DNA of 64,000 nucleotides. Source: Patescibacteria group bacterium (GTDB lineage Bacteria; Patescibacteriota; Patescibacteriia; 2-01-FULL-39-33). The notes beneath the pieces are model-generated. The model did not search any database. It had not been told where the DNA came from and saw only the letters and a list, made by a program, of their open reading frames with translations. The stretch spans positions 6,710 through 70,709 of the forward strand of contig JBAZQS010000003.1 of the NCBI GenBank assembly GCA_041645075.1. Reading direction: 5' to 3'. Positions within the stretch are counted from its first letter, which is position 1; each line of letters starts with the position of its first letter. Positions 1-64,000 of this stretch are shown here, piece by piece. A program made the translations under genes and the position numbers.

Positions 1-828
1 ACTGGTAGTAAATGAATGATCAACGCTCACCGTATCGGGCGAGGCATGAGAAATCACGCGGTAGTAATAAGTCGTGCCAGGCGTCAAACCAGTCAAAGTT
101 ACGGAATGAAAAGTAACTTTGTTTAAATCATCAATTGTTGAATGAGCATAACCGTAATTCGGCGGACTGCTAAAATCAAAAATATGCGCCTCGCTTGCCG
201 CGCCCCAAATCACCCGACTGGTGGATAAATAATTAGTTAACCAAGTAAGTGTCGCGGAATCGTTGCTAACATTTATTGACGCTTCATTGAAAATCGTTAA
301 GCCGGCCGGCACACCGCCTCCGCCGCCTTGTCCGGGCGGAGTTACCGGTGTCTGCTCGCCCTGAAAACCGACTAAAATATCAAAATTATTTAAAACATTA
401 TTTTGATAATCATTATCAGCGCCGGAATTAAAAGTCACAATTAAATCATAAGTCGTGCTGGCGTTATCCGCCAGATTGGATAAAAATGTCTCGCCTTGAC
501 CGAAAAATTCAGTCAGGCCCTTATTTAAAATCGTTTGACTCCCCTCTTTTATCTTTAAATTTAAAGCCTCGCCAAAATTATCAGGGTCATTGACATTAAT
601 CGCTTCAATGGCCACCGGTTTTGACACGCCGCTTTTATTTTTAATTTCAATCTGGGCCACTATTGAGTCGCCGGGCAAAAAATTCACCGCGCCAAAAAGC
701 GGATTGGGATTAAAGATGACGACTAAATTTTGCGGCACTTGGGCGCCTACGGTTGAAGCGAATAAAAAGCCGGCTGACACCAAGACAGCGACCCAAAAAA
801 TTAATTTTAATTTTTTTATTTTAAGCAT
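1..828 (-). CDS. Secreted protein with N-terminal signal peptide and FN3/PKD-like beta-sandwich region (5' partial: start codon at 826-828, continues past window start)
   Basis: Manual minus-strand translation from ATG (cat at 826-828): MLKIKKLKLIFWVAVLVSAGFLFASTVGAQ... ending in ...LTGLTPGTTYYYRVISHASPDTVSVDHSFTTSGT, an FN3-like 'TYYYRV' strand. No stop before window edge. Not in the ORF track because truncated. Confidence 0.5.
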   Translation of the reverse strand, partial: MLKIKKLKLIFWVAVLVSAGFLFASTVGAQVPQNLVVIFNPNPLFGAVNFLPGDSIVAQIEIKNKSGVSKPVAIEAINVNDPDNFGEALNLKIKEGSQTILNKGLTEFFGQGETFLSNLADNASTTYDLIVTFNSGADNDYQNNVLNNFDILVGFQGEQTPVTPPGQGGGGGVPAGLTIFNEASINVSNDSATLTWLTNYLSTSRVIWGAASEAHIFDFSSPPNYGYAHSTIDDLNKVTFHSVTLTGLTPGTTYYYRVISHASPDTVSVDHSFTTS

Positions 829-839
829 ATTGATTATTT

Positions 840-2483
840 TTAAACGGTTGGCGCCTCTGCTGGCGCTGGCGGAACCGGGTCAGGACCGGGAACTGGTTCG
901 GGCGCCGGAGTTGGTTCCGGTTCCGGTGTCGGCTTAATGGCCAATTCCGGCTCGGGTTCGGGTTCTGGCGCGGGAGCAATTATTTCATCGGGCAGGACGA
1001 CTTCTTCCGGCTCAATCGTCGGTTCATTAGTATTTAACGGCTCATCGGAATTTTCGCCGAGATTTTCCGCGGGCGGTTCAATGGCCGGTTCTTCTTCTTG
1101 TTCAGTATTTTCGCCGAGATTTTCCGCTGAAGATAAATCGGGATTTTCCGAGGCGATGTTATCCGGATTTTCCACGCTATTTTCATCGGACAAATTTTCG
1201 TTATCAGCCGGCTGGGCTTCTTCCACAGTGGTGGTTTCAGCCGGTTCAGCCGAGACAATTTCCTCGGCTGGTTCTTCTATGATATTTTCCGATTCGGCGA
1301 CATAATTCGGGTCGTAATCTTGAGCCGTCGGGTCGTTTTTGGATAAATTGGGATTTTTGGGCGTACCGCAATTATAATCTTGAGCATTACTATCCCAATA
1401 ACTAAGCATTAGAGAAAGATCCGAACTTGACATAATCAAAGGTTCACAAGTATGCCAACTACTGGTGGCCATACCGTCACTTGGCACAATATTTCTTTCC
1501 ATTGATTTTTTGATAACGCCATTTGAACCAGCCGGCCAATTACTGTTGATAACGGCGGGGGTTTGGTCAATAATATTGCCATCAATATCTTTCAAAATTA
1601 AGGCGCCGTTATCGTCATACTCATTGTCAAAATTAATATTGACGCTTGTTAAATCAACATCCACATTCACCAGTGAATCAACTCTATTATAATTAGCAAT
1701 TAAGAAATAACCACCAGCTAAAATGATATTTGAAGTTGGAATTTCCAAATGACCGCCGCTGCCAGAAACCGCCCCGTCAATATCCCAATTGGAAATATCA
1801 ATATCATGGCTCGTCATATTTCGCAACTCAATCCATTCGTCATGGGGTTTTAGGGTGTCGTCGTCTTCCTTGCTCCCCATCCACATAATTTCATTTATCA
1901 CCACATCCCCCGGGCCGGGAATAGGCGGCTCTTGGGACGGCCACTCGCCCGAAGAAATGCTCATAGCGATAATTTCGGTATCGGTAAAACCGCTGGTATT
2001 GTCGGGCAGATTGATTTGCCAGCCGGAAAAGACGAGGTCAAAATTACAGGACTGATTTTCTACGGCCGGGTCGGTGGTGGTCGCTAATCTGGCGCTAAAA
2101 ATAATATCCGCGTCCAGTAAAAAAGTCGTGGTCGCCGAAACAAAAGAGCTTAACGGCTGATAGATGCCGGAAATATCGTCTTTTACCTCCAAATACTGAC
2201 ATAAAGCGCCAGTGGAACTCGCCGTCACGGCCTGATAATTAAAATCAGCCGTACCCGCGTTAGCCAAAAAAACCGTGCTGGTTGCTTCGCTATCCGCGAT
2301 TAAAGTCGGCAAAAAACTGCCGCCGCCCGAGAGCGAAAAATCAAGCGTGCCGGCGGTAAAATTGGCCGCCCCTTGCTCAATATCGTTAAAATAGGCAAAG
2401 GTCTCGCCAATCGCGGAAAGTCCCGCCCAATTCAAACCAATAAGCAATAAAAGGGTGGTTAATTTTAATATTATTTTTCTCAT
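840..2483 (-). CDS. SipW-cognate-class secreted protein (TasA/camelysin-type signal) with lamin-tail domain (LTD) and acidic Pro/Glu-rich C-terminal tail
   Basis: N-terminus MRKIILKLTTLLLLIGLNWAGLSAIGETFAYFNDIEQGAANFTAGTLDFSL matches the SipW-cognate signal pattern (AYFxD..ExxxNxFxAGxLD). LTD signature GDVVINEIMWMGS...DEWIELRN...GGYFLIANYN. C-terminus low complexity PEPEPEP. Immediately downstream of sipW. Confidence 0.7.
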   Translation of the reverse strand: MRKIILKLTTLLLLIGLNWAGLSAIGETFAYFNDIEQGAANFTAGTLDFSLSGGGSFLPTLIADSEATSTVFLANAGTADFNYQAVTASSTGALCQYLEVKDDISGIYQPLSSFVSATTTFLLDADIIFSARLATTTDPAVENQSCNFDLVFSGWQINLPDNTSGFTDTEIIAMSISSGEWPSQEPPIPGPGDVVINEIMWMGSKEDDDTLKPHDEWIELRNMTSHDIDISNWDIDGAVSGSGGHLEIPTSNIILAGGYFLIANYNRVDSLVNVDVDLTSVNINFDNEYDDNGALILKDIDGNIIDQTPAVINSNWPAGSNGVIKKSMERNIVPSDGMATSSWHTCEPLIMSSSDLSLMLSYWDSNAQDYNCGTPKNPNLSKNDPTAQDYDPNYVAESENIIEEPAEEIVSAEPAETTTVEEAQPADNENLSDENSVENPDNIASENPDLSSAENLGENTEQEEEPAIEPPAENLGENSDEPLNTNEPTIEPEEVVLPDEIIAPAPEPEPEPELAIKPTPEPEPTPAPEPVPGPDPVPPAPAEAPTV

Positions 2484-2488
2484 TTTAT

Positions 2489-3016
2489 TTAGTCAACTTT
2501 ATCAATTGTTTTTGTTTTCTTTTTCTTGATTTCTGCATAAATTTTCCTGGCCTCGTCATAAATGATTATTACCGCCGGCACAATGATAATAATCATAAAG
2601 CCGATGGGTTTTTTGGCCGCGTCAACCGCATAGCCGAGATAAGGAACGGAAAAAATAACCTTGCCGACAACTTCATTGGTTAAAACCTCTTTTTGGTCTG
2701 GCGTGTTATTAGCGTCGCCTTTGGTAATGTAAATCGGCTTGCCTTCTTGAACGCGAATATCATTAATCCGATGGGTGGTTGGCGTTTGGTTTTTGCCGAT
2801 TTTACCGAAAGTGATAATGTCGCCAATCTGATAATTGGCCGCCGGCTTTATGGCTACAACACTGCCGGTTTTTATGGTTGGCTCCATTGAGCCAGAAAGC
2901 ACGGCCAAAACCTTGAAATTGCCAGTGAGGGGCAAAATGGAAATTATCAGCAAAAGAGCGATAACGGAAATTAAAACAATAACTAAATAATAAAATATTT
3001 TGAATATTTTTGGCAT
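2489..3016 (-). CDS. sipW: Signal peptidase I, SipW (archaeal/eukaryotic S26B type)
   Basis: N-terminal TM, LSGSMEPTIKTGSVV catalytic Ser motif, ITKGDANNTPD. Size 175 aa. Adjacent to three substrate-type genes. Confidence 0.8.
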   Translation of the reverse strand: MPKIFKIFYYLVIVLISVIALLLIISILPLTGNFKVLAVLSGSMEPTIKTGSVVAIKPAANYQIGDIITFGKIGKNQTPTTHRINDIRVQEGKPIYITKGDANNTPDQKEVLTNEVVGKVIFSVPYLGYAVDAAKKPIGFMIIIIVPAVIIIYDEARKIYAEIKKKKTKTIDKVD

Positions 3017-3099
3017 GTTTTATTTCTTTTTTTCTACTATTTTAAATCCTTTATGGTCCCCCACTTTTTTTAAAGTGGGGGACGAAAAGGATTCAAGTA

Positions 3100-3819
3100 T
3101 TACTGACTCGCGTCCTGATTTAGGGTGAAAATCATGGTCAAATCAAAAATGTCTCCCTGGAAATCATTGCCGGCTTCGTTGGCAAATTTAACGCCCATTT
3201 CATAGTCATACATACCCATATTGACAGGAGGTGGAAGATTGTCCAGAACATCATTCTTTAAATCATAAAAACTGATTTTCCCGTCGCCATTCTGGTCCTC
3301 TATTTTCCAGTCATTGCTCTGGCCTAATAAGGTTCCAGTACAAGTATGGTTTGAGCTGTTATATAATGCCCTTTTTTCACCGGTTAAACAATCTATACAG
3401 CCAAAATCTTTATAAATACATCTGGTAATTAACATTTCCTTTGCCATTTCGCCCGGGTGCAAATTTGTTTGACAATCAGTGTCCCCTTCCAGACAAGGAT
3501 TTTCTTCAACCACGGAATAATCACTGGTTATTTCAAGGTGATTTCCCGGCACGGTGCTGTCCCAAGATTCCTGCATTTGAACCAGAGGAATTCTAAAATC
3601 CCACGCATCCCCCGGCTTTACATCGGGGGGAGCGGTCCAGGTAGCGTGAACTCCATCTCCCCAGTCCTCATCCTGATCTCTAATTTTCAAATCCAAAATG
3701 CCGGCTGAAAATGTGTTTCCACTACTTGTTTCCGTATCCTGAAAATAGGCAATGGTTCCGCCAATGGCAATTGTTGCAACCACGGCAATAATACTCAAAC
3801 TGATTAGTATTCTTTTCAT
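3100..3819 (-). CDS. TasA/camelysin-like SipW-cognate secreted protein with EF-hand/dockerin-like Ca-binding loop
   Basis: MKRILISLSIIAVVATIAIGGTIAYFQDTETSSGNTFSAGILDLKI signal class. DQNGDGKISFYDLKND loop near C-terminus. Confidence 0.7.
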   Translation of the reverse strand: MKRILISLSIIAVVATIAIGGTIAYFQDTETSSGNTFSAGILDLKIRDQDEDWGDGVHATWTAPPDVKPGDAWDFRIPLVQMQESWDSTVPGNHLEITSDYSVVEENPCLEGDTDCQTNLHPGEMAKEMLITRCIYKDFGCIDCLTGEKRALYNSSNHTCTGTLLGQSNDWKIEDQNGDGKISFYDLKNDVLDNLPPPVNMGMYDYEMGVKFANEAGNDFQGDIFDLTMIFTLNQDASQ

Positions 3820-3837
3820 ATTAATTTTTATTTACCC

Positions 3838-3868
3838 GCCCCGCCCCTCGCGAGAGGCGGGGTTGGCC
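3838..3868. terminator. GC-rich hairpin between the two TasA-like genes (ccgcccctcgcgagaggcgggg)
   Basis: Perfect 9-bp stem read directly. No strong U-tract, so it could be a terminator or attenuator. Confidence 0.35.
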
Positions 3869-3891
3869 GGATTTAAGAAATCAGTGAGAGA

Positions 3892-4671
3892 TTATTCTGG
3901 CTGACTCTGTGGACTGCACAAAAATCTGTCGTTATTCCTTGCCTGCTCGGTGTAGAAAGAAATGTCAGATACATAGCTGTCGCTCTGAACGATGTTGCCA
4001 GTTGTCCATGGTAAACTCCAAGATACGCCAAGATAGTAGTTATTGCTACCAATAAGTGGTCCGGCGCCGGTAAACACATTTCCGTTTGCGTCAGCTAAAG
4101 GTAAGGTTACTGTTCGGGTAGGCGCAATGCCGGTGCCAATTAAATTATCACAATCTGGCTGATAAATATTGTCTCCGGGCCTTGCATTTGGGTACTCATC
4201 ATTAATCTCAGGAGTACACACATCCGCCCAAATCGTACCGGTAAGAGCTTGCGCTAATTCGCCATCGTTTAAGTTACTTGGATCCTCTTGTGTCTCTCCT
4301 GGTTCTGCTAATTCTGGTTCGGTGGAGCTCATATCGTCGTTTTTGACCGGAGTCACGGTCATACAACCCCAAGCATTGTTGTCATAAACATGCAAGCTGA
4401 TAGTTCCCTCGCCGTAATCACCGGGTTTGAGATCCGCGAAATTAAAGAATTTCTCATTGGTTAAGTCCGTCAATCTCCATTGGCCGGCGTTTGGGTCCCC
4501 GTCAACTCGCTTATTAAAATAGCCCTCATAATCCACCTTCAAATCAATTGCCCCAGCGGTAAAAGTGTTGCCAGTGCTGGTTTCAGTGTCGCTGAAGTAG
4601 GCGGTGGTCGCGCCGATGGCCACGGCGGCGACAAAGGCGATAACCGCCAAACTTAATAAAACTTTTTTCAT
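3892..4671 (-). CDS. TasA/camelysin-like SipW-cognate secreted protein
   Basis: MKKVLLSLAVIAFVAAVAIGATTAYFSDTETSTGNTFTAGAIDLKVD. Paralogous N-terminus to 3100..3819. Confidence 0.7.
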   Translation of the reverse strand: MKKVLLSLAVIAFVAAVAIGATTAYFSDTETSTGNTFTAGAIDLKVDYEGYFNKRVDGDPNAGQWRLTDLTNEKFFNFADLKPGDYGEGTISLHVYDNNAWGCMTVTPVKNDDMSSTEPELAEPGETQEDPSNLNDGELAQALTGTIWADVCTPEINDEYPNARPGDNIYQPDCDNLIGTGIAPTRTVTLPLADANGNVFTGAGPLIGSNNYYLGVSWSLPWTTGNIVQSDSYVSDISFYTEQARNNDRFLCSPQSQPE

Positions 4672-5114
4672 ACTTTTGTTTTTTTATTAATAATTAAATT
4701 CCTCCTAAATTAAACTTTCAACTTTAAACAATTAGGGTTAAACTGCTTTGAGCAATTCGACTTTAGAAACCACTAAATTGATTAAAGCGCGCAATGCAAT
4801 ATGTAAAATAAGTTATTTTTTAAAATAAAAAAACGCCTCAAAAAATCAGGCGCTTAACGTTTTATTGGATTGACTCGCATTATTCGGAAGGAAATTTCAG
4901 CTTGTTTTTCTACCGACATTTGCTAAAAGTAATTTTTTATTCCCCCCTAAAAATGCTAAACAACCTTATCCCCCTTAAACATTACTGCCTTATTTTATCA
5001 CCGCTCTAAAATAGGCGCAATGGCATAAGCGGTGGATAACTTTTAATTTATTTCAGCTAAATTTAAAATATCCCAGTAATAAGTGTTTATGAGATGGTTA
5101 CAAATCAAAATCTG

Positions 5115-5672
5115 CTATCTTTTATATAAGCCGGTCAAGACCGCCTGCTCAATGACGCGATCACCCAGCGCTTCTTTAAATTTATTCTTGTCTGTATTTT
5201 CGTCCAAAACCAGATTATCGCTTAAAGCGTAAAGCTTGAAATTATAGCGATGAACGCCCGAGGGCGGACAAGGCCCGTCATAAGTAGAGCGTCCAAAATC
5301 ATTTATACCCACGGCCGCGCCACTGGGAACGCTATTTTCGGTAATTTCTCGCGTATCGGACGAAATATTCCAAACCAGCCAATGGACAAAGTCGCCACTG
5401 GGAGAATCCGGGTCATCCACCATCAAGGCCAGACCCTTGGCGCCATCGGGAACACCGCTGATGGCCAGCGGCGGATTAACATTTTTCCCGCCACAAGTGT
5501 ATTGGGCAGGCAGGGATTGATTCGGCTCAAAGGCCGGACTGGTTAATTTCATATTGCCTAATTTAAAATTTTGAATTAAATTTTTATGATTGGCAGACCT
5601 TTGGAAAATAAAAAATATTCCGGCGATTACCGCCAACGCCGTAATAATTAAAATGATTGTGTTTTTTTTCAT
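5115..5672 (-). CDS. YbhB/YbcL family PEBP-like protein with N-terminal membrane anchor
   Basis: DPDSP...FVHWLVWNI...GPCPPSGVHRYNFKLYAL motifs of the PEBP family. Confidence 0.7.
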   Translation of the reverse strand: MKKNTIILIITALAVIAGIFFIFQRSANHKNLIQNFKLGNMKLTSPAFEPNQSLPAQYTCGGKNVNPPLAISGVPDGAKGLALMVDDPDSPSGDFVHWLVWNISSDTREITENSVPSGAAVGINDFGRSTYDGPCPPSGVHRYNFKLYALSDNLVLDENTDKNKFKEALGDRVIEQAVLTGLYKR

Positions 5673-5680
5673 ATTTGAAT

Positions 5681-6895
5681 TTATTTAATAATGCCGCCAC
5701 CTAAAACCTCATCACCATTATAAAAAACCGCGGATTGGCCGGGCATAATGGCGCGCTGGGATTTTTTAAACTTTACAGTAAGGAATCTCCCACCCCCTGC
5801 CCCGACTTGGCGTCGGGACGTCCCCCTCTGGCAGGGGGACAAAATAATACAATTGGCGGCCCGGCCGTGATAGCGGATCTGTACTTTACATTTTAAAGGA
5901 AATTTCGGTTTCTTGCCAATCCAATTAATATTATGGCAAAAAAACTCTTTTTGATAAATAGCGGAATTATTTTGATTTTTAGTGACAATCAATAAATTCT
6001 TTTTGCGGTCAAAGCCGCAGACATACCAAGGTCCACCCGATAGGCCGATACCGCTTCGTTGGCCAAGGGTATAAAGCGGGAGGCCTTGATGGGTACCCAA
6101 TACAGACCCCTCCCCAACCCTCCCCTTGTAAAGGGGAGGGGGTTTAATATGCGGCCTCCCCTTATAAAAAATGGGGGAATAAATAATAATTTTTCCGGGT
6201 TTTAATTTCAAATATCTTTTCAAAAAATCATAATGGCTTTCGCCCACAAAACAAATCTCTTGGCTGTCCTTTTTATCATGAACCGGCAGTTTAAATTTTT
6301 TGGCCAATTTCCTGACTTCGCTTTTTTCATAATCCCCCACTGGAAACAGCAAATACTTTAATTGCGATTGCCCTAAATTGTACAAAAAATATGATTGGTC
6401 TTTATTCTCATCTTTTCCACGCAATAATTTTAATTTTGGATTTTGGATTTGTTTGGGATTTAGGATTTGGGATTTAGGATTTTCCGCCAACAGGCGGACA
6501 TAATGCCCCGTCGCCAGATAATCGGCGCTAAAAATCGTTCTAACTTTTTTCAGCAAAAGGTCAAATTTTATAAATTTGTTGCAGGCCACGCAGGGATTCG
6601 GCGTTTTGCCTCGGCCGTATTCTTTGAGAAATTCATCCACGATTATTTTTTTAAATGCCGGGCCGAAATTTAATTTATGAAACGGAATATCTAAAATATC
6701 CGCCACCCACTTGGCCTCATTAAATGATTCTAAACTGCAACACCGATTTTCACCGTATATCTTGCCGGTAGGAAACCAAAATTGCATAAACACACCCACC
6801 ACCTCATAACCCTGTTCTTTTAATAAGGCCGCGGCCACCGAAGAGTCCACGCCGCCGGACATAGCGACCACAACTTTTTTACCATTATCTTTCAT
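5681..6895 (-). CDS. mnmA: tRNA-specific 2-thiouridylase MnmA (carries two in-frame repeat-element insertions)
   Basis: VVVAMSGGVDSSVAA PP-loop, CCSLE, GHYVR, GQS AVFY...GGG C-terminus. 404 aa against ~360 typical. The extra peptide PPPLYKGRVGEGSV is encoded by the cctccccttgtaaaggggagg hairpin repeat at ~6100-6180. A second insertion at ~5790-5835 is encoded by a cccgacttggcgtcggg hairpin. Confidence 0.85.
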   Translation of the reverse strand: MKDNGKKVVVAMSGGVDSSVAAALLKEQGYEVVGVFMQFWFPTGKIYGENRCCSLESFNEAKWVADILDIPFHKLNFGPAFKKIIVDEFLKEYGRGKTPNPCVACNKFIKFDLLLKKVRTIFSADYLATGHYVRLLAENPKSQILNPKQIQNPKLKLLRGKDENKDQSYFLYNLGQSQLKYLLFPVGDYEKSEVRKLAKKFKLPVHDKKDSQEICFVGESHYDFLKRYLKLKPGKIIIYSPIFYKGRPHIKPPPLYKGRVGEGSVLGTHQGLPLYTLGQRSGIGLSGGPWYVCGFDRKKNLLIVTKNQNNSAIYQKEFFCHNINWIGKKPKFPLKCKVQIRYHGRAANCIILSPCQRGTSRRQVGAGGGRFLTVKFKKSQRAIMPGQSAVFYNGDEVLGGGIIK

Positions 6896-6906
6896 AAATA
6901 TTATTT

Positions 6907-7090
6907 GAGATGGTTACAAAACTATTTTAGCTATAAATTTAGGACTTTTTGAGCGAGACAAGGAGGGCCAGCAAAAAGATCTGAGCCGCCCCGACGTAAC
7001 ATCGGGGCGGTGAAAATCTTTTTGCGCCAGCCTGACGCAGTCGCAGCCAAAAAGGACAAATTTAGAGAAATATAGTTTTGTAACTATCTC
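6907..7090. mobile_element. MITE-like element, copy 1 (19-bp TIR GAGATGGTTACAAAACTAT ... ATAGTTTTGTAAC(T)ATCTC)
   Basis: Terminal inverted repeats read directly. The internal ~145 bp is ~80% identical to copy 2 in inverted orientation. It contains a gccccgacgtaacatcggggc hairpin. Confidence 0.6.
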
Positions 7091-7091
7091 A

Positions 7092-7976
7092 TTAAGGAAT
7101 TACAACCTCAAGGGCTTTCGGCAAGACCTCTACCTCTATTTCCTTGGAAATTTTCAGGTAATCGCCGTCTATCTGGTAGGAATTCCAGCCACGATTCAAA
7201 TAAATCTTAAAATAATCATTATCCAAGGTAAAAATGTGTTTTTTCGGCTGTTGGCGCCAAAGCAAATAAAAAAGGTCGCTGATTAAAGAAAGCAGGGTTT
7301 TATTGGTAAAAACATAAAGATTTAAAATGCCGTCTTGCCAGTCAATATTCTTTTTCAATTTCAAGCCGAAATAATTTATGGCGTTAAAAATAACCAAACT
7401 ATTGCCCTTGACCCAAAATGTTTTATTTTGCGTTTTGATTTTAAATTTAATCTTTCTAATCTTAATTTTATTAAAAATAAATCGCCATAAATAGCCAAAA
7501 TAACCAAACTTATTTTTTAAATCGCCGGGGGTGCTGGCAATAACATGGGAAATATAGCCGATTGAAAGCCCCACCAAAAAATAATGATTCTGGTTTATTA
7601 GGCCAACGTCAATTTTAACGGTTTTTTCCGGTTGAGCCAATAACTTTATCGCTTGCTTGACGGTCAGAGGAATTCCCAGATCCGTGGCCATAACATTGGC
7701 CGAACCAAAAGGAATGATGCCAAGCGGGGCTGATAATTTATTATTTAAAATTGTCTTCGTCGCCACCTTAACCGTGCCGTCACCGCCCACCGCCACCACC
7801 AACTCCGTTCCCAAAAAATTATGCCCCGAAATCGCGGTTTCAAAATTATCATTTAAATAAAACAAATCAACTTGGTAGCCAAGCTCTTCAAGCTTATTTC
7901 TCACTAAGCCCTCAATATCCTGCTTGGTCATCAGGCCGGCGGATTTGTTGAAAATTACTAAAGCAATTTTGGTCAT
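7092..7976 (-). CDS. Diacylglycerol/lipid kinase catalytic-domain protein (YegS/BmrU-like)
   Basis: VAVGGDGTV, IIPFGSANVMATDLGIP motifs of DAGK_cat. Confidence 0.6.
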   Translation of the reverse strand: MTKIALVIFNKSAGLMTKQDIEGLVRNKLEELGYQVDLFYLNDNFETAISGHNFLGTELVVAVGGDGTVKVATKTILNNKLSAPLGIIPFGSANVMATDLGIPLTVKQAIKLLAQPEKTVKIDVGLINQNHYFLVGLSIGYISHVIASTPGDLKNKFGYFGYLWRFIFNKIKIRKIKFKIKTQNKTFWVKGNSLVIFNAINYFGLKLKKNIDWQDGILNLYVFTNKTLLSLISDLFYLLWRQQPKKHIFTLDNDYFKIYLNRGWNSYQIDGDYLKISKEIEVEVLPKALEVVIP

Positions 7977-8030
7977 TGTCGTTTATTCGCAGTAGTTTAT
8001 TCGTAATTCGTAATTTGAAATTTTAAAATA

Positions 8031-8585
8031 TTACCACCAAACTTTTTTAAGGCCCAACAAATATGAAATCAGGTTGACAAGGGGATGGAGAATTAAAGTG
8101 ATTAAAAGCGAGGCCAAAATAATTTCTACCGACGGCTTATAAATCAAGGAGATGAAAATAAAAAAACCGATGATAAAATCAAGCTGGTCAAAAATCGGCC
8201 AGGACTGGCCCGAGGCGAGATGCAAACGCCGCTTCAAAAAACTTTTAATTAAGTCGCCCAAAATCGCGCCCAAGCCGGCCAGCACGCCAAAAGACAAAAA
8301 CATGGCATCATAATTTACAATGGAAATCTGATAAAAAAAATCATAACCAAACAAAGATGCCTGAATAATAGTGACCACTAAAGACATAATTACCGCCGCG
8401 ATAATCCCCCGCCAGGTTTTATTCTGGCCGAATAAAAAATCTTGGCCCAATTTCAAGCCGCCATCAATCGGCTTGGCCATTGATTTCAATAAGCCGAGTT
8501 TATCAAAAATTACCGGCGCCATATTGGCAAAATAAGCCGGCAAAAGTAAATAAAAACTTTTTATCAGATAATCAAGGTAGGGCAT
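8031..8585 (-). CDS. CDP-archaeol synthase-like (DUF46/CarS family) integral membrane cytidylyltransferase
   Basis: LLPAYFANMAPV...PIDGG...GQNKTWRG, resembling CarS conserved blocks. Multi-TM. Adjacent to the lipid kinase. Confidence 0.45.
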   Translation of the reverse strand: MPYLDYLIKSFYLLLPAYFANMAPVIFDKLGLLKSMAKPIDGGLKLGQDFLFGQNKTWRGIIAAVIMSLVVTIIQASLFGYDFFYQISIVNYDAMFLSFGVLAGLGAILGDLIKSFLKRRLHLASGQSWPIFDQLDFIIGFFIFISLIYKPSVEIILASLLITLILHPLVNLISYLLGLKKVWW

Positions 8586-8850
8586 ATTGATTATATTTTA
8601 CTATAAATTTGCGAGATATTCAATATAAATTATTCTATTTGCTAAATCCCCTATTTTAATATAGAATACAATCAGAAAAGATAGTGGATATGCGCGGGGT
8701 TTCACATATCGGGAGAACAAAAATCTTTTCTGCCCACCAATTTATCCAACCAAAAAATCGAAAGAAACCCATCTTAAAACTTCCCACCACTGCTTCCCGG
8801 ATAACAAAAAAGCGACGAACACCATCCCTTCGTCGCTTTCTCATTTAATG

Positions 8851-9025
8851 AGATGGTTACAAAACTATATTTCTCTAAATTTGTCCTTTTTGGCTGCGAC
8901 TGCGTCGGGCGGGCGCAAAATGATTTTCACCGTAGCCCCGCTATGGCTCAAGTCATTTTGCTGGCCCTCCTTGTCTCGCTCAAAAAGTCCTAAATTTATA
9001 GCTAAAATAGTTTTGTAACCATCTC
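8851..9025. mobile_element. MITE-like element, copy 2 (inverted relative to copy 1), overlapping the stop codon of the 9024..10715 gene
   Basis: GAGATGGTTACAAAACTAT at 8851 and ATAGTTTTGTAACCATCTC at 9007-9025. Confidence 0.6.
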
Positions 9026-10715
9026 ATTGTATATTCTTGTCGTCTTCCGATTTTGGATTAGCCGTAAAGCTCACGGGTTTTTTCCCTAAAGCGGTTGATA
9101 AGCTTATGGGCGGTTCGCTAATTTCTAATTTTTTTTCACTAATAATGGCCTGCTCGTTTTTTAACTCGCCTTTTTGATTGCCGGCCCGAAATTTAATCAA
9201 ACAATCTTGGCAGAAAACCGGCCTAATTCCGTCGGGTTTGAAATTAACCGTGGTCGCCACGCCGCAAGAAGAGCATTGAACCGTATATTGTTCCGGATTA
9301 GAAATATTTTTTTTGTTTTTCTTTTTCAAGTCCTGGTTAAAATTTTGGCTTTGAGGCGGACTGGGCAGCTGACGGTTAAAATTTTCTGTCCGGTCTTTGC
9401 CGCCGACCATTTGCACCACTTTATCGCTTAAATCAACCCCGCTCCAACGATTAATTTTCTCCTCTACTTCCGCCTTCGGATTGGCATATCTCTCGCGTGA
9501 AACCCGTATCACCTTCTCCGCGCTATCAGTGATAAATTCATCATATAGGGGCGGCAAGGTTGTCGCCGAAAATGGGTCGGAAGCCACGCCGTCAATCATC
9601 AATTTCAAATAAATATGATAGGCGGGCAGGCTGACTAAGTCCTCCTCAATAAAGGTCGGGGTAAATTCTTTGACTAATTCTTCCGCGTCAGAAGCGCCGA
9701 CCCGAAAGCCGATTAACGAGCCCACATTGCCGAATACGGCGTCGGAAACCTCCTCGGGCAGCTGTTTTATGTATTGATGGGCAATAATTAAATTAAGACG
9801 ATATTTTCTGGCTTCTGATAAAATATTAGAAAAACTTTCATTGGCAAAATTCTGGAATTCATCCACATAGAGATAAAAGTCCTGGCGCTCCAGCTCCGGT
9901 ATGTCAACCCGGCTCATGGCCGACAAATATAATTTCGTCACAATCATTGAGCCCAATAACTGCATGGTATCTTCGCCAATTCTGCCTTTTGATAAATTTA
10001 AAATCAAAATTTTCCGGTTATCAATTATTTCTCTTAAGTCAAAGGTTGATTTCACCTGGCCGACAATATTCCTGATTAAAACATTGGACAAAAATTGCCC
10101 GACTTTATTTTGAATCGGCGAAATAACTTCCTGCAAAACGCGGTCATTCCACTGGGTATATTCATTGGTCCAAAATGACTTAACGACCGGGTCTTTGATT
10201 TTTTCCACGACTTTTCTGCGGTAATCCTTATCCACCAGAATTCTCATAATACCCAAAAGCGTGCTACTCGGATAGTCCAAGAGCGCCAAAATCGCATTTC
10301 TTAAAATATATTCCAATCTCGGGCCCCAGCTATCGGCAAATTGTTTTTTAAATACACCCACCAAGCCGGAAGCAATGAAATGTTTGCTGTTTTCATCAAC
10401 GGCCTCTAAAATATTAAAAGCCACGGGATGTTCGGTATCGGCCGGATTAAAATAAATGAGATCATTTATCCGGTTTGGTGGAATGAAATTCAACAGCTTT
10501 TCCGCCGTATCGCCATGCGGGTCAATATAACAGCAGCCGTCGCCCCTGATAATATCGGAAATAATCATATTTTCCAGCAGACAGGTCTTACCCATGCCGG
10601 TTTTGCCAATAATATACATATGGCGGCGACGGTCGTCTCTTTTTATGCCAAAGGTTTTTCTTTCGCTGCGAAAATTGGTTTCGCCAAAAATTGTTATATC
10701 TTTATTGTCGGTCAT
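9024..10715 (-). CDS. VirD4/TraD/TrwB-like P-loop coupling ATPase (soluble, no TM) with C-terminal zinc ribbon
   Basis: Walker A GKTGMGKT, YIDPHGD (compare TrwB DPKGE), Walker B LYVDEFQNF, IIAHQ. C-terminal CSSCG...CQDC. Confidence 0.5.
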   Translation of the reverse strand: MTDNKDITIFGETNFRSERKTFGIKRDDRRRHMYIIGKTGMGKTCLLENMIISDIIRGDGCCYIDPHGDTAEKLLNFIPPNRINDLIYFNPADTEHPVAFNILEAVDENSKHFIASGLVGVFKKQFADSWGPRLEYILRNAILALLDYPSSTLLGIMRILVDKDYRRKVVEKIKDPVVKSFWTNEYTQWNDRVLQEVISPIQNKVGQFLSNVLIRNIVGQVKSTFDLREIIDNRKILILNLSKGRIGEDTMQLLGSMIVTKLYLSAMSRVDIPELERQDFYLYVDEFQNFANESFSNILSEARKYRLNLIIAHQYIKQLPEEVSDAVFGNVGSLIGFRVGASDAEELVKEFTPTFIEEDLVSLPAYHIYLKLMIDGVASDPFSATTLPPLYDEFITDSAEKVIRVSRERYANPKAEVEEKINRWSGVDLSDKVVQMVGGKDRTENFNRQLPSPPQSQNFNQDLKKKNKKNISNPEQYTVQCSSCGVATTVNFKPDGIRPVFCQDCLIKFRAGNQKGELKNEQAIISEKKLEISEPPISLSTALGKKPVSFTANPKSEDDKNIQ

Positions 10716-10746
10716 AAACCTAAATAATTTTTAATTTTGTAAGTGG

Positions 10747-12327
10747 TCAAACCGTGGGTAAGTTTGCTGGGGGTGTCGGTGGCTTTCGCGGCTCGCCTCG
10801 ATTCGGCGAAGCGGGTGGTGCCGGCGGTTCAAAAATATTTTGTTTTCCTTCGGTGGGCAAAGCCAGGGGTGACGGAGCCGTCGGAATATGTGGCCTGGCC
10901 CCAGCATACGCGGGGCTAACCCCAGCATACGCGGGGCTCGCCACTGGCCCTTCAAAAACCGGCCTGGTTTCTTTCTTGACAATAAAATCGCGATTGCCAA
11001 TGGGGAGCCGGGTTGGCGGCACCACTTTCTTGCTCTCAATTTTTTCCACCATCGGCGCTTTGACGGTCATCACCGGGAAATGCCAAAGCGAGGCCAATTC
11101 CTCATTATTTAAAAGCATATTAGCCACGTTATCGCCATAATAATTGGTTCGTTTTATATAATACCTTAAAATTCTATTCTGTCTGTAAGCCACTCTTTTT
11201 TTTACCCGAAAATAATCCACGCTTGTTTTTGTTCTGGGGCCGGGCTTAAAGCCATTGGCATTGCTCACGCTAAACTGCTTGATTGAACCGATAATGGCGG
11301 CTACGCCCCGGCCTTTATTAAAAACCCCTTGTTCGGCCAGATAAACCAAACGGAATTTAACTCTAAAAGGGTGCTTGGCAAGTTTTTTCTGGATATTTTC
11401 CAAAAGCAATCTATCGCCCGGCGACATATTGAAAAGCCGAATCGTATCTTCCTTTTTCTTTTCTACTTCACCGGTCGCGCTCATTATACTGGTCAATAAA
11501 TTAACGCCTTGGGCCACCGCATTAACGGGTGCGTTGAGAATTTTATCCCCGAAAGTTGAGGGAGCGGTATAAATCTGGCCGCTAAATTCCTTAACAATTT
11601 TTTTTGCTTTTTCCCCCCACCCCGGCTCCGCCGGCAGAGGCGTAACCACCAGTTGCAGCCAGGCCTGTTCACCGGGCCCAAGCCGGCTTAAAATTTCCAA
11701 TAATCCGGCCATTGGGTCAAGAAATGTTTGGGTTAAAGTATGTTCAAATTCGGGATAAGTCCTGATTGGATAAGGATAGTCCTTGGTTAAAATAAATTCC
11801 GTGCCCCATAAATTATATTTTTCATTGGGAAAACGGAGGTGGGCATAATCCTGCGCGTAGTCCTCCACTTCGGTAATTTCCGCGTCCGGATATTGGGCAT
11901 AGATGGCGGCCTCGGCCAAGTCGCGAAGGTGGCTTGGCGTCCTGATTAAAAATTGAATATAGCCCTCTAAGCTTACAACTTCAAAAGAAAAACTTTCTTG
12001 ATTTTTTCCGGTCCAATATCTTTCTATTAAATTGCCGCTTGTTTGAGCGCCGGCCAAAGCCGCGAATATATTTTCTACGGCTTTTGGCGTCTGTTCGTTA
12101 TTTTTAGGAATATCAACGGCTAATAGGACGTGCTGCCATTTGCCGGCATATTGGCCCTGACGAGCGTCTAACCAGACCCGATACATAACAACGGTAAGCA
12201 AAATTAAAAAAATAACCCAGCCGCCGCCCAGAAATAATTGCCGGGCGATGGTCACCGGATCCTGCGAGCCAAAAACCGAAAATCGCTCCCACCAAGAAGC
12301 CAGGTCTAAGTTGAATTCAATATTCAT
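10747..12327 (-). CDS. Membrane-anchored hypothetical protein (1 N-terminal TM) with Pro/Ala-rich C-terminal repeat PAYAG; probably co-operonic with the VirD4-like ATPase
   Basis: TM GGGWVIFLILLTVVMY. Tandem DNA repeat ccccagcatacgcggggct x2 at ~10902-10945. Confidence 0.45.
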   Translation of the reverse strand: MNIEFNLDLASWWERFSVFGSQDPVTIARQLFLGGGWVIFLILLTVVMYRVWLDARQGQYAGKWQHVLLAVDIPKNNEQTPKAVENIFAALAGAQTSGNLIERYWTGKNQESFSFEVVSLEGYIQFLIRTPSHLRDLAEAAIYAQYPDAEITEVEDYAQDYAHLRFPNEKYNLWGTEFILTKDYPYPIRTYPEFEHTLTQTFLDPMAGLLEILSRLGPGEQAWLQLVVTPLPAEPGWGEKAKKIVKEFSGQIYTAPSTFGDKILNAPVNAVAQGVNLLTSIMSATGEVEKKKEDTIRLFNMSPGDRLLLENIQKKLAKHPFRVKFRLVYLAEQGVFNKGRGVAAIIGSIKQFSVSNANGFKPGPRTKTSVDYFRVKKRVAYRQNRILRYYIKRTNYYGDNVANMLLNNEELASLWHFPVMTVKAPMVEKIESKKVVPPTRLPIGNRDFIVKKETRPVFEGPVASPAYAGVSPAYAGARPHIPTAPSPLALPTEGKQNIFEPPAPPASPNRGEPRKPPTPPANLPTV

Positions 12328-12371
12328 AATTTTTAACTTGTCACCTTTATTGCCAAAAAAATATTTAGATT

Positions 12372-13559
12372 TTATTCGGTCGCTGATTCGGCGAGAACAT
12401 CTTTTCCCACCAATTCATATCGGCCGCCCTTTTCTTTTCTGATGTCTTTATTATTCATCAAAGCCAGATAAATGGTGGACTTCTTCACGTTTCTTTTTTC
12501 CAAAACCTTATCAATAATCTCTTCCTTGGTCAGGGAGCCGTATTCCTTCAATAAATCAGCCACCACCTCGCTCACCGTGCCCGGTTTGTAGCCCCACTCG
12601 CTTAAAGCATAAATTCCCCGTCCCACTAAAATATACTTATCGTCAAGAATCAATTCATTATGAACCGTGGCCGGATAAGCGATTTTTTCGTCAAATTTCG
12701 TTTCATTGATGGCCTGGGCAATCTCGGTAAAATGCATGGGTTTGCCGAATTTTTTTAAGACCAAATATATTTTATCATTAATTTTCCTGGGCTGGACCGT
12801 ACCCCAAGAAACCAAGCCCCACTTATCAAAAAGGTCGCGCTTAACCTTGCGGCTGACGCGCAGATAGCTTTCTAAAATCCGGTCCACATCTTCATCGGTC
12901 ACTTCCAAAAAATTGATGATGGAAAGAATTTTTTCCTTATTTTGATTATAGAATTCAGAATTTTTAAGCTTGTCTAAAAGTTCCTTCAGATTAAGCGACT
13001 CGCCCGCCCCCTCAATGATTTTCACCATCTCATTTATGACCTCTTTTAAAAGTTCGGTATTGGCCGAGCCCGATTTCCACAGGTGATTAAAGTCCTTGTC
13101 TTGTTTGACCTTATTAATATTGTCAGAAAAAATATGTTCGGCCAAAAAGAGCAGGGCGGATTCGCCGCCTTGGTGAGTATCTAAATAGTTAAGCAAATTT
13201 TCCAAGAAAAATTCTTCCTCCATTATGCCGCCATATTGCTCTAATAATTGGCTCACCACATTTTCCGCTTCTTTGATTTCCGCGCGCAATTCCTCTAATT
13301 CCTTTAATTTGCGAATGCTTAAACCTTCAATCTGTCTTACTCTTTCCCGGGTAATGCCGTAAATTTTACCGATTTCTTCAAGCGTGTGTTTTTGGTCAAA
13401 TTCCAAAGCAAAGCGACGTTTGATAATATCCCTTTCCTTGTCGCTTAAATGGGAAAATAAAACATTCAACGTTTCCACCGGATTAAAGCGAGCCACGCTG
13501 TCCTGAAATTGATTTTTTCTCACTTGGTCTAATATTGACATATTATAATATAAAAACAA
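12372..13559 (-). CDS. Sigma-70 region-4 HTH plus C-terminal HARE-HTH domain protein (transcription factor)
   Basis: N-terminal TLEEIGKIYGITRERVRQIE (sigma70_r4). C-terminal GRGIYALSEWGY (HARE-HTH/RpoE-delta-like). Confidence 0.5.
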   Translation of the reverse strand: MFLYYNMSILDQVRKNQFQDSVARFNPVETLNVLFSHLSDKERDIIKRRFALEFDQKHTLEEIGKIYGITRERVRQIEGLSIRKLKELEELRAEIKEAENVVSQLLEQYGGIMEEEFFLENLLNYLDTHQGGESALLFLAEHIFSDNINKVKQDKDFNHLWKSGSANTELLKEVINEMVKIIEGAGESLNLKELLDKLKNSEFYNQNKEKILSIINFLEVTDEDVDRILESYLRVSRKVKRDLFDKWGLVSWGTVQPRKINDKIYLVLKKFGKPMHFTEIAQAINETKFDEKIAYPATVHNELILDDKYILVGRGIYALSEWGYKPGTVSEVVADLLKEYGSLTKEEIIDKVLEKRNVKKSTIYLALMNNKDIRKEKGGRYELVGKDVLAESATE

Positions 13560-13773
13560 TAGAGAAAAATAGAAAAAATTATCTAAATTAAGATAAAATT
13601 AAACTAATCTATTTTTATAATATAATTATATCAAGAAAAATTAGTTTTGTCAAACGACTATTAAACCCAAATTGGGGAAAAATAAAAACCCCCATTTTTT
13701 TAAATTGAGATTGCTTCCACCGCTTTCGCGGGGGTAAACTATTCTCGCAATGACAAAGTGGGAGCGGTTTTTC

Positions 13774-14706
13774 TTATTTTCTATTTTTAAAATTTTTACT
13801 AAGATTGTGCCAAGTAACCACCAGCGGGCTGGCCACGAAAATTGAAGAATAGGTGCCGACAATAATGCCGACAATCAAGACCAAGGCAAAATTGACAATG
13901 GTTTTGCCGCCCAAAAAATATAAGGCGGATAAAACCAATAAAATCGTCAGGGAAGTGTTGATGGAGCGGGCAATGGTTTGATTGATACTGTCATTAACCA
14001 CTGCCTCAAAATCAGCGCTATAATGCTTGGCCAAATTTTCGCGCGTCCGGTCAAAAACCACGATGGTGTCGTGAACCGAAAAACCCAAAATCGTTAAAAG
14101 CGCGGTAATAAATAAGCTGTCCACCTCAAAGCCGGCGAAATGTCCTAAAATCGCAAATAAGCCAACCACAATTAGAATATCATGAATAAGGGCGATGACC
14201 GCGGCCACGCCGTATTTCCAGGATTCAACCGGTTTGGAAACTTTTCTAAAAGCAAAGGCAATATACAAAATAATTGCCAACGAGGCCAAGACAATTGCCA
14301 TCCAGGCCTTCTTAGCCAATTCCTGGCCGATAATTGGGCCGATTGACTCAAACCTTTCTTCAACTAAAGCGGGTATGGAATCATTTTTAACGTCCTTAAA
14401 TTTGCTTTTTAATTGACTTAAAATTCTTTGATGGGTCTCTTCGTCAACGGTTTTGAAACGCAAGATTATATTCCGAGCGCCCGCCGGCTGGACTCTTAAC
14501 TCGCCCAAATTCAAGTCCGACAAACCGCTTTGGATCTGGTCAATGGCGGGACGCTCAATATTGAATTTAATTTCCATTAAACTCCCGCCCGTAAAATCAA
14601 TGCTGGGCTTGAGCCCCCAGATAAGCAAACTAATAATCGCCGCCATAACCATTATTAATGACAGCGTATAATTATATTTTCTATTTTGGATTATTTTTAA
14701 TTTCAT
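13774..14706 (-). CDS. secF: Protein-export membrane protein SecF
   Basis: FTGGSLMEI, DILIVVGLFAILG, FDRTREN. Confidence 0.85.
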   Translation of the reverse strand: MKLKIIQNRKYNYTLSLIMVMAAIISLLIWGLKPSIDFTGGSLMEIKFNIERPAIDQIQSGLSDLNLGELRVQPAGARNIILRFKTVDEETHQRILSQLKSKFKDVKNDSIPALVEERFESIGPIIGQELAKKAWMAIVLASLAIILYIAFAFRKVSKPVESWKYGVAAVIALIHDILIVVGLFAILGHFAGFEVDSLFITALLTILGFSVHDTIVVFDRTRENLAKHYSADFEAVVNDSINQTIARSINTSLTILLVLSALYFLGGKTIVNFALVLIVGIIVGTYSSIFVASPLVVTWHNLSKNFKNRK

Positions 14707-16535
14707 GTTATTGTTTTTTTTCTAACCCCATAAAGCCATCTATTCTGAAAGGGCCGCCAGCCACTGACTAATCGTAAAAATTGTCTAGTAATGGTAATGG
14801 CGGAAAACATCGAAACAAGAATACCTATGGCTAGGGTTAGGGCAAATCCCCGAATAATACTCGAGCCAAACCAGTACAAAACAACGCAAGTTATTAAAGA
14901 TGAAACATTTGAGTCGCGAATGGAAAACCAGGCGCGATGAAAGCCCTCTTTTACGCCGGCGGCCAAGTCCTTGCCGGCGCGCAGTTCTTCTTTTAGCCGT
15001 TCAAAAATAAGAATATTGGCGTCCACGGCCATGCCGACCGAAAGAATAAAGCCGGCAATGCCCGCCAAAGTTAAAGTGATGTGTAAAAATTTGAAAAGCG
15101 CCAGAGCAATTGTGGTATAAATAAATAAGGCGATGACCGACAAAACGCCGGGCAGACGGTAATATAAAATCATAAAAATCACCACTAACAACAAGCCGAA
15201 CACACCCGCCTGCAAGCTTCTTTGGACCGACTCGTTGCCTAAGCTGGCGCCGACCGTGGTCTGCGAAATCAAATTTATGGGCACGGGCAGAGCGCCGGCA
15301 TTTAATCGCTGGGCCAATAATTTGGCCTCTTGCGTGGTAAAACTGCCGCTAATAACCGCCTTGCCCGATAAAATCGGCTCATTGACCCTGGGAATGCTAA
15401 TGGGCGAGCCGTCCAAAAAAATGGCAACCGGCTTACCTACATTCTTAGTAGTAATATCGGCAAACAATTTCGCGCCCTCATCGTTGAACTCTAAACCCAC
15501 TTCCGGCACGCCGGAATTCGGGTCAAATTCAACATTTGCCTTTTTTAATTGCTGGCCGGTTAAGCCCGTGTTTTTCCATTCCGAATTAATTTTTAAGCCC
15601 AAATCCGCCGCGGTCTTGGTTTGAAATAAGATGTGACGGACATCAATTTCTTTATTATCCCCTTCGCCTCTTTCCGCTTCTTTTTTGATAATATGATAAC
15701 CGAATTGCGTCTTGACCAAGTTGGGATAAATTTCTCCCACTTTTAATTTATTAAAAGCCACGTCGTCAAATTCCGGCACGAAAGCGCCTTTTTTTACGCC
15801 CTGATACAATCCGCCATTATCTTTACTGCCCGAATCATCAGAATACTGCTTGGCCAGTTTCGCAAAATCAGCGCCCGCTAAAATTTGCGGTAAAACGGCT
15901 TGCGCTTTTTCCTCAATGGCTTTATTTTCCCGGTCTAATTGCTGTTGCTCTGACGGCGTTAATTGGCTGGCCTCCGGATTTTCTTCCTTAAATTCCAATA
16001 ACGGCGTCTCGCCAATCATTTTAATCGCCTGATTGACATCATAAACGCCAGCTAATTCCACAATCACGCGCCAACTGCTTCCCACTTGATTGGTTTGCAC
16101 CAATGGTTCGGAAACGCCCAAAGCATTAACGCGGCGTTCAATCACATCTCTGACCCCGCCCAAAGCATCGGCCCGCTCGCTTGGGTTAATTTGCGAGACA
16201 TCGGCATCATAAACCAAGTGCGTGCCACCCAATAAATCCAAACCCAAACTAAAGGGCAGGCCGTAATTAATTAAGTCAATTTCTTTAATATTTTTAAACT
16301 TTAGGCCTTTGGTATTATCTAATGGGCTCTTTTCAATTTTCGGCCAAATCCGCCAATCGCTGACTACGGGAACAGTTGATAAGCCCTGGTCTAATTTTTG
16401 GGCGACGATATTTTTAAAGCCGAAAACATCTATGAAAAAAGTAAAAATAAATAAAATTACGATGCCGAAAATAAGCCAACGGAGCTTGCCCCTTGGACCG
16501 GGAGTAAAAAAATTTTGAAATGGATTTTTTGCCAT
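14703..16535 (-). CDS. secD: Protein-export membrane protein SecD with embedded parvulin (PrsA/PpiC-like) domain
   Basis: LGLDLLGGTHLVYDAD and LPVPINLISQTTVGASLG (SecD). The internal segment FAKLAKQYSDDSGSKDNGGLYQGVKKGAFVPEFDDVAFNKLKVGEIYPNLVKTQFGYHIIKKEAERG closely parallels the B. subtilis PrsA parvulin core (...[17 protein letters not shown]). Confidence 0.85.
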   Translation of the reverse strand: MAKNPFQNFFTPGPRGKLRWLIFGIVILFIFTFFIDVFGFKNIVAQKLDQGLSTVPVVSDWRIWPKIEKSPLDNTKGLKFKNIKEIDLINYGLPFSLGLDLLGGTHLVYDADVSQINPSERADALGGVRDVIERRVNALGVSEPLVQTNQVGSSWRVIVELAGVYDVNQAIKMIGETPLLEFKEENPEASQLTPSEQQQLDRENKAIEEKAQAVLPQILAGADFAKLAKQYSDDSGSKDNGGLYQGVKKGAFVPEFDDVAFNKLKVGEIYPNLVKTQFGYHIIKKEAERGEGDNKEIDVRHILFQTKTAADLGLKINSEWKNTGLTGQQLKKANVEFDPNSGVPEVGLEFNDEGAKLFADITTKNVGKPVAIFLDGSPISIPRVNEPILSGKAVISGSFTTQEAKLLAQRLNAGALPVPINLISQTTVGASLGNESVQRSLQAGVFGLLLVVIFMILYYRLPGVLSVIALFIYTTIALALFKFLHITLTLAGIAGFILSVGMAVDANILIFERLKEELRAGKDLAAGVKEGFHRAWFSIRDSNVSSLITCVVLYWFGSSIIRGFALTLAIGILVSMFSAITITRQFLRLVSGWRPFQNRWLYGVRKKTIT

Positions 16536-16759
16536 TTATTATTGGCGGTGAATAATTTACTTTAAACTATTATAGTTTAGCAAAAATTCTCTTGATTTGC
16601 AAGATTTAAATTTTAATTAAAAGAGGGAGCGGCAGGCTGTTGTATAGCGCGCTCCCTTATTAACAAGCAATTAATTTTATGAAACGGCGCGAGACCTGGA
16701 TTCTCTGGGGGTCTGGAGTTTCTCTAATAAGATTAATAATCGTGGTTTAATTTGTCGCT

Positions 16760-17242
16760 TTAAGCCATCGATTCTCTTTGAAGTTGCATGGCTTTGTGCA
16801 TCCCATCGCTCAATATTATGGCGGTAATACGTCGTTCTGGAATGATTACCTGGCTATCATCCAATAACTTCCTTAAAGGAGGATGCCGATAAGGATTATC
16901 ACTTTCAGTAAGATATTTTGGCACTTTAATACTGAGCCGACCCTTGGGACGCCAGATAGACACATCCGTGGGATCCAATGAAATGAGCGAGCCGACATAA
17001 TCGGCTACGTAATAATCACCGCAATCTTCAACAACCGCCAAGATTATGTCCCGACAAAACCAAGCCGGAATATCCTTACTGTGGTTAAGTGATAGGCATA
17101 TATCCTTATCAACCTTCAGAAAAAACAACACCCTTTTCCCAACTCTCTTCCGCAACTCATTGGCAAAACTGCCCAGGCCCAAAAAATATTTAGTATTTCT
17201 GAACCATTGACGAATGAGAGCACTGCCGAAAGGTCGTCGCAT
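16760..17242 (-). CDS. Hypothetical protein (160 aa), no recognisable domain
   Basis: Has its own AGGAGG 3 nt before ATG. Sits between secD and gap. Confidence 0.35.
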   Translation of the reverse strand: MRRPFGSALIRQWFRNTKYFLGLGSFANELRKRVGKRVLFFLKVDKDICLSLNHSKDIPAWFCRDIILAVVEDCGDYYVADYVGSLISLDPTDVSIWRPKGRLSIKVPKYLTESDNPYRHPPLRKLLDDSQVIIPERRITAIILSDGMHKAMQLQRESMA

Positions 17243-17403
17243 AGATTCCTCCTAATTACTGTTTGTATGGAGCTTTGCCCCAAAAAAAGTTTTAATGAGC
17301 TTAGAAACATAAGCCATTCCTGTCGACTATTATTGAATATGGCGCCTCCTTTGTCAAATATCTTTGATCTTATAAAAACCCCCTCATAATGGAGGGGGAA
17401 TTT

Positions 17404-18405
17404 TTATATTATCATTGCCATCTCTACCAACCGATGAGAATAACCCCATTCATTATCATACCAAGCCAAAACCTTTACTAAATTGCCTATGGCTCTGGTA
17501 AATTTTAAATCAATTATAGCGGAATAAGCGGTGCCGATAATATCGGTGGAGACGAGTTCGTCATCAGCGCCGGTTACCCCGATAATGCCCTTATACAGCG
17601 GCTGTTTGCTCGCCGCGATAAACGCCTTATTAATTGTTTCGGCGCTCACCTCTTTTTTTAAGACAGCGGTAATGTCTGATAATGAGCCACAGATAATCGG
17701 CACGCGAACCGCAATGCCGTCAAATTTATCTTTTAACTCGGGAATGACCAAGGTGGTGGCTTTAGCGGCGCCGGTCGTTGATAATACCATATTCACGGCT
17801 CCGGCCCGTCCCCGCCTCAAATCCTTGGCCTCCGGTCCATCAACCAACCTCTGGGAGGCGGTATAAGCGTGAATGGTGGTCATTAATGATTTTTCTATGC
17901 CAAATTTTGACTCCAAAACCTGAATAACGGGCGCGATGGAATTGGTGGTGCAGGAAGCGTTGGAAATAATATTTTCATTTTTTCCCAAGGTCTTTTTAGT
18001 CAATTCCGTGCCGAAAACCAAGGTTTGCATTTCATCTTTGGCCGGAGTGGATAATAATACTTTCTTGGCCCCGGCTTTTAAATGCATCTGCATCTCGGCT
18101 TTGGTCTCAAATACGCCGGTGCATTCCAAAACCACTTCAACGCCCAATTTTTTCCAAGGCAATTTTAACGGATTTTTTTCGGCATAAACCGGATATTTTT
18201 TGCCGTTCACTATTAGATTATTGGCGTCATAAGAAACCTTTTTGTCGTATCGGCCATAAACCGAATCGTATTTTAGCAGATAAGCCAGAGTGCGCGTATC
18301 GGTTAAATCATTAATGGCAACCACCTGTAAATTTTTCTTGGTCAGGGCGATTTTAAACGTGGTTCGGCCAATCCGGCCAAATCCGTTTATGGCAATTTTT
18401 TTCAT
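17404..18405 (-). CDS. gap: Glyceraldehyde-3-phosphate dehydrogenase
   Basis: KIAINGFGRIGR, ASCTTN. Confidence 0.9.
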   Translation of the reverse strand: MKKIAINGFGRIGRTTFKIALTKKNLQVVAINDLTDTRTLAYLLKYDSVYGRYDKKVSYDANNLIVNGKKYPVYAEKNPLKLPWKKLGVEVVLECTGVFETKAEMQMHLKAGAKKVLLSTPAKDEMQTLVFGTELTKKTLGKNENIISNASCTTNSIAPVIQVLESKFGIEKSLMTTIHAYTASQRLVDGPEAKDLRRGRAGAVNMVLSTTGAAKATTLVIPELKDKFDGIAVRVPIICGSLSDITAVLKKEVSAETINKAFIAASKQPLYKGIIGVTGADDELVSTDIIGTAYSAIIDLKFTRAIGNLVKVLAWYDNEWGYSHRLVEMAMII

Positions 18406-18480
18406 ATATGGGATTTAAATAATTAATTCAATGAGCAATTTAATTATAGCAAAATTCAGATAAAAAATAAATTTGATTTA

Positions 18481-18507
18481 GAGATGGTTACAAAACTATA
18501 TTTCTCT
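18481..18507. repeat. Solo TIR of the MITE-like family (GAGATGGTTACAAAACTAT...)
   Basis: Exact TIR match, 4 nt from the stop of 18511..19317. Confidence 0.5.
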
Positions 18508-18510
18508 CTC

Positions 18511-19317
18511 TTATGATTTTTTAATCGGTACTTCCACGACAAGCGGCTTATCCCCCTCTCTTTCAGGATCAATCTGAACATTCACGCTTTGGCGCAAGGT
18601 ATGCCAGCCAATCACCTGCCCCCGGCCGTGCTTGGTTCTGACTCTAGTGCCAACCGGCGGTAAATTTTTTGCCAATTCGTCATAAAGATTTTTTTCATAG
18701 CCCAAGCAGCATTTCAGACGGCCGCAAATGCCGGACAAGCGCTCTGAACCGCGATGAGCCACTTGCTGTTGCTCGGCTAATTCAGAAGTAACACTGCCCA
18801 ATTTCCTTAAATGGCTCTGGCAGCAAAGTTTGAGTCCACAACAACCGATATCGCCCGTGAGTTTGGCTTCATCGCGCACGCCCACCTGATGCAGTCGTAT
18901 GGTTTTTTGGAAATGGCGGGTTAACTCCTTGACCGCGTCCCGAAAATCAACCCGGCCATCAGCCACAAAAGCGAAAGTGAAACGGCGGCCGTCAAAAGAA
19001 GGGTGGCTGCCGATGATTTTCATCTCTAAACCCAATTTTTTGATAATCTTGCGGCCATACTCTACGACATTTTCCTTTTGCCGTTGATTGTCAGAAATGA
19101 TCGCCCAGTCATCATTGTTGGCCACTCTTTGAATAGAGCCGATTTCAGTCTCTCCTGTTTTTTCCGGTTCAATTTCTTTAATGCTAATTACCCGACCGGC
19201 GTCCACGCCAAAATCAGTGCTCACAATGACATAGTCGCCCACCCCGACATCAACATCGCCGACTTTGGCGGAAAATAAATTATCCCAAGGCGCGAATTGT
19301 ATTTGAGCGATTAACAT
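18511..19317 (-). CDS. PSP1 C-terminal domain protein (RicT/YaaT-like)
   Basis: CCGLKLCCQSH...RLKCCLGYE cysteine pairs typical of the PSP1 domain. Confidence 0.7.
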   Translation of the reverse strand: MLIAQIQFAPWDNLFSAKVGDVDVGVGDYVIVSTDFGVDAGRVISIKEIEPEKTGETEIGSIQRVANNDDWAIISDNQRQKENVVEYGRKIIKKLGLEMKIIGSHPSFDGRRFTFAFVADGRVDFRDAVKELTRHFQKTIRLHQVGVRDEAKLTGDIGCCGLKLCCQSHLRKLGSVTSELAEQQQVAHRGSERLSGICGRLKCCLGYEKNLYDELAKNLPPVGTRVRTKHGRGQVIGWHTLRQSVNVQIDPEREGDKPLVVEVPIKKS

Positions 19318-19325
19318 AAATTAAA

Positions 19326-20159
19326 TTAAACTTGATAACGGCTGAATTGTTTAATGGAAACGCCACTTAACAAATCAGCAATCTTTTTATCTTCATCTTT
19401 GATAAAGACCTGTTTTAATAAGCAATTATCTTCATAGTATTTCGCCAATTTGCCTTCAATTATTTTAGCCCAAATATTTTCCGGCTCGCCTCGCTGAGTC
19501 GAAGCGGGCTTGCCCCGCTGTTTTAATTGCTCGCGATAAATTTCTTTTTCTTTTTCCAAAACCGCCGGCGGAATATCTTGAATATCAAGATAAAGCGGAT
19601 TCATGGCGGCAACATGCATGGCAATATCGCCGGCTAAGGCATCGCTGCCGCCAGTCAAAACTACAACCGCAGCCACTTTTTTATTAGAGTGCAGATAACT
19701 GCCGATTACCGCGCCGGACAAAATTTCATATCTGCTTAATTTTATATTTTCTCCGATTTTAACTGCCAATTCATTTTTAATCACGGCTTCGGCCCAAGAA
19801 CCGAATTCTTCTATATTAGATTCTAATAATTTTTGGGCGAGCTTATCGGCCGTCTTGATAAAATCATCATTTCTAGCCACAAAGTCGGTTTCGCAATTTA
19901 AAACAACGGCCGCCACTTTTTGCCTGCTTCGACTCGCGTCGAGCGAGGCGAGCCCGTCCCGAGCAATGGCAATCACGCCCTCATTGGCGCTCCGGTCTGA
20001 TTTTTTGGCGGCCTTGATTTCACCGCTCTTTCTTAAAATTTCCACGGCTTTAGTCAATTCCCCGCCCGCCTCTTCAAGCGCCTTTTGGCAATCGCCAATA
20101 CCGGCGCCGGTTTGCTCGCGAAGTTTAACGATGGTTTGAGTGTCTATAGACATAGTCAC
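19326..20159 (-). CDS. tsf: Elongation factor Ts
   Basis: LREQTGAGIGDCQKALEEAGGELTKAVEILRKSG UBA-like N-terminus. Confidence 0.9.
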   Translation of the reverse strand: MTMSIDTQTIVKLREQTGAGIGDCQKALEEAGGELTKAVEILRKSGEIKAAKKSDRSANEGVIAIARDGLASLDASRSRQKVAAVVLNCETDFVARNDDFIKTADKLAQKLLESNIEEFGSWAEAVIKNELAVKIGENIKLSRYEILSGAVIGSYLHSNKKVAAVVVLTGGSDALAGDIAMHVAAMNPLYLDIQDIPPAVLEKEKEIYREQLKQRGKPASTQRGEPENIWAKIIEGKLAKYYEDNCLLKQVFIKDEDKKIADLLSGVSIKQFSRYQV

Positions 20160-20308
20160 TTATTATTAAATTATTTATTTTTTATTACCAGCACAATAAA
20201 TTTTCAATTTACAATTTACAATAAATGTCTCAATGAATCAATTTTCAAATTGTTTGAATTATTGAAAATTGAAAATTCATTGTAAATTGAGAATTGATAA
20301 TTGAAAAT

Positions 20309-21001
20309 TTATTTTGTGGCTTCCACTTTTCCTTCCTTAACCGCCTCGGCAATCAAGCCGGTGATTATTTCAATTGACTTGACCGCGTCGTCATTGGCCG
20401 GTATGGGATAATCAATCAAATCGGGATTGATATTGGTATCGCAAAAAGCCACAATGGGTATTTTGCGCTTGCGGGCTTCGGCCACGGCCGTCTTTTCCTT
20501 TTTAACATCCAAAACAAAAATGGCCTCGGGTATTTTTTTCAGTTCCGCCAGGCCGCCGACTAATTTTTTTAATTTTTCAATTTCCTTCTGGAATTCCACC
20601 TGCTCTTTTTTGGTATATTTTTCCAAAGCGCCCGAGTCCTTTTTTTCCGTCAATTCCTTGTATTTTTTAATCAATTTATTGACATTGGAAAAATTAGTGA
20701 ATAAGCCGCCAATCCACCTTTCGCTGATATAGGGCATGCCGCACGCCAAGGCGTATTTTTCTATGATTTTCTGGCCCTGTCTTTTTGTGCCCACAAATAA
20801 AATAACCCCGCCCCTCTGCACTGTCTCTTTAACGAAGTCGGTGGCGATTTGCAATTTCTCCACGGTCTTTTCCAAATCAATAATGTGAACGCCTCCGCGT
20901 TCAGTAAAAATGAAGTCCTTCATCTTGGGGTGCCAACGGCCTTTCTGGTGGCCGAAATGCACGCCCGCCTGAAGCAATTCTAAAAGTGTCGGTAATTTCA
21001 T
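20309..21001 (-). CDS. rpsB: 30S ribosomal protein S2
   Basis: LLQAGVHFGHQKGRWHPKM. Confidence 0.9.
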   Translation of the reverse strand: MKLPTLLELLQAGVHFGHQKGRWHPKMKDFIFTERGGVHIIDLEKTVEKLQIATDFVKETVQRGGVILFVGTKRQGQKIIEKYALACGMPYISERWIGGLFTNFSNVNKLIKKYKELTEKKDSGALEKYTKKEQVEFQKEIEKLKKLVGGLAELKKIPEAIFVLDVKKEKTAVAEARKRKIPIVAFCDTNINPDLIDYPIPANDDAVKSIEIITGLIAEAVKEGKVEATK

Positions 21002-21350
21002 ATTTTTTCCTTTTTTAACCTCTGCTTCTCCCCCGTTTCCGGGAAGGAATTTCGAAAAGCATGAAGTGATTTATTAAAACCTTAATAAAAGATCAGATAT
21101 AATTTAGCAGATTAATTATAAAATGTCAAATTTTATTTTTTCCTCTCCTCGTCTTGAGGAGAGGATTAAGGTGAGGTCTAAAATAAAAACCCCCAACATT
21201 ATAGCTGGGGGTATATTCATTTACGTTTATGTTCCGATTTTTTCGGAACAATTTTATAATCATCGGGCGGGGGGCTTACAAATCCTGGCCTTCAATCCAT
21301 GGAATACGCTCGCGCTTTTGGGTATCGAGGCACCCGTGAAAACGTAAGAA

Positions 21351-22307
21351 TTAAAAACCCCAATTGCGTCGCTCATCAAATAATTGGTCTCTCATTATTG
21401 AGCCAAATGAAACCGGTCGGCTAAACATGGAGCTTATTGGCGACATACAATCAATTCTTGGGGCGTCTTCTCTTCTTATCATATGGCCTACTGTAAAGCG
21501 GTTCTCAAAATCGCCAATGCGACCCATGGTCATATCACGCTCCTCTATCTCGCGTGCCTGGCGTTTCATTATCTGATCCAGCACTGTCTCTCCCCACCTT
21601 ACCGGAGCCATGTAATCTTCATAACTTCTTTCTACAGGCGGCAACACCGGCGAAGCAGTTCTCTTTGGCCACTGCGATTCTATTTCTTCCCATGGCTTTG
21701 GGCTAGTAGTCCTGTGGCTGGATGACTTGGGTCTAAACATTTCGGGTCTAAGCCCGGTCAGTTCTAACGTAGGAGCTGGTCTTGGAAATATTAGTGTTGG
21801 TTCTTCTTTTTCTCCAAACAAGCTTTTCATAGATCTTTCAAACAGGCCTTGCATAGACCTTTCTCTTTCTTCTTTTTCTCTCCTCCTGCCTTCCAGATAT
21901 CTTTCAGCCCATGCTATAGAGCTTTCCGGTTCATCAGGAACTCCGCGAGAGACGCTGTGAGTTTGTTGATGTCTGAGTATGGTCGACCTCTCAAGCCCGC
22001 CACAAAGGTCGTTAAGCACGCTCCACTGGGTGGTTGCTTCCAGACCCGTACTGAGTGTGGTGTGTGTCCTCCCCCTGTCTGTTGTGGCGTGCAATTTAGA
22101 GCTCTTAGAATTGAATGAGAAATGCGCGCCGTCATCAGAATCTGCATCAATCAGGAGCCCCATTGACCCGGTTGACTTATGTTTCCAGCCATAAGAGTCT
22201 GCATTTGAAGGCATTAACCGCTTCCTTGCTTCTTCTCTCTCCAGCCTCTCTTCCATCCATGTTTTCTTGGGTTCTTCTGTTTCTCCCAAGAAGTATATCT
22301 TATCCAT
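21351..22307 (-). CDS. Hypothetical hydrophilic, probably disordered protein (318 aa) in a compositionally atypical (~50% GC) island
   Basis: A 318-codon stop-free frame in a ~1-kb segment whose GC content is visibly higher than the flanks, with many overlapping ORFs in other frames. Charged low-complexity sequence (EGRRREKEERERS). No motif recognised. Confidence 0.4.
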   Translation of the reverse strand: MDKIYFLGETEEPKKTWMEERLEREEARKRLMPSNADSYGWKHKSTGSMGLLIDADSDDGAHFSFNSKSSKLHATTDRGRTHTTLSTGLEATTQWSVLNDLCGGLERSTILRHQQTHSVSRGVPDEPESSIAWAERYLEGRRREKEERERSMQGLFERSMKSLFGEKEEPTLIFPRPAPTLELTGLRPEMFRPKSSSHRTTSPKPWEEIESQWPKRTASPVLPPVERSYEDYMAPVRWGETVLDQIMKRQAREIEERDMTMGRIGDFENRFTVGHMIRREDAPRIDCMSPISSMFSRPVSFGSIMRDQLFDERRNWGF

Positions 22308-22481
22308 TTTCCTTCTCCTTTTAATGGTAAATGATGGGTTTAAATTTTTAGGGTGCGATTAACTAATTTATACCACTTAGCCAAAAATTTGTCAAATAAA
22401 AATTCTCCGGGCAATCCCGCTATTGACTTTTCGCCATGAAGCCAATATAATTATACTATCAAGAAAATCATTTAATTTCTT

Positions 22482-22778
22482 ATGAAAAAAGACATCCATC
22501 CGAAGTATTATCCCGAAGCAAAAGTCACTTGTGCTTGTGGCAATGTTTTTACCGTGGGTTCAACCGTGGAAAGCATTAATGTGGAAATCTGCTCGGCTTG
22601 CCATCCCTTTTATACGGGCAAACAAAAATTAGTTGACTCGGCCCGGCGGGTTGATAAATTTGAAAAACGGGTCGCCAAGAAAGCCGAAATCCAAGGCGCC
22701 AGAAAAGGCAAGAAAATCAAAAAAGAAAAACAAAAAACCATTAAAACGGCCAAAAGGGTAAAAATTGCGGCTGAATGA
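22482..22778 (+). CDS. rpmE: 50S ribosomal protein L31 (with Lys-rich C-terminal extension)
   Basis: [10 protein letters not shown]...CACGNVF...[13 protein letters not shown]. Confidence 0.85.
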
Positions 22779-23839
22779 AAGATAAGTTAGATAAACTACA
22801 ATATAGGTTTGACGAATTGGAACGACTCCTCCAAGATGAGACGGTAATTTCTGACGCCCAAAAAATCAAAAAAATTTCCCAAGAATATAATGACCTTAAG
22901 GAAATCATCCAGGCAAAAAACGATTTGGAAAAAACCGAAAACGATTTAAAAGAGATAAAAAATATTATTAAAGAAAATGAGGATGACGAGGAATTAAAAA
23001 AAATATCAGAAGAAGAAAAAATAACCTTGGAGAAAAAGAGGGCGGAATTGGAACAAAAAATTAAATCGCTGCTCATGCCCAAAGACCCAAACGACGGTAA
23101 AAACGCGATTATAGAAATCAGGGCTGGCGCCGGCGGCGATGAATCGGCCCTGTTTGCGTCTGAACTTTTCCGGATGTATTCCCGCTTTGCCGAAAAGAAA
23201 AATTGGAAACCAAGATTATTATCAGCCAACAGAATCGGCCTGGGCGGTTTTAAAGAGGTAATTTTTGAAATTACCGGTAAATCTGCCTATGGCGCCATGA
23301 AATTTGAAAGCGGCGTTCATCGGGTTCAGCGCGTGCCCGAAACCGAAAAAAAGGGGCGCGTCCATACCTCTACGGTAACCGTGGCGGTCTTGCCCGAGGC
23401 AGAAGAAGTTGAATTGGCCATAGACCCGAAGGACTTGCGGCTTGATACTTTCTGCGCCGGCGGGCACGGCGGCCAAAGCGTGAACACCACTTATTCGGCT
23501 GTCCGCCTTACTCATCTGCCAACGGGAATTGTGGTCTCCTGCCAAGATGAGAGATCGCAATTGCAAAACAAAGAAAAAGCCATGGTGATTTTACGGTCAA
23601 GATTATTGGCGGCGAAAAAAGAGGCAGAGGCAAAAAAACTTGGCGAGACCAGAAAATCACAAATCGGCACGGGCGACCGGAGCGAGAAAATCAGAACCTA
23701 TAATTTTCCTCAAGACCGCATAACCGACCATCGTCTTGGTGAAAATTTTGGCAATATCCCAAGTATCTTAGACGGCAATCTTGATGAGATGATTAAGGCG
23801 GTAAAAAGCCGGGTGGAATTAGAAGCCATAAAAGATTAA
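22775..23839 (+). CDS. prfA: Peptide chain release factor 1
   Basis: [11 protein letters not shown] motif. [12 protein letters not shown] (PxT-type). Classic rpmE-prfA-prmC context. Confidence 0.9.
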
Positions 23840-23841
23840 TT

Positions 23842-24513
23842 ATGAATGAAAAGAATAAAAAAATTTCCCTAATTATCCCCGCCCATAATGAAGAGGAAAA
23901 TCTCGGGCGCGTTTTAAAGGTGGTTATCCAAGTGCCCGAAATAGATGAGATCTTAGTGGTGGTTGATGCCTGCAGCGACAAAACCGCCGAGGTGGCCCAG
24001 AAATACGGCGTTAAAACCTTAATCAGAAAAACCAGCAAGGGCAAAGGCGAGGCCATGATTGATGGCGTAAATCATACCACGGGCGGAATCTTGATGTTTG
24101 CCGACGCGGATTTGGAAAATTTAACGGTGCGCCATGTTCAAAAAGTTCTTGAACCGGTAATTAATGGCCGGGCTTCTATGTCGGTCGGCCTGCGGGATAG
24201 AATTTTCGGCTTGGGCGCCTTGATTCCCAGATTATTTCCCATGTATGCCATCGGCGGCGAAAGAGCCATGGCCAGAAAATTTTTTGATTTAATCCCCAAA
24301 GATGAAAACACTTTGGACTTTGGCATTGAGACGGTAATGAATTATTTTGCCAAGAAGCACAAACTGAAAGTGGCCTATCCGATTTTAAAAAATCTGCATC
24401 AAGTCATTAAAGAAAAAAAGTGGGGTTTTTGGCGCGGCCTTATTTCGCGAATGGGATTGTTTTGGCAGGTTTGGCGGACTCGTTTTATTATGAAGCGCAG
24501 AAAAAATCTCTAA
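23842..24513 (+). CDS. Family 2 glycosyltransferase (Dpm1-like)
   Basis: ISLIIPAHNEEENL, DAD acidic motif (VVVDACSDKT). Confidence 0.7.
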   Translation: MNEKNKKISLIIPAHNEEENLGRVLKVVIQVPEIDEILVVVDACSDKTAEVAQKYGVKTLIRKTSKGKGEAMIDGVNHTTGGILMFADADLENLTVRHVQKVLEPVINGRASMSVGLRDRIFGLGALIPRLFPMYAIGGERAMARKFFDLIPKDENTLDFGIETVMNYFAKKHKLKVAYPILKNLHQVIKEKKWGFWRGLISRMGLFWQVWRTRFIMKRRKNL

Positions 24514-24543
24514 AGCCCGCAGGGGCTTTTTAAAAAACGCGCT

Positions 24544-25395
24544 ATGACCATAAATCAGGCGTTAAAAAATGGGATAAAAAAATTAAAAACGGCCGAGGAT
24601 GGTTCAGCCATTCTTGACGCGGAAGTTTTATTGGCTTTTATTTTAAAAAAAGATAAAGAATTTTTATATACCAATCCGACGACTCGGCCGCGAAAAAACC
24701 AGCTTAAAAATTTTTATAAGCTAATCGCTCGGCGCGCCAAAAACGAACCCGTGGCTTATCTGACAAGTCAAAAAGAATTTTATGGCTTGGATTTTTATGT
24801 CAATAAAAACGTCTTAATCCCCCGCCCGGCCACGGAATTATTGGTTGAAGAGGCCTTGAATTATATTAAAAAAATAAAAGCAAAGAATCTCACTATCTGC
24901 GATGTAGGCGCCGGATCTGGCGCGATTATTATTGCTCTCGCTAAAAATATTAAAAAATCGCTTCCTAAACAAAATTTTAAATTCATGGGCGCGGATATTT
25001 CCCGCGGCGCCCTAAACGTCGCTCAAAAAAACGCCAAAGCGCATAAGATAAAAATCAATTTTCTCAAAAGTAATCTTTTAAAAAATCTAACCGATAAAAA
25101 AATAGATATTTTAACCGCCAATCTCCCCTATCTTAAAAACCGTGAGATTAGGGGCGCCTTAAAATACGAACCGAAACGCGCCTTAAGCGGCGGCCAAAGA
25201 GGCGCCGAGATTTTTAAAAAATTATTCCGCCAAATTCCTGATTTAAAATTTCCGCCGAAAATAATTTTTCTAGAGATTGACGACAAGCAAGCCAAAACAT
25301 TAACCGAATTGGCAAAAAATCTGCTTCCTCAATATCAGCGGAAAATAAAAAAAGATTTTAGCGGCCTTGATCGTTTACTTATCCTTAAAATTTAA
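24544..25395 (+). CDS. prmC: Release factor glutamine N5-methyltransferase PrmC/HemK
   Basis: DVGAGSGAIIIAL SAM-binding motif. ANLPYL (NPPY variant). Downstream of prfA. Confidence 0.75.
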   Translation: MTINQALKNGIKKLKTAEDGSAILDAEVLLAFILKKDKEFLYTNPTTRPRKNQLKNFYKLIARRAKNEPVAYLTSQKEFYGLDFYVNKNVLIPRPATELLVEEALNYIKKIKAKNLTICDVGAGSGAIIIALAKNIKKSLPKQNFKFMGADISRGALNVAQKNAKAHKIKINFLKSNLLKNLTDKKIDILTANLPYLKNREIRGALKYEPKRALSGGQRGAEIFKKLFRQIPDLKFPPKIIFLEIDDKQAKTLTELAKNLLPQYQRKIKKDFSGLDRLLILKI

Positions 25396-26029
25396 AGGGC
25401 CCGGAACTTAATTCTCTTAGAATTTTGCTCCGAGCCCAGTCAGGGATTTTATAGATTTTGCCTCTCCGAATTATTGGGTGTGCCGCCAATATGCCGCACC
25501 GAAGGAGTGGTGGGTATTAAACCCTGAAGCATAAATTTACCCCATGGAATAGGGTTAAGCTTCAAACCTCCAAGACCCAATGTTCCGGGGATGTTCTGCG
25601 GAAACGACCTGCCGAAAAAGGTACTGCCGAAACAATTCAAGGTGAAAGATATGGTTTATCCGCTTACCCGCCAAAACACAAGAGTTCGAACTGGAGTTTA
25701 AAACCAGTTGGATTTACCGGCGAGTAAGGCACGTCTGTGGGAATAATTGCTTGGGGGGCTTATTCCCGGCGCCCCATGATTAGCCCAGCAGTTGACGCAT
25801 ATCAGACCTCCTTCCACCTCAATTCTAATATGGATCCTCCTCTAATCCATTTTATTCACTTATTTAAATTAAATATACTACTTAAAATTGCGGCCGTCAA
25901 ATCGAACCCCTCACCCTACCCTCTCCCCGATTACGGGGCGAGGGACTTTTAATAACTATGCCCCTTTCTTAATCACCCTCTCCCTAATGGGAGAGGGCAG
26001 GGTGAGGGCAGGGTGATGGGTGTATTGTG
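25396..26029. ncRNA. Candidate structured non-coding RNA region (identity unresolved) in convergent spacer prmC> <rplY
   Basis: A 630-bp spacer without a credible ORF. GC content is elevated and there are multiple stable hairpins (gggaataattgcttggggggcttattccc, ccctctccctaatgggagaggg, gtgcggcatattggcggcac). Weak resemblance to RNase P P4-3' (CACAGACGUGCCUUA) but the full consensus is not satisfied. Confidence 0.25.
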
Positions 26030-26710
26030 TTAGATGGCTTTTGATTGTTTCTTGGCTGACTGGCCGTCTGGGGTCGGTTTTTCGGCTTCCGCCGGCTGGC
26101 TTTCACCCTCCACTGCGACAACCGGTTCGACGGGCTTTTCTTCGGCAACCTCAACTTTCGGCGCGGCCACCATGGCCACCACATCCTCGGCTTCGTGTCC
26201 GATGATTTCAATATTTTTCGGCAATTTCAAATCCTTAATTATAATGACATCATTAAACTTCTCTAACGAGGAAATATCAACTTCAATCTCATGAATCAAA
26301 TCGGCAGGCAGACATCTGATTTCTAATTCGCTTAAATTGTGAATCAAGACGCCGCCGTCTTCTTTGGCTGATTTTGATTCACCGATAAATTTTAATTCTA
26401 CGGCCGTGGTAATCTTTTCATCCATTCTGATTTGCTGAAGGTCAATATGAAAAAGCCGTCCCTTGATCGGATCGGATTGAACTTCGGCGATTAAGACCTT
26501 AAGGGGAACGGCGCCGTCTAAAATTAAATCAACGATCGTATTTTCACCCGCCTCTCGGTAGACCTTTTCAAAAGCGATATAATCCAATTCTAAATTTTGA
26601 TTAGCCGTACCATGGCCGTACAAAACCGCCGGGATTTTATTGGCTTGGCGCAGGGAATATACTTTTTTACCGGTTATCTCCCTTTTTTTCGCTTCTAATT
26701 TGATGGTCAT
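26030..26710 (-). CDS. rplY: 50S ribosomal protein L25 / general stress protein Ctc
   Basis: MTIKLEAKKREITGKKVYSLRQANKIPAVLYGHG. Acidic C-terminal tail. Confidence 0.85.
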   Translation of the reverse strand: MTIKLEAKKREITGKKVYSLRQANKIPAVLYGHGTANQNLELDYIAFEKVYREAGENTIVDLILDGAVPLKVLIAEVQSDPIKGRLFHIDLQQIRMDEKITTAVELKFIGESKSAKEDGGVLIHNLSELEIRCLPADLIHEIEVDISSLEKFNDVIIIKDLKLPKNIEIIGHEAEDVVAMVAAPKVEVAEEKPVEPVVAVEGESQPAEAEKPTPDGQSAKKQSKAI

Positions 26711-26865
26711 AATTAATGATTATTTTATTTGATTTATTTAATAACTAATTGAATGAATGCGATTTAAATTTACCCTGTGGAATAAAATTTTTTTAGAAAA
26801 ATTTATGGCGATAGCCATATTCCACGGGGTAAATATAGCTTAAATTTGAAAAAAAGTCAAACGCC

Positions 26866-26899
26866 AAACCCCGCCTCGACGTGACATCGGGGCGGGGTT
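26866..26899. terminator. Hairpin of the CCCCGnCGACGTnACaTCGGGGCGGGG family
   Basis: aaccccgcctcgacgtgacatcggggcggggttt read directly. Confidence 0.5.
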
Positions 26900-26934
26900 T
26901 ACAATCTAATTTAAAGACGGCGTTTAAAATCAAT

Positions 26935-27291
26935 TTATATTAAATTTAAATCTCTTTCCGGCTCGCCGGATTTTAACGCCTCATATACGCCCAAAAGCTC
27001 ATCACTGTTAATTTTCGCTGATTCTCTGAATTTATTGACTTCTTGGCTGTCTAAGTCGGTAATCAAGCCGACCGAGCTAACGCCAAAACTATTAGCCAAA
27101 ATTAAAGCCACGATCGCGGATTTGCATCGGCCGCATTTCACATAAATCAAATGGGCGGTTTCGTTTTCATCTAATATTTTTGCCTCCAAGGGATTATAAT
27201 GGCAATGGCAAACCGGGCAATATGAAACCAATCTCAAAGTATCTTCGGGAAGCCGCCCAAAATCAAACATGGGCTGAATTATATCTTGCAT
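26935..27291 (-). CDS. Hypothetical zinc-ribbon protein
   Basis: CPVCHCHY...CGRCKS cysteine pairs. No family recognised. Confidence 0.4.
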   Translation of the reverse strand: MQDIIQPMFDFGRLPEDTLRLVSYCPVCHCHYNPLEAKILDENETAHLIYVKCGRCKSAIVALILANSFGVSSVGLITDLDSQEVNKFRESAKINSDELLGVYEALKSGEPERDLNLI

Positions 27292-27390
27292 ATATTAAAT
27301 TTTATTATTGTATTATTAATTATGCTACTTTAAAAAATCTATGTCAAGCGCCTGAACGGAAAAAATTGAGATAGTTGCAAAACCATCTCA

Positions 27391-28524
27391 TTAAGATTTT
27401 CTGGAGATTATGCTTGAACGATAAATATTGAGCATCATACCCGCCGCGGACATAACCACAATTAAAAAACTGCCCCCATAGCTGATAAACGGCAAAGAAA
27501 TGCCCGTGACCGGCAAAAGACCGATGCCCATGCCGATATTGATAAAAACCTGGACAAAAATCAGGATTAAAACCAACAATGATAAAAATAGGCCGAAGTC
27601 ATCCGGCGCGCTACGGGCAATCCGATAAATTCGGTATAACAATAAAATAAACAAGCCCAGAACCAAAACCACACCCACAAAACCCAGCTCTTCAGCCATG
27701 ACCGAAAAAATAAAATCGGTTTGGCTCTCCGGAATGAATTTTAATTGGCTTTGCGAACCAAAACCCAATCCCCGGCCCATTAGCCGGCCCGCGCCCACCG
27801 CGATAATGGACTGCCGGACATTATAACCTCGCCCTTGTGGGTCTAAAGAAGGATTAATAAATGTTTTAATGCGGTCCCTTTGATAATCTTCAAAAACCAA
27901 AAACCAGCTTGTTAAAAAAACCAGCGCCATCAACCCTAAAACCATGATGATATGCCATTTATTTTTTGTCACCAAAAAGAAAGAGAGAAACCAGATAAAA
28001 AACAAAACCAGGGCCGAACCAAAATCCGGCTGAATCATCACCAAGCCAAGGGGCATGAGCATAATCAAACCGACAAAAATTAATTGCCATAGTTTATGAA
28101 TGGTTCGGGCGTGGCGGCTGTAGACATCAGCCAGACAGAGAATTAAAAAAAGTTTCATCAATTCAACCGGCTGAAAACTAAAAAAACCAAAGGAAAACCA
28201 GCCGCGCGTGCCGCGTATGGTCGAGCCCAGCGGGGTTAAGACCAAAACCAATAAAACCAAGCCGATTATATAGCCAAGCCAGCACCACCGTCGCCAACTA
28301 TGATAATCAATATTGGCGAAGAACAACATAAGCGCCAAACCGGCCGCGAGCCAAATTAACTGCTTCTGAAAATTCATAAATTGCCCTTGACCCTGGCCCA
28401 AAGCCACGCTATAAATCGCGGCCAAGCCAAAAAAAATCAAAAGGATTACGGCCATAAAAAAAAGCCAGTCAATTTTTTTTAAAAAAGGAAAATACCGATC
28501 AAAAATCATATAGTTATTGTTCAA
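27391..28524 (-). CDS. ftsW: SEDS family peptidoglycan glycosyltransferase FtsW/RodA
   Basis: 10 TM. SQSQLKFIPESQTDFIFSVMAEELGFVG. Confidence 0.8.
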   Translation of the reverse strand: MNNNYMIFDRYFPFLKKIDWLFFMAVILLIFFGLAAIYSVALGQGQGQFMNFQKQLIWLAAGLALMLFFANIDYHSWRRWCWLGYIIGLVLLVLVLTPLGSTIRGTRGWFSFGFFSFQPVELMKLFLILCLADVYSRHARTIHKLWQLIFVGLIMLMPLGLVMIQPDFGSALVLFFIWFLSFFLVTKNKWHIIMVLGLMALVFLTSWFLVFEDYQRDRIKTFINPSLDPQGRGYNVRQSIIAVGAGRLMGRGLGFGSQSQLKFIPESQTDFIFSVMAEELGFVGVVLVLGLFILLLYRIYRIARSAPDDFGLFLSLLVLILIFVQVFINIGMGIGLLPVTGISLPFISYGGSFLIVVMSAAGMMLNIYRSSIISRKS

Positions 28525-29758
28525 ATCCGAGGGCGGAGATGGGATTCATTTTGGCGGCGCGCCGGGCCGGATAAAAACCAAAAACCAAACCAACCAGCGC
28601 CGAAAAACCAAAAGCGATGAGCACGGAAAAAATTGGCAATTTAAACGCCCAAGTAAAACCAAATTGCCCAGCGATAATAGCAATTAAATAAGTAAAGCTG
28701 ATGCCCGCCGCTATTCCTATTATACCTCCAAAAACCGTTACCGCAATTGCCTCCCAGAGAAATTGCCATAAAATCTCCAGTTGCCGAGCACCCACGGATT
28801 TGCGCAAGCCGATTTCAAAAGTTCTTTCCGTAACCGAAACATACATAATATTCATAATGCCGATGCCGCCTACCAATAAAGAAATGCTGGCGATGGCCGT
28901 GAGCAACAATGTTATCCCGCCAAAAACCGTGTTGATTGTTTGCCGGGCCTGCTCGGTGGTGGTCACCGCAAAATCATCATCTTGGAAATTTTCAATTTTG
29001 TGGCGTTCCCTTAACAGGGTGGCAATTTCATCAGCGGTTTCATTTTCAATTAACGGATCCTTTACTTGGGCCATAATAAACATAACATAATCAATGCCCA
29101 TGACTAATTTTTGCGCCGTTCTAATCGGCAGATACAGCATCTCATCAAAATTCAAACCAAAACCAGCTCCCCGCTCTTCTAATACGCCGACCACCTTAAA
29201 TTTATTCTTCCCGATTTTAATGTTTTGGTTTATGGGATTTTGGTTGCCGAATAAATCAGAGGCGACTTTACTGCCCAAAACCGCCACCCGGGCCAATTCC
29301 TTATCTTCTTCATGGCTAATAGGCCGACCCAGAGCTAATTTACTGCGGTCAATATTTATCACGTCAGCCGAAGCACCCATAAAATTAATTATTCTATTTT
29401 GGTCCTCATAAGAAACCACGGACTGCCCCATAACCGCGGCATAATAATCCTTGATATTCGGCAATTTGCTGATGGCCTCGGCGTCCTCATTCTTTAGGGT
29501 GGTTATCTGCACGCCTTGCGCCCGGCTTATATCTGAAGAGACCGCATCACTATTGGGTACTTTGGTTTCTACGTGGATAACATCGGTGCCAAAACTTTCT
29601 AACTGGCCGAGAATTAAGCCCTTTATGCTCTCGCCGGCCGAGAGCACGATAATCACGGCCGCAATGCCGATAATAATACCAAAAATTGTCAAAAACGTAC
29701 GGCTTTTATTAAGCAAGAGCGACCGCCAGGCAAGTTTTAGGGGTAAAATAATATTCAT
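28514..29758 (-). CDS. ABC transporter permease, FtsX/MacB-like
   Basis: N-terminal TM, large periplasmic loop, C-terminal FtsX 3-TM bundle. Confidence 0.8.
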   Translation of the reverse strand: MNIILPLKLAWRSLLLNKSRTFLTIFGIIIGIAAVIIVLSAGESIKGLILGQLESFGTDVIHVETKVPNSDAVSSDISRAQGVQITTLKNEDAEAISKLPNIKDYYAAVMGQSVVSYEDQNRIINFMGASADVINIDRSKLALGRPISHEEDKELARVAVLGSKVASDLFGNQNPINQNIKIGKNKFKVVGVLEERGAGFGLNFDEMLYLPIRTAQKLVMGIDYVMFIMAQVKDPLIENETADEIATLLRERHKIENFQDDDFAVTTTEQARQTINTVFGGITLLLTAIASISLLVGGIGIMNIMYVSVTERTFEIGLRKSVGARQLEILWQFLWEAIAVTVFGGIIGIAAGISFTYLIAIIAGQFGFTWAFKLPIFSVLIAFGFSALVGLVFGFYPARRAAKMNPISALGFEQ

Positions 29759-29767
29759 TTTTAAATT

Positions 29768-31003
29768 TTATTCATATCTCAACGCCTCAATGGGATTTAA
29801 TTTTGCGGCTTTTCTGGCCGGGTAAATACCGAAAATCAAACCAACGCCGGCGGCCACGCCCAGACCAAGTAGAATTGAACTGGGCGTGATGACCAGAGCC
29901 CAATTATAACCCAAATATCTTGCCACCAGGGCGACTAACGCTGATAGCGCGCCGCCCATAATAACACCGAGCAAACCGCCCAATAAAGCAACCGTGATGG
30001 TTTCCAAAATAAATTGCGCTAAAATATTTGACCGTTTCGCGCCCACGGCTCGGCGCAAGCCCACTTCCCTGACTCTTTCATTGACGGCCGCCAGCATAAT
30101 ATTCATGACGCCGACACCGCCGACAACCAGAGAAATGGCGGCGATGGCCGCCAAGAAAAATTTTAGGGCGTCGGTAATGGTGAGTAATGCCTGAATGGCG
30201 TCCTTGGTGTTTCTCACCGAAAAATCATCATCGCCAGCGGCCGAGATATTGTGCCGGTCGCGCAATAATAACGCGATATCTTCGGTGGCCTTATCCATAT
30301 TTTCGGCGCGATTAATTTTAACCCTGATATAATTAACATATCTTACGCCCAATAGTATTTTTTGAGCGGTTTGCGCCGGCACTAAAACAATATTATCTTG
30401 ATTTTGAAAACCGGCCGTTCCCCTTTCCTTCATTACCCCGATGACTTCAAAAAATTCATTTTTAATCTTTATTTTTTTACCCAAAGGGTTATTATCATCA
30501 AATAAATCTTTCCCCGCTTGATCGCCAAGCACGGCCACGCGAGCCGAAGCCGCGTCTTCTTCCGGAGTAAAAAAACGGCCATTCGCCACTTCGGTATTTT
30601 CTACTGACGGATAACCGCTCATGACGCCATTAAATTGGGTGGCGTTTTTAATATTTTGGTAACTGATATTGCCCATCCCCGTATTATATGAACTCACGGC
30701 CGCAATATTGGGCACTTGTTCGGCGATGGCTTGAGCGTCTTCATATTTTAAAGTCGTGATAATAATGCCCAGAACCGAAGCGGGCGGGCCGTTTTGGTCG
30801 GATTTTCCCGGCAAAATTCCAACCAAATTTGTGCCGATTGAATTTAATTGGTTTATAATCAAACTTTGAGCGCCGGCGCCCACCGACATAATAATCACGA
30901 CCGAAGCAATGCCGATGATAATGCCCAAGCCAGTTAAAAAACTCCGGACTTTATTGGTTCGTAACACGGAAAAGGATAGTTTAAGAGTATCAGTAAATCG
31001 CAT
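29768..31003 (-). CDS. ABC transporter permease, FtsX/MacB-like (paralog)
   Basis: Same architecture as 28514..29758. Confidence 0.8.
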   Translation of the reverse strand: MRFTDTLKLSFSVLRTNKVRSFLTGLGIIIGIASVVIIMSVGAGAQSLIINQLNSIGTNLVGILPGKSDQNGPPASVLGIIITTLKYEDAQAIAEQVPNIAAVSSYNTGMGNISYQNIKNATQFNGVMSGYPSVENTEVANGRFFTPEEDAASARVAVLGDQAGKDLFDDNNPLGKKIKIKNEFFEVIGVMKERGTAGFQNQDNIVLVPAQTAQKILLGVRYVNYIRVKINRAENMDKATEDIALLLRDRHNISAAGDDDFSVRNTKDAIQALLTITDALKFFLAAIAAISLVVGGVGVMNIMLAAVNERVREVGLRRAVGAKRSNILAQFILETITVALLGGLLGVIMGGALSALVALVARYLGYNWALVITPSSILLGLGVAAGVGLIFGIYPARKAAKLNPIEALRYE

Positions 31004-31023
31004 TAGTTAAAAATTTATAAATA

Positions 31024-31737
31024 TTATTTCGCAAACTCTCCATTGTTCGCGCTCCGCCTTTCGCTGACCATAAAATCTTCAACAATTAAGCCGTCTCTTA
31101 AGCGAATAATTCTTTTGGCGTGACGCGCCGTATCGCTTTCGTGCGTCACTAAGATAATGGTGCGCCCCTGGTCATTTAACTTTTCTAAAATCTGCATGAT
31201 CGCTTGGCCTGATTTGGTGTCCAGATTGCCGGTGGGCTCATCGGCAAAAATCAAACTCGGATTATTTACCAGCGCGCGGGCAATGGCCACCCTTTGTTTT
31301 TCACCGCCGGAAAGCTGATTGGAAAGATTATTGGTTTGAGGCGATAAGCCGACGGCTTCAATCGCGTCTCTGACGATTTTATCGTGGTCTTTTTGCCGGC
31401 TATATAAAAGCGGCAAACGGACATTGTCATAAACCGTGGTCTTCGGTAAAAGATTAAATGATTGAAAAACAAAACCCACTTCCTCATTTCTGATTTTTGC
31501 CAGTTGATTATCATCTAAATTGCTTACCTCGCGCCCCTTAAATTTATAATCACCCGAGGTCGGGGTATCCAAAAAACCAAGAATGTGCATTAAGGTGGAT
31601 TTGCCCGAGCCGGACGGCCCCATAATGGCCACGAATTCGCCGCCATCAATATTAAAATTTAAGCCGTGAAGAACGCTAGTTATCACCTCGTCGTTGACAT
31701 AGTCCTTTTTTAAATTTTGAACTTCTATTAATGGCAT
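31024..31737 (-). CDS. ABC transporter ATP-binding protein (MacB/LolD-type)
   Basis: GPSGSGKST Walker [16 protein letters not shown] signature, [11 protein letters not shown] Walker B. Confidence 0.9.
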
Positions 31738-31834
31738 AATTTAAATGAATTTTCAATTTTCAATGATTCAAACTTTTATTTTTTTGAAAATTGATTCATT
31801 GGGTCATTTATTGAAAATTGTAAATTGTAAATTA

Positions 31835-33595
31835 CTATTTTTGTTCTTTCTTAAACGTGACTACTTTCTCGCCCTTGGCCAATCCGGAAATTACTTCCAC
31901 TAACCCATTATCGCCGCGCAAGCCGATGGTTACTGTTTTTTCAGTGGTCTGATTATTATCGCCTAAGACCGCCACGTATTTTTCCGCCACTTCGCCCAAT
32001 GTCGTTTCCCTGACTTTTACCGCCCTTTGGGGAATATACAAAACATTGTCTTTTTCCGCGGTTTTAATCGTAACATCCGAGGTCATACCCGATTTCACCC
32101 TTTCATTCCACGAATCAGAATCAAAACCGACTGTCGTTTGGTAATAAACCACGTCTTGAATAGTAGTTTGCGCGGGATCAATAAAGGTTACCAGGCCCGA
32201 AAAAATATGGTCGGCGCCAAAAGCATCAAGCTGGATTACGGCCTGGTCGCCGATTTTAATTTTAGCAATATCTGATTCCGGTATATTAACTTTGATTTGC
32301 AATTTTTCATTGCCCAGCATTTTAATGGCCGGCTTGGCCAGGCCGTCTTGCCCGCTGGAAACAAAATTTGTCTGCTCGCCCAATTTATAATTCACTTGGA
32401 TAACGGTGCCGTCAATGGGCGCGACAATAGCATAATCTTTCAAACCGACCAGCGTCTGGTCTAATTGCGCTTGGGCTTGAGCGACCTGCGCCCTAGCCGC
32501 GGCCAGGTCAAAAGTCCGGGGACCGGCTTTTTTCAAATCTAATTGCGCCTTAGAAATCGCCAAGGAATTTTCCGCGGCCCCAATCTGTGAATCATAACTA
32601 TTGATATTGTTTGCTAAATTGGACTTGGCGGTTTGCAAGGCATTTAAAGAAGCATTGTTTGCTGATTGCTCGGCATTAATATCTGATTTGATGGCGTCTT
32701 TTTTGGTCTGGGTGTAAACGGCATTTAATATAATGGCATTGGCTAAATTATAAGAATTATCTAAAAGATTAGTAAGGTCGGTTAAAATTATTCTTAACTT
32801 ATCTGCTCGTTCAATAATCAACTTGCTGTCCGTATTATTAACCGAATCAACATCATTGGCTACAAGATTAAAATTCTTGCTGACATTATAATAATCTGAC
32901 TCAACTCGGTTCTTAAGTGCCGTATTGTTTACCAGCAAGTCACTGATTAAATCGCGGTTAATAAAATAATTAAAAATTTTATTTAGGGCGACCTTCACCG
33001 TAAAAACCGCATTATTGATTGAGTCCGAATTTTTCTCTTTTAAAATATTCAACTGCTCGGCGCTTTCTGATTTTTGACTGGCTAAATCGTCAACGGCCTT
33101 AGCGGCCTGCCGTTCCAAAACATTAATATCTTCTGGCGAAGCGCCAGCCATAACTTTAGCCAAATTAGCATTAGCGGCCGCCACATTGGCGCGCTCTTGA
33201 GCAATAACCGGCGCGACATTGCTGGCATCAACTCGGCCGAGAACTTCGCCGGCTTTTACTTTGCCGCCTTGGCCAACTTTTAAATAAATGAGCCGGCCGT
33301 TATTTTTAAAATTAAGATTAATTTCTTCGGACGATTCTATGTTGCCGGTCGCGCTTACCGTCTGGGTAAGCTTGCCCTGTTTGACTGCCTCGGCCGTATA
33401 CTCAATGGCCGGTTTTTTGCCGAAAAAAATCAGGCCCACTACGGCAATAATTAAAATTACTATAACTGCAAACCAAAATAATTTTCTCTTGAATAATTTT
33501 TTAACGCTAAAGCCCTTTTTCGCCCCAACGTCACGTCGGGACGGAATATTAAGGGCTTCATAAGTATTAATTGGATTATTTAAGATTGGCTCCAT
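31835..33595 (-). CDS. HlyD/MacA-like periplasmic adaptor (membrane fusion protein) with long coiled-coil
   Basis: N-terminal TM, long coiled-coil, beta-barrel/lipoyl segments. Contains an in-frame ccccaacgtcacgtcgggacg hairpin repeat near the 5' end (~33523-33545). Confidence 0.7.
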   Translation of the reverse strand: MEPILNNPINTYEALNIPSRRDVGAKKGFSVKKLFKRKLFWFAVIVILIIAVVGLIFFGKKPAIEYTAEAVKQGKLTQTVSATGNIESSEEINLNFKNNGRLIYLKVGQGGKVKAGEVLGRVDASNVAPVIAQERANVAAANANLAKVMAGASPEDINVLERQAAKAVDDLASQKSESAEQLNILKEKNSDSINNAVFTVKVALNKIFNYFINRDLISDLLVNNTALKNRVESDYYNVSKNFNLVANDVDSVNNTDSKLIIERADKLRIILTDLTNLLDNSYNLANAIILNAVYTQTKKDAIKSDINAEQSANNASLNALQTAKSNLANNINSYDSQIGAAENSLAISKAQLDLKKAGPRTFDLAAARAQVAQAQAQLDQTLVGLKDYAIVAPIDGTVIQVNYKLGEQTNFVSSGQDGLAKPAIKMLGNEKLQIKVNIPESDIAKIKIGDQAVIQLDAFGADHIFSGLVTFIDPAQTTIQDVVYYQTTVGFDSDSWNERVKSGMTSDVTIKTAEKDNVLYIPQRAVKVRETTLGEVAEKYVAVLGDNNQTTEKTVTIGLRGDNGLVEVISGLAKGEKVVTFKKEQK

Positions 33596-33878
33596 AATTA
33601 TTTATTACTTTTTGTTTAAATTTAAATAATTTTTAACTAAATCATATTAGCATATTTTGGCCAAAAAGTAAATCCCGCCTCATTTTAAAATTTGAGGCGG
33701 GGGTTATCTTCCTCCCCCTTTATAAGGGGGAGGCCAGGAGGGGGTGCATTGGGGGGTGGAGGGGGTTAATGCTGATATTTTTTACCCCTCCCCAACCCTC
33801 CCCTTATAAAGGGGAGGGGGTTTAGGAGGAGTTTCGTAATTCAAGATATCTAATAACGGCAATATTAAACATAAAATT

Positions 33879-35165
33879 TTAAACCGCAACGCGCTTGACG
33901 GTTTTGATAACCAGGAATTTTTCCGCCCGCCTGATGTCGGCCAAGAGGTCGGAGCGGCTCGGATTAAACATAAATAAATTACAGACGCTCCGGCCGCCAT
34001 GCTTGGCGTATCGGCACTGTTCGCCTAACTTTTTGTTGACTTCAATGCCAACAAATGATTTAAGTTTTTTTATTTTTTTTATACCTTTTAATTCGTTTAG
34101 TCGGCCCTCGTCTTTGGCAAAAAATTTCAGGGCCACGGAATAGCCGTTTACTTTTTTGGGAATAATCGGCTTTTTGGGAATGCGGATAAGCACGTCATTC
34201 AAAGAGTGGTCAATGCCGTATGAGAGCTGATATAAGCGAGGGCGAAAACCGCCCACGCGCGGACCGAGTTCAATTATCTTCCAGCCCTCTTCGGTTTTCA
34301 TCAGTTCAATATGAACGGTGGTGCTGCGCAGAGCCAAAGCATAAACCGCTTTTTGCGCCACTCCTTCCGCTTCTTCAATGGATGATTTTTTAAGCAGAGT
34401 CGGCGTCATTTGCTGATAGCCAAAAAAATCATCAAAGCCGATAGTCCGGCCCGTCTTGACGTGCACCATCGGGCAAAAATAAACTTTGCCCCGCGCCGAA
34501 ACATAAACATCAATAGAATACATCTCGCCTTCCATAAATTGCTCAACCAAAACCTTGGGCTCGGCACTCCGCTTATTTTCTTTATAGAGGGTGTGAATTT
34601 TTCTAAAAACCCGCCTTAATGTCTCCTCCAATTCCTCTTCGTGAAAGCAAATGCTCACCAATAAACTCGCAGCTAAGCCCGCCGGCTTAATGACCAAGGG
34701 AAAGCCCACCTTGCTTTTAATTTTTTGGATTGATTCTTTATTTGTCTTGGAAACAATGGTAAATCGCGGAATAATTTTTTTATCATAAACCCGCATTCTT
34801 TCGCGCATCGTAATTTTATCGGTCGCCCAAAACAACGACTCGGCGGTCGGCGTCCGCAAATACGGCACATTGGGGATAATTTTGGCAAAAGTATTGATAT
34901 GCGCCTCGCCCCGGCAAGTAAAAGCCAACAGCTCGTCTTTATACGGCAATAGGGCTTGTTCAATTTTCCAGGACCGGCTTAAATCGCAGGAAATAATAAT
35001 ATCAACATCCAAGCCGGCTAGCTTTTTTTGCTGGGCTTGATTTTTTGAATCCACGACCACCGCGATTTTAAATTTTTCTTTGGTCTTTCGGCTGTATCTT
35101 CTGACACTTTCAATTGTCTCTTTGAAAACGCTATTCACAAAAAGAATAATGTTCCTTTGGGGCAT
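33879..35165 (-). CDS. ATP-grasp domain protein
   Basis: VGFPLVIKPAGLAAS, EQFMEGEMYSIDVY, HIELMKTEEGWKIIELGPRVGG. Confidence 0.6.
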   Translation of the reverse strand: MPQRNIILFVNSVFKETIESVRRYSRKTKEKFKIAVVVDSKNQAQQKKLAGLDVDIIISCDLSRSWKIEQALLPYKDELLAFTCRGEAHINTFAKIIPNVPYLRTPTAESLFWATDKITMRERMRVYDKKIIPRFTIVSKTNKESIQKIKSKVGFPLVIKPAGLAASLLVSICFHEEELEETLRRVFRKIHTLYKENKRSAEPKVLVEQFMEGEMYSIDVYVSARGKVYFCPMVHVKTGRTIGFDDFFGYQQMTPTLLKKSSIEEAEGVAQKAVYALALRSTTVHIELMKTEEGWKIIELGPRVGGFRPRLYQLSYGIDHSLNDVLIRIPKKPIIPKKVNGYSVALKFFAKDEGRLNELKGIKKIKKLKSFVGIEVNKKLGEQCRYAKHGGRSVCNLFMFNPSRSDLLADIRRAEKFLVIKTVKRVAV

Positions 35166-35251
35166 TGATTTAAATAATGGCTTAAGTTTAAAACATAAAA
35201 ATTTTTGAAATTCTAGTAATTTTTTTCATGAATTTATCCACAGTTTAGTAT

Positions 35252-35279
35252 TTGACATAATTCGTAGATTTGCTATACT
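35252..35279 (+). promoter_or_regulatory. Near-consensus sigma70 promoter (TTGACA-16-TATACT) inside a 10-bp-arm palindrome (TTTGACATAA...TAATGTCAAA)
   Basis: Read directly. The terminator hairpin starts ~15 nt downstream. Confidence 0.4.
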
Positions 35280-35292
35280 AATAATGTCAAAC

Positions 35293-35329
35293 CTCTCCCC
35301 GCTTCGGCGGGGGGATTTTTTTTTATTTA
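35293..35329 (+). terminator. Rho-independent terminator (ccccgcttcggcgggggg + T9)
   Basis: GC stem plus U-run on the plus strand. Confidence 0.55.
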
Positions 35330-35835
35330 TAGTAAGAAATCTGATCTTTAAGCTTTTTGAGATTGATATATTTTGCTCGATCCAGTAACTCTTTGGCGAT
35401 ATGACCTTTCGTGGACATTACTAGAACTCTTTTATGTTGAGCTTTCACCGCATCCAAGAGTGGAGCAAAGTCGCTATCTCCCGACATTAAAACAAGAGTG
35501 TCGAAATTATTAATATTCCCGAGCACATCAATCGTGAGCTCCACATCCAGATTTCCCTTCCACTCATAGGAGCTTTTTGAAATTTTAATCCGCTTTACTT
35601 CTTTTGCTTTTACAATATAACCGATCTTTTCAAGCTTTTGTATGAAAGAATTTTGTTTGTGATTTTCACCAACTCTTCCCGTATAAAAATAAATAGCGCG
35701 GAGATCGCACTCGCCCTCAAAATACTTTTTTAATTTTTCATAATCCACCCGCCAACGCAAAGTTTGCTGCGAATATAAAATATTCGCAGCATCAATAAAA
35801 ACATACGCCCTGCCTTTGACGAATTGCCCAATCAT
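35323..35835 (-). CDS. NYN/LabA-like (PIN-fold) domain protein
   Basis: YVFIDAANILYS...LVLMSGDSDFAPLLDAVK acidic residues typical of the NYN domain. Confidence 0.65.
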   Translation of the reverse strand: MIGQFVKGRAYVFIDAANILYSQQTLRWRVDYEKLKKYFEGECDLRAIYFYTGRVGENHKQNSFIQKLEKIGYIVKAKEVKRIKISKSSYEWKGNLDVELTIDVLGNINNFDTLVLMSGDSDFAPLLDAVKAQHKRVLVMSTKGHIAKELLDRAKYINLKKLKDQISYYK

Positions 35836-36008
35836 ACTTTATTAAGATTATGTTAAGTTTCCGGCGGAAACGGCGGATTCTGCCAAATCTGCGGAGAACC
35901 ACTAAACGCCCAGTAAAATAATGAATTACCCCGCAGCAGAGCTGACGGGGAATTATCTAATTAAAAAAATAAAATTTTAATAATAATTTTTGGTCCATAA
36001 ATTATTAT

Positions 36009-37838
36009 CTACTTCACTGCCTTTTTTATGTCTTTAATTTCTTTGCCAATCAGCCCCTCCGAATCGTCTAAGTCCTTTTTGAGCTGCTGGAAAATCTTTT
36101 CTTCTTCTTTGGTCAGCGGTCTTTTATTTTGCGTTTTATTGAGTAATTTAATCTGATTCCGGATGTCTTTTTTCAATAAATCAAAGGCCCGATGCAAGGT
36201 CTGCTCGGCTTCTTGAACTTCTTTTCGCAGTCGGTTTCTAAAGAGGACAAATTTATGCCAGCCAAACCAAAGAATAAACAAAAGCAGGATAACTAAGGCC
36301 GCCAACGGCACCGCGACCGAAAGCAAGGCGACTGCCAGCGACCCTACCCGCAAGAAAGCCGGACGCTTGACCGCCATCGTCAGCTTTTCGGTGGGCAAAC
36401 TTTTGGCTTGCCGTTCATCCACCACCTCGGCCCAAAAATTATAAATGCCGTCTTTTAGCCGTTCATCAGCGATAAAAGTAAAATTTCCTTTTTCATCGGC
36501 TTTTACGCTCTGGCTTTTTAACTCCCCTTTTTCTCCTTGAAACCACATCGTTACTAATGAACGGAGATAGCGGCTGATTCCTTTTATCACTAAAATTTCG
36601 CCGCTGGCCAAGACCTTTGGATACTCGGTAATCACCGGCGTCTCCAAGGGCTTAATGGTAAATTCTGCGGTGGCGATTCGGTCATTTCCGGCTTTGTCAA
36701 ACGCCTTGACCACGATGGTGTGTCGGCCAGGCCCTGGCGGCGGCAGAGGGAAAATATGCGGCTGATTTGGTCTTTCTATCTTATCCTCGTAATTGGAAAC
36801 AAACCACTCGCCATTGTCAACTTTTACATCGCAATGTCCCGCTATCCCCGAAAGCGAATCTTCGTGGTCAACTATTATGGTGGGACGGGGATTGTCTGTT
36901 TCATTGCCATCAACAAATCTTATCTCAAACGGCTCGGGCGGCGTCGTGTCAATTTGAATTTTAAAATGAGTGATTGGTCCCCAGCCGGCAGAATTCCTCA
37001 TTTTTATATGGAAATACCAAACACCATCTTCAATGTTTTCATATGACTTGGCGGCAAATAGGCCATTGGAAACCGGGCCCGGGTTAGAGGTGGGGCTTTG
37101 GCTGAAATACACGCTCACCCCATTAACATTAGCCGGCAAAGCCCAGGAAAATTGCGGATTTTTATTACTATACCATTTATTGGACTCCGGGTGAGTGGCC
37201 GAGGATACTTGAGGCGCCGAAGGCGCGCCGGAAATTGGCGCCGGCGCGAGCTTCTCTTCCGTTACCTCGGGAACGGTTGGCACGGCGCCGCCCAAACTAA
37301 ACTGTGCGCTCCCCAAACTTGCCAAAATATTAGTGCCCTTGCCATCATTGGCGAGCGCCGAGCCCGAGGAAAAATTAAGCCGAGCGGTACCGGCTGTTTT
37401 CACTTTAAAATTTGCGGTAAGAACTTTACCGGCCGCCCCGCTAAATCCCGGATTAAGCACAATCCCTTCAAAATTAATTACGCCGGCGCTGTTGGAAAAT
37501 GACGGCTCCAAAACCCAGAGAGAAAAAATGGAGCCGGATTTTGAAAGAGAAGTAATTTCCAGTTTATCGCGCGGGAAAGAAATCACGCCCGAGGCCGCGT
37601 TCATGGCTTGGTCGGCGCTGGAAACATAGACATTGACGTTAAAAGTTTTTCCCACCGCATAGGAGCCGGAGGAGGGGGAAAAATACAGCGAGGCGGCTTG
37701 CGCTGTTGCGGGCAGAATGCCAAAAACAATAAACAGCAACGCGCTGCTAATTAGCAAGCATCTTACATTTTTAAATATTTCCTCCATAAAATTTTTATTG
37801 CGTAAGTAATAGCGAATCCTAATATAATTATAAGCCAA
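36009..37838 (-). CDS. Cohesin-like domain surface protein with C-terminal TM anchor and cytoplasmic coiled-coil tail (likely start at internal Met MEEIF, ~37787)
   Basis: Signal peptide, then SLYFSPSSGSYAVGKTFNVNVYVSS...VISFPRDKLEI...GIVLNPGFSGAAGKVLTANFKV (cohesin-type beta-sandwich pattern). TM VGSLAVALLSVAVPLAALVILLLFILWFGW. Confidence 0.5.
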   Translation of the reverse strand: MAYNYIRIRYYLRNKNFMEEIFKNVRCLLISSALLFIVFGILPATAQAASLYFSPSSGSYAVGKTFNVNVYVSSADQAMNAASGVISFPRDKLEITSLSKSGSIFSLWVLEPSFSNSAGVINFEGIVLNPGFSGAAGKVLTANFKVKTAGTARLNFSSGSALANDGKGTNILASLGSAQFSLGGAVPTVPEVTEEKLAPAPISGAPSAPQVSSATHPESNKWYSNKNPQFSWALPANVNGVSVYFSQSPTSNPGPVSNGLFAAKSYENIEDGVWYFHIKMRNSAGWGPITHFKIQIDTTPPEPFEIRFVDGNETDNPRPTIIVDHEDSLSGIAGHCDVKVDNGEWFVSNYEDKIERPNQPHIFPLPPPGPGRHTIVVKAFDKAGNDRIATAEFTIKPLETPVITEYPKVLASGEILVIKGISRYLRSLVTMWFQGEKGELKSQSVKADEKGNFTFIADERLKDGIYNFWAEVVDERQAKSLPTEKLTMAVKRPAFLRVGSLAVALLSVAVPLAALVILLLFILWFGWHKFVLFRNRLRKEVQEAEQTLHRAFDLLKKDIRNQIKLLNKTQNKRPLTKEEEKIFQQLKKDLDDSEGLIGKEIKDIKKAVK

Positions 37839-38656
37839 TTCTCATAGTTTTCATACCAACGAAGCGGATTCCGCGGTGAAATTTGTTCCACTCGTGTATT
37901 GCCGGCTTTATCAACCGCTTTCACAAAAATATAACTGCGCAATTCTTGATCTTGCAAAATATATGGGCTTTCTTTTTGAGACCACCTTTGAAATATATCA
38001 AAAAACTTCTGGCGGGATTCCCTTATCTCATAATGGTCAATACCCGAACCTTTATCTTGAGTAGCGAAAACAACAAACCACTTACCGCCAAAAGTCGACT
38101 CATCTTTGGCAATTTCCGGCATAAATGATTCTGGCGACTCGGTATCTTTTACTTTTGTAACTATGGGGGTTACAGCCAGAGCTTCCAAAGAGATCGTTAT
38201 CTCAAGCGGCGCTGTTGTTAAAGCCGCCGAAGATCCCATACCGTCATTTCGCAAAACTTTTGCGTCGCTAACTTCAAAATGGGCAATACCTTCCGATTTT
38301 GCTTCTAAGACAGCCGAAAAAAGCAGGCCGTTATTTCCTTGAAATCCGCCGGGCGTGATGCCAGAAAATGTAACGGTGTCATTTTGCGCCTTAGGTCTAT
38401 CAATCCAAAAATTTATAAGTGAATTCCCGTCTCGTATCTCTTTTACCCCAACAAGATTGCTTGGAAAAATAATTTTTCCTTCAAGCGCGTTAACGCTTTC
38501 TTCCGGAGTATTTATAAGAAGCTTAACCTCAAATTGCTCGCCAACTCCCACTCCGCTTGTTTTCGCTTCAAAGAAAAGATCAGCCGCAAAAACGAGTTGA
38601 GGCAAGATCAGTCCCAACAATAATACCAATAAAATTTTAGTTAGAAAATGTTTCAT
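37763..38656 (-). CDS. Cohesin-like domain surface protein with C-terminal TM anchor
   Basis: Signal peptide, then LFFEAKTSGVGVGEQFEVKLLINT...GKIIFPSNLVGVKEI...GLLFSAVLEAKSEG. C-terminal TM. Confidence 0.5.
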   Translation of the reverse strand: MKHFLTKILLVLLLGLILPQLVFAADLFFEAKTSGVGVGEQFEVKLLINTPEESVNALEGKIIFPSNLVGVKEIRDGNSLINFWIDRPKAQNDTVTFSGITPGGFQGNNGLLFSAVLEAKSEGIAHFEVSDAKVLRNDGMGSSAALTTAPLEITISLEALAVTPIVTKVKDTESPESFMPEIAKDESTFGGKWFVVFATQDKGSGIDHYEIRESRQKFFDIFQRWSQKESPYILQDQELRSYIFVKAVDKAGNTRVEQISPRNPLRWYENYENWLIIILGFAITYAIKILWRKYLKM

Positions 38657-38659
38657 AAA

Positions 38660-40792
38660 TTATCCTGTCCAATAAAATGCCATAATACTAAAATCCACTA
38701 AATCAACTTTGCCGTCGCCGTTAAGTCGTTCAATTTCAATCGGTTTGAATGTGGCGGAGAGCGGCCTTTTATACCAATACGCAGCAATGGAAAAATCAAT
38801 AAGATTCACCCGTTGGTCATTGTTTAAGTCGCCTTTTAAATATTTTGTTACTGGCGCAGCCGCGACATTTTTCGTGCCGACCTTAAAACCTATCATCCCG
38901 CTGAAACCGGATACGGCAATATTGCCGATAGAGGCCTTGGATTTTGCGTAGTAAGTGCCTAAAGCGACAAGACCGGAATCAAAATTATACAAATAGACGC
39001 CATTTTTGTCAGAAATTGTTTTGCCGAAAAACTCTTCTTCGGAATTTACCGAAACAACAATATCGGCCTGTGGCGCGCTTTGCCCAAAAATTGCGATATT
39101 GTCGCCGCGCTTAACTTCGCTTTTATCAACCGCAATGGTCGGGGCGATGAAAATTCCGCTGACATTGGTGGTGGCGCCGGCGGTAACACTCACGGGAAAA
39201 GTTAAAAGAGAAGAGCGGAGGCCTTTGCTATCCTCACCGTAAACGGCAAAAATATAATTACCGCCAGTTAAATTAGAAACGCTAATCTGAAAATTAGCAT
39301 CGGCGCCGGCGATTGTCGTTGCCGCCACTTGGGCGTCTTTGAGCAGAGTGACAGAACTTTTCGGATAAGCCCGGCCGCTAACATTGACTCTGGTTTCCAC
39401 GGCCGAACCTCCGCCCCCACCCCCCCCTCCTCCGGGAGGACTAACCGGCGGAGTAACAGTACCGGACTCTGCTGTAAATTGTTTCGTTGCTGCCGCCCAG
39501 TTAGTTTCAGCTAAAGCTCGCGCCTTAACTTTGAACCAATAAGTTCCCGCTGTTGGCACATTATTCAAAGTCAATGACAGGTTTATAAAGCTTCCGGCAT
39601 TTATGTATGCGGTAGCTGATCCGGAATCTACATCATCATTTCCACCACACAAATTACTTTCGCTGTTTACAATACAATAGACATAGTAGAAGTCGCTGTG
39701 TGAAGTTCCCTTGTTGTCAATTCTCACACTGGCGGTTATGGTCGGTATAACTTTATCTGTAATGTCAATTATTTGAACATCAGCCGGCGAGCTGGAAAGA
39801 TTCCAATAATCAGTTCGTTTAATCGTTTCCCCATTAACGACGACAGAAACGACTGTCTCCCAAACACCGCCGACGGCGCTACCGCCAATGCTATAGCTAT
39901 AACTGTAAGTTCCGTTTGAGTTCTTGGTCATAACGCCATTTGGCACTTGGACCGTTCCGGCAGAATCAGTAATAACCACTGTTGGCAGAGAATCAGCATC
40001 TGTTGGAATAGTCGCGTAATTTAGGACCTGCAATTTTGCTTTGTAAGCGGTGTTAACTGTGGTCTCTCCAAAGTCGGACAGTGTCACCGTCCAGCCGCTT
40101 TGAATTTTGGCAGCAAGAGTTGAAGTGGCAGTGTCAATATAAGATTGGGTGGCCAAGGAACCCGAATCAAGACCGGCACCAGTTAGAGTACGGCTAATCG
40201 ATGTCCAAACAGCTGAAGCCATGTCAGCCACTAAAGTACCAAACGAAGTGAGAGTTCGACCGCTAAATGACCAGATCGCAGAAGGAAGTGTGGCAAACAA
40301 ACTTGATGAAGCTGACGAAACAGCAGCGTTGATGTTGGCGCCAATGACCGCCGCCAGAGAAGATGTCGCTACTGTCAAACTTTCATCAACCACTCCTTTA
40401 ATTGTGCTAGTTGAGACCACTGACCAATCAACGATAAAACTTTTATCTACTATAACCAAGTCCCCCCTTGCTACCGCCCCACAAGTCATAACTGACGGCC
40501 AGACACCGGAAGGAGCATTCCCCGCCGTCGTATAATTATAGTAATGCCAGCCACTAGTACTTGCTGTCATTATTGTTGGTGGAACCTTCATCACATTAAG
40601 AGGGTCGGTTATTTCGATAGTGCAATCTGTCGTCGTCGCGACAAAATTATCATCAAAGACGAATTCGCCCAAGGTGACAGTATCGCCAGGGGCGATTTTT
40701 TGATAACTGGCATATACAAAATCAATCGCAAAAAAACTAAAAACTAAAAACAGCAAGATAAAACAGCTAAAAACTTTAAAAGAAAAATTCAT
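38660..40792 (-). CDS. Large secreted protein with C-terminal dockerin (type I-like duplicated Ca-binding repeats) and poly-Gly linker
   Basis: Signal peptide. ...GDLNNDQRVNLIDFSIAAY...LNGDGKVDLVDFSIMAF. PPGGGGGGGGGS linker. Confidence 0.6.
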   Translation of the reverse strand: MNFSFKVFSCFILLFLVFSFFAIDFVYASYQKIAPGDTVTLGEFVFDDNFVATTTDCTIEITDPLNVMKVPPTIMTASTSGWHYYNYTTAGNAPSGVWPSVMTCGAVARGDLVIVDKSFIVDWSVVSTSTIKGVVDESLTVATSSLAAVIGANINAAVSSASSSLFATLPSAIWSFSGRTLTSFGTLVADMASAVWTSISRTLTGAGLDSGSLATQSYIDTATSTLAAKIQSGWTVTLSDFGETTVNTAYKAKLQVLNYATIPTDADSLPTVVITDSAGTVQVPNGVMTKNSNGTYSYSYSIGGSAVGGVWETVVSVVVNGETIKRTDYWNLSSSPADVQIIDITDKVIPTITASVRIDNKGTSHSDFYYVYCIVNSESNLCGGNDDVDSGSATAYINAGSFINLSLTLNNVPTAGTYWFKVKARALAETNWAAATKQFTAESGTVTPPVSPPGGGGGGGGGSAVETRVNVSGRAYPKSSVTLLKDAQVAATTIAGADANFQISVSNLTGGNYIFAVYGEDSKGLRSSLLTFPVSVTAGATTNVSGIFIAPTIAVDKSEVKRGDNIAIFGQSAPQADIVVSVNSEEEFFGKTISDKNGVYLYNFDSGLVALGTYYAKSKASIGNIAVSGFSGMIGFKVGTKNVAAAPVTKYLKGDLNNDQRVNLIDFSIAAYWYKRPLSATFKPIEIERLNGDGKVDLVDFSIMAFYWTG

Positions 40793-40795
40793 AAA

Positions 40796-40827
40796 TTAGG
40801 GACTAGGGACTAGGTTGTAGGGACTAG
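40796..40827. repeat. Left arm of 32-bp inverted repeat (TTAGGGACTAGGGACTAGGTTGTAGGGACTAG) flanking the four-helix-bundle gene
   Basis: Pairs with 41228..41259. Confidence 0.7.
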
Positions 40828-40847
40828 AAACATTAGTAAATTAGCAA

Positions 40848-41216
40848 CTAGGGACTAGTATCATCTAGTTTTCTAGTCATTACATTTAACATTTTCATTA
40901 CTTCATTTAATAAATTATCTACTTCTTTAAAATTTATATTTTTGCCAAAATCCAATCTTTTCGCAATTTCTATTTGTGTTTCAAGTTCAGCTCCGGAACC
41001 AAAAGCGATTAATAAAAAATGTCTATAATCTTTTTTTGTTCCCCTTGTGTTTCCTTCTGATATATTGGAAGGGATAGAAACAGCGGCTCTTCTTATTTGT
41101 GATATTAATCCATATATTTCTGATTTTGGAAATAATTCTGTCAATTTATATATTGACACTACCAAATCCATTGATTTTTGCCAAACTATTAATTCTTTAA
41201 AATTTTTAACTTGCAT
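40848..41216 (-). CDS. Four-helix-bundle protein (23S rRNA intervening-sequence protein / bAvd-like family, TIGR02436)
   Basis: LIVWQKSMDLVVSIYKLTELFPKSEIYGLISQIRRAAVSIPSNISEG...FLLIAFGSGAELETQIEIAKRL. Confidence 0.75.
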   Translation of the reverse strand: MQVKNFKELIVWQKSMDLVVSIYKLTELFPKSEIYGLISQIRRAAVSIPSNISEGNTRGTKKDYRHFLLIAFGSGAELETQIEIAKRLDFGKNINFKEVDNLLNEVMKMLNVMTRKLDDTSP

Positions 41217-41227
41217 ATTTTTTAAAT

Positions 41228-41259
41228 CTAGTCCCTAGTCCCTACAACCTAGTCCCTAA
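41228..41259. repeat. Right arm of the inverted repeat (CTAGTCCCTAGTCCCTACAACCTAGTCCCTAA)
   Basis: Reverse complement of the left arm with internal block order swapped. Confidence 0.7.
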
Positions 41260-41380
41260 TTCATCTTTTTAACCATTTCCAGTTGTTAACAATTATACCA
41301 TATATATCATAACATTTACAGCTACCTGCACTGCAAAAAGATTTTTAAGTATGGTATAATAAAATTGAGAAAATAAAAAT

Positions 41381-41767
41381 ATGTTTTTACCAAATTCACA
41401 TTCTTTTTTGTTGGTAAAATCGGCCATTGCCAAGCCGGTTATTCAATCTGGTACTCAAGAATCTGCAATAATTTTGCCATCATCCTCACCATCAGATTAT
41501 AGGAGGAATTTGTTTTTACCAAATTCACATTCTTTTTTGTTGGTAAGATCGGCCATTGCCAAGCCGGTTATTCAATCTGGTACTCAAGAATCTGCAATAA
41601 TTTTGCCGTCATCCTCATCATCAGATTATAGGAGGAATTTGTTTTTACCAAATTCACATTCTTTTTTGTTGGTAAGATCGGCCATTGCCAAGCCGGTTAT
41701 TCAATCTGGTACTCAAGAATCTGCAATAATTTTGCCGTCATCTTTCTCGTCAGATTCCGGTAAGCCG
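41381..41767 (+). repeat. 3 x 129-bp tandem repeat, each unit carrying TGgTAAAAT extended -10-like motif and AGGAGG + TTG/ATG
   Basis: Units start at 41381 (ATG), 41510 (TTG) and 41639 (TTG). They are near-identical and the third diverges at its 3' end. Confidence 0.75.
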
Positions 41768-42376
41768 ACAATCGGCGATAAAAACAAAAGAACTTTTTTG
41801 AAAGTGGCTGGCATTGCAGGCGCCGGTCTTGTCGGTTCACTGCTTTTGCCTAAAAAGGCCTCGGCCTTGATAATGGGCAGTTCACCCACAACAGGAGTGG
41901 TCGGTGTCAAAAATTCAACCAACGCGAGAATCAACCCCGCTACAGAAGAAACGGTTAATTCACTACTTAAACCTTCAGATTTAAGTTTTGATACCGGATC
42001 TTTGAAAGTTAAGGTAACCTCTGTCTCTGGCGACGGCTCTAGTAGTTTTAGTAATTCGGGAGGCGTGGCCAAAAGCGGTCTGGTAGATGTTGACCGACAT
42101 GTTCAGGTGGACGTATTAACTTCGGGGTTACCATCATCGGCTTCAACAGAAACCACTCTGCAGACTATTTCTTTTGGTGGTTTTAAATTTACTCTTCGCC
42201 TGGCAACGGTTGGTGACATTGATTACGTGGGGGAAGCGTCAATTGGGACAGCCACTTCTGCCGCGTCATGGCGTATAAAAAAGATTGACAGTACTACTGG
42301 TATAATTATCCAATGGGCCGGTACGGGAGTTTTTGACCAAATATGGGATAATCGCGCTTCTTTAAGCTATAGTTAA
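41381..42376 (+). CDS. Small secreted protein with Tat-like signal (NKRTFLKVAGIAGAGLVGSLLLPKKASA); the N-terminal 130 aa are encoded by the tandem repeats (true start may be a downstream TTG)
   Basis: KR-variant twin-arginine motif followed by h-region and ASA cleavage site. Mature part Ser/Thr/Gly-rich. Confidence 0.5.
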   Translation: MFLPNSHSFLLVKSAIAKPVIQSGTQESAIILPSSSPSDYRRNLFLPNSHSFLLVRSAIAKPVIQSGTQESAIILPSSSSSDYRRNLFLPNSHSFLLVRSAIAKPVIQSGTQESAIILPSSFSSDSGKPTIGDKNKRTFLKVAGIAGAGLVGSLLLPKKASALIMGSSPTTGVVGVKNSTNARINPATEETVNSLLKPSDLSFDTGSLKVKVTSVSGDGSSSFSNSGGVAKSGLVDVDRHVQVDVLTSGLPSSASTETTLQTISFGGFKFTLRLATVGDIDYVGEASIGTATSAASWRIKKIDSTTGIIIQWAGTGVFDQIWDNRASLSYS

Positions 42377-42528
42377 ATCAAAATGGAAAAATCAAAATGG
42401 AAAATGATAATTAAATCAAAATTAAAAAATCAAATATCAAAATGATAGTACAAAACGATAGTGCAAAGTTTAAATAGGTAGAGGAAATGTAAATGCCATT
42501 TTGATTTTTGATATTTGATTTTTACATT
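42377..42528. repeat. Palindromic element A (ATCAAAATGGAAAAATCAAAATGGAAAAT ... CCATTTTGATTTTTGATATTTGATTTT), copy 1
   Basis: Starts right after the stop at 42376. A second copy is at 48419..48511. Confidence 0.65.
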
Positions 42529-42572
42529 AGCTAAGGTTATCCACAACACATGGCAATATATAATAATAGCAG

Positions 42573-42857
42573 ATGGTGTATAATAATAGCAGATGGTGTA
42601 TAATATATAGAGTAAGATTAATTAAAATGTTTAACAATATGGAAAAAGTAGTAAAATGCAGGGGATGTGGGCAATATTTTATGCACACAGAAAAAGCTAT
42701 AAAATGTCCATTTTGTCATACTGAATATGGTGAAGTTGAGGAAAAAGTTGAGGAAAAAAAAGGGACTGCAAAAACTCAAGTTGAGGAAAAAGCTAAGGAT
42801 AAAAAAGGGGTTGCAAAAACTCGAAAAGGATTTTTCAAAATTCGGAAAGATAATTAA
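42573..42857 (+). CDS. Hypothetical zinc-ribbon protein with Lys/Glu-rich tail (start probably at internal Met)
   Basis: CRGCGQYF...CPFCHTEYG. Preceded by 2.5 tandem copies of taataatagcagatggtgta, each with a TATAAT box. Confidence 0.35.
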   Translation: MVYNNSRWCIIYRVRLIKMFNNMEKVVKCRGCGQYFMHTEKAIKCPFCHTEYGEVEEKVEEKKGTAKTQVEEKAKDKKGVAKTRKGFFKIRKDN

Positions 42858-42890
42858 AAAAAGAAGTTATTATTATTAATAATATAAAAT

Positions 42891-45512
42891 ATGGCAGCAG
42901 TAGTAACAACAGATTATAGTATCGCAACAAACGGAGACATCCGTTATACCGGTACGACAACCAATAACACCGTTATTGAATTCCACCGTTGGCTCGGCGA
43001 TTTGATGGACGACGCCCTCGCTACAGGCAACGACCTCTTGGATATCACGGACGCGACCGCTTCAGAGCGTTCAACCGACAACATTATCACGCTAAAAGCG
43101 CCTTTTAACATTGACAATACGGTTGCGCAACATCTTTTTGATGGTTCCATTATTCAAACTAACGGCGATGAGATTTATGATGGTATCTTAGTATTCGCAG
43201 CAGCGGGTACTCCACTCCAAATTCTTCAGAATGGAAAACCTGCATACCCCAATTTTTGGGGTACAAGTATAAACGCTGATTCGGCAAACGGTATCTCGCA
43301 TCGCTTTATGTTGAAAGTAAAAACTGCCGCAGCTGATATTGATGGACGACGTTTGGTTGGACAAACAAGAGAGACGGGCAAAACCTACAGCGAATTTAAG
43401 ATTAACGGTACAGCCAGAGGTAACAACGTTCTCGCCCTTACCTATGCTACTGACTTGAACAACGCCACAGCAGAAGCGACTATTCGCGGGTGGACTACGA
43501 TTACAAATACAGAAGGCTACCGACTCTTGGATGTGGACAATAACAGCCTCACGGAGAACTACTATTCGGAATGGAATCGCGCTGCGCTTACAATCAACCA
43601 ATTCTTTGAAAGACATAAGTGGCTTACTCGTGAATCAACAGTAGAATCTTCAAATGCTAATTCCGGCGCGAGTAATTTCCAAGTAGCAAACGCGACTATT
43701 ATCGGGCAGAGCCAATCATTCGCCAATGGTGTAAACGCTCAATACCTTACTCGTGTGCGAGTAAAGATGAGGAAGGTCGAGGGGACTCCTGGCACTGTCA
43801 CTGGAAACCTTACCGCGAAACTCTACAATCATAGTGGGGCGACTTTCGGTACCGATTCTATCCCTGGAGTTACGCTTCACGCAACATCAGAGAATTTTGA
43901 TGTGGCGACTCTCACCACGGCGTATAAAGAATATGAAATTGCGTTCGGTACAGCAGGAGCCACAGCGCATTTTTTAATGGTGGCTTCTACAAATTATTGT
44001 ATTGCGTTTGAACATGCCGCTATTAACGGTTCAAACTATGTAGAGATACAAGGAGATGGGACTGCTGGCAACCACCCGGGTAACCGCGCCCAATTAGTAG
44101 CTTCGACCTGGACACCGACCGCGGCTGATAACCTTGACTTCAAAGTATACGCGTCTCCTAAGCAGTATGGCATTCGTGGTGAAATATTCCGCGGTATCAC
44201 CCATGAAGTTGTTGCAGATACTCCTTCAGCCGCATTCTCCGCGGTTGAAGCAATTTCATGGCCTGGCGGCACAGGACAATTGCTTGCAAGTGTCTTCCCA
44301 GACACAACCGCGACAGCTCTAAGCGTGAACGCGAGCCTCCAATTCGCCCGGGCTACTGGTAGCTTCATCACCGACGGCTTCCGGCCGGGCATGACGATCG
44401 TTTCGACCGTCTTCACCACTGGCGCGAACAACACGACCAAGATTATCTCGTCTCTCACCGCGACCACGATTACCGTGACGGACACGACCGGCCTCGTCCA
44501 AGAAGCGGCGGGCACGGATGAGCGAATTCGTGCTGGGCATATCTGGATGCAACTTCTGACTGGTATAGCACCAACAGATAATCAGACCATCACTGGCGGG
44601 ACTTCATCTACGACGGCCTTGATGAATGTCACCATTACAGAACGCACGCTTTCACAGCCAGCTGTGGGTGCTTCAACCGGTACGGCAATCATCGGATCGT
44701 ATGGACTTGGTGTTGAACCCATCCCAGACCTTAGTGCTTCCGATAAGGTAACTGACTTGAGTAATACTCTTCGTGTTCCTCCGAATAATGTTACATTCAC
44801 AGTTGCTGGGCTCGTATCTGGTGAAGATAGGGTGCTTGTTGCTCCTCTCGGGTATGAGTTTGCCTATGACACCGAAGCCGTCGCCAACTTCGCTCTCGGA
44901 GACTCTCTTACCTTCGGCACTCCGACAGGCACAGGGTATCTCTCACTGCTTCGTGATGACGGCACGACAGGGCGTATGCAGATACGACTTCTTTCCGGCT
45001 CCGTTCCTACTGATAACTCAACCATTACAAATGGTACCGCGACCGCACTAGTAAACGGCTCAGTAGTAGCGAGCGAAGACCCGCGACAGCTTATCTTGAC
45101 TGCAGTAGCACTAAGTGGTGGTGCAGTGACCACCGTACCCTGCACCACAGCTATCCCTACCGATACTCCTTCAGCGGCAGGAACTACTGGTTCTATTCGA
45201 ATACGGCTCGCAAGTGGTTTATTTCGTAATATTGCTTACACCTCATATTCGGGTAACGACTTTACCATTCCAAGCACGGACTTCTCAGCAGATAACGCCC
45301 CTGCAAGCACCAGCATCTTCATCGCCTATATTGATAAAGCTATTACTGGTGGGGCTACTACGGCAACATTCACCGGCGTGTATTCGGCAGACAGAAATTT
45401 GTTTGTGCGTGTCCGCGATGGAGCGTCTACACCGATTAAGACCTTTGAAACCACAGGTACGCTCGGCTCTGCAGGTGGTTCAGCTACCGCCATCAGAACG
45501 AGTGACGCATAA
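42891..45512 (+). CDS. Large (873 aa) Thr/Gly/Ala-rich protein without signal peptide; phage tail-fibre/receptor-binding-protein-like
   Basis: No SP/TM. Repetitive T/G/N-rich beta-type sequence. Codon composition is GC-elevated relative to the genome. First gene of the cassette bounded by the palindromic elements. Confidence 0.4.
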   Translation: MAAVVTTDYSIATNGDIRYTGTTTNNTVIEFHRWLGDLMDDALATGNDLLDITDATASERSTDNIITLKAPFNIDNTVAQHLFDGSIIQTNGDEIYDGILVFAAAGTPLQILQNGKPAYPNFWGTSINADSANGISHRFMLKVKTAAADIDGRRLVGQTRETGKTYSEFKINGTARGNNVLALTYATDLNNATAEATIRGWTTITNTEGYRLLDVDNNSLTENYYSEWNRAALTINQFFERHKWLTRESTVESSNANSGASNFQVANATIIGQSQSFANGVNAQYLTRVRVKMRKVEGTPGTVTGNLTAKLYNHSGATFGTDSIPGVTLHATSENFDVATLTTAYKEYEIAFGTAGATAHFLMVASTNYCIAFEHAAINGSNYVEIQGDGTAGNHPGNRAQLVASTWTPTAADNLDFKVYASPKQYGIRGEIFRGITHEVVADTPSAAFSAVEAISWPGGTGQLLASVFPDTTATALSVNASLQFARATGSFITDGFRPGMTIVSTVFTTGANNTTKIISSLTATTITVTDTTGLVQEAAGTDERIRAGHIWMQLLTGIAPTDNQTITGGTSSTTALMNVTITERTLSQPAVGASTGTAIIGSYGLGVEPIPDLSASDKVTDLSNTLRVPPNNVTFTVAGLVSGEDRVLVAPLGYEFAYDTEAVANFALGDSLTFGTPTGTGYLSLLRDDGTTGRMQIRLLSGSVPTDNSTITNGTATALVNGSVVASEDPRQLILTAVALSGGAVTTVPCTTAIPTDTPSAAGTTGSIRIRLASGLFRNIAYTSYSGNDFTIPSTDFSADNAPASTSIFIAYIDKAITGGATTATFTGVYSADRNLFVRVRDGASTPIKTFETTGTLGSAGGSATAIRTSDA

Positions 45513-45671
45513 TCCCCGTGGCATATAGCAAAATAATGAAAACCCCCGAGCTTACGCTCGGGGTGTCCAAATATAATTAGAATGCAATTGAAACTGTCGC
45601 GCTTGTTGAAATTGACAGCGTAAAAACCGTAATTATTAAAGGGGTTGAATAAGAATTATTGAATAAAAATT

Positions 45672-47492
45672 ATGGCAGTACCAGTATATACCATCCCCGA
45701 ACTCACCACGATGAATACGGGTGAGGCGACTACCAACTGGGCAGAGCCCGGAACGTGGCTGGGCGGAGGTCTACCTGTGGCTGAAACGGATTACTTCATT
45801 CAAGGAACGGGCTGTATCGATAAAACATTCAACGCCGTCGCTATCGGTGGCTTGATGTATAGCGCCGGGGCTCAAACAATTGCAAGCCCAAATGCCTACT
45901 TTGCGTGGGTGTGGTTCGGGTGTCCCAATGCCATTGATACATTAGCCAATGGCGGAATTCGATTGATGGTTGGGGACCTGAATACCGTCTTCAAAGCATG
46001 GTATGTCTTAGGTAGCAATACATATCAATATGGCGGATGGCGCTGTATTCCCGTTGATCCCAACACTACTGCGGACGCAACCATTGGTACACCCTCCGGT
46101 GTGTGGGCGTTTTTTGGGATGGCCGCAAGTGTCTTGAATGCCGTAGCCAAAGGTAACCCCTGCGCTATCGATGTCATTCGACACGGAAGAGGGACGCTTC
46201 AATCCGTAAGCGGTGAGGCAGCAAACTACGCCACCTTTGCAGGTGCGGCAGCACAAGACCAAAATGTAACCAACCGTTGGGGATTATGCCAGCTTATTGA
46301 TGGTACGGTTATCCAGCAAGGCCACTTCCTCATGGGCGTGGCCGCAACTGCTGTAGATTTCCGAGACAGTAATCGTGCAATTGTCATTGCCAACACCACG
46401 AAGGTTACCTCGACATTCAACCTGTTTGAGATTCGTAATGCCACTAGCCGAGTCGATTGGACTAGTATTTCGTTTACTGCGCTTGGCACGGTATCAAGGG
46501 GGGACTTCACAGTCACCGACAACGCTACCATCAATTGGATTGGTTGCACCTTTACCGATGTTGGATTGTTCGTTCTACAGGCGGCAACTATCGTTACGAG
46601 TTGCGTGTTCAGACGCACCGATAGAATCACATTGGCTGGCGCAACGCTCACAAGTTGTACGATTGATAATAATCGGGCCACAACGGCGGTTCTCGCGGCC
46701 ACCCCAGCAGGTGCTCAATTAGTTTCTGGCTGCACGTTCACCAGCGATGGCACGGGGCATGGGCTTGAGATCACCGGCGCGGCCGTCCCCGACATGACGC
46801 TGACAAATTGCACATGGACTAACTATACAGCAGCCAGTGGTGGCAATGAAGCAGTTTACGTGAACATCGCATCTGGCACTATGAACTTGAACATCAGTGG
46901 TGGCACCACTCCATCAGTACGAACAGCGGGGTGTAACGTAACGGTTGTCTCGGGTGCGGTAAATGTGACCATAAATGTAAAAAACTCAGCAGGAACTAAT
47001 ATTGAAAATGCACGAGTCTTTGTTAAGGCTTCGGATAATATAGGGCCATTCCCCTTTGAGGAAACTGTAACAATTAGTAACTCAGGAACTACCGCCACAG
47101 TGACACATACGGCCCATGGAATGACTACTAATGATAAGGTGGTTATTTCTGGAGCGACGTCTCCGACCTTTGATGCTAACAATGGGATATTCTCTATTAC
47201 CTATGTTTCGGATAACAGCTACACTTACGCCATGTTATCAGCACCGGGAGATGGCGCCGTGCCGGGAACTATTATAAGTACCTTTGTTGCAATAAGTGGA
47301 ACGACTAATGCAAGTGGTAATATATCAATGAGTAGGGTGTTCTTAACAAATCAGAATATCATTGGTTGGGTAAGAAAAACCTCAACTCCACCAACTTACA
47401 CTCCACCAAATTACAAAACCGGGCCGATTGGGGGTACAGTCAATTCAACTACGGGATTCACTGCCAACGTACAATTAATTTCAGACGACTAA
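45672..47492 (+). CDS. 606-aa protein with right-handed parallel beta-helix repeats (tailspike/pectate-lyase-like), no signal peptide
   Basis: Periodic CTFTDVG / CTIDNN / CTFTSDGTGHG / CTWTNYT coils, and Asn/Thr ladders. Confidence 0.45.
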   Translation: MAVPVYTIPELTTMNTGEATTNWAEPGTWLGGGLPVAETDYFIQGTGCIDKTFNAVAIGGLMYSAGAQTIASPNAYFAWVWFGCPNAIDTLANGGIRLMVGDLNTVFKAWYVLGSNTYQYGGWRCIPVDPNTTADATIGTPSGVWAFFGMAASVLNAVAKGNPCAIDVIRHGRGTLQSVSGEAANYATFAGAAAQDQNVTNRWGLCQLIDGTVIQQGHFLMGVAATAVDFRDSNRAIVIANTTKVTSTFNLFEIRNATSRVDWTSISFTALGTVSRGDFTVTDNATINWIGCTFTDVGLFVLQAATIVTSCVFRRTDRITLAGATLTSCTIDNNRATTAVLAATPAGAQLVSGCTFTSDGTGHGLEITGAAVPDMTLTNCTWTNYTAASGGNEAVYVNIASGTMNLNISGGTTPSVRTAGCNVTVVSGAVNVTINVKNSAGTNIENARVFVKASDNIGPFPFEETVTISNSGTTATVTHTAHGMTTNDKVVISGATSPTFDANNGIFSITYVSDNSYTYAMLSAPGDGAVPGTIISTFVAISGTTNASGNISMSRVFLTNQNIIGWVRKTSTPPTYTPPNYKTGPIGGTVNSTTGFTANVQLISDD

Positions 47493-47510
47493 TCAATTAG
47501 AAAAAATAAT

Positions 47511-47756
47511 ATGGATGAAGTAACAGCCAAAGAAGAAGCCAAGGAAATAGCCATCGCGCAACTAAATAAAAGGAATACCGAGACCGTGGAGGTTGTTTTG
47601 CGCGTCATGCAGAAAGAAATAACCGAGTTGAAGATTGTCGTCGCCAGCTTGAATAATACCATGGGGGGATTAATTGAACGGCAGAATCAGTTGGAGCAGA
47701 AAATAAACATTCAGAAGGTCCAGCTCATGGGATTAGGCCCAAGTGTCAAAGAATAA
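47511..47756 (+). CDS. Small coiled-coil protein (81 aa)
   Basis: Heptad-like EITELKIVVASLNNTMGGLIERQNQLEQKI. No TM. Confidence 0.35.
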   Translation: MDEVTAKEEAKEIAIAQLNKRNTETVEVVLRVMQKEITELKIVVASLNNTMGGLIERQNQLEQKINIQKVQLMGLGPSVKE

Positions 47757-47865
47757 TCTGATATGCCCAAAAGGCTTGAAAAGCCAAAAAGGCCAAAAAT
47801 GTCCAACCCTTCTCTAGTTTTTTAAGCATTTCCGGCCTTTTAGGCCTTTTGAGCTTTTCATTCAT

Positions 47866-48417
47866 ATGGCAATTTCAATAAACTGGCCAACCGGAGTGAT
47901 AACCGTACCAAAGGTGGATATGACGCTTGTTCAATCTACTCCTATTGAAATTAGAGAGTTAAACATCAATACCTTCCGCCTTAGATTAAAGGACTTGGAA
48001 GATGATGCAGAGGGTCAAGTTTGGGCGACAACCCACAATCACAATACGACAGTTTCAGTTGGAGGAGTTACACTTGCGCGAGTAGTTGAAATTATTAATG
48101 GATATACGGTGACTTTTGAGAATGGTACGTATGCTGTAAACCTCGTAGGCGCAAATTCAAATATTGGGGATGTTCTAAATCTTAATACTGTATCTATCAG
48201 GGCTGCAAATTCAGCAGGGCTTATCCAGGCGATGATATGGGATGAGCCAATTGCAGGCCATCTTACAACAGGAACAACCGGCAAAGCTCTATCTGATGCA
48301 GGCGGCGCGGGTAATCCGTGGTCAAGCACTATAACTGGCAATACTACTGCCGGGACATTTGGTGAATTAGTTGGCAAGAAGCTTTTGACTATAGCTAAAT
48401 TTTTGGGACTTAAATAA
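47866..48417 (+). CDS. Hypothetical protein (183 aa), beta-rich, no signal peptide
   Basis: ORF with cassette-like composition. No motif recognised. Confidence 0.4.
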   Translation: MAISINWPTGVITVPKVDMTLVQSTPIEIRELNINTFRLRLKDLEDDAEGQVWATTHNHNTTVSVGGVTLARVVEIINGYTVTFENGTYAVNLVGANSNIGDVLNLNTVSIRAANSAGLIQAMIWDEPIAGHLTTGTTGKALSDAGGAGNPWSSTITGNTTAGTFGELVGKKLLTIAKFLGLK

Positions 48418-48418
48418 A

Positions 48419-48511
48419 TCAAAATGGAAAAATCAAAATGGAAAATTTAGGGCTCAATACTTTTAATTTTACATTTTAAATTGTTATTTTGATTTTTGAT
48501 TTTTGATTTTT
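48419..48511. repeat. Palindromic element A, copy 2
   Basis: ATCAAAATGGAAAAATCAAAATGGAAAAT ... TTTTGATTTTTGATTTTTGATTTT, right after the stop at 48417. Confidence 0.65.
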
Positions 48512-48524
48512 TAATTAGCTATAT

Positions 48525-49646
48525 ATGACAATAAATGATCTTATCCAGCTGCTTAATAATAGGTTGAGAGAATTTCAACTCTCCAGAGATTACGCCAGGA
48601 TGAGCGGCGATTTGGAAAGAATGAATGTTGCCGATAAAGAAATTCTTTCTTTAGAGGATACTTTGTATAAATTGAATTTATTGGTGGACACCTCCAAGTC
48701 CGCCGCTATTAGAGAGGTCATTCTGGCGGAAGTTATAACCGATGGTTCAGTCGCGGTTTTGGGAGAATACGATATCACTCTTTATGCTACCGACCCTTTG
48801 CACGAAAAAAAAATAATGAATATCTTGAGCAAAATGGGAGTGATGGAGACAGTGGAAAAAATTGATGCTTATATCAAGGGCAAATATTTGAGCAGTCCGG
48901 TTACCGGAGAGATGGTAATGAGCGCTGCTTCTGCTTATAGCGTAGACGCCCGGTTGATGATGGCTATAATGGAACAGGACTCGAGCTTTGCTACTGCCGG
49001 CAAAGCGGTAAGGACTCTAAATCCAGGCAATGTCGGTAATGATGACAGCGGTAATCTTCGCACATACGACTCGTGGCAAGAGGGCGTGACAGCAGTGGCG
49101 GCATGGCTTAGCAGACACCGTGGATTAACAACCATTTCCGAAATTCCTGAAGAAAATGTTCTTGAACCTACGGCCACTTCCCAGCCAGAGGCTGGTCCGC
49201 CTTTGGCGGAAACGACCTTAACAACCACTACAACCACTGCCACTGCCACCACCACACCAGCGGCCGCCACTTCAACTCCGGAAACCATACCGGTCATCAC
49301 TTCTACTACTACCACTGCCACCACCACACCAGCGGTAGCCACCTCAACTCCGGAAACCATACCGGTCATCACTTCAACCACTACCACCGCCACCACCACG
49401 CCGTTTACGACCACCTCCACTCCGGAAACCACACCGGTCATCACTTCCCAGCCAGAGGCTGGTCCGCCTTTGGCGGAAACGACTTCAACGACCACTACGA
49501 CCACCACCGCTACGACTACACCTCCCACCGCCCCAGAAGAGCCCGCACCGGCGACCGCCACTTCAACTCCGGAAACCATACCGGTCATCACTTCTACCAC
49601 TACCACGGCTACCACAACTACATCGACCGCCACTGCGACAGAATAG
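48525..49646 (+). CDS. Peptidoglycan hydrolase (glucosaminidase/FlgJ-like domain) with C-terminal Thr-rich tandem repeats
   Basis: ASAYSVDARLMMAIMEQDSSFA...NPGNVG...LRTYDSWQEGVTAVAAWL resembles the mannosyl-glycoprotein endo-beta-N-acetylglucosaminidase domain. 4 x ~35-aa TTTTATTTPAxATSTPETIPVITS repeats. Confidence 0.5.
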   Translation: MTINDLIQLLNNRLREFQLSRDYARMSGDLERMNVADKEILSLEDTLYKLNLLVDTSKSAAIREVILAEVITDGSVAVLGEYDITLYATDPLHEKKIMNILSKMGVMETVEKIDAYIKGKYLSSPVTGEMVMSAASAYSVDARLMMAIMEQDSSFATAGKAVRTLNPGNVGNDDSGNLRTYDSWQEGVTAVAAWLSRHRGLTTISEIPEENVLEPTATSQPEAGPPLAETTLTTTTTTATATTTPAAATSTPETIPVITSTTTTATTTPAVATSTPETIPVITSTTTTATTTPFTTTSTPETTPVITSQPEAGPPLAETTSTTTTTTTATTTPPTAPEEPAPATATSTPETIPVITSTTTTATTTTSTATATE

Positions 49647-49675
49647 CAAGCCGCTATAACAGCTGATTAACCACC

Positions 49676-50398
49676 TTGGAAAATTTTAAAAAAAATATAG
49701 AAAAATTTCTTCCATTTTTGGAAGATCTGCGTGAACGATTGTATCGCGGGGTAATTTTATTCGTCGTATTCTTTTTGGTCGGCTTTCTCTCTTCTGGAAT
49801 AATTCTAAAAAAAATATTAAAACTTGTTCATATCGATCAGGTGGTAATCGCCACTTCTTCACCATTTCAGTTTACCGAGATAGCGATGGATGTTGGGTTT
49901 TTCCTCGCGATTATGGTTTCTGTTCCGTACATAATTTATAGCTTTTATGTCTTCATTATACCCGCATTAACTAGAAGCGAGAAAATAAAACTTTTAAAAT
50001 CTATTCCTTTAAGCGTTGGATTATTCATTGTTGGATCTTTTTATGGGTTTTTTATTCTTTACTATGCTTTAGGATTATTAGCTTCTGTCAACATCAGTTT
50101 AGGGATCGCCAATTTTTGGAATATCGGTCAATTTTTAACAGAAATGCTTATTACCTCCGCTTTGTTGGGATTGGTCTTTGAGCTTCCTCTCCTCTTGTCT
50201 CTGCTTATAAAACTGGGGATAACTACACCCCAAACCCTCAAAAACAATAGGCGCGTCGCTTATTTTTTAACCATTTTTCTGACCGCTTTACTTCCGCCAA
50301 CCGATGGTGTATCATTAATAGCGATGGCACTGCCACTTGTGCTACTATACGAGGGGACGATATTATTAAATAATAAAAAAACAATATGTTTGGATTAG
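49676..50398 (+). CDS. tatC: Sec-independent translocase TatC
   Basis: 6 TM. FxxxxFxxGxxFxYF-like segments SFYGFFILYYALG... Confidence 0.8.
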   Translation: MENFKKNIEKFLPFLEDLRERLYRGVILFVVFFLVGFLSSGIILKKILKLVHIDQVVIATSSPFQFTEIAMDVGFFLAIMVSVPYIIYSFYVFIIPALTRSEKIKLLKSIPLSVGLFIVGSFYGFFILYYALGLLASVNISLGIANFWNIGQFLTEMLITSALLGLVFELPLLLSLLIKLGITTPQTLKNNRRVAYFLTIFLTALLPPTDGVSLIAMALPLVLLYEGTILLNNKKTICLD

Positions 50399-50550
50399 GA
50401 CCTAGAGAACTAATTATTTTGGCCGTTATCCTCGTTTTGCTTTTTGGCGCAAAGAAGATTCCAGAACTTGCTCGCGGTATTGGGGAGGCTGTCAGACACA
50501 TCAGAAACGGTTTTTCTGATGACAAAGACAAAACAGATAAAAAAAGTTAA
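50386..50550 (+). CDS. tatA: TatA/E copy 1 (54 aa)
   Basis: MFGLGPRELIILAVILVLLFGAKKIPELARGIGEAVRHIRNGFSDDKDKTDKKS. Not in the ORF track (<60 aa). Overlaps the tatC stop. Confidence 0.75.
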   Translation: MFGLGPRELIILAVILVLLFGAKKIPELARGIGEAVRHIRNGFSDDKDKTDKKS

Positions 50551-50652
50551 ATAGCGTAACCACTGTTGTCATCTTTACCTCCACTAACCGATGGTGTATT
50601 ATTAATTAAAAAGGTTGATCTTATTAAATAATTAAATAATAAAAAATATTAT

Positions 50653-50817
50653 ATGTTTGGATTAGGACCTACAGAAATAATTATTTTTGTCGCTATCATC
50701 GTTTTGCTTTTTGGTTCAAAAAAGATCGCGGATCTTGCTCGCAGTGTCGCGGAGGCTGTTAAAATCCTCCGGGGTAGTTTTTCAGACGAAAAAGACAAAA
50801 CAGACAAAAAAAATTAA
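50653..50817 (+). CDS. tatA: TatA/E copy 2 (54 aa)
   Basis: MFGLGPTEIIIFVAIIVLLFGSKKIADLARSVAEAVKILRGSFSDEKDKTDKKN. Part of a ~260-bp tandem duplication unit that includes a tatC 3'-end fragment. Confidence 0.75.
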   Translation: MFGLGPTEIIIFVAIIVLLFGSKKIADLARSVAEAVKILRGSFSDEKDKTDKKN

Positions 50818-50909
50818 ATCGCGTAACCACTGTTGACCTCCACTAACTGATGGTGTATTTTTAATTAAAAAGGTCGATATTATTAAATAATTAAATAATA
50901 AAAAATATT

Positions 50910-51083
50910 ATGTTTGGATTAGGACCTAGGGAACTAATTATTGTGGTCGGTATCCTCGTTTTGCTTTTTGGTTCAAAAAAGATCGCGGATCTTGCTCGCA
51001 GTGTCGCGGAGGCTGTTAAAATCCTCCGGGGTAGTTTTTCAGACGAAAAAGACAAAAAAGACAAAACAGATAAAATTGCGTAA
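50910..51083 (+). CDS. tatA: TatA/E copy 3 (57 aa)
   Basis: MFGLGPRELIIVVGILVLLFGSKKIADLARSVAEAVKILRGSFSDEKDKKDKTDKIA. Confidence 0.75.
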   Translation: MFGLGPRELIIVVGILVLLFGSKKIADLARSVAEAVKILRGSFSDEKDKKDKTDKIA

Positions 51084-51101
51084 TCATTTGTTAGCCGAAA
51101 T

Positions 51102-51740
51102 ATGAAAAATTGGATACGTATTTTTTTGGTATGCTTTGTTTTGATTGGTGGCACGGCGTTTTTTGCTTTTTATTCAATCAATCAATTAAATAAAGCATTT
51201 GATGATATAGAAGCTTCGTTTTTTGCAACCGTAAAAATACCACAAGTTCATTTTTCCGACAAAACAAATAAAGAGCAAATTCCAACCTCTACCCCAGAAA
51301 CTATTCCAACCTCTACCCCAGAAATCATCTCAACCTCAGCAACATCAACTGATTTGGATCTATCTTTCATTTTTCCAAAAAAAAACAATGAAGTTTACAT
51401 TGGTTGCACGTACCAACTTTCCTTTCAATCATCCACGACAATACGTTCATTGGAAATTGCTCTCCTTGATGATGGTACGAATGAAACCATTGAGCCGAGT
51501 GCAAGCGGTATAGCGAGGGAAAACAAAATAGAACCAAATTCTCAAAGTTTAGATTGGAAAGTGGGAGTAGTTTGGCCGGGTAAATATTATATCAAAGTGT
51601 CAAACATTAATGGTGTTGAATTAGAAAATTATAGTAAAACCTTTACGATAAGAAAAATGCCAAAAGGTATAAGTGTTGACGAAAGAGAAAAAATTTGCAA
51701 GGAATCGGACGGTTCATTTTATTTATTGGATAAGTTATAG
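51102..51740 (+). CDS. Secreted/membrane-anchored hypothetical protein with TSTPETIP repeats
   Basis: N-terminal signal anchor. IPTSTPETIPTSTPEIIS repeats resemble those of the peptidoglycan hydrolase. Confidence 0.45.
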   Translation: MKNWIRIFLVCFVLIGGTAFFAFYSINQLNKAFDDIEASFFATVKIPQVHFSDKTNKEQIPTSTPETIPTSTPEIISTSATSTDLDLSFIFPKKNNEVYIGCTYQLSFQSSTTIRSLEIALLDDGTNETIEPSASGIARENKIEPNSQSLDWKVGVVWPGKYYIKVSNINGVELENYSKTFTIRKMPKGISVDEREKICKESDGSFYLLDKL

Positions 51741-52116
51741 ATTCTGATTAATTCTTTGACTGCTTTTTCATCTTCACCCTTGCTCCGCATTTGATGTTTG
51801 ACGTGAGAGCGCAAGTGATTTTCGAGAAGGAAGCTGGCGAGGCTTTAGTGGAGCGTATGATTCAATTCAGAGCCACCACGCGTTCCGCGCGTGCGATTAG
51901 TCTGAATTACTTTCAAAAAATGTTCGAACTTCGTCCAAAAAACACCGCCAGATTTCCAAGTTTGAACCTTAGTGTTTGCAACGTGTTTTGACCCCCTTGG
52001 GGGTTCAGGAGGTTCGATCTTGGCAACTTGAAGGTCTATAAGAACATCAAAGACTGGCGTCCATATAGGCGTCAGTTTTTGATTTCTGCGGAGTATTTTA
52101 TTTTCTACTTTAACTG

Positions 52117-52150
52117 TAGCCCCATGGGGAATCGAACCCCAATTTCCTCC
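52117..52150 (-). other. tRNA 3'-half fragment (anticodon-stem 3' strand GGAGG, variable loop, T-arm TGGGGTTCGATTCCCCA, acceptor TGGGGCT, discriminator A)
   Basis: Read on the minus strand as GGAGGAAATTGGGGTTCGATTCCCCATGGGGCTA. No 5' half adjacent. Confidence 0.5.
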
Positions 52151-52174
52151 GCCTGCCCTGTTAAATAAATTCTG

Positions 52175-52246
52175 TACCGCCGCGGGGAATCGAACCCCGG
52201 TTTTCTCCGTGAGAGGGAGATGTCCTAGCCGCTAGACGATGGCGGC
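52175..52246 (-). tRNA. tRNA-Glu (anticodon CUC), 72 nt, no encoded CCA
   Basis: GCCGCCATCGTCTAGCGGCTAGGACATCTCCCTCTCACGGAGAAAACCGGGGTTCGATTCCCCGCGGCGGTA. Anticodon stem TCTCC/GGAGA, loop CTCTCAC (U33, CTC, A37), T-loop TTCGATT. Acceptor stem G1·U72 with an A7·C66 mismatch. Confidence 0.65.
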
Positions 52247-52261
52247 TTAAATTTAACAGGG

Positions 52262-52300
52262 TGAAAGAGGGAAATGTCCTAACCATTAGACGATGAGGCC
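52262..52300 (-). other. tRNA 5'-half fragment (acceptor GGCCTCA, D-arm GTCT/AATGGTTA/GGAC, anticodon 5' stem TTTCC + loop start CTCTTTC)
   Basis: Minus strand GGCCTCATCGTCTAATGGTTAGGACATTTCCCTCTTTCAC. Overlaps the last 7 codons of the GIY-YIG ORF. Confidence 0.5.
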
Positions 52301-52554
52301 AAAATGTTTAATTTATAATAATATACTTTTAATTTTTTCCTTCCAGCACATGATTTCCAGTATTTTTCTCTGATTAAAGCCGTTTCTAAATTATTAGCCC
52401 TCTCCAAAATATAACACTTAAATTTTCCAAAGTGTTTGGTTGTGTTTACCTGTCCGGCTCTATGTTCTCTAACTCTCCTACATATATTTTCAGAAAATCC
52501 GATGTAGGTATTTTTAGAATCCTCACTTATTAACCAATATATGAAATATTCCAT
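52279..52554 (-). CDS. GIY-YIG nuclease family protein (~91 aa from MEYFIYW; the ORF track's longer N-terminus runs through a hairpin and is unlikely)
   Basis: YFIYWLISEDSKNTYIGFSENICRRVREHRAG...TKHFGKFKCYILE...ALIREKYWK, the GIY...YIG...R...E core. C-terminal residues LASSSNG are encoded by the tRNA-fragment sequence. Confidence 0.7.
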   Translation of the reverse strand: MEYFIYWLISEDSKNTYIGFSENICRRVREHRAGQVNTTKHFGKFKCYILERANNLETALIREKYWKSCAGRKKLKVYYYKLNILASSSNG

Positions 52555-52589
52555 TTTTTTATAACAATTACCCGTTACAACTCGGAAAC

Positions 52590-52635
52590 GAGACAAACCC
52601 GCCTCGCGTCGATGAGCGAACGCGAGTCGAGGCGG
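52590..52635. terminator. Strong hairpin cccgcctcgcgtcgatgagcgaacgcgagtcgaggcggg
   Basis: 15-bp stem read directly. Separates the GIY-YIG gene from the divergent gene. Confidence 0.45.
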
Positions 52636-52707
52636 GGACAATTGTTATTATTCTACATTTATATTATAATAAAATCAAGAGTTAGGTTAAAAATTAATTT
52701 TAAAAAT

Positions 52708-53286
52708 ATGAATTCAATCGGGGGCATTAAATTAATAATAATTATTCTGATTATTATTGTGGTCGGCTTTTCCTTGTTTATCTGGGGCTATGCTTTTGGC
52801 TTAAAAGCCACCGGCATCGATGGTTTTGCCCAGGGCTGGGATGCGGCGCGCCAAGCCATTGAAAAAACCGGCCTGTTTCCCAATAATAAGGAACCGCTCT
52901 ATAATATTGCCGGCAAAATCACGGGCATTAATAATAATATCATTACCATAGAAGCGTCCCCGGTAGTTAATAACCCATTGGCCAAGCAAGCGCCCATTAA
53001 AAGAACGATTACGGTCGGCAATGACACGGTTTTTATAGAACAAAAGCAAAAAAGCCCCGAGGAATTTATGAAGGAACAAAACGAGTTTTTTCTAAAAAGA
53101 TTAAAAAATCTTGAAAATCAGGCCGAAAGCGCTCCTCCATTATTATATACGGAAAAAAGAATTAAATTCTCTGACTTGAAGGTTGGCGACAAAATCAATG
53201 TGGTCGCAGAAAATGATATAAAATACGCGACGCAAATCACGGCCAAGGAAGTTAGAAAAAATACCCAAGCAATATCAGGACAATAA
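52708..53286 (+). CDS. Signal-anchored hypothetical protein (start taken at MNSIGG; the ORF track start at 52612 lies in the hairpin)
   Basis: TM IKLIIIILIIIVVGFSLFIWGYAF, soluble C-terminal domain. Confidence 0.45.
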   Translation: MNSIGGIKLIIIILIIIVVGFSLFIWGYAFGLKATGIDGFAQGWDAARQAIEKTGLFPNNKEPLYNIAGKITGINNNIITIEASPVVNNPLAKQAPIKRTITVGNDTVFIEQKQKSPEEFMKEQNEFFLKRLKNLENQAESAPPLLYTEKRIKFSDLKVGDKINVVAENDIKYATQITAKEVRKNTQAISGQ

Positions 53287-53300
53287 TATAAAATAAAAAA

Positions 53301-53330
53301 ACGCCCCGACGTCACGTCGGGGCGTTTTTT
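53301..53330. terminator. Bidirectional rho-independent terminator (A-run, gccccgacgtcacgtcggggc, T-run)
   Basis: Member of the CCCCGACGTnACGTCGGGG hairpin family. Flanked by A7 and T9. Confidence 0.7.
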
Positions 53331-53371
53331 TAATTAAGCTGACTGGAAATATTCAAACGGAGGATTTTTTG

Positions 53372-54517
53372 TTAAATGTTAAGCTCATCAAGCAACGTCT
53401 TCTGTTTTTTAGAGATATTTTTCGGTATATCAATAATAATTTCTACGATCTGGTCTCCCCGACCGCGGCTATTTAATCGTGGCACGCCCTTATCGCGCAA
53501 CTTAAATTTGGTCTGGCTTTGCGTGCCTTCGGGTATTTTCAGTTTGACCGGCCCGTCAACGGTTTCAATATTTACCTTATCGCCCAAAACCGCTTGCCTA
53601 ATGGAAATATGATATTGGGATAAAATATCATCGCCTTGGCGCTTGAATTCCTTACTGGGCCGAACGCGGATAGTGATATATAAATCGCCCGCCATTCCCC
53701 CGGGCGCGGGCTCACCGAGATGACTAGAAGCGGGCTCGCCCTTACCAGATAATTTAAGGGCTTGGCGGTTGGCAATGCCGGCCGGTATTTTGACCTTGAT
53801 TCTTTCCGCGCCATAGGCCACGCCGGCGCCATTGCATTTAGCACATTTTTTTTCCTTTATTTTGCCGGCGCCGCGGCAATTGGCACAGATGGCTTGTGTT
53901 TGAAAATTGCCGAATATCGTCTGTTGTGATTTTATGGTCTGACCGCTGCCGCCGCAGGTGGGACAAGTATTTATTTTTGAGCCGGGCTCGGCGCCATTGC
54001 CTCCGCAGTGGTCGCATAATATCTTTTTTTGCAAATCAATAATTTTTTCCGCGCCGAAAACCGCTTCTTCAAAATCAACCGCCAATTCAATTTCCACATC
54101 ATCGCCTTGTTTACTTTTTCTTGTTCTGGTTTGCGCGCCGCCAAAAAAAGAGCTAAATACGTCTCCCAAGTCGCCGAAATCAAAATTTACATTATTAAAA
54201 CCGCCCGGCTGGAATCCGCCAAAAGGATTATTGCCTTGTGCCCGCGCAAAATCAGAATAATTAAAACCGCCCGCTTCGCCGCGAGGCGAGCCCGGTCCGC
54301 CGCCGGCGCCAAAAGTAGAGCCGAATTGGTCGTATTGTTTTCTTTTTTCAGGATTACTCAAGGTCTGATACGCTTCATTGGCTTCCTTAAACTTGTTGAC
54401 GTTGCCACTATCCTTATCTGGATGGTGCTGGTGAGCCAATTTATGAAAGGCCTTTTTTATTTCATCCTGATTGGCGCTTTTGGTTACACCCAATATGTCA
54501 TAAAAATCTTTTGCCAT
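53372..54517 (-). CDS. dnaJ: Chaperone DnaJ
   Basis: J-domain HPD (HQHHPDK), G/F region, four CxxCxGxG zinc-finger repeats. Confidence 0.9.
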   Translation of the reverse strand: MAKDFYDILGVTKSANQDEIKKAFHKLAHQHHPDKDSGNVNKFKEANEAYQTLSNPEKRKQYDQFGSTFGAGGGPGSPRGEAGGFNYSDFARAQGNNPFGGFQPGGFNNVNFDFGDLGDVFSSFFGGAQTRTRKSKQGDDVEIELAVDFEEAVFGAEKIIDLQKKILCDHCGGNGAEPGSKINTCPTCGGSGQTIKSQQTIFGNFQTQAICANCRGAGKIKEKKCAKCNGAGVAYGAERIKVKIPAGIANRQALKLSGKGEPASSHLGEPAPGGMAGDLYITIRVRPSKEFKRQGDDILSQYHISIRQAVLGDKVNIETVDGPVKLKIPEGTQSQTKFKLRDKGVPRLNSRGRGDQIVEIIIDIPKNISKKQKTLLDELNI

Positions 54518-54678
54518 AATATTATAATGTCATTGCGGGTAAAGTGAAACGACCTTTGTATTGTCATTACGAGGAGTGAGTGAAGCGAACGACGAAGCAA
54601 TCTTGAATGACCTCGCTAAATAGATTGCTTTGTCGACGAGTACGCCTCCTCGCAATAACATTCAAAGACCTCCCCCTG

Positions 54679-54957
54679 TCCTGGGCAGAGCTGAAAGCTC
54701 CTTTGGTCGCTTTCATCTACTCTCGCTTCGCTCGCTCCTGCCCGTCTGATTACAGACCCCCTTGGAAAGGGGAAGCTATCTTGCCTCCCCTTAATAAGGG
54801 GAGGCGCAAATTTGCCAGCAGGCAAATTTCAGAGGGGTTAATTAACCCCCTCCTGGCCGTTCCTGGGCAGCGCTGAATGCTCCTTATGGTCGCATTCATC
54901 GACTCTCGCTTCGCTCGCTTCTGCCCGTCGCATTAGCGACCCCCTTCGTAAGGGGGA
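54679..54957. repeat. Two ~95-bp direct repeats (54679-54772, 54861-54957) in the dnaK-dnaJ spacer, each containing a hairpin with compensatory substitutions (tgaaagc/gctttca vs tgaatgc/gcattca), separated by cctccccttaataaggggagg and gaggggttaattaacccctc hairpins
   Basis: Read directly. An inverted partial copy lies at ~54575-54600. Confidence 0.55.
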
Positions 54958-54969
54958 GGAAATAATGTA

Positions 54970-56889
54970 TTACTTCTTCACCTCCTCAAACTCCCCTTCG
55001 ACCGGCTCCTTTTCCGCTCCAGTGTTTTCTTGTTTTTGTGTTTTTGTGTCTTCCGTGTTTTCTGGTTTTTGTGAATACATAGCCGCGCCGACTTTCTGAA
55101 TCGCTTCGCTTAAAATATCATAATTTTTCTTAATCAAATCCTTGTCTTCGCCCTTGTTGGCGTTTTTCAAATCTTCAACTTTATCCATAATACCCTTGCG
55201 GTCGTCGGCGGAAACTTTATCGCCCGCGTCTTTTAGGGTCTTTTCCGTGGTGAAGATTAAATTTTCCGCCTGGTTGCGCGATTCAATTAACTCTCTTTTC
55301 TTTTTATCTTCCTCGGCGTGCGCCTCGGCGTCCCGTTTCATTTTTTCCACCTCCTCTTTGGCTAAGCCGGTTGAGGCGGTAATGGTAATATGCTGTTCTT
55401 TGCTGGTGGCTTTGTCTTTGGCTTTAACGTTTAAAATTCCATTAGCGTCAATATCAAAAGTCACTTCAATTTGGGGCACGCCCCTTGGCGCCGGCGGAAT
55501 GCCATCAAGCATAAATTTACCCAAGGTTTTATTATCAGACGCCATCGGCCTTTCGCCTTGTAAAACGTGAATTTCCACGCCCGGCTGATTATCGGCCGCC
55601 GTAGAAAAGGTCTGCGATTTTGAAGTTGGGATAGTGGTGTTTCTGTCTATTAATGGCGTCATCACCTGGCCCAACGTTTCAATGCCCAAGGTCAACGGCG
55701 TCACATCAAGCAGTAATACGTCTTTAACGTCTCCCTGTAAAACACCGGCTTGAACCGCCGCGCCCAAAGCCACGACCTCGTCAGGATTAACCGAAACATT
55801 GGGTTTCTTGCCAAAAAATTCTTCCACTTTTCGCAAGACCAAGGGCATTCTGGTCATACCGCCGACCATCAGGATTTCTTCAATATCTTTAGCGCTGACG
55901 CCCGCGTCGCTTAAGGCCTTTCTTACCGGTTCAAAAGTGGCGTCCACTAAATCCGTGACCAAACCCTCAAGCTGGGCGCGGGTAAGTCGTATCATTAAAT
56001 GTTTTGGCGAACTGTCCGGGCCGACCGTAATGAACGGCTGATTGATTTCGGTTTCCATCTGCGTGGATAATTCTATCTTGGCTTTTTCCGCCGCTTCTTT
56101 TACTCTTTGCAGGGCGGTCTGGTCTTTGGCTAAATCAATGCCTTCCTGTTTTTTGAATTCGCCTAAAATCCAACTCATAACTCTTTGGTCAAAATCGTCC
56201 CCGCCCAAATGAGTGTCGCCATTGGTTGATTTTACTTCCACGGTATCGCCGCTCACATCCAAAATAGAAATATCAAAAGTGCCGCCGCCCAAATCATAGA
56301 CCGCGATTTTCTGGCCCTTTTTCTTTTCAAAACCATAAGCCAAGGCCGCGGCCGTGGGCTCATTGATAATTCTTTTGACGGTCAAGCCGGCGATTTCGCC
56401 CGCGTCTTTGGTGGCCTGCCTTTGCGAATCGTCAAAATAAGCCGGCACCGTAATCACGGCCTCGGTAATTTTTTCGCCCAGCTTGGCTTCGGCGTCTTCC
56501 TTTAATTTTTGCAATACCATGGCGGAAATTTCCTGCGGCGCGTATTCCTTGCCACCCATCACTATTTTAACTCCGCCGTTGGCTTTCTTCATCTCAAAAG
56601 ATAATAATTTCAAATCGCGCTGGACTTCCGGGTCCTCCCATTTTCGGCCAATCAGCCGTTTAATGGAAAATAAAGTATTGGCCGGATTGGTAATCGCTTG
56701 CCTTTTAGCCGCGATACCGACTAAACGTTCGCCGTTTTTGGTAATCGCCACGATGGAAGGCGTGGTTCTCGCCCCCTCTTTGTTTTCTAAAATTTTTGGC
56801 TGGCCGCCCTCCATAACCGCCATAGCGCTGTTGGTCGTGCCCAAATCAATTCCTAAAATCTTTGGCATAGTTTTATTCCTTTTATCCAA
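54970..56889 (-). CDS. dnaK: Chaperone DnaK (Hsp70)
   Basis: [18 protein letters not shown], full-length Hsp70. The C-terminal tail carries an in-frame ACACAAAAACACAAAAACA repeat (TKTQKQ). Confidence 0.95.
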
Positions 56890-57015
56890 ATATCTATTAT
56901 TAAAGATAGTTGGGTTTATTAATTTTTTTATTAAGCTAACTTTTTAAATTAAGAATTAAAAATTAAGAATTAAGAATTAATTATTTAATTTTTAATTATT
57001 AATTGTTAATTAATT

Positions 57016-57540
57016 TTACTTCGCCACCTTCACCCTCGCCGGCATAATCACTTTGCCGCCAAGCATATAGCCCGGCTGGACCTCTTCAAAAATCAGGTCC
57101 GCCTCAAAGCCCTCTTTTTCTTTATGGACTATGGCTTCATGCAAATTATGGTCAAATTTTTCGCCGACCGTCTTTATTTCCTTAATGTCGTATTTTTTAA
57201 GTAATTCCTGAAATTGTTTTTGAATATGCTTAAGGCCGATAACCCAGTCCAAATTCTGCTGGTCTTCGGGAATATGCTTCAAGGCCAATTTAAAGTGGCT
57301 GTATATCGGCAACAATTCGGAGATGAAAGCCGCATTGGCAAATTCTATAATATCTTTTTGCCGCTTTTCTATTTCCTTTTTAAAATTGGCATAATCGGCC
57401 TGCGCCCTTTGCCAGCCCGCCAAATTTTCCGTGGCCTCTTGCTTAGCTTCAAGTAGTTTTGTTTGCGCCTCGGTCAATTCTTCTACAACCGACGTTAAAT
57501 CATGGCCGTTATCATTAATTTTTAATTGCTCTTTGTCCAT
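57016..57540 (-). CDS. grpE: Nucleotide exchange factor GrpE
   Basis: Coiled-coil N-terminus, C-terminal beta domain. Operon position hrcA-grpE-dnaK-dnaJ. Confidence 0.85.
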   Translation of the reverse strand: MDKEQLKINDNGHDLTSVVEELTEAQTKLLEAKQEATENLAGWQRAQADYANFKKEIEKRQKDIIEFANAAFISELLPIYSHFKLALKHIPEDQQNLDWVIGLKHIQKQFQELLKKYDIKEIKTVGEKFDHNLHEAIVHKEKEGFEADLIFEEVQPGYMLGGKVIMPARVKVAK

Positions 57541-57563
57541 TCTTTAAAAATTATTTATTATGC

Positions 57564-58262
57564 TTATAAATTTTCCAATAATTTTTGCGCGTATTTAATC
57601 AAGCCGATATTTTCTTGGTAATCCATCCGGTTCGGACCGAAAATTCCAACCAAGCCGTAATTTTTTCCGGCTTTATATTTAACTAAGATAACGGAAGACC
57701 CGTTACCAAACGGATTATCGTCGCCCATTAAAATTTGAATATTATTATCTATTTGATGGAAAATCTTGGCTATGGCCTCGTCCAAATGGTCAATAATTTC
57801 TGACATAGAATATACTACCTGATGCTCAATAAATTCCGGTTGCCTGAATAAATTAGAAATTCCCGTATAATACACGTCGGTGGGCGCAAAGCCGATTAAA
57901 ACCGCTTCTTCGGACAACTCGGCTAAAAGCTTGGCCAACAATTTAATGCTCTCGCTATCTAATTTTATTTTTTTAGATAAAGAATCAAAAATCTTTTTAT
58001 TCTTTGCCGTGATGTCGCCGTCAGAAACAAATTTTTCCACATAATACTGATATCCGGCCAGGGTCGGCACTCGGCCCGCCGAGGTATGGGGCTGATAAAT
58101 CAAGCCCCGCTCTTCCAATTCAACCATATAATTTCTGATGGTGGCTGAACTTAATTCGGGAAAATATTTTTCCACCATCAAATTAGAGCCCACTGGGCTA
58201 ACCGAATCAATATATTCCTCAACGATAATCTTTAATAAATTGTCGTTTTTATTATCGGTCAT
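57564..58262 (-). CDS. hrcA: Heat-inducible transcription repressor HrcA (short form, 232 aa)
   Basis: Winged-helix N-terminus, SNLMVEKYFPELSSATIRNYMVELEERGLIYQPHTSAGRVPT. CIRCE lies upstream. Confidence 0.8.
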   Translation of the reverse strand: MTDNKNDNLLKIIVEEYIDSVSPVGSNLMVEKYFPELSSATIRNYMVELEERGLIYQPHTSAGRVPTLAGYQYYVEKFVSDGDITAKNKKIFDSLSKKIKLDSESIKLLAKLLAELSEEAVLIGFAPTDVYYTGISNLFRQPEFIEHQVVYSMSEIIDHLDEAIAKIFHQIDNNIQILMGDDNPFGNGSSVILVKYKAGKNYGLVGIFGPNRMDYQENIGLIKYAQKLLENL

Positions 58263-58289
58263 TGGGAAAATTTGGACCGTTTTTTATTA

Positions 58290-58316
58290 TTAGCACTCTC
58301 TATATCAGAGTGCTAA
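58290..58316. promoter_or_regulatory. CIRCE operator (TTAGCACTC-N9-GAGTGCTAA), perfect consensus
   Basis: ttagcactctctatatcagagtgctaa read directly, 28 nt upstream of the hrcA start. Confidence 0.9.
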
Positions 58317-58430
58317 ATATAATATATCTTATTATTAAATGGGTTGTCAAGCCCGCCAACCAGCCATCGGATATTTTAATAATTTATTAAATTTGGTATA
58401 ATAAATGCATTAAAAATAAAACTCATTCAT

Positions 58431-58922
58431 ATGCGATTAAAATTCTGCATTATTGCCCTACTAATTATCGTATCTTTGGCGACTCTTGCTGGTGTGGCCA
58501 ACGCCGACACGGGCATAGTGAATGCGAAAAGCGAAGCGGGGAAAGCGGCAGCCGGCACGCCTCTCGCCAACGCCAAAATCGCAGACCTGCCGGTTTTGGT
58601 GGGCACGATTTTTCAGGTTGTTTTGGCTATGGTCGGCGTCTTATTTGTCATACTGGTGATTTGGGGCGGCATCTCCTGGATGCTGGCCAGTGGCGACAGC
58701 GCTAAAATCACTAAAGCCAAGGGCCTGCTCATGGCCGCGGCCATCGGACTGATTATCACCATGATTTCCTATACGATTACCATATTTGTCTTGGAAGGTG
58801 TCGGCGTCGTCCAAACCAAGGGAACGGGCACAGAAAAAGACACGCAAAACAGACCATCAGACAATATAATAGACCCAAATCGGCCAGATAATCCGGCGGA
58901 TGATTGGACTCTTTATCCCTAA
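58431..58922 (+). CDS. Secreted two-TM small protein, TrbC/VirB2-pilin-like topology (tentative)
   Basis: Signal peptide ending ANA, then two hydrophobic helices separated by a short loop, and a hydrophilic C-tail. Confidence 0.3.
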   Translation: MRLKFCIIALLIIVSLATLAGVANADTGIVNAKSEAGKAAAGTPLANAKIADLPVLVGTIFQVVLAMVGVLFVILVIWGGISWMLASGDSAKITKAKGLLMAAAIGLIITMISYTITIFVLEGVGVVQTKGTGTEKDTQNRPSDNIIDPNRPDNPADDWTLYP

Positions 58923-58941
58923 TTAAAATTTGGGATTTATC

Positions 58942-58978
58942 CAGCCCCGCCCCGACATTACGTCGGGGCGGGGCTGGA
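58942..58978. terminator. Hairpin ccagccccgccccgacattacgtcggggcggggctgg (CCCCGAC family)
   Basis: Read directly. Follows the stop at 58922. Confidence 0.6.
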
Positions 58979-58997
58979 TTTATCTTAAAAACCCGCT

Positions 58998-63417
<4,420 letters not shown>

Positions 63418-63418
<1 letters not shown>

Positions 63419-63594
63419 AGATGGTTACAAAACTATTCCGGCTCTAAATTTGCTATTTTTGGCCGAGGCTTCGTCAGGCGGGGCGAAATGATTTTCACCG
63501 TAATTCTATTACGCCTCAAATCATTTCGCTGGCCTTCCTCGCCTCGCCCCAAAATATCTAAATTTCGCCACGAAATAATTTTGTAACCATCTCA
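63418..63594. mobile_element. MITE-like element, copy 3, overlapping the last base of the gyrB stop
   Basis: GAGATGGTTACAAAACTAT at 63418, ATAATTTTGTAACCATCTC at 63576-63594. Internal architecture similar to copies 1 and 2. Confidence 0.6.
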
Positions 63595-63610
63595 TAAAAC
63601 GCCAACCAAA

Positions 63611-63649
63611 AATACCCCCGCCCCGACGTTACGTCGGGGCGGGGGTATT
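63611..63649. terminator. Bidirectional terminator hairpin cccccgccccgacgttacgtcggggcggggg
   Basis: CCCCGAC family, flanked by A- and T-runs. Lies between gyrB and greA (convergent). Confidence 0.65.
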
Positions 63650-63667
63650 TTATTATTCTATTTTATT

Positions 63668-64000
63668 CTATTCAATTTTATGAATTTTACATTTGAACTT
63701 GCCGGCGGGAATAATCAATTCAAATTCATCACCTACGGTCTTGCCGATAAAGGCCCGCCCCAACGGCGACTCATGCGAAATTTTGCCGTTGACGGGATCG
63801 GCTTCGCTGTGGCCCACAATCGTATATTTTACTTTTGAACCGTCATGGCAGGTGGCGTGCACCGTAGAACCAATGCCCACAATATTGGATTTGCTATTTT
63901 TAACAATCACCGCGTTTTTTATTAAATTCTCTAACTCCTGTATCCGGCCCTCAATAAAACCCTGCTCTTCCCTGGCCTCATGATATTCGGCATTTTCTGA
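63668..64000 (-). CDS. greA: Transcription elongation factor GreA (5' partial; continues beyond the window end)
   Basis: Manual extension of the frame upstream of the 63910 GTG: ...AEYHEAREEQGFIEGRIQELENLIKNAVIV... then C-terminal FKBP-like domain GHSEADPVNGKISHESPLGRAFIGKTVGDEFELIIPAG. Confidence 0.8.
   Translation of the reverse strand, partial: SENAEYHEAREEQGFIEGRIQELENLIKNAVIVKNSKSNIVGIGSTVHATCHDGSKVKYTIVGHSEADPVNGKISHESPLGRAFIGKTVGDEFELIIPAGKFKCKIHKIE

Follow-up and report, generated by a model that had tools for sequence, protein, structure and literature searches.

We favour, with some reservation, the reading that the locus described here is a SipW-dependent cassette for a TasA-type surface fibre, in which subunits would be joined by donor-strand exchange, a 259-aa and a 239-aa protein would form the shaft, a lamin tail domain (LTD) protein would serve as a TapA-like initiator or tip, and a fifth protein would anchor the fibre in the membrane. 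We are quite confident in the broader statement that the locus encodes a SipW-processed secreted assembly of the TasA type, and the specific roles assigned to the individual proteins, which are drawn by analogy, are tentative and could well be wrong. The cassette consists of five co-oriented, closely spaced genes, all on the minus strand, at positions 1..4671 of the window (the whole 64-kb stretch, from a contig of an ultrasmall Patescibacteria bacterium, that was analysed). The coordinates originally given for sipW and its flanking genes proved accurate. The genes and their parts are as follows.

3892..4671, minus: cassette gene 1, predicted 259-aa TasA-like subunit (TIGR04088 36.9 bits; NCBI name 'TasA family protein')
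3100..3819, minus: predicted 239-aa TasA-like subunit whose inserted region carries a Ca-binding-type loop (TIGR04088 31.5 bits; NCBI name 'TasA family protein')
3262..3297, minus: DQNGDGKISFYD, the EF-hand/dockerin-like loop of the 239-aa protein (residues 175-186), from conserved columns
2489..3016, minus: sipW, SipW-type (archaeal/ER-type) signal peptidase I, 175 aa (TIGR02228 128.7 bits)
840..2483, minus: 547-aa LTD protein (PF00932 51.3 bits; TIGR04088 20.5 bits)
2331..2483, minus: residues 1-51 of the LTD protein, comprising its signal peptide and a divergent SipW/donor-strand motif (TIGR04088)
1929..2330, minus: residues 52-185 of the LTD protein, forming its N-domain (AF2, Foldseek, hhalign)
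1329..1916, minus: lamin tail domain and family-conserved extension, the latter residues 308-385 (PF00932; 52 homologues)
843..1328, minus: acidic Pro-rich low-complexity tail, residues 386-547 (composition; alignment)
1..828, minus: fifth gene, partial at the window edge, with the full 467-aa protein on the overlapping contig L001 (Pur_ac_phosph_N)

In this Patescibacteria MAG, the NCBI names of the cassette proteins are TasA family, signal peptidase I, and LTD-containing, and that of the fifth protein is 'fibronectin type III domain-containing protein'.

The gene order is kept across many Patescibacteria lineages. The comparative genomics that had been proposed as a check on conservation of the locus bore this out. 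The loci were picked for their resemblance to the LTD protein, and the figures therefore describe the LTD family and not Patescibacteria overall. In 59 of 72 loci, from many lineages, SipW and the LTD gene are neighbours or fused; 51 of 64 have a TasA-like gene upstream, 50 of 71 have a homologue of the fifth protein downstream, and the complete order of TasA-like protein, SipW, LTD protein, and anchor protein is present in 36 of the 57 species-representative loci having both flanks. The original prediction had called the fusion of an LTD to a SipW/TasA signal unusual, which did not hold. A protein search with the LTD protein returned 267 significant relatives, about 50 of which, among those aligned, have the entire architecture, the search of species-representative genomes gave 538 matching stretches (many in the LTD only), and the exact 547-aa protein is already named in NCBI. 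Because TasA homologues of Patescibacteria are already in the literature, the fusion is better described as common. The kind of system is already known, and it is the conserved cassette arrangement that appears to be without prior description.

The presence of a SipW and TasA-class locus in a Patescibacteria genome was upheld. SipW, a Sec11/archaeal-type signal peptidase, passed the general archaeal-type signal peptidase I model TIGR02228 well above its cutoff of 51.85 bits, conservation of its residues S43, H82, D101, and D107 reaches 99% or more among 70 homologues, and TM segments 10-28 and 138-156 correspond to its N- and C-terminal helices. SipW fell under the cutoff of NF046067, the Bacillus SipW equivalog (118.7 vs 190 bits), and the Ser-box motif of signal peptidases occurs in no other ORF of the window. 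These two observations would also suit a general signal peptidase of the organism that happens to lie in a neighbourhood of no functional meaning, a reading that we consider very improbable in view of the adjacency to the LTD gene reported above. In 12 independent ORFs, SipW is even fused to its LTD substrate, with the layout TM1, catalytic domain, TM2, charged loop, TM3, AYFSD-type motif, and LTD. The substrates themselves also argue against a general peptidase. Cleavage is predicted between A24 and Y25 in the 259-aa and 239-aa proteins and between A30 and Y31 in the LTD protein, which places a Phe at the predicted P2' position of all three (F26 in the 259-aa protein, F32 in the LTD protein), the feature that makes TasA a poor LepB substrate (PMC10269814).

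The SipW-cognate signal that had been noticed on three proteins was recovered in the profile check, where all three passed the 19-bit cutoff of TIGR04088 (cognate_SipW), the LTD protein only barely. A strict pattern of the signal motif matched only the 259-aa and 239-aa proteins in the window, the 547-aa protein carrying a variant one residue shorter, and a motif HMM run on 4016 ORFs of related loci gave zero matches outside the TasA-like and LTD classes. Judged from these sequence comparisons, a chance origin of the motif is rejected. The LTD family has the signal consensus T-x-A-x-F-x-D-x-E-x-S-x-x-N...LDFS, and only 14 of 52 members are detected by TIGR04088 at E<=0.01, so that the motif of the LTD protein must be regarded as weak. 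In all three substrate families, the segment after the cleavage site is the most conserved part.

Whether the mature domains belong together was less apparent. Pfam Peptidase_M73 (PF12389) aligned to the window proteins only within the N-terminal 30-48 residues, direct comparison of their mature domains detected no likeness, and the mature parts of the 259-aa and 239-aa proteins reached only 5% when their profiles were compared directly. We therefore place these domains in the TasA superfamily not by direct comparison but by a set of bridge proteins and by the fold match described below. The bridge consisted of short PF12389-type TasA-like proteins from sister loci, 5 of 10 of which give an end-to-end match to PF12389 above its cutoff. 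Once the signal region was taken out, hhalign to the bridge proteins gave 97.5% for the 259-aa family, 98.5% for the 239-aa family, 98.6% for the LTD N-domain, and 98.7% for the N-domain of the fifth protein, and 0.2% for the LTD domain as a control. The N-domains of the LTD protein and the fifth protein matched each other at 99.0%, and the 239-aa mature part matched the fifth-protein N-domain at 95.9%. The profiles thus point to four TasA-superfamily domains in the cassette, with the kinship of the 259-aa and 239-aa proteins resting on the transitive bridge.

The 259-aa protein (3088 homologues) has a jelly-roll core preceded by a candidate donor strand at approximately residues 25-40. In its AF2 model (pLDDT 86.2), the core is confident and residues 23-39 are unplaced. 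In TasA, the donor strand comprises residues 28-38, directly after the SipW cleavage site (PMC9674648), and the unplaced segment parallels it, behaving as expected of an intermolecular strand. The best PDB match of the model is the TasA fibre 8AUR (E=1.5e-4, TM 0.38/0.41), and the match list also holds the donor-strand fibres AbpA (7UEG, third-best), Sulfolobus 0406, and CanA. The TM-scores to TasA are modest and count against the fibre reading as far as this model goes. A PDB search with the profiles of the 259-aa and 239-aa families retrieved no TasA sequence, and the TasA equivalog model failed on the window proteins (14 vs 450 bits).

The modest structural match, the N-terminal confinement of the PF12389 alignment, and the strong divergence of the mature domains from each other would also be expected if the SipW substrates were secreted or exposed at the cell surface and did not polymerise, as a monomeric coat, a matrix, or camelysin-like cell-bound proteins, with the motif serving only peptidase recognition. 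TIGR04088 models a signal peptide and is silent on polymerisation, and the LTD N-domain is modelled as a complete sandwich. We nevertheless consider this reading unlikely. It leaves the most conserved segment of the 259-aa protein unplaced in the monomer, as an intermolecular strand would be; donor-strand fibres top the structural matches; and the fifth family, which has the same fold, no such segment, and a membrane anchor, is hard to fit to a simple secreted coat.

The 239-aa protein (251 homologues) differs in its inserted loop. Among 61 homologues, D175 and D179 never vary, and conservation of G180 and D186 reaches 90% or more. The Pfam EF-hand models remained under threshold (14.3 vs 25.4 bits). 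The Ca-binding loop proposed in the original prediction is thus real by conservation, as a single Ca-binding-type loop, and its attribution to an EF-hand or dockerin domain fails at Pfam thresholds.

The LTD assignment was confirmed by PF00932 over residues 190-307 (cutoff 34.3 bits). The extension that follows shows the pattern SMERN...WHTC...YWD...GTP...NLS, with invariant columns across the 52 homologues. The long acidic Pro-rich tail was likewise as described (28% D+E, 20% P, 1% K+R in residues 385-547); it varies in length and sequence among homologues, and no LPXTG motif was found at the C-terminus. The N-domain, with a conserved Cys pair (C95, C146), is modelled (AF2 pLDDT 91.5) as a small seven-strand sandwich, a reduced Ig-like fold rather than a jelly roll of TasA size. 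Foldseek matched it to PapD-like, Ig-like, and macroglobulin-like sandwiches, including the chaperone-usher chaperones Caf1M and FaeE, with TM-scores of 0.34-0.39, and TasA was absent from the top 50.

Patescibacteria rely on scavenged nucleotides, which would suit a cassette chiefly for the capture of extracellular DNA (eDNA) or nutrients, where the LTD tethers DNA-handling proteins or binds eDNA within a TasA-like matrix. LTDs are known in the extracellular nuclease ExeM and in archaeal proteins of eDNA metabolism (PMC6085458; PMC5118699), as well as in ComEC/ComA-like proteins, and 6 of 52 LTD-family members matched the ExeM model via the LTD. This reading is improbable: neither the LTD protein nor the cassette has a nuclease or hydrolase domain, the LTD is dispensable for DNA degradation by ExeM (PMC6085458), the strongly acidic tail should repel DNA, and sister loci place other passengers in the LTD slot (VWA fusions in L086; no detectable LTD in L087).

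The fifth protein had been described as a secreted FN3-like protein. The signal peptide and the FN3-like domain stood (Pur_ac_phosph_N, 45.7 bits for the window fragment and 43.3 bits for the full protein, cutoff 30), and the description proved incomplete, having overlooked a TasA-superfamily N-domain and a membrane anchor. The protein comprises an ordinary signal peptide, the N-domain (approximately 30-160), a Gly-rich linker, the FN3-like domain (186-276), a spacer, and a C-terminal TM block from approximately residue 364 (segments 364-382, 421-439, and 444-462). Its family contains 924 clusters, and 128 of 133 representatives have a TM segment within the last 60 aa. The SipW motif was found in 0 of 34 homologues at the loci and 2 of 150 family representatives, compared with 229 of 240 TasA-like controls. 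These profiles identify the fifth protein as a fourth TasA-superfamily member that lacks the donor-strand motif and carries a C-terminal membrane anchor.

Given that the N-domains of the fifth and LTD proteins are homologous, the fibre might be real and the fifth protein might instead be a membrane-tethered assembly factor (chaperone- or usher-like) or an inhibitor holding subunits at the membrane, with the LTD protein as a minor subunit along the shaft. The LTD protein of the window has both motif and sandwich and could in principle donate and accept a strand, its Foldseek matches include Caf1M and FaeE, and a preprint on B. cereus TasA-type pili describes a requirement for an extra factor (bioRxiv 10.1101/2024.02.27.582368). 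We judge this arrangement rather unlikely. The LTD protein of the 12 fused forms retains the motif and lacks the sandwich, making it a donor only and favouring an end position, and the chaperone likeness reflects a generic Ig-like fold at low TM-scores.

In the favoured fibre reading, the precursors would be exported by the Sec system, by analogy with the TasA fibre, and SipW would cut after Ala in all three substrates. The 259-aa and 239-aa proteins would build the shaft, and Ca2+ may stabilise the 239-aa subunit or bridge through it. TapA, a protein with a complete Ig-like fold, nucleates TasA fibres by giving its N-terminus (PMC9674648; PMC10151520), and AbpB has been proposed as an initiator with adhesin domains (PMC9245690). 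Like them, the LTD protein would give the first strand, start polymerisation, and expose the LTD together with the acidic Pro-rich tail at the distal end, as a module for binding; the LTD has no established function in prokaryotes (PMC6085458). The fifth protein, at most a strand acceptor, would end the fibre and tie it to the cytoplasmic membrane. The LTD N-domain, modelled as a complete sandwich, may be without an open acceptor groove, and since the fifth-protein N-domain is homologous to it, the same closure may hold there and would undercut the acceptor and anchor role.

The closest parallel is the tapA-sipW-tasA operon of Bacillus subtilis (TasA biofilm fibres; PDB 8AUR, 5OF1), which also encodes a dedicated archaeal-type signal peptidase beside its substrates. 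TasA shares the A/x-F-x-D...G-x-L-D-L segment just past the cleavage site (slash), its donor-strand position, and has a jelly-roll/beta-sandwich subunit, the best structural match of the 259-aa model; TapA, like the LTD protein, is an accessory with the common N-terminal motif and a different body. The cassette departs from B. subtilis in several ways. Its proteins resemble PF12389 only at the N-terminus and fall short of the TasA equivalog model, it has a pair of paralogues of shaft type, and its accessory, which is not related to TapA, combines an LTD with an acidic Pro-rich tail. The genes run in the order subunits, sipW, accessory, and anchor, and a membrane-anchored superfamily member without donor strand is added, for which no Bacillus counterpart is described. 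Pyrobaculum AbpA/AbpB (7UEG), the Sulfolobus 0406 threads, and CanA likewise have TasA-related donor-strand subunits, and AbpB resembles the LTD protein as a multi-domain accessory, proposed to be initiator and adhesin. However, the Pyrobaculum operon is without a dedicated peptidase (PMC9245690), and the archaeal fibres are without an LTD or a membrane-anchored acceptor-type protein. With chaperone-usher and sortase pili, the cassette shares only a functional analogy and no evolutionary kinship: the predicted logic is alike, with a binding end subunit, a strand-complemented shaft, and a final subunit that halts elongation and attaches the fibre to the envelope, whereas the cassette encodes no chaperone, usher, or sortase, and its assembly would proceed by itself once SipW has cleaved the subunits, with anchoring by a transmembrane helix. 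ExeM and other bacterial LTD proteins are likewise secreted and have the Ig-like domain PF00932; unlike ExeM, the LTD protein has no catalytic domain, and it combines its LTD with a SipW signal, a donor-strand motif, and a sandwich of the TasA superfamily.

The cassette is made up of five genes in tandem on the window's minus strand, with intergenic gaps of 72, 83, 5, and 11 nt.

Genes of the cassette
3892..4671, minus strand: first gene, 259-aa TasA-like protein
3100..3819, minus strand: second gene, 239-aa TasA-like protein
2489..3016, minus strand: third gene, signal peptidase SipW, 175 aa
840..2483, minus strand: fourth gene, lamin tail domain (LTD) protein, 547 aa
1..828, minus strand: fifth gene, running off the window start; 467 aa on the overlapping contig L001

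L001, a public contig of identical sequence, places a PEBP-family gene upstream of the cluster and alaS downstream. Promoter and terminator scans gave hits at chance level only and were uninformative on operon structure. In the NCBI records, the identical proteins come from a MAG titled 'Patescibacteria group bacterium', on a contig of 71.8 kb, and are named TasA family protein (twice), signal peptidase I, lamin tail domain-containing protein, and fibronectin type III domain-containing protein. The system is of a known kind, already named by automated annotation, and the conserved cassette seems to be a variant of it that has not been described before, marked by a donor-strand LTD protein, a large anchor family, and peptidase-substrate fusions. 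We rejected a JGI label for such proteins, 'predicted ribosomally synthesized peptide with SipW-like signal peptide', as they are folded and 240–550 aa long.

The original prediction had read a SipW-cognate signal at the N-termini of three proteins around a sipW gene, and profile searches upheld both parts of this reading. TIGR04088 (cognate_SipW), with a curated cutoff of 19 bits, scored 36.9 bits on the 259-aa protein, 31.5 on the 239-aa protein, and, marginally, 20.5 on the 547-aa protein, while giving no match to the fifth protein; the three positive genes all lie within about 1.7 kb of sipW. A strict pattern scan of the 64-kb window matched only the 259-aa and 239-aa proteins, the 547-aa protein carrying a variant one residue shorter, and a motif HMM run over 4016 ORFs of related loci found no match outside the TasA-like and LTD classes. 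Within the LTD family, detection was partial (64/120 with the narrow motif HMM, 14/52 with TIGR04088), and the motif of this family is, on these scores, divergent. The peptidase scored 128.7 bits with TIGR02228 (archaeal/ER-type signal peptidase I; cutoff 51.85) and 118.7 bits with NF046067, the Bacillus SipW equivalog, which is below the cutoff of 190. As judged from these profiles, it is the same type of enzyme as Bacillus SipW and not its orthologue. The conservation of its residues S43, H82, D101, and D107 is 99% or higher among 70 homologues, which fits the Ser-His-Asp chemistry typical of archaeal/ER-type signal peptidases.

Cleavage by SipW is predicted at A24|Y25 in both small proteins and at A30|Y31 in the LTD protein, with Phe at the P2' position in all three, and the segment just after the predicted site is the most conserved stretch in each of the three families. 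In TasA, Phe at P2' is reported to be incompatible with LepB (PMC10269814).

The LTD of the 547-aa protein, also part of the original prediction, was recovered by PF00932 at 51.3 bits (cutoff 34.3) over residues 190–307 and model positions 4–104 of 109, and the acidic Pro-rich tail noted with it is borne out by a composition of 28% Asp+Glu, 20% Pro, and 1% Lys+Arg. The combination of an LTD with a SipW signal, which had been called unusual, turned out to be common, since a search with the LTD protein returned 267 significant relatives, and about 50 aligned relatives have the entire architecture. The 239-aa protein contains the loop DQNGDGKISFYD (pattern DxNxDGxIxxxD) in a single copy, and its Asp and Gly residues show little or no variation across 61 homologues. 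EF-hand models scored below their gathering cutoff of about 25 bits on this loop (PF00036 14.3, PF13202 12.4, PF13405 12.5), dockerin PF00404 gave no match at E ≤ 1, and there is one loop rather than paired repeats. As far as sequence can tell, the predicted Ca-binding loop is a genuine conserved loop of this type; its description as EF-hand or dockerin-like does not extend to a domain of either kind.

The relationship of the mature domains to TasA was examined separately from that of the N-termini. PF12389 (Peptidase_M73) scored 33.8, 27.3, and 22.6 bits on the window proteins against a cutoff of 22.5, with alignments confined to model positions ~4–50 of 196; full-length matches exist in positional homologues of sister loci. 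Likewise, BLASTP among the 259-, 239-, and 547-aa proteins found likeness only in the first ~46 residues, and searches of PDB chain sequences with the 259-aa and 547-aa proteins and with profiles of both small-protein families returned nothing relevant. The TasA equivalog NF046066 (cutoff 450 bits) gave 14.1 bits on the 547-aa protein and no match to the 259-aa or 239-aa protein, and by this measure the cassette proteins are not TasA orthologues. Direct end-to-end homology of the two small proteins was dropped as well: hhalign of their families gave 99.8% with the N-terminus, which drove the match, and 5% after it was trimmed. Because the direct sequence signal stops at the N-terminus, the placement of the mature domains in the TasA superfamily rests on the predicted fold and on a bridge family.

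The best PDB match of the AlphaFold model of the 259-aa protein (pLDDT 86.2) was 8AUR, the cryo-EM structure of the TasA fibre (E=1.5e-4, probability 1.00, TM 0.38/0.41), and the third was the Pyrobaculum bundling pilin 7UEG; the list also includes the Sulfolobus 0406 filament and CanA. The modeled fold is of the TasA-like jelly-roll type, with a modest structural match. The monomer model leaves residues 23–39 unplaced, the one indirect hint that these proteins may polymerise by exchange of an N-terminal donor strand. The N-domain of the LTD protein was modeled (pLDDT 91.5) as a compact seven-strand Ig-like sandwich whose Foldseek neighbours are PapD-like, macroglobulin-like, and chaperone-usher domains; TasA was absent from its top 50 matches.

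Since the trimmed match between the two small-protein families was only 5%, we used a bridge family with negative controls instead. Its members are short (~190–235 aa) TasA-like proteins from the same slot in sister loci, 5 of 10 of which match PF12389 end to end above the cutoff. Cross-matches from iterated jackhmmer searches were taken as possible profile drift and re-tested by hhalign on alignments from which the signal and motif had been removed. Match probabilities of the bridge family were 97.5% with the 259-aa family, 98.5% with the 239-aa family, 98.6% with the N-domain of the LTD protein, and 98.7% with that of the fifth protein, against 0.2% for the LTD as negative control. The two N-domains matched each other at 99.0% (E=5e-18) and are, on this alignment, directly homologous. 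The locus so holds four putative TasA-superfamily domains of very different size, the smallest being a generic sandwich.

The original prediction had described the fifth protein as secreted and FN3-like, and PF16656 (Pur_ac_phosph_N) supports the FN3-like domain with 45.7 bits on the window fragment and 43.3 on the full protein (cutoff 30). What had been overlooked is the TasA-superfamily N-domain and the membrane anchor: the full protein runs from an ordinary signal peptide (…STVGA|QVPQ), devoid of the SipW motif, through the N-domain, a Gly-rich linker, the FN3-like domain, and a low-complexity spacer to a C-terminal block of TM helices. An exhaustive search with the N-domain returned 924 clusters (50% identity) at E ≤ 1e-3 and 474 at E ≤ 1e-10, in which it lies almost always at the N-terminal end of a protein of ~410 aa. 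A hydrophobic helix was found within the last 60 residues of 128 of 133 full-length representatives, and a SipW-type motif in 2/150 representatives of this anchor family versus 229/240 TasA-like controls. By these profile data the family is large and uniformly built, and it is annotated no further than 'FN3 domain-containing'.

Comparative genomics, proposed along with the original prediction, confirmed that the locus is conserved. Species-representative genomes were scanned with the LTD-family alignment, and all ORFs of the resulting 80 loci were scored by profiles. Almost all loci belong to Patescibacteria lineages, namely Kuenen-, Buchanan-, Moran-, Davies-, Woese-, Roizman-, and Levybacteria, Dojkabacteria, WWE3, and Saccharibacteria-labelled MAGs. 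sipW is adjacent or fused to the LTD gene in 59/72 loci, TasA-like genes lie upstream in 51/64, a fifth-protein homologue follows directly downstream in 50/71, and the cassette is complete in 36 of the 57 loci with both flanks available, counts that describe the LTD-protein family and not the phylum because the loci were picked by likeness to the LTD protein. Most exceptions are LTD proteins from other phyla that are similar in the LTD alone. TasA homologues in Patescibacteria had already been found by Pfam-based surveys (PMC9245690); in the papers searched, we found no mention of the cassette, of its LTD partner, or of the anchor family, and no link of an LTD to TasA or SipW.

In 12 loci (L032, L044, L046, L053, L055, L057, L063, L068 at 9413-10792, L069, L074, L076, and L084), SipW and the LTD protein form one ORF, in the order TM1, catalytic domain, TM2, charged loop, third hydrophobic segment (TM3), AYFSD-type motif, and LTD, which directly follows the motif with no sandwich domain between. 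The topology is coherent, in that the catalytic domain faces the same side of the membrane as the cleavage site, and such a natural SipW-LTD fusion could process itself. The released LTD part would bear only the N-terminal motif and therefore could donate but not accept a strand. These fusions link enzyme and substrate genetically and provide a genomic argument for which proteins SipW processes.

In two sister loci, the LTD is exchanged for another domain or goes undetected. On L086, a 163-kb Aenigmarchaeota contig, positions 5375-10872 encode three SipW-motif proteins, among them a TasA-like/VWA fusion and a VWA protein, as well as a fourth TasA-like protein with no detected motif, and a SipW-type peptidase (E=3.5e-30) adjoins. 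DPANN archaea may have a relative of this system that uses another passenger domain. L087, a 7.7-kb contig (GC 34.6%) labelled Candidatus Heimdallarchaeaceae, has the cassette of the window at 414-7156, with two TasA-like genes, a very close SipW (E=4e-68), a fifth-protein homologue, and an N-domain protein without detectable LTD. We did not take the label of this contig as evidence of archaeal origin; it may reflect mis-binning or gene transfer. The VWA fusions of L086 and the undetected LTD of L087 suggest that the LTD slot holds a swappable passenger.

Other surface proteins were observed near some cassettes. In the JGI 3300072015 locus of P0012, two CLIPPER-domain surface proteins and a sortase follow the cassette, and in some lineages the system may be combined with surface proteins that depend on sortase. 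Large adhesin-like proteins of cassette-bearing genomes repeatedly contain LTDs; in the related locus L003, a 1187-aa surface protein (12362-15925) with VWA, SdrD_B, LTD, DUF4215, and FN3-like domains lies two genes downstream of the cassette, and a secDF pair lies ~2 kb upstream (SecD at 1498-3318). The window itself holds several further features.

Further features of the window
7092..7976, minus strand: diacylglycerol-kinase-domain protein
8031..8585, minus strand: CarS-like protein of the CDP-archaeol synthase family (PF01864, 120.9 bits), beside the former in a bacterial genome
9024..10715 and 10747..12327, minus strand: VirD4/TrwB-like coupling ATPase with a C-terminal treble-clef zinc finger, adjoining a 526-aa protein without Pfam match
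14703..16535, minus strand: SecD with a PPIase (rotamase) domain inserted between SecD_1st and the P1 head, as also in the SecD of L003
28514..33595 and 38660..40792, minus strand: two MacB/FtsX-type permeases near an HlyD-like protein; farther, a 710-aa protein with a sub-threshold MG2 (macroglobulin) match
60017..63418, plus strand: 1133-aa GyrB split by an intein (Intein_splicing, residues 469-889) between DNA_gyraseB and Toprim

The coupling ATPase and its 526-aa neighbour may belong to the type IV secretion system that PMC12102498 describes for Patescibacteria.

Taken together, the cassette probably encodes a secreted assembly of TasA type that is processed by SipW. In the TasA fibre, residues 28–38 immediately follow the SipW site and enter the next subunit, and a subunit extends its own strand only once it has been complemented itself (PMC9674648). 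The window proteins have the same layout as TasA, a cleavage site followed by a conserved segment, and we therefore propose roles for them by analogy, which we put forward tentatively and would not be surprised to see revised. The LTD protein would be a TapA/AbpB-like initiator that ends up distal and displays the LTD and the acidic Pro-rich tail; the 259- and 239-aa proteins would be shaft subunits, added at the membrane-proximal end on leaving Sec and being cleaved by SipW; and the fifth protein, proposed as acceptor because it is without a donor strand, would take the last strand, halt growth, and anchor the fibre in the membrane. In its model, the sandwich of the LTD protein is complete, so the homologous sandwich of the fifth protein may also have no open groove; if the groove is closed, the fifth protein would more probably serve as an assembly factor tethered to the membrane than as an acceptor.

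Those Patescibacteria that have been cultivated grow attached to other microbes, and work on attachment structures in cultivated Saccharibacteria has so far dealt with type IV pili. A bolder and rather doubtful reading is that the cassette encodes an undescribed polar, membrane-anchored TasA-type pilus of Patescibacteria, and possibly DPANN archaea, in which the presence of donor strands sets the order of assembly and which serves these ultrasmall episymbionts as a second fibre system for host attachment, independent of type IV pili. Such a pilus would have a tip or initiator with a donor strand and swappable passengers (LTD, VWA, and others), shaft subunits that both donate and accept a strand, and a large acceptor-only, C-terminally anchored family as terminator and anchor. 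If true, this conserved system would offer concrete, testable candidates for how a very large and mostly uncultured share of bacterial diversity attaches to hosts, with a recognisable tip module and membrane anchor as its parts. It also gives a first hypothesis for the 924-cluster family, whose window member is named only 'fibronectin type III domain-containing protein'.

If the pilus reading is true, TasA-type donor-strand fibres would extend from biofilm matrix scaffolds to anchored pilus-like organelles. The N-terminus of TapA resembles that of TasA and is thought to supply the first strand (PMC9674648), and the Ig fold of TapA is complete, hence its role at initiation only (PMC10151520). 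The likeness of the LTD protein to TapA would be functional only, a common N-terminal motif on a different body.

Follow-up and report, generated by a model that had tools for sequence, protein, structure and literature searches.

Hairpin-forming MITEs beside stop codons are familiar from other bacteria. The genomes of CPR/Patescibacteria, at ~1 Mb, are streamlined, and mobile DNA is thought to be scarce in them. Palindromic repeats of a different kind, the REP/BIME sequences, are GC-rich imperfect palindromes of 20–40 nt with a conserved 5' GTAG-type tetranucleotide and without a terminal inverted repeat (TIR) or target-site duplication (TSD), and they are moved by RAYT (TnpA-REP), an HUH Y1 enzyme. 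Integron attC sites carry the order R''(RYYYAAC)...R'(GTTRRRY) and are found in a cassette context together with an integrase. Among insertion sequences, the ends of the IS1031 group read GAG in the ISfinder tables. Within the IS5 family, it is the IS1031 group that makes exclusively a 3-bp duplication, with a 5'-TNA-3' target preference (PMC12016507). Bacterial MITEs have been defined as elements generally of <200 bp and up to about 400 bp that have TIRs and a TSD, lack a transposase gene, form a long stem-loop, occur as several dispersed mobile copies and are served in trans by a transposase with matching inverted repeats (Delihas, PMC3184786).

Here, we analyse a family of repeats in a 64,000-nucleotide stretch of DNA from a Patescibacteria group bacterium (the window), together with its relatives in public genomes. 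In the terms of this definition, the repeats have the size, the TIRs and the TSD of a bacterial MITE and no internal transposase gene; moreover, they form a long stem-loop and are present as dispersed mobile copies. We consider it likely, with a probability of about 80%, that the copies are non-autonomous DNA transposons (MITEs), which would be mobilised in trans by a transposase encoded outside the window.

Results

Inverted-repeat elements at gene ends in the window

The TIR 19-mer GAGATGGTTACAAAACTAT has nine matches with at most three mismatches in the 64-kb window, compared with a mean of 0.01 matches in dinucleotide-preserving shuffles of the window, none of which (0/100) reaches nine. 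Six of the nine matches are the inverted ends of three elements of 176–184 bp. The TIR itself, 5'-GAGATGGTTACAAAACTAT(TTC), extends over 19–23 bp; it is 23 bp long in most copies and has 0–1 mismatches in the copies of the window. The family makes up ~1% of the window, in which we distinguish the following features:

6907–7090, minus strand ('forward' orientation on the minus strand): full copy 1, 184 bp, 175-nt class
6907–6925 and 7072–7090: the two TIRs of copy 1, GAGATAG variant
6986–7010, no strand assigned: GC-rich hairpin ccgCCCCGACGTAACATCGGGGcgg within the apex of copy 1
8850–9025, plus strand: full copy 2, 176 bp, in antisense orientation to its minus-strand neighbours
63418–63593, plus strand: full copy 3, 176 bp, from a diverged subfamily
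27368–27389, no strand assigned: 22-bp mini-element GAGATAGTTGCAAAACCATCTC, termini fused and interior gone, with an ATT/ATT TSD
18481–18510, no strand assigned: 30-bp truncated remnant, in which 27 nt that match the left end of copy 2 without a difference precede a degenerate end
5091–5120, no strand assigned: ~30-bp degenerate remnant GAGATGGTTACAAA...GCTATCT, one of three GAGATGGTTACAAAACTAT remnants in the window

A sequence-only reading of the window had already described the three full copies, and all three are confirmed with two corrections to their coordinates: copy 2 spans 8850–9025 (starting at 8850, not 8851) and copy 3 ends at 63593 (not 63594). The same reading had put the identity of copies 1 and 2 at about 80%, which is too low, the measured value being 91.5%; it was right that these two copies lie in opposite orientation and that copy 3 is more diverged, as all three align end to end in one register once copy 1 is reverse-complemented and copy 3 is 75–78% identical to either of the others. 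What had been listed as solo or partial TIRs are real sites, but they are deleted or truncated elements that retain traces of both ends. The GC hairpin that had been noticed inside one copy is present in copy 1, where it corresponds to the extra 8 bp of this copy (an 8-column insertion in the alignment, in copy 1 only). The core of the ccgCCCCGACGTAACATCGGGGcgg hairpin occurs at seven sites in the window, several of them with A/T runs alongside, and the hairpin is a member of a separate terminator-like hairpin family. A contig from the same genome as the window (L107) ends exactly at copy 1.

Each of the six sites in the window abuts the stop codon of a gene. Copy 1 occupies the spacer from the stop codon of a DAGK-like gene (7092–7976, minus strand; TAA at 7092–7094) to the ATG of mnmA (6895), and its flanks, AAT and AAA, form an imperfect TSD. 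The final two bases of copy 2 are the GA of the TGA stop codon of a TrwB-like gene (9024–10715, minus strand), giving an overlap of 2 nt, and its TSD is also imperfect. The first base of copy 3 is the G of the TAG stop codon of an intein-containing gyrB (60017–63418, plus strand), and here the TSD is perfect (ATA/ATA, 63415–63417 and 63594–63596). The reported overlap of copies 2 and 3 with stop codons is thus correct, and takes the forms T/GA and TA/G, respectively (the slash marks the element boundary). The mini-element adjoins the TAA stop codon of a rodA/ftsW-like gene (27391–28524, minus strand); the truncated remnant is flanked by TTA/TTA, of which the right TTA is the TAA stop codon of a PSP1-domain gene (18511–19317, minus strand); and the TAG stop codon of a PEBP-family gene (5115–5672, minus strand) lies inside the degenerate right terminus (AGATAG) of the remnant at 5091–5120.

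Imperfect palindromes placed directly after stop codons bring to mind sites of site-specific recombination, either integron attC-like or Xer/dif-like, and the TIR segments GTTACAA/TTGTAAC loosely recall the attC core GTTRRRY. However, the order GTT...AAC is the reverse of the attC order RYYYAAC...GTTRRRY, and GTTACAA does not fit GTTRRRY. Moreover, the neighbours are not cassettes but housekeeping genes in conserved synteny (DAGK-like kinase, MnmA, TrwB-like ATPase, CarS-like protein, GAPDH, RodA/FtsW, PEBP-family protein and intein-containing GyrB), the window contains no integrase, and the elements have a 3-bp duplication and a random orientation (see below). We regard recombination sites of this kind as a most improbable explanation.

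Constant ends around unrelated interiors in CPR genomes

The sequence-only reading had proposed a search for copies elsewhere. When a species-representative genome collection (596 Gb) was scanned with GAGATRGTTACAAAAYTAT, at least 105 stretches were obtained, and the exact 19-mer is present at at least 105 public loci. Most of the record titles listed name CPR lineages (Falkowbacteria, Gribaldobacteria, Taylorbacteria, Buchananbacteria, Kerfeldbacteria, Doudnabacteria, Portnoybacteria, Peribacteria, Paceibacterota and 'Saccharibacteria'). Also among the matches listed are ~17 solitary single matches in unrelated taxa (Bacteroides, Nitrosotalea, Oceanobacillus and others); this number of solitary matches outside the CPR is the chance expectation for GAGATRGTTACAAAAYTAT in 596 Gb. 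A few automatically binned MAGs among the matches are labelled Gammaproteobacteria or Planctomycetales, and one of these oddly labelled MAGs (L066) contains a gene that shares 74% DNA identity with a gene of the window.

By pairing inverted TIR matches in the window and the 105 public loci listed, we obtained 70 TIR-bounded elements. Their sizes range from 22 to 273 bp and are strongly clustered with a mode at 175–178 bp: ~40 of the 70 measure 173–184 bp, mostly 175–178 bp, while seven belong to a 130-bp class and eight to a 49-bp class that consists of a TIR, an 11-nt loop region and a TIR. Minor length classes are found at 129, 142 and 152 bp, elements of 201–273 bp are derivatives of the 175-nt class with small insertions, and mini-elements measure 22–78 bp. 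The interiors of the 130-, 142-, 152- and 68/78-bp classes are unrelated to that of the 175-nt class, and altogether at least six unrelated interiors occur between the same ends. Because the interiors of the length classes are unrelated, the constant part of the family is the pair of ends. Independent mini-elements of 22 and 33 bp are present in L041, L066, L062, L044 and L089, and the mini-elements fit an origin by deletion between copies of AAC(T/C)AT, a short direct repeat present in both TIRs.

In 40 copies, the mean pairwise identity of the TIRs is 94%. The interiors have a mean identity of 92% within one genome compared with 69.5% between genomes, and in the Taylorbacteria MAG MHSB01 the copies are 99–100% identical. 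The high identity within genomes argues for recent bursts inside them; besides MHSB01, the burst genomes include VMFQ01, MFFY01 and CAYYTW01.

A 3-bp target-site duplication and the position of stop codons

Of the 70 elements, 42 lie between perfect direct repeats with a length of exactly 3 bp, as opposed to an average of 9.3, and at most 20, when the right flanks were permuted among elements in 5000 trials; flanking repeats of 2, 4 or 5 bp were not enriched in the same 70 elements, and a perfect TSD is absent in 28 of them. The triplets of the 42 perfect TSDs are AAT (11), TAT (10), ATT (7), TAA (2), TTA (1) and others, including scattered rarer ones such as GAT, CAT, GTT, TCT, AGT and CTA. 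The wider target is the AT-rich near-palindrome T-A-Y/W-W-T/R-T-A, and a near-palindromic target would be expected of a symmetric transpososome with a 3-bp staggered cut. The alternative ends TGAGATGG...CCATCTCA, which are IS3-like (TG...CA), were rejected because their flanks give no TSD.

The sequence-only reading had placed the elements always at the 3' ends of genes. This holds for all six sites in the window, but family-wide only 23 of the 70 elements have a stop codon within 7 nt, which is ~4 times as many as if stop codons were distributed evenly over 60 nt. In 10 of the 70 elements, the element end overlaps the stop codon of a long ORF (seven T/GA and three TA/G). Within 30 nt of the element ends, we counted 19 start codons and 22 stop codons; element ends stay 8–20 nt upstream of start codons, and many copies fill the entire spacer between two co-directional genes. 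Relative to the flanking co-directional genes, 15 copies of the 175-nt class are in sense and 12 in antisense orientation. Removal of copy 3 together with one ATA restores ...GAT ATA TAA for gyrB, the present stop codon of which is TA/G, and the reconstructed junction at copy 2 is CAA TAA ATG, with the stop codon (now T/GA) abutting the next start codon.

Because the element starts with GAG, an insertion after the T or TA of a stop codon would rebuild TGA or TAG. The proximity to stop codons fits a combination of the AT-rich target TAY/WWT/RTA with termini that rebuild a stop codon (T/GA, TA/G). An AT-rich palindromic target would be found mostly at the gene junctions of compact genomes, where TAA followed by T fits Y/AAT, and insertions would survive if they damage neither the ORF upstream nor the ribosome-binding region downstream; those inside or right after stop codons would be tolerated, with the ends kept at least 8 nt from start codons. 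Of the two explanations that had been offered for the proximity to stop codons, a target-site preference is the better supported, since contexts such as TAA-T fit the target.

Spacers with and without the element in relatives

The gene order TrwB-like/CarS-like/DAGK/MnmA is kept in relatives with a DAGK that is ~60% identical. In the window, copy 2 lies in the TrwB–CarS junction and copy 1 in the DAGK–MnmA junction. The same junctions measure 9 and 4 nt, respectively, in two relatives (L118 and L119), both without the element, and in a third (L117) the TrwB–CarS junction of 14 nt and the CarS–DAGK junction of 9 nt contain no element either. In a further relative (L115/L116), a 178-bp copy of its own lies 19 nt past the DAGK stop codon and in the opposite orientation. 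The presence of the element thus differs between genomes, in a comparison with the relatives L117–L119 rather than between strains of one species, and the empty sites are orthologous spacers of relatives with ~60% protein identity rather than empty alleles at the nucleotide level. For a nucleotide-level empty site, L032 and L057 were compared, in which synteny is broken at the elements, and an exact-protein look-up gave no match for GyrB and only the same genome (L106 and L107) for DAGK. A composite transposon formed by copies 1 and 2 around DAGK and CarS was considered and rejected: the gene order is ancestral and the outer flanks are without a TSD.

A long hairpin with compensatory changes

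All three full copies in the window fold into a single imperfect hairpin (about 85 bp), with −78 kcal/mol for copy 1 (z = −11.6 versus shuffles), −76.9 kcal/mol for copy 2 (z = −10.1) and −71.1 kcal/mol for copy 3 (z = −8.95), and RNAalifold predicts the identical hairpin when 40 copies of the 175-nt class are aligned. In these 40 copies, 94.8% of the cells are paired, compared with 85.5% in column shuffles and 35–47% when the partners were slid by 1–3 columns; 31 of 50 pairs have changes on both sides versus 17 in shuffles; and the covariation score is 0.321 versus 0.154 for shuffled and ~0.057 for slid partners. These covariation and pairing counts support that pairing is actively preserved as the sequence drifts. 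Two conserved unpaired motifs, CTTCGTC in the 5' arm and CTTCCTCGTC in the 3' arm, lie in an internal loop as direct and not inverted repeats. The sequence-only reading had named covariation, as opposed to variable content bounded by TIRs, as an outcome that would speak against a MITE; the two form a false dichotomy here, as the 175-nt class has both.

Stable hairpins (z from −9 to −11.6), covariation and the position of six out of six window sites next to stop codons are also what a structured ncRNA gene or a transcript 3'-end module (terminator or stabiliser) would have, in which case the repeats would not be mobile DNA. Against such a module stand the exact 3-bp TSD, the equal frequency of both orientations and the unrelated interiors between the same ends. 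Likewise, the main stem is without a T-run and the terminator-like calls concern small internal stems only; a promoter/terminator consensus scan assigned neither signal to the element, and the T-run of the GC hairpin nested in copy 1 is weak and displaced. Downstream of copy 3, at about 63616–63660, lies a separate hairpin of the canonical intrinsic-terminator type, and many copies end 8–20 nt before the next start codon inside operons. A check for known ncRNAs, which had also been suggested, gave no family match to the element: at the gathering threshold of Rfam the window yields a tRNA and nothing else, and with the cutoff relaxed to E = 10 the best match on the element is MIR821, a plant miRNA hairpin, with 30 bits versus a gathering score of 249. 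The earlier suggestion of a 3'-end module is therefore not sustained, given 15 sense and 12 antisense copies, 19 starts versus 22 stops within 30 nt and the lack of a T-run, and we consider an ncRNA gene or 3'-end module very unlikely.

The purine-rich strand folds better than its complement by ~12 kcal/mol in 26 of 26 copies. This gap is equal in sense and antisense copies (12.2 and 11.4 kcal/mol, respectively; p = 0.94), leaving RNA-level selection on the transcribed strand unsupported; the folding asymmetry is a property of the element and not an adaptation of the transcribed strand.

Search for coding capacity and an autonomous partner

The elements contain no conserved ORF and are too short for a transposase gene. 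An ATG is present in some copies but is not conserved, and an ATG-initiated ORF and the SD-like sequence GAGGAAGG on the complementary strand were rejected as signs of coding potential because they are not conserved across copies. The absence of a transposase from the window, as stated in the sequence-only reading, is borne out by a Pfam scan of the 51 window ORFs, among which there is no transposase or integrase family; nine window ORFs of 212–873 aa are without any Pfam match.

For an autonomous partner, TIR matches with at most 4–5 mismatches were paired up to 3.5 kb apart. Across ~860 kb of related loci, no two TIRs were found to enclose an element as large as an insertion sequence, with or without a TSD. 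The only two candidates were false: L060 4375–5445 is an ATPase gene, and L113 3317–4635 contains bactofilin and lipid-kinase genes. All-against-all blastn of the loci gave no multi-copy repeats of >300 bp and none of insertion-sequence size, and solo TIRs adjoin ordinary genes. The TIR has no match (0) in the viral contigs of IMG/VR, and a metagenome scan with TIR+VV, which excludes the known MITE classes, gave seven matches with no transposase or insertion sequence.

These searches also bear on the possibility that the repeats are former MITEs that are now maintained by the host in a domesticated, REP/RAYT-like system, in which a conserved single-copy CPR protein recognises the 19-bp ends. 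The hairpin of the 175-nt class would then have a role in operon spacers, for instance as a substrate of RNase III, in stabilising mRNA, or as a site of DNA structure or protein binding. The 94% identity of the TIRs between deeply divergent CPR genomes, where interiors share 69.5%, is in line with domestication, as are the compensatory pairing (94.8% of cells, 31/50 pairs, score 0.321), the conserved unpaired CTTCGTC and CTTCCTCGTC in the internal loop, the better folding of the purine-rich strand by ~12 kcal/mol in 26/26 copies, and the fact that an insertion-sequence partner was found nowhere in the searches. By contrast, no candidate protein emerged, the orientation is random, the strand asymmetry is independent of the direction of transcription, there are many unrelated cargoes and decayed mini-elements, close relatives lack the element at equivalent spacers, and the recent bursts within genomes look selfish. 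On balance, we judge domestication to be unlikely. For the more general proposition that either a single-copy host protein (a DDE-type analogue of REP/RAYT) or a transposase family not recognised by Pfam maintains the ends and the covarying hairpin, with co-option in operon spacers, we see a small chance. The near-invariance of the TIR in very deep lineages, together with strong covariation, is not what is usual in MITEs that are purely selfish and decaying, and may hint at a function at the level of the host.

Discussion

The sequence-only reading had proposed a non-autonomous, TIR-bounded MITE family, and this proposal is strengthened by TIRs that are kept elsewhere, by a 3-bp TSD beside 42 of 70 elements versus 9.3 expected from permutation, by unrelated interiors, and by the lack of a match to any known RNA family. 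The TSD, the bursts within genomes, the empty spacers in relatives and the lack of an ORF are defining features of bacterial MITEs (PMC3184786). Against our reading of the copies as MITEs stand the failure to find an autonomous element or cognate transposase in the sequences covered, the 28 of 70 elements with no perfect TSD, the near-invariance of the TIR together with the covariation, and the fact that the empty sites are spacers of relatives with ~60% protein identity. The ends are fixed and the cargoes vary, the dominant cargo of 175–178 bp being a long imperfect hairpin, and copies amplify within genomes, inserting with no fixed orientation into the very short, AT-rich gaps between genes of compact CPR genomes. 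The staggered 3-bp duplication together with the TIRs points to a transposase of the DDE type, for which an IS5/IS1031-like enzyme is no more than a weak lead. Retention of the hairpin is probably due to its aid to transposition, e.g. by drawing both ends together; alternatively, a stable RNA hairpin within an operon might be better tolerated.

Because the family spans many class-level lineages and copies are 99–100% identical in some genomes, transposition appears to be active in CPR genomes, and a transposase that acts on these ends must then exist there. The exactly conserved 19-bp end could help to find this enzyme and might also yield a genetic tool, of which these organisms have none at present. 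In practical terms, such repeats break assemblies, alter stop codons and intergenic spacing, and could pass for ncRNAs; they are also a natural marker for population and strain tracking. If true, a partnership between a host protein and the element would be the first described in these minimal genomes. In a literature search outside of which most subscription journals lay, no paper with the TIR sequence or with MITEs of CPR was found, and the family is apparently undescribed so far, though of a well-known kind. The finding is not conceptually new, as hairpin MITEs beside stop codons are known in other bacteria.

Comparison with known systems

With REP/BIME, the family shares palindromic repeats just past stop codons that are abundant, conserved within clades and without an internal transposase; however, the elements described here are AT-rich and 175 bp long with 19-bp TIRs and a 3-bp TSD. 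The REP/RAYT pair is a possible model for upkeep by a single-copy host gene. Integron attC sites are likewise imperfect palindromes right after the stop codon of an ORF, whereas the elements here read GTTACAA...TTGTAAC, have a TSD and a random orientation, and are without cassettes or an integrase.

With the IS1031 group and the related eukaryotic PIF/Harbinger-Tourist MITEs, the family has in common a 3-bp TSD, inverted repeats of ~17–24 bp that start with GA, and the existence of small elements (PMC12016507, PMC2516522). In contrast to the IS1031 group, TNA makes up only 3 of the 42 perfect TSDs (TAA twice and TTA once) and the TIR is dissimilar to that of ISLrh, GAACCTGTCTAGTATCT; no IS1031-like transposase was seen near the copies.

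The closest resemblance is to Correia/NEMIS of Neisseria, ERIC/IRU and YPAL of Enterobacteria, RUP of Streptococcus pneumoniae and Nezha of cyanobacteria. Like these MITEs, the elements measure 100–200 bp and have TIRs and a short AT-rich TSD, and they are non-coding, occur as many dispersed intergenic copies in both orientations, form a long stem-loop and have internally deleted variants. In comparison with Correia/NEMIS, ERIC, RUP and Nezha, no parent insertion sequence was found for the present family, its TIR sequence is unrelated, and its TSD is 3 bp (WWT) instead of TA. While those elements are each found in one genus or family, the hosts here are many class-level lineages of CPR/Patescibacteria, and compensatory evolution of the stem is documented for the elements described here.

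Junctions compared with relatives

In a relative whose DAGK is 63% identical to that of the window, a 178-bp MITE copy, present in two contigs, lies right 3' of the DAGK stop codon:

L115 (CAYIVH010000002.1), 3402-3579: 178-bp copy
L116 (Hainich groundwater contig), 2248-2425: 178-bp copy

This copy belongs to the same subfamily as window copy 1 and has the opposite orientation; synteny is lost directly past it, with a sigma-70 gene replacing mnmA as the next gene. This copy either inserted independently, the junction being an insertion hot spot, or had its interior inverted between the TIRs.

An extra 264 bp (8586-8849) separate copy 2 from the CarS-like gene in the window. The segment contains an ORF, and L106, an identical contig, has this ORF annotated as a gene too:

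8656-8844, (-): 62-aa ORF, no Pfam match

Because the same junction is just 9-14 nt long in the relatives L117-L119, this segment is also lineage-specific.

A 1471-bp contig from the same organism (L107; ENA ERZ27247322, k141_276760) terminates 4 nt past the DAGK stop codon, which is the exact edge of copy 1; short-read assemblies are evidently broken by the MITE repeats.

Additional repeats

The second repeat family in the window is a GC-rich hairpin with the common core cGCCCCGACGTnACGTCGGGGCg, for which we found 7 sites and 13 strand-matches in the window versus 0.02 expected:

3610-3628: hairpin core
6989-7007: hairpin core, inside the apex of MITE copy 1
26874-26892: hairpin core
33523-33541: hairpin core
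53304-53322: hairpin core
58950-58968: hairpin core
63621-63639: hairpin core

Several sites are intergenic with A-runs or T-runs on their flanks, and in this they resemble intrinsic, possibly bidirectional, terminators. That a single sequence is common to independent terminator-like hairpins could reflect a mobile mini-hairpin or convergent selection.

At L068 2411-2500 (MFFY01000036.1), a different GC-rich palindromic repeat (CCTGCCTGCCGGCAGGCAGG...) breaks a copy of the 175-nt class after 33 nt, suggesting that MITEs of Falkowbacteria host yet another family of small nested repeats.

Coding content of the window

The gyrB gene (60017-63418, +) encodes a GyrB of 1133 aa, a length explained by an intein that interrupts the protein at residues 469-889 (Pfam Intein_splicing), directly ahead of the Toprim domain.

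Nine sizeable ORFs (212-873 aa) lack a meaningful Pfam assignment; for eight of them, no Pfam match was obtained even at E = 0.1:

10747-12327: no match
21351-22307: no match
37763-38656: no match
41381-42376: no match
42891-45512: no match
45672-47492: no match
51102-51740: no match
58998-60005: no match
52612-53286: sole match negligible (KOW2_Spt5, E = 0.076)

Upstream of ORF 51102-51740 lies a tandem duplication (50362-51083; period ~260 bp, 86% identity), identified by window self-BLAST from the match of 50628-51083 to 50362-50826. In principle, an unrecognised transposase could be hidden among the nine ORFs, with nothing pointing to it; "dark" proteins of this kind are typical for CPR.

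Follow-up and report, generated by a model that had tools for sequence, protein, structure and literature searches.

SecD of a Parcubacteria-group bacterium carries an inserted and apparently circularly permuted parvulin domain in its P1 loop

The window is a 64,000-nucleotide stretch of DNA from a Patescibacteria group bacterium, and its reverse strand carries secD followed by secF (Table 1). The secD open reading frame gives a TIGR01129 (secD) match of 389.2 bits against a cutoff of 244.4 and the match covers amino acid positions 97–586. The Pfam domains SecD_1st, SecDF_P1_head and SecD_SecF_C are all present, ordered after TM1, and the sequence aligns to 3aqp, 5xam and 5mg3. Thus the first-pass annotation, which named this reading frame SecD and proposed an embedded parvulin domain, is borne out as to the host gene, and secF adjoins. 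The peptide that it quoted is found at aa 224–290 of the 610 aa product (window positions 15666–15866, minus strand).

Table 1. Features of the secD and secF genes, in positions of the window
Feature	Positions	Strand	Remarks
secF CDS	13774..14706	(-)	310 aa; PF02355, E = 2e-60; 4-nt overlap with secD
secD CDS	14703..16535	(-)	610 aa, embedded parvulin included; end includes stop codon; ORF and TIGR01129
TM1	16425..16496	(-)	aa 14–37; AF2 helix H14–37; preceded by a positively charged N-terminus
P1 N-terminal (base) segment	15978..16151	(-)	aa 129–186; PF21760 SecD_1st, E = 5e-16
Parvulin core	15669..15956	(-)	aa 194–289; Pfam, AF2, Foldseek
S232-x-D234	15834..15842	(-)	corresponds to S111/C113 of Pin1; PrsA and Par10 likewise have Asp
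His281 (GYHII), second active-site His	15693..15695	(-)	equivalent to Pin1 H157 and SaPrsA H239 (PMC2678132)
Hairpin loop GEGDNK, from β4 to the probable β1	15651..15668	(-)	aa 290–295; DSSP on models
Trailing strand EIDVRHILFQ, probable relocated β1	15621..15650	(-)	aa 296–305; bears active-site His301
Flexible linker, parvulin to P1 head	15579..15620	(-)	aa 306–319; pLDDT dips to 67 at residues 311–320
P1 head subdomain	15282..15572	(-)	aa 322–418; PF22599, E = 5e-30, profile positions 18–114
TM2–TM6 proton-conducting domain	14769..15275	(-)	aa 421–589; PF02355; alignment to 3aqp

The P1 loop follows TM1 and, by homology to SecDF structures, would lie outside the cytoplasm, since a positively charged N-terminus precedes TM1. 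The P1 base aligns to residues 34–125 of Thermus thermophilus (Tth) SecDF and ends in a conserved strand, PLLEFKEE, of which L180, E181, F182 and K183 are invariant in the family alignment (A1). The P1 head, which in SecD binds preproteins and is mobile (PMC5974789), matches Tth SecDF from residue 160 onward. Residues essential to the proton pathway are D340 of Tth SecDF and, in the SecF half, D637 and R671 (PMC5974789). Asp505 of the window's SecD (codon 15021–15023), equivalent to D340 in TM4, is invariant in the alignment. SecF aligns to 3aqp residues 454–728, and its D213 and R247 are equivalent to D637 and R671. The SecDF motor residues are therefore intact in both proteins, and secD-secF is a genuine, intact pair of a Parcubacteria-group (Patescibacteria/CPR) bacterium.

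A parvulin peptidyl-prolyl isomerase (PPIase) domain is found in the P1 loop at approximately aa 194–305, between SecD_1st and SecDF_P1_head. Both Rotamase_3 (PF13616; 84.8 bits, E = 8.4e-24, cutoff 22.5) and Rotamase (PF00639; 72.4 bits, E = 6e-20, cutoff 21.7) match inside SecD far above chance, as the first-pass annotation had anticipated, but the matches start at profile positions 15 and 8, respectively. Residues 34–141 of Tth SecDF align to positions 96–208 of the SecD sequence and residues 160–425 to positions 325–590. Because Tth SecDF aligns on both sides, with extra residues between, the segment is an insertion of net ~100 residues; the expected comparison with SecDF of other phyla thus shows it as extra. 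The segment is not the canonical P1 head under another name, as the P1-head profile matches separately downstream of it. A close relative, P0090, is entirely without the parvulin segment. The P1-head match of this insert-less protein also starts at profile position 19, and displacement of the first 17–19 profile positions by the insert was rejected on that ground.

The likeness to PrsA of Bacillus subtilis that had been noted is found over 79 aligned residues of the PPIase domain (PDB 1zk6), 34 of which (43%) are identical. The best PDB sequence match is B. cereus PrsA (6vj6, E = 3e-13). When the insert is modelled alone with AF2 it forms one compact domain (pLDDT 96.7, pTM 0.89). Foldseek searches of the PDB with this isolated model give 6vj4 (B. 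anthracis PrsA) with an rmsd of 1.1 Å over 85 columns, 2rqs with 1.8 Å over 76 columns, and 8hm4 with a TMq of 0.71. The core has a pLDDT of 86–91 in the full-length model and 97–99 in the isolated model; the full-length model has a pTM of 0.52 and its inter-domain geometry is unreliable. The predicted three-dimensional fold of the insert is that of a parvulin, which agrees with the structural expectation of the first-pass annotation. The core displays helix 1, helix 2, the S-x-D loop, β2, helix 4, β3 and β4 (GYHIIKK), but no N-terminal β1, the strand on which the first active-site His normally lies.

The active-site set H301, H281, D234 and S232 is complete in the window's SecD, with conservation of 90% or more across the family. 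It corresponds to Pin1 H59, H157, C113 and S111, the Pin1 and PrsA equivalences resting on sequence alignments and on bioRxiv 10.1101/2024.09.05.611430. S232-x-D234 is nearly invariant in the alignment and the S/D pair is kept in most fusions examined. H301, I302 and L303 are likewise at least 90% conserved. Among 253 fusions with a single parvulin unit, 241 have both His281 and His301, five have His281 alone, none has His301 alone and seven have neither. These are raw counts that ignore phylogeny, and the co-losses fall into at least two independent clades of single-unit fusions plus the group of relatives with two units. In parvulins the two His residues hydrogen-bond each other, and double replacement is tolerated while single replacement is not (PMC2678132). 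The joint loss of His281 and His301 fits this pattern.

The architecture is kept in all but one (P0090) of ~240 relatives listed, with identity down to 48%. The fusion-bearing relatives are Falkow-, Buchanan-, Uhr- and Moranbacteria, all of the Parcubacteria group. A scan of contigs with the insert pattern TxFGYHII gave six SecD fusions among the 80 matches listed, and those with a taxon label are all Patescibacteria; the pattern is generic to parvulins and so is no measure of exclusivity to Patescibacteria. In some genomes a lipoprotein paralogue adjoins secDF. It has a lipobox and lacks the membrane domain; SecD P1 takes the place of an NC domain and is joined to a parvulin permuted in the same way. 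Within the 64-kb window no other parvulin, no separate PrsA or SurA and no free-standing paralogue was found. No paper on a SecD-parvulin fusion or on a circularly permuted parvulin was found in the open-access and preprint literature searched.

The parvulin domain appears to be circularly permuted, most likely with β1 shifted to the C-terminal side. The canonical order, β-α3-β-α-β2 with β1 N-terminal, is not found, as no β1 lies ahead of helix 1. Since the fold is read as the parvulin fold in circularly permuted form, the domain is taken as a variant parvulin and not as a non-member. In every single-unit fusion checked the Pfam match starts at profile position 8 (PF00639) or 15 (PF13616). In P0091, by comparison, the nested canonical unit is matched from profile position 1 onward. 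The first-pass annotation had noted a further strand, VRHILF, after the core; it is present (aa 299–304, positions 15624–15641), but most probably it is β1 of the domain itself in a new place and not an additional strand. The chain would enter at helix 1, run to β4, hairpin back and then form β1 (EIDVRHILFQ). The hairpin loop, which is longer in some relatives (P0349, P0373), is placed where the C- and N-termini of a canonical parvulin would fall. The linker beyond the trailing strand differs from one relative to the next in both length and sequence.

The trailing strand is assigned to the β1 site from DSSP, pLDDT and sequence and profile arguments rather than from a measured superposition. 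DSSP pairs β4 (279–289) in a hairpin with 296–305, and β2 is a strand despite the missing N-terminal β1. When the strand is moved ahead of the core, the PF13616 score rises from 88.4 to 93.6 bits and that of PF00639 from 76.7 to 80.5 bits, a modest gain of 4–5 bits. PF00639 then covers the domain from profile position 1 and Pin1 chains align across the whole PPIase domain; a control with a shuffled strand shows no gain. In an order-breaking hhalign comparison with a canonical parvulin profile, the core aligns to template positions 12–114 (E = 5e-39) and the trailing strand to the template β1 (E = 5.5e-5, probability 66%). The strand order of the parvulin sheet is 3-4-1-2 (PMC3057832). The permutation would therefore preserve this order and the hydrogen-bonded H281–H301 pair, with the chain entering and leaving where the β1-helix 1 loop used to be.

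One might suspect that the fusion reflects a chimeric assembly, a gene-calling error or a pseudogene in decay, the one point in favour being that the source assemblies come from uncultured organisms. Such an artefact has a negligible probability. The 610-codon frame is unbroken with secF next to it, some fusion-bearing contigs span 0.5–1.3 Mb, and residues of both the SecDF motor and the parvulin are conserved. The architecture is the same in ~240 independent protein clusters drawn from assemblies of NCBI, JGI, ENA and Logan, a recurrence on which chimeric assembly was rejected. It is also improbable, to a lesser degree, that the domain is an incomplete parvulin without β1, VRHILF being a remnant of a second repeat that belongs to the linker or P1 head, or that PLLEFKEE of the P1 base supplies β1. 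The insert is indeed colinear with a junction between tandem parvulins, so that historically the strand is β1 of the next repeat. However, the strand has a pLDDT of ~99 in the isolated model and is hairpinned to β4, the dip in confidence at the domain boundary (311–320) falls after it, and its H301-I302-L303 is highly conserved, with H301 co-varying with H281. If a four-stranded 3-4-1-2 sheet lacked its central strand, β2 would have no partner, but the models predict β2 to be a strand. PLLEFKEE as β1 was rejected, since it bears no His and is found in all SecDs, including insert-less ones and Tth SecDF, and the insert folds as a confident single domain without it.

For the permuted parvulin, the nearest relatives outside SecD are P0131 and P0122, both of which have SurA_N. 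Over 112 aa, at 46% identity, the insert runs colinear with the SurA-like P0131 across the parvulin-1/parvulin-2 junction of the latter, 'RGE-KINVRHILIRLK'. Thus the insert most likely arose as a slice of a tandem-parvulin gene. The slice would have been cut out of register from a SurA-like gene, so as to contain the core of repeat n and β1 of repeat n+1. If true, this apparent origin would be a textbook-style case of permutation by duplication and truncation.

Taken as a whole, the reading of the insert as a permuted PrsA/SurA-type parvulin in the SecD P1 loop, derived from a tandem slice and acting as a translocon-tethered foldase or holdase, is considered probable. The foldase or holdase role itself is putative, though it is the most likely function. 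The insertion lies at the transition of the chain from P1 base to mobile P1 head. Unfolded chains leaving SecYEG would be captured by the P1 head, and the adjoining parvulin would bind the captured chains and catalyse Xaa-Pro isomerisation. One polypeptide would then do the job of separate PrsA, PpiD/SurA or Mpn444 'dome' proteins, which contact SecDF/SecYEG non-covalently. In support, the parvulin domains of SurA are predicted to dock on the P1 head of E. coli SecDF (PMC9987972), and PrsA-like PPIases of Mycoplasma pneumoniae bind SecDF (bioRxiv 10.1101/2025.04.25.650208; 10.1101/2024.09.05.611430). The suggestion of the first-pass annotation that a foldase would sit directly on the translocon accessory subunit is in keeping with this role.

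A less likely view is that the insert has the parvulin fold but serves without catalysis as a chaperone, docking or structural module, much as the P1 domain of SurA or the parvulin domain of PpiD does. It might widen the substrate surface of the P1 head or alter how the head swings, and prolyl isomerisation would be irrelevant. The clade P0280–P0284 retains the domain without the His pair and without most of the S-x-D motif, which argues that catalysis is not universally required, and P0055 and P0057 keep it with both His residues gone. The β1-helix 1 loop, which adds to substrate binding in some parvulins, e.g. SaPrsA (PMC2678132), is removed by the permutation from the SecD-borne domain. In addition, the His pair is considered mainly structural in the work of Bailey et al., as cited in PMC2678132. 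On the other side, H301, S232, D234 and H281 and the hydrophobic pocket residues are kept in the 241 of 253 single-unit fusions, that of the window included, and this conservation is stronger than a purely structural role requires. The two-unit relatives bear on both views. Their permuted unit is degenerate, the outer core and trailing strand both lacking the His, but their nested canonical unit has both, as if catalysis must persist somewhere.

The putative translocon-tethered foldase or holdase differs in several respects from known systems. PrsA of B. subtilis and other Firmicutes has the closest PPIase domain with a solved structure; it shares the His/Asp/His active site, including a Phe where Pin1 has S154, and is membrane-tethered on the trans side, where it receives Sec substrates. 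PrsA is, however, a separate dimeric lipoprotein with a canonical, β1-first parvulin inserted in an NC (SurA_N-like) chaperone domain, whereas the SecD fusion lacks both lipobox and NC domain, uses the SecD P1 loop as host and displays a permuted strand order. No SurA_N-type Pfam match is found in the SecD open reading frame, and its N-terminus is TM1 without a lipobox. The PrsA equivalog HMMs score far under cutoff (NF002846, 54.1 versus 361 bits; NF002827, 51 versus 343 bits), with the PPIase part alone matching. Judged by its sequence, the SecD fusion is outside the PrsA family and only its PPIase domain is PrsA/SurA-like. The first-pass label of PrsA/PpiC type thus holds for the domain but not for the protein.

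The combination that marks SurA and PpiD, a SurA_N domain plus one or more canonical parvulins, is absent from the SecD fusion. SurA-like tandem-parvulin proteins are its closest sequence relatives outside SecD, but SurA and PpiD have the canonical parvulin order and associate with the translocon non-covalently, PpiD-YfgM being located at SecYEG (PMC9643414), while in SecD a single out-of-register repeat is covalently built in. The canonical SecD/SecDF proteins of T. thermophilus (3AQP), D. radiodurans (5XAM) and E. coli (5MG3) have TM1, P1 base, P1 head, TM2–6, a SecF partner and the essential Asp/Arg in common with the fusion. No parvulin is present in the solved SecDFs, which have ~18–35 residues where the SecD fusion has ~135.

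How proteins pass from SecYEG to folding factors beyond the membrane, where ATP is lacking, is a matter of continuing debate. The contacts inferred in recent work are all non-covalent, i.e. those of SurA with the SecDF P1 head (PMC9987972), of PpiD-YfgM with SecYEG (PMC9643414) and of the Mycoplasma dome (bioRxiv 10.1101/2025.04.25.650208). At the level of sequence it is confirmed that a putative folding catalyst, a PrsA-like domain in the outward loop of SecD, shares one polypeptide with a component of the secretion apparatus and is not a separate protein. Fused covalently at the SecD base-head junction throughout the lineage, the parvulin provides independent evolutionary evidence for the foldase-translocon link, and the fusion point indicates where these two functions come together. 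The fusion may also explain how genome-reduced Parcubacteria do without conventional PrsA/SurA, if these are absent there, the survey here covering the window alone. A further proposal, which is speculative and rather doubtful, is that SecD P1 plus permuted parvulin is an unrecognised type of extracytoplasmic foldase, with the P1 head comparable to the chaperone domain of PrsA and the PPIase coupled to the proton-motive force. If true, the PPIase would ride a proton-driven swinging head, capture, isomerisation and release would be mechanically coupled to the proton-motive force, and folding would include an energised step on the side of the membrane that has no ATP. The lipoprotein module beside secDF would then possibly take the role of PrsA in Parcubacteria, and the fusion would be natural 'Rosetta-stone' evidence for parvulin chaperones at the SecDF P1 head across bacteria.

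The Mpn444/Mpn436/Mpn489 'dome' of M. pneumoniae with SecDF-SecYEG is also similar, in that parvulin PPIase domains lie over the Sec exit and touch SecDF in a genome-reduced, wall-less or monoderm-type bacterium (bioRxiv 10.1101/2025.04.25.650208; 10.1101/2024.09.05.611430). The Mycoplasma proteins are large, separate, chamber-forming lipoproteins; in Parcubacteria there is an insert of ~110 aa in SecD, plus a small lipoprotein paralogue in some genomes. A domain of ~125 residues or a lipoprotein of ~350 residues could serve as compact models for the coupling.

The 610-codon secD open reading frame is identified by TIGR01129 (389 bits, cutoff 244), and the product of the downstream 310-codon open reading frame, which overlaps it by 4 bases, is SecF. 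In Pfam, the region that separates the two P1 profiles of SecD is a PpiC-type PPIase, with matches to Rotamase_3 (aa 186–285, E-value = 8.4e-24) and Rotamase (aa 197–286, E-value = 6e-20). These scores are far above gathering; therefore the first-pass annotation, which described a SecD with an embedded PrsA/PpiC-type parvulin followed by a VRHILF strand, was correct and not a chance likeness. Its quoted peptide is situated at SecD aa 224–290 (window 15666–15866) and VRHILF at aa 299–304. T. thermophilus SecDF (3AQP) aligns as two blocks (34–141 to query 96–208 and 160–425 to query 325–590), as do D. radiodurans and E. coli SecD. The query therefore carries approximately 100 extra residues where the P1 base passes into the P1 head, an insertion relative to SecD of other phyla.

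Coordinates of features of the secD-secF region, of related loci and of other parts of the window
Feature	Coordinates	Strand	Remarks
secD	14703–16535	-	610 codons
secF	13774–14706	-	310 codons
TM1	SecD aa 14–37
SecD_1st	SecD aa 129–186	-	Pfam
SecDF_P1_head	SecD aa 322–418	-	Pfam
SecD_SecF_C	SecD aa 421–589	-	Pfam
Free-standing gene	L082:8001–9074		after secD 5104–6909 and secF 6920–7825
Free-standing gene	L083:5234–6307
Free-standing gene	L081:8001–9095
TrwB/TraG-like gene	9024–10715	-	563 aa
526-aa protein gene	10747–12327	-
395-aa sigma-like gene	12372–13559	-
Promoter-like site	13653..13625	-	ahead of the 395-aa gene
tRNA	52175–52246	-	Rfam

The P1 loop is predicted to be extracytoplasmic from the positively charged N-terminus preceding TM1, TM1 itself and homology to solved SecDFs. 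By alignment, SecD D505 corresponds to D340, and SecF D213 and R247 to D637 and R671, of T. thermophilus SecDF, residues that are counted essential (PMC5974789). Judged from these sequences, the SecDF motor is intact. Between TM1 and the GG motif, SecD aa ~40–95 (window 16250–16420) form ~55 extra residues absent from T. thermophilus SecDF; two short helices and a β-hairpin are predicted there with low confidence (pLDDT 61–72), and a Pfam search of the segment gives no match. The 220 nt spacer upstream of secD has a GC-rich hairpin with a T-run behind it at window 16620–16700 on the minus strand (GGGAGCGCGC...GCCGCTCCCTCTTTT). It would terminate the upstream gene, which encodes 160 aa with no Pfam match, and therefore secD-secF is probably under its own promoter.

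By sequence and predicted structure the insert is a parvulin. Among solved structures the PPIase domains of PrsA are nearest (6vj6 of B. cereus, E-value = 3e-13), and the likeness to B. subtilis PrsA noticed earlier holds, with 34 of 79 residues identical to 1zk6. The full-length AF2 model has a mean pLDDT of 80 and the insert is its most confident part (86–91); aa 188–312 modelled alone with 36 homologues give a pLDDT of 96.7 and a pTM of 0.89. Top Foldseek matches in the PDB are all PPIases, e.g. 8hm4 (TMq 0.71), B. anthracis PrsA 6vj4 (85 columns, rmsd 1.1 Å) and CsPinA 2rqs (76 columns, rmsd 1.8 Å). The window SecD has the active-site set, which is at least 90% conserved across relatives: H301 corresponds to Pin1 H59, S232 and D234 to Pin1 S111 and C113 (the Asp as in PrsA), and H281 to Pin1 H157. 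A predicted parvulin with conserved active-site residues is situated in an outward-facing loop, at the base-head junction, of an intact SecD with an intact SecF.

The fusion of SecD with a parvulin is found in all of the best 120 relatives of the window SecD (56–95% identity) except P0090, and in 120 of the best 120 relatives of the divergent P0162, which is 48% identical to the query. The best match is a Falkowbacteria SecD (95% identity), and the source names of the relatives listed are Falkowbacteria, Buchananbacteria, Uhrbacteria, Moranbacteria, Parcubacteria group or Patescibacteria group. A scan of the genome collection was swamped by generic parvulins, and the fusion may occur beyond these groups. 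Long-term selection maintains the architecture. NCBI and JGI annotate the fusions simply as 'SecD', with one fragment as 'peptidylprolyl isomerase, partial'; the domain matches are therefore already visible in databases. No description of the fusion was found in the literature searched. P0090 is a close relative with flanks 66% identical to the window SecD but without the parvulin segment, and reads LLEFKEADPA...(~25 aa)...WLDTKLTGQQL across the insert site. In this 500 aa protein the ~25 residues in place of the insert look unrelated. The insert is missing either because it was deleted secondarily or because the assembly or the gene call is at fault. P0090 would provide a natural 'insert-less' control.

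The canonical parvulin has the order β1-α3-β2-α-β3β4 with a 3-4-1-2 sheet (PMC3057832), and its conserved His pair, on β1 and β4, is mutually hydrogen-bonded (PMC2678132). The SecD insert shows no β1-like strand ahead of helix 1. The strand there is SecD's own conserved PLLEFKEE, also present in insert-less SecDs, and Pfam matches to the insert start at profile position 8 or 15. β4 (GYHIIKKEAER) is followed by a six-residue turn and then by EIDVRHILFQ, which is a textbook β1 carrying its His. On several independent lines of evidence, this trailing strand apparently takes the β1 position, its exact placement being predicted, and the insert appears to be a circular permutation with β1 after β4 rather than before helix 1. 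In both AF2 models the trailing segment forms a β-strand of 10 residues that pairs with β4 in a hairpin (pLDDT ~99 for the domain modelled alone), and β2, whose only canonical partner is β1, is still predicted to be a strand. The drop in confidence that marks the edge of the domain falls beyond the trailing strand, at 311–320.

With the strand moved ahead of the core, the Pfam scores improve (Rotamase_3, 88.4 to 93.6 bits; Rotamase, 76.7 to 80.5 bits) and PF00639 coverage reaches back to profile position 1; a shuffled-strand control gives no score gain. With the re-permuted domain, Pin1 chains align over the whole PPIase domain. Profile-profile comparison with a canonical parvulin profile gives two order-breaking alignments, the core to template positions 12–114 (E-value = 5e-39) and the trailing strand to template β1 (E-value = 5.5e-5, probability 66%). 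Among 253 single-unit fusions, 241 have His at both 281 and 301, 5 at 281 alone, 0 at 301 alone and 7 at neither (Fisher p = 7e-11, uncorrected), and the co-losses belong to at least two distinct clades. This agrees with the reported behaviour of parvulins, which are destabilised by a single His replacement but tolerate a double one (PMC2678132). Both His are replaced together in two separate single-unit clades, P0280–P0284 (close to P0162) and P0055/P0057, by N or L with Y and by F with T. The two-unit P0091, P0101 and P0104 have a canonical parvulin placed after the first core and ahead of the trailing strand. The match of this nested unit to PF00639 starts at position 1 and both of its His are retained; His is lost in both the outer core and the trailing strand. 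These three and P0273 are 685–698 aa SecDs from Falkowbacteria RIFOXY genomes, where the outer His loss reads GYNII / SRIL. No description of a permuted parvulin was found in the literature searched.

Duplication followed by truncation is the classical route to a circular permutant. Among 1.8 billion representative proteins searched, the nearest relatives other than SecDs are SurA-like and carry two to five parvulins in tandem. One of these, P0131 (SurA_N and two parvulins), aligns colinearly with the insert over 112 residues (46% identity); the alignment crosses the junction '...GFHIIQLIERRGE-KINVRHILIRLK', and there the strand belongs to the second repeat as its β1. Thus, from this colinearity, the insert looks like a slice of a tandem-parvulin array taken one strand out of register. 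Such a slice would bring the entry and exit of the chain close to the substrate cleft, to what was formerly the β1-helix 1 loop, whereas in PrsA and SurA the chain enters and leaves the parvulin at its canonical termini.

A free-standing version is found in 16 clusters of 349–375 aa proteins (P0123–P0126 and P0397–P0408), consisting of a signal peptide, a P1-base-like segment, a permuted parvulin and the P1 head, with no TM2–6 domain. A regex search finds a lipobox Cys in 14 of the 16 clusters; P0125 has a near-lipobox, LTTGC, missed by the regex, and P0124 a TM anchor instead. The parvulin motif, GYHIIKK..GEGD..IDT[S/R]HIL, is of the permuted type of the SecD insert. The source annotation is 'hypothetical protein' or 'parvulin-like PPIase'. 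In GCA_053992435.1 the gene is directly downstream of the secD(fusion)-secF pair and in another assembly two genes further on; none is present within the 64-kb window. The protein looks like a partial duplicate of the SecD outer loop turned stand-alone PrsA-like foldase. P1 and parvulin are thus retained together even where the proton motor is absent, which suggests that the P1 head is a chaperone partner of the PPIase. The amphiphilic cavity of the P1 head contacts preproteins (PMC5974789). In PrsA the NC domain holds the chaperone role proposed here for the P1 head.

Chains emerging from SecYEG would be caught by the P1 head, and the neighbouring parvulin may bind them and speed Xaa-Pro isomerisation, replacing or supplementing a separate PrsA, SurA or PpiD. 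Comparable systems lend support to a parvulin acting at the translocon: in E. coli the parvulin domains of SurA have a predicted docking site on the SecDF P1 head (PMC9987972), PpiD-YfgM is associated with SecYEG (PMC9643414), and PrsA-like PPIases are found over SecDF-SecYEG in M. pneumoniae (bioRxiv 10.1101/2025.04.25.650208; 10.1101/2024.09.05.611430). The main rival to a catalytic role is that the parvulin serves as a non-catalytic chaperone or structural element, as lineages that have lost the catalytic residues yet keep the domain would suggest. However, these residues are near-invariant in the other fusions, and wherever the outer unit has decayed a nested unit that looks catalytically intact is present. 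In P0280–P0284 the S-x-D motif is mostly gone too, with the parvulin domain retained. The window protein is a SecD family member with a variant, permuted parvulin and not a PrsA, and the first-pass interpretation as a whole is supported. As a natural fusion, the protein backs a SecDF-parvulin link. It is of moderate interest for work on secretion and the CPR, and it provides a small system for experiments as well as a circular permutant that seems not to have been described before.

Past secDF and a sigma-like gene, just downstream, lie the genes for a TrwB/TraG-like type IV coupling protein, an ATPase whose C-terminus bears a treble-clef zinc finger, and, adjoining it, for a 526-aa protein with an N-terminal membrane segment, a long Pro-rich tail and no Pfam match. 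The 395-aa sigma-like protein has sigma-70 region 4 (E-value = 5e-16) and a HARE-HTH domain, and sigma-70 regions 2 and 3 are absent. The site ahead of it is a 12/12 TTGACA-17-TATAAT with an extended TG. In L081, which also carries a free-standing gene, a complete sigma-70 gene is found at the equivalent place after secF. The tRNA is the sole RNA gene found by Rfam across window 1–64000. Genes in the first 22 kb are nearly all on the minus strand, and GC skew is negative throughout these 22 kb. The gene content, which includes GAPDH, PSP1, EF-Ts and S2, and the 42% GC fit a small Parcubacteria genome.

Follow-up and report, generated by a model that had tools for sequence, protein, structure and literature searches.

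A probable domesticated phage fibre module linked to a Tat system in Patescibacteria

The window analysed here, a 64,000-nucleotide stretch of patescibacterial DNA, carries what is highly likely to be a domesticated phage fibre module that is under selection and linked to a Tat system. That this hypervariable receptor-binding module is also used at the cell surface is suggested by its genomic context, and is the reading towards which we lean, with distinctly less assurance. The four core genes, coding for proteins of 873, 606, 81 and 183 aa (Table 1), have homologues arranged in the same order in a tail-fibre module that hundreds of uncultivated phage contigs carry. In one of these (L003), TerL, portal and Gp80-like fibre genes come first and counterparts of all four follow in order, the 873-like protein being 70% identical over its N-terminal 248 aa and the 606-like protein 51% identical; the same module order recurs in huge-phage contigs and in a prophage within a Thermodesulfobacteriota chromosome. 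Among 79 IMG/VR loci, a 606-like gene lies downstream in order in 48 and a 183-like gene in 57.

Table 1. Features of the fibre locus and its flanks (positions in the window)
Feature	Position	Strand	Basis or remark
Three secreted surface proteins, divergent	36009..40792	-	609 aa (cohesin, Big_13), 297 aa, 710 aa (MG2, Big_6, dockerin)
331-aa protein	41381..42376	+	Upstream of cassette; part of the unit
Left hairpin element	42374..42522	+	32-nt arm identical to right copy; T-rich 3' arm; terminator-like for 331-aa gene
Promoter/operator region of fibre operon, conserved	42531..42626	+	Sequence; motif block in relatives
Small zinc-ribbon protein, Lys/Glu-rich tail	42573..42857	+	ORF of 94 aa
873-aa fibre or baseplate-like protein	42891..45512	+	Structure model, homologues
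606-aa tailspike-like protein	45672..47492	+	Structural matches
81-aa helical protein	47511..47756	+	Phage loci have a conserved 65-76 aa partner in the same position
Intergenic hairpin of AAAAGGCC-type units	47761..47867	+	Between 81-aa and 183-aa genes
183-aa protein	47866..48417	+	Conserved N-terminal 120-aa domain, variable C-terminus; last phage-type module gene
Right hairpin element	48415..48517	+	32-nt arm identical to left copy
373-aa putative peptidoglycan hydrolase	48525..49646	+	PF01832, E 9e-4, below gathering score
TatC	49676..50398	+	PF00902, E 5e-39
Three TatA paralogues, 187-nt repeat units	50386..51083	+	Copies at 50386-50550, 50653-50817 and 50910-51083; PF02416 on homologues in L005

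In the cellular genomes the module occupies a fixed site at which no other phage genes are found, and the genes around the locus are housekeeping genes. The locus order in Paceibacteria (Zambryskibacteria, Yanofskybacteria and others) runs from the dockerin/cohesin proteins through the 331-aa protein, the fibre genes and the putative hydrolase to TatC and two or three copies of TatA, a synteny found in L004-6, L009, L011, L014, L017, L020, L022, L025 and L188 and in about 25 metagenome contigs. All relative loci reaching past the homologue of the 373-aa protein (about 11 distinct contigs) include TatC, and it is absent from all 79 viral loci. A shapirobacterial locus (L016) holds the same gene set, rearranged; its TatC is no more than 31% identical, and its 331-like protein bears SRRQFLK. 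Several metagenome-assembled genomes are named Saccharibacteria, Gammaproteobacteria or Pseudomonadales, at odds with TatC identities of 70-84% and probably through mis-binning, so that the taxonomic breadth of the locus is uncertain.

The original prediction had delimited a cassette at 42377-48511, which holds for the variable segment; the unit itself is larger, with the 331-aa, 373-aa, TatC and TatA genes as conserved partners. Of the peptidoglycan hydrolase and amplified Tat system placed beside the cassette, TatC and the three TatA paralogues are present, while the hydrolase stays putative: residues 130-197 of the 373-aa protein, between a helical N-terminal part and a Thr/Pro-rich repeat tail, match a glucosaminidase/lysozyme-like domain weakly, below Pfam's threshold. 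Its homologues are 72-91% conserved, with dN/dS of 0.10-0.16, and lie invariably between the fibre genes and TatC. On the left, the three surface proteins, with their N-terminal signal-like segments, form a conserved flank in all relatives.

A twin-arginine signal appears, from the comparison of homologues, to have been gained only by the cellular version of the 331-aa protein. The C-terminal domain of this protein also occurs in collagen-like fibre proteins of phages, and the viral homologues of the protein are collagen-like fibres that lack an RR motif. The N-terminus consists of three 43-aa 'FLPNSHSFLL' repeats (129-nt tandem repeats at 41378-41764), after which comes the twin-arginine-type signal, DKNKRTFLKVAGIAGAGLVGSLLLPKKASA, at about residues 133-162; the motif [KR]R-x-F-L-K is conserved in the family alignment, scores against the TIGR01409 TAT_signal_seq model are 16.2-17.1 bits (cut-off 16.7), with a match in four of six relatives, and this is the only Tat-like motif among the ORFs of the window. 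In this genome the motif reads KR, not RR, and its score lies at the TIGR01409 family threshold. The motif lies about 135 residues into the protein (60-100 in relatives), an unusual position for a cleavable Tat signal. Deep differences among the N-terminal alleles of the 873-aa protein, alongside a conserved C-terminal domain in the 331-aa protein, argue against specific docking between the two.

The five plus-strand ORFs of 94, 873, 606, 81 and 183 aa lie where they had been placed, with a revised start for the first: since the alignment with homologues begins only at residue 19 and the 5' end of the ORF holds a promoter-like duplication, the true start is probably the ATG at 42627, giving 76 aa. 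The promoter region holds a perfect DnaA-box sequence, TTATCCACA (42537-42545), followed by -35/-10-like hexamers, and a 23-nt tandem duplication at 42556-42601; at least 10 relatives have its motif block in the corresponding intergenic stretch, and TATCCACA occurs only twice in the 64 kb. The zinc-ribbon gene is present in cellular loci only, in no viral locus, and its placement relative to the 873-aa gene differs among relatives.

In the 873-aa protein, several beta-sandwich domains come after a strongly conserved N-terminal alpha/beta domain (residues 1-250); relative to the 546-aa phage versions, residues about 249-425 and 467-549 are extra. The best structural matches of its model (pLDDT 87.6) are the phi812 baseplate protein, the Bxb1 tail spike and the GP4 tail fibre, with no capsid fold among the matches, in agreement with the fibre-like character first proposed for it. 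The parallel beta-helix foreseen in the 606-aa protein is confirmed as a right-handed one at about residues 200-430, preceded by an N-terminal beta-sandwich and followed by a C-terminal beta part (430-606) that is common to very different proteins in the same slot of relatives. The 81-aa protein, which had been read as a coiled-coil and has weak Pfam matches only, may serve in fibre assembly or as an adaptor, and the 183-aa protein is probably another short fibre or an adaptor. An N-terminal hydrophobic segment, present in the flanking surface proteins, is absent from the 94-, 873-, 606-, 81-, 183- and 373-aa proteins, and the cassette proteins thus lack signal peptides, as predicted. Terminase, portal, capsid and integrase genes were not found among the scanned ORFs of the window (the largest and those flanking the cassette), which upholds the view that this is not a prophage. 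The suggestion of a tailocin remnant fares worse and is unlikely: sheath, tube, baseplate and holin genes were not found among the scanned ORFs of the window either, and sheath, tube, baseplate, capsid and holin genes are not listed for the called genes of relatives with precomputed Pfam families.

Judged by their sequences, the fibre genes have stayed intact under purifying selection: the large ORFs, of up to 2925 aa, are unbroken in every relative examined, and dN/dS is 0.05-0.2 (0.10 for the 873-aa gene, where dS exceeds 1; 0.05-0.13 for the 81-aa and 0.11-0.15 for the 183-aa gene). At this single site the alleles appear deeply divergent and interleaved with those of phages, with which they seem to have been exchanged repeatedly, whole genes being replaced at gene boundaries. 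Identity among relatives is 66-91% in the flanks, 33-83% for the 873-aa, 26-58% for the 606-aa and 46-92% for the 183-aa protein; a neighbour-joining tree of the 873-aa N-terminal domain, which carries no support values, has at least four cellular allele clades interleaved with phage alleles; and in DNA homology to L069, L071 and L079 the 606-aa gene alone is replaced.

The composition of the cassette had been taken to differ from that of the genome, which is true of overall GC (0.46-0.53 at 43-47 kb against 0.426 +/- 0.032 outside; z up to 3.4) but not of GC3, which at 0.45-0.47 in the fibre genes equals the genome mean of 0.452. GC2 is 0.52-0.53 in the fibre genes against 0.36 +/- 0.07 in other genes, and the cassette residues include about 15% Thr, 11-12% Ala and 9-10% Gly; the raised GC is thus due to amino-acid composition. 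With host-like GC3, and with the same locus and order in dozens of related genomes, lateral acquisition as a compositionally foreign, recent island is not borne out.

The 29-bp motif ATCAAAATGGAAAAATCAAAATGGAAAAT occurs in exactly two copies in the window (42377-42405 and 48418-48446; none expected from shuffles), each starting one base past a stop codon (42376 for the 331-aa and 48417 for the 183-aa ORF), as originally described; the exact identity extends to 32 nt with the TAA stop (42374-42405 and 48415-48446). The imperfect inverted partners also described are T-rich and lie at 42496-42521 and 48486-48517, the predicted RNA hairpins (-25.1 and -19.7 kcal/mol; z -3.7 and -3.5) being alike in their 3' arms too and unlike in their loops. 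These elements do border a segment: DNA homology to L004, a Zambryskibacteria relative, ends at 42385 inside the left hairpin and restarts at 48523 after the right one. We propose that the hairpins would act chiefly as intrinsic terminators, a role that the T-rich 3' arm suits, and that cassette exchange may also make use of their short identical arms as homology at the junctions. The precise L004 breaks, the identical 32-nt direct repeat and a 14-mer of the hairpin family common to both cassette junctions in L017 could instead mark att-like or integron-like ends of a mobile cassette. This is unlikely, and we rejected mobile-element ends on several grounds: an integrase or transposase was not found within or beside the cassette, the motif has no exact match in the 2.9 million viral contigs of IMG/VR, paired repeats of this kind are absent around the cassette in most relatives, and in relatives members of the hairpin family sit at further junctions of the locus, including an internal one in L004-6. 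Similar AT-rich hairpins with tandem-unit arms lie at further intergenic sites (20192-20316, 59854-59945 and 47761-47867, the last a member of the genome's class of such intergenic hairpins).

From this context, an adhesin or fibre module, or the contact structure of an episymbiont, is the best functional guess, as the original prediction had offered. The locus would build a fibre or spike assembly on the cell surface that attaches to glycans on the surface of another cell, its host being the most plausible target, with the beta-helix perhaps cutting the bound glycans. The 331-aa protein would be exported, or anchored by its signal, via the adjacent Tat system, and the signal-less fibre proteins may reach the surface together with it as hitchhikers or, alternatively, after local opening of the wall by the 373-aa hydrolase. 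Trimers of the 606- and 873-aa proteins would, to our knowledge, exceed any well-documented Tat cargo in size, and hitchhiker export is therefore doubtful. The want of signal peptides in the fibre proteins and the putative hydrolase counts against the surface reading.

That same want of signal peptides, together with the invariable adjoining of hydrolase and fibre genes, would be expected if the 373-aa protein opened some cells and the released fibres bound back to cell surfaces or to targets as adhesins or bacteriocins, or if the fibres decorated a tail-like or capsid-like particle encoded elsewhere in the genome. In the first case they would resemble the phage-encoded PblA and PblB of Streptococcus mitis, which are released by lysis and then bind back to cell surfaces. 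We consider such a role unlikely, given the particle and holin genes not found in the scans described above and given that TatC and TatA are genuine members of their families rather than holins.

Slightly less probable still is an anti-phage decoy, in which host fibres enter phage progeny and spoil host recognition, or mask the cell's own receptors. The alleles turn over rapidly and are interleaved with those of phages, as an arms race predicts, and the phage-type N-terminal anchor domain is kept, the 873-aa N-terminus sharing 67-76% identity with the phage versions and other regions being different. However, PADLOC matched no known defence family, the related phage loci range in GC from 0.27 to 0.69, so that most could not infect this 43%-GC bacterium, and the Tat signal of the 331-aa protein, the invariant TatC/TatA linkage, the wall hydrolase and the secreted dockerin/cohesin proteins would be left unexplained.

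We give a little less weight again to a complex of secreted polysaccharide lyases or hydrolases serving feeding or remodelling of the cell's own envelope rather than cell recognition. AlgG epimerase, alginate and pectate lyases and glycoside hydrolases are among the strongest structural matches of the beta-helix protein, the 873-aa protein contains CBM-like jelly-roll domains, and cohesin and dockerin domains, known from cellulosome-type assemblies, are present in the neighbouring proteins; yet the proteins retain the complete multi-gene arrangement of phage receptor-binding modules together with their anchor-type N-terminal domains, and gene-by-gene replacement of alleles is typical of recognition proteins, not of metabolic enzymes. 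A decaying prophage remnant, an old tail-fibre end lying near Tat by chance and of no present function, would account for the phage homologues of all four core genes in the same order and for a lysin-like gene behind the fibre genes, an arrangement known from phage late regions, but is largely refuted, and very improbable, in view of the intact ORFs, the low dN/dS, the host-like GC3, the presence of the locus also where TatC is so divergent and the gain of the Tat signal by the cellular 331-aa protein. The domesticated receptor-binding module is thus a testable candidate for how the tiny Patescibacteria (candidate-phyla radiation) recognise other cells.

The genes for the 873-, 606-, 81- and 183-aa proteins of the cassette are of phage origin. 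On L003, a phage contig of 167 kb, they occur in the same order behind a terminase, a 326-aa protein, a portal, a 342-aa protein and a Gp80-type fibre protein, with identities to the window proteins of 70% (873-like, over the first 248 residues), 51% (606-like), 41% (81-like) and 48% (183-like). This four-gene order recurs on L002 (215 kb), L010 and three huge-phage-like contigs (188-422 kb), and it is retained in a prophage within a complete Thermodesulfobacteriota chromosome; the homologues in L003 and L018 sit among terminase, portal and tail genes. A scan of IMG/VR matched 313 viral stretches. Downstream, and with the order kept, a 606-like gene is present in 48 of the 79 loci fetched and a 183-like gene in 57. 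The GC content of the viral loci lies anywhere between 0.27 and 0.69, which means that phages with many different hosts carry the module. When GenBank phages were searched with tblastn, the 873- and 183-aa proteins found no match and the 606-aa protein a single one, gp179 of Virus Rctr197k (27% identity). The families themselves are large, with more than 965 clusters for the 606-aa protein and more than 2394 for the 873-aa protein.

The parallel beta-helix that had been read from the repeats of the 606-aa protein is borne out by its AlphaFold2 model (pLDDT 92.7, 57 homologues used), which runs from an N-terminal beta-sandwich through a right-handed, three-faced parallel beta-helix, as in pectate-lyase-like tailspikes and depolymerases, to C-terminal beta domains. 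The model of the 873-aa protein (pLDDT 87.6) has a conserved N-terminal alpha/beta domain followed by a chain of beta-sandwich domains, and what it matches in BFVD, all from uncultured phages, are tail proteins or proteins without characterisation; both proteins were modelled as monomers. Because the L003 homologue follows terminase, portal and the Gp80-like gene, a capsid role was considered for the 873-aa protein and ruled out, as it has no HK97 fold. Pfam, PHROGs and NCBIfam hold no family for the 873-, 606- or 183-aa proteins, and sequence searches of the PDB gave a marginal endosialidase match for the 606 family, while the 183- and 373-aa proteins had no match there. Among the closest known systems are the phage beta-helix tailspikes and depolymerases (P22 gp9, CBA120 TSP1-4, HK620, those of Klebsiella and Acinetobacter phages, and phi29 gp12). 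The 606-aa protein differs from these in lying, by sequence, outside every Pfam, PHROG and NCBIfam family, in that its C-terminal 175 residues are its most widely shared part, and in being encoded on a chromosome, in a neighbourhood where no virion genes were found. Conservation at the C-terminal end, seen also in the proteins that fill this slot in relatives, is the opposite of the usual tailspike pattern.

In cells, the genes occupy a fixed locus. The source is a Patescibacteria MAG, the other genes of the window are cellular (MnmA, SecDF, FtsW, MacB, sigma-70, DnaK, DnaJ, GyrB), and cellular rather than virion genes surround the beta-helix gene, both here and where relatives have an orthologue. 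The locus is also found in a Zambryskibacteria genome (L004-6/L011) and the close relative L009, on the 265-kb contig L188 with FtsH, RecG and malic enzyme, on about 25 metagenome contigs recovered via the 331-aa protein, and in MAGs labelled Parcubacteria, Wolfebacteria and 'Saccharibacteria' (L014, L017, L020, L022, L025), a pattern-limited sampling in which several MAG labels look wrong. All of these loci share a common order, in which 609-, 297- and 710-like genes on the minus strand are followed by 331, (94), 873, 606, (81), 183, 373, TatC, two or three TatA and 212. As in the window, TatC is present in every relative locus that reaches past the 373-aa homologue (about 11 distinct contigs), and TatC, TatA, 373-, 94- and 710-like genes occur in none of the 79 viral loci. 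In the Shapirobacteria contig L016 the same set is reordered within a cellular neighbourhood: a 331-like gene with SRRQFLK, two 606-like genes, 873-, 183- and 710-like genes, and a TatC of 31% identity. That the linkage has outlasted rearrangement as well as deep divergence suggests that these genes are functionally tied. TatA and TatC have been noted in Paceibacteria, Microgenomatia and Saccharimonadia (PMC9166423). The three TatA paralogues of the window (54, 54 and 57 aa) lie after TatC in 187-nt repeat units, and relatives have two or three. As a separate observation, the 139-kb cellular contig L007 carries a lone 606-like gene among housekeeping genes, with no Tat genes nearby and a 50-aa fragment matching the 873-aa C-terminus just 5' of it; this may be a reduced form of the locus.

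The 331-aa protein, as comparison of its homologues shows, is part of the unit. Over its last ~60 residues it matches the C-terminal end of a phage protein encoded directly 5' of the 873-like gene (L002 and several IMG/VR loci), and this phage counterpart is a collagen-like (Gly-X-Y) or repeat-rich fibre. In the cellular versions, one to three FLPNxxSFLL repeats lead into a conserved twin-arginine motif, behind which come a hydrophobic stretch and an A-x-A site. The FLPN region, encoded in the window by three tandem repeats that specify 43-aa FLPNSHSFLL units ahead of the Tat signal, is thus a conserved N-terminal extension of variable copy number. A Tat-substrate motif (S/T-R-R-x-F-L-K with the hydrophobic stretch and A-x-A) is recognisable in all aligned cellular homologues, in forms such as SRRNFLK, SRRQFLK, DRRKFIK and KR variants, the last including this genome; none of the phage versions has a twin-arginine motif. 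The profile TIGR01409 scores 16.2 bits on the full window protein and 17.1 on the trimmed one, against a cut-off of 16.7, and lies at or above threshold in four of six relatives (best E 8e-5). This is the sole Tat-like motif among the window ORFs, and it is internal rather than at the extreme N-terminus: it begins near residue 136 in the window protein and, in relatives, somewhere around residues 60-100.

An N-terminal hydrophobic signal is lacking in the 873-, 606-, 81-, 183-, 94- and 373-aa proteins, in agreement with the original prediction for the cassette, and ordinary signals of this type are present on the flanking 710-, 297-, 609- and 212-aa proteins. The peptidoglycan hydrolase and amplified Tat genes that had been placed beside the cassette do adjoin it as the 373-aa gene, TatC and three TatA; the 373-aa protein is a putative hydrolase, with a weak, sub-threshold match (E 9e-4). 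Thr/Pro-rich repeats, 72 nt in period, make up the C-terminal third of this protein, and because of them the other strand contains a long but spurious ORF.

From sequence context, we infer that the products would form a surface fibre or spike assembly that binds, and perhaps cuts, the glycans of another cell. The signal-less proteins could be exported by hitchhiking on the 331-aa protein via Tat, or could be released through the wall by the 373-aa hydrolase; against these proposals stand the probable trimer size, the internal position of the signal and the weak hydrolase match. Tat 'hitchhiker' export is known for folded complexes, such as the E. coli hydrogenase-2 HybOC and DmsAB, where, as here, one twin-arginine subunit is encoded with signal-less partners and tat genes. 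In contrast to those systems, the putative cargo would be far larger and is not a cofactor enzyme, and the signal is internal.

Rivals to such a surface assembly are that these phage-derived proteins act as an anti-phage decoy, that they constitute an adhesin or particle component released by lysis, or that they form an exoenzyme complex. A precedent for lysis release is PblA/PblB of the Streptococcus mitis phage SM1, signal-less tail-fibre proteins that reportedly serve as bacterial surface adhesins in dependence on a neighbouring lysin. However, PblA/PblB come from a complete prophage and are released by holin and lysin, whereas the present locus is not a prophage and has TatC and TatA as its linked export genes.

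That the locus is an inert remnant of a phage module is very unlikely, given the selection on its genes: the 81- and 183-aa genes have dN/dS ratios of 0.05-0.13 and 0.11-0.15, and the 873-aa gene one of 0.10, the last being rough because dS exceeds 1 in those comparisons. The fibre genes, as judged from these ratios, are not decaying. The raised GC that had been noticed in the cassette is real, at 43-47 kb with z up to 3.4, but its interpretation as a sign of lateral acquisition fails. The excess lies in second codon positions (GC2 of 0.52-0.53 in the cassette versus 0.36 +/- 0.07 in other genes), GC3 (0.45-0.47) is at the genome mean of 0.452, and the cassette proteins contain ~15% Thr, 11-12% Ala and 9-10% Gly. 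Therefore, the composition reflects the kind of protein encoded rather than a foreign island.

At the same time, the content of the locus turns over by modular replacement. Between loci the flanks are 66-91% identical, and the fibre proteins range over 33-83% (873), 26-58% (606) and 46-92% (183), in combinations that differ from locus to locus. In a neighbour-joining tree of the 873 N-terminal domain, drawn without support values, the cellular alleles split into four or more clades, between which alleles from phages and prophages are interspersed; the 873-like domain of the phage relative L010 (63.5% GC) falls within the clade of the window. Relative to L069, L071 and L079, the 606-aa gene alone has been swapped, with breakpoints at its two ends. 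The 606 slot of relatives holds quite unlike proteins (~980 aa, 945-1156 aa, and 2925 aa in L025) that have in common only the C-terminal ~175 residues.

The original prediction had bounded the cassette by two palindromic elements. The 29-nt motif said to be identical at both ends has exactly two copies in the window, against 0 by chance; each begins one base past a stop codon, the identity extends to 32 nt once the TAA is counted, and each copy has its imperfect inverted partner, which is T-rich. DNA homology to the Zambryskibacteria locus ends within the left hairpin and restarts just past the right one; the variable segment is thus indeed delimited by this pair of elements. Their 3' arms are also near-identical and their loops unlike, and both are predicted to fold stably as RNA (-25.1 kcal/mol, z -3.7, on the left; -19.7 kcal/mol, z -3.5, on the right). 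The position at the stop codon and the T-rich 3' arm fit with intrinsic terminators, though the AT-rich stems and long loops fail a scan for the GC-rich consensus; an Rfam scan for non-coding RNA in the hairpins returned a tRNA-Glu as the sole match in the window. Members of this hairpin family lie 3' of two genes in L017, the 331-like and the 183-like one, 3' of the 331-like gene in L050 (L040/L011 keep a remnant there), and between the 94- and 606-like genes in L004-6. We consider the hairpins to be probable terminators that may also supply short junction homology. That they are instead the true ends of a mobile cassette, as their paired position might suggest, is disfavoured by the lack of a recombinase gene in or near the cassette among the scanned ORFs, by zero exact motif matches in IMG/VR, and by paired repeats around the cassette in L017 only, most relatives having none. 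Further AT-rich hairpins of short tandem units occur elsewhere in the window, as does a second, unrelated family of about 10 GC-rich intergenic palindromes of type CCCCGCCCCGACGTTACGTCGGGGCGGGG, which are terminator- or REP-like. MITE-like inverted repeats are also present.

All five plus-strand ORFs originally called in the cassette are present, but the 94-aa ORF is probably 76 aa, because its homologues align from residue 19 only and a promoter-like duplication fills its 5' end. This duplication doubles a -10-like region, and a perfect DnaA-box sequence lies just 5' of the conserved -35/-10-like promoter of the fibre genes. The block GGCGAGGTTATCCACACCACAAAACT..GAC.ACGAA..N..TATACT is kept in the equivalent intergenic region of at least 10 relatives (among them L030, L040, L045, L050, L069, L079, L082, L088 and L014), and an inverted copy, TGTGGATA, lies 5' of the 373-aa homologue in L050, L069, L071 and L097. 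In the 64-kb window, TATCCACA occurs just twice.

Positions of features in the window and of related genes on other contigs
Feature	Contig	Position	Strand	Remarks
GC-rich palindromes, type CCCCGCCCCGACGTTACGTCGGGGCGGGG	window	3605-63644		span of the family
Examples of these	window	26869-26897, 53299-53327, 58945-58973, 63616-63644		intergenic
MITE-like inverted repeats with GAGATGGTTACAAAACTAT	window	6897-7095, 8845-9035, 18481-18507, 63418-63593		
Two genes flanked by one MITE-like pair	window	7092-8585		pair of 88-91 nt, 92-95% complementary
TrwB/TraG-like type IV coupling protein	window	9024-10715		C-terminal treble-clef zinc finger; among housekeeping genes
Surface proteins of 609 aa (cohesin), 297 aa and 710 aa (dockerin)	window	36009-40792	minus	secreted
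38-nt inverted repeats of GGGACTA units	window	40791-41264		flank 122-aa gene
122-aa gene	window	40848-41216	minus	GC3 0.17
Three tandem 129-nt repeats	window	41378-41764		97%, 90% identical; 5' end of 331-aa gene
331-aa gene	window	41381-42376		
Left hairpin	window	42374-42522		folded over this span
29-nt motif copies	window	42377-42405, 48418-48446		
Cassette	window	42377-48511	plus	
Homology to Zambryskibacteria ends/restarts	window	42385/48523		
DnaA box TTATCCACA	window	42537-42545		
23-nt tandem duplication (ATAATAATAGCAGATGGTGTATA x2)	window	42556-42601		within annotated 5' end of 94-aa ORF
Probable ATG of 76-aa ORF	window	42627	plus	
Right hairpin	window	48415-48517		folded over 48415-48515
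Thr/Pro-rich repeats, 373-aa gene	window	49175-49633		
TatA repeat units	window	50376-51086		
GyrB gene	window	60017-63418		split by intein (Intein_splicing domain, residues 469-889)
606-slot protein, 2925 aa	L025	1685-10459		
606-slot protein, 1156 aa	L023	7037-10504		
606-slot protein, 975 aa	L030	12671-15595		
606-slot protein, 945 aa	L071	15063-17897		
Lone 606-like gene	L007	9788-11815		

When the cassette, its flanks and the largest ORFs elsewhere in the 64-kb window were scanned with Pfam and PHROG, no integrase, terminase, portal, capsid or tail genes came up, which upholds, over that set, the earlier statement that this is not a prophage. The further suggestion of a tailocin-like remnant is unlikely to hold: sheath, tube and baseplate genes are found neither among the scanned window ORFs nor among the called genes of the relatives with precomputed Pfam families (L004-6 and L188), the other relatives having been compared with the window proteins only. 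With the genes that define a prophage or a tailocin missing from the set of ORFs examined, the locus is neither of the two. A diversity-generating retroelement was likewise rejected, as the weak bAvd-like match of the 122-aa gene is outdone by 23S_rRNA_IVP (E 3e-39), and there is neither a reverse transcriptase among the scanned ORFs nor a template/variable repeat pair. That gene, of the four-helix-bundle type of 23S rRNA intervening sequences, is absent at this position in L004 and L009, and has therefore the look of a small insertion that this genome alone acquired. PADLOC returned nothing relevant to a known defence system.

Among known systems, the branched multi-receptor-binding-protein assemblies of phages (G7C gp63.1/gp66, CBA120, phiKp24) share with this locus tandem receptor-binding genes, conserved N-terminal docking domains, exchangeable distal parts and whole-gene swaps. 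In contrast to them, there is no particle here to dock onto, and the candidate base protein, the 331-aa protein, has a Tat signal rather than a virion-binding part. In fold and gene organisation, the fibre locus would work in the manner of such branched phage modules. Like it, the tailocins (R- and F-type pyocins) and contractile injection systems are domesticated phage tail genes kept by bacteria, and their fibres set the target range. The locus most resembles other domesticated phage tail genes, but unlike them it retains nothing beyond the fibre genes and is tied to Tat. A full-text literature search found no description of the locus, which is weak evidence of absence.

To our knowledge, the hosts and means of attachment of most Patescibacteria, the Paceibacteria/Parcubacteria in particular, are not known. 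The fixed position and hypervariable content of this locus, the origin of its genes in phage receptor-binding proteins, the purifying selection on them, and their ties to an export system, a putative wall hydrolase and secreted dockerin/cohesin proteins make it a concrete and testable candidate for a host-recognition device. It would represent an unusual route of domestication, with fibre genes taken without a tail and a Tat signal added to one fibre protein. On the phage side, a very large protein family, that of the 873-aa protein with its IMG/VR matches, stands without annotation. More speculatively, and with odds that we put well on the low side, Paceibacteria-type episymbionts might take receptor-binding proteins from the phages of their own host bacteria, show them via a Tat-linked locus dedicated to this purpose, and with their help locate a host cell, bind to it and digest its surface locally. 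If true, the allele at the hypervariable site would encode the host range of the symbiont, for which the nearest phage relatives, such as L010, could serve as predictors.
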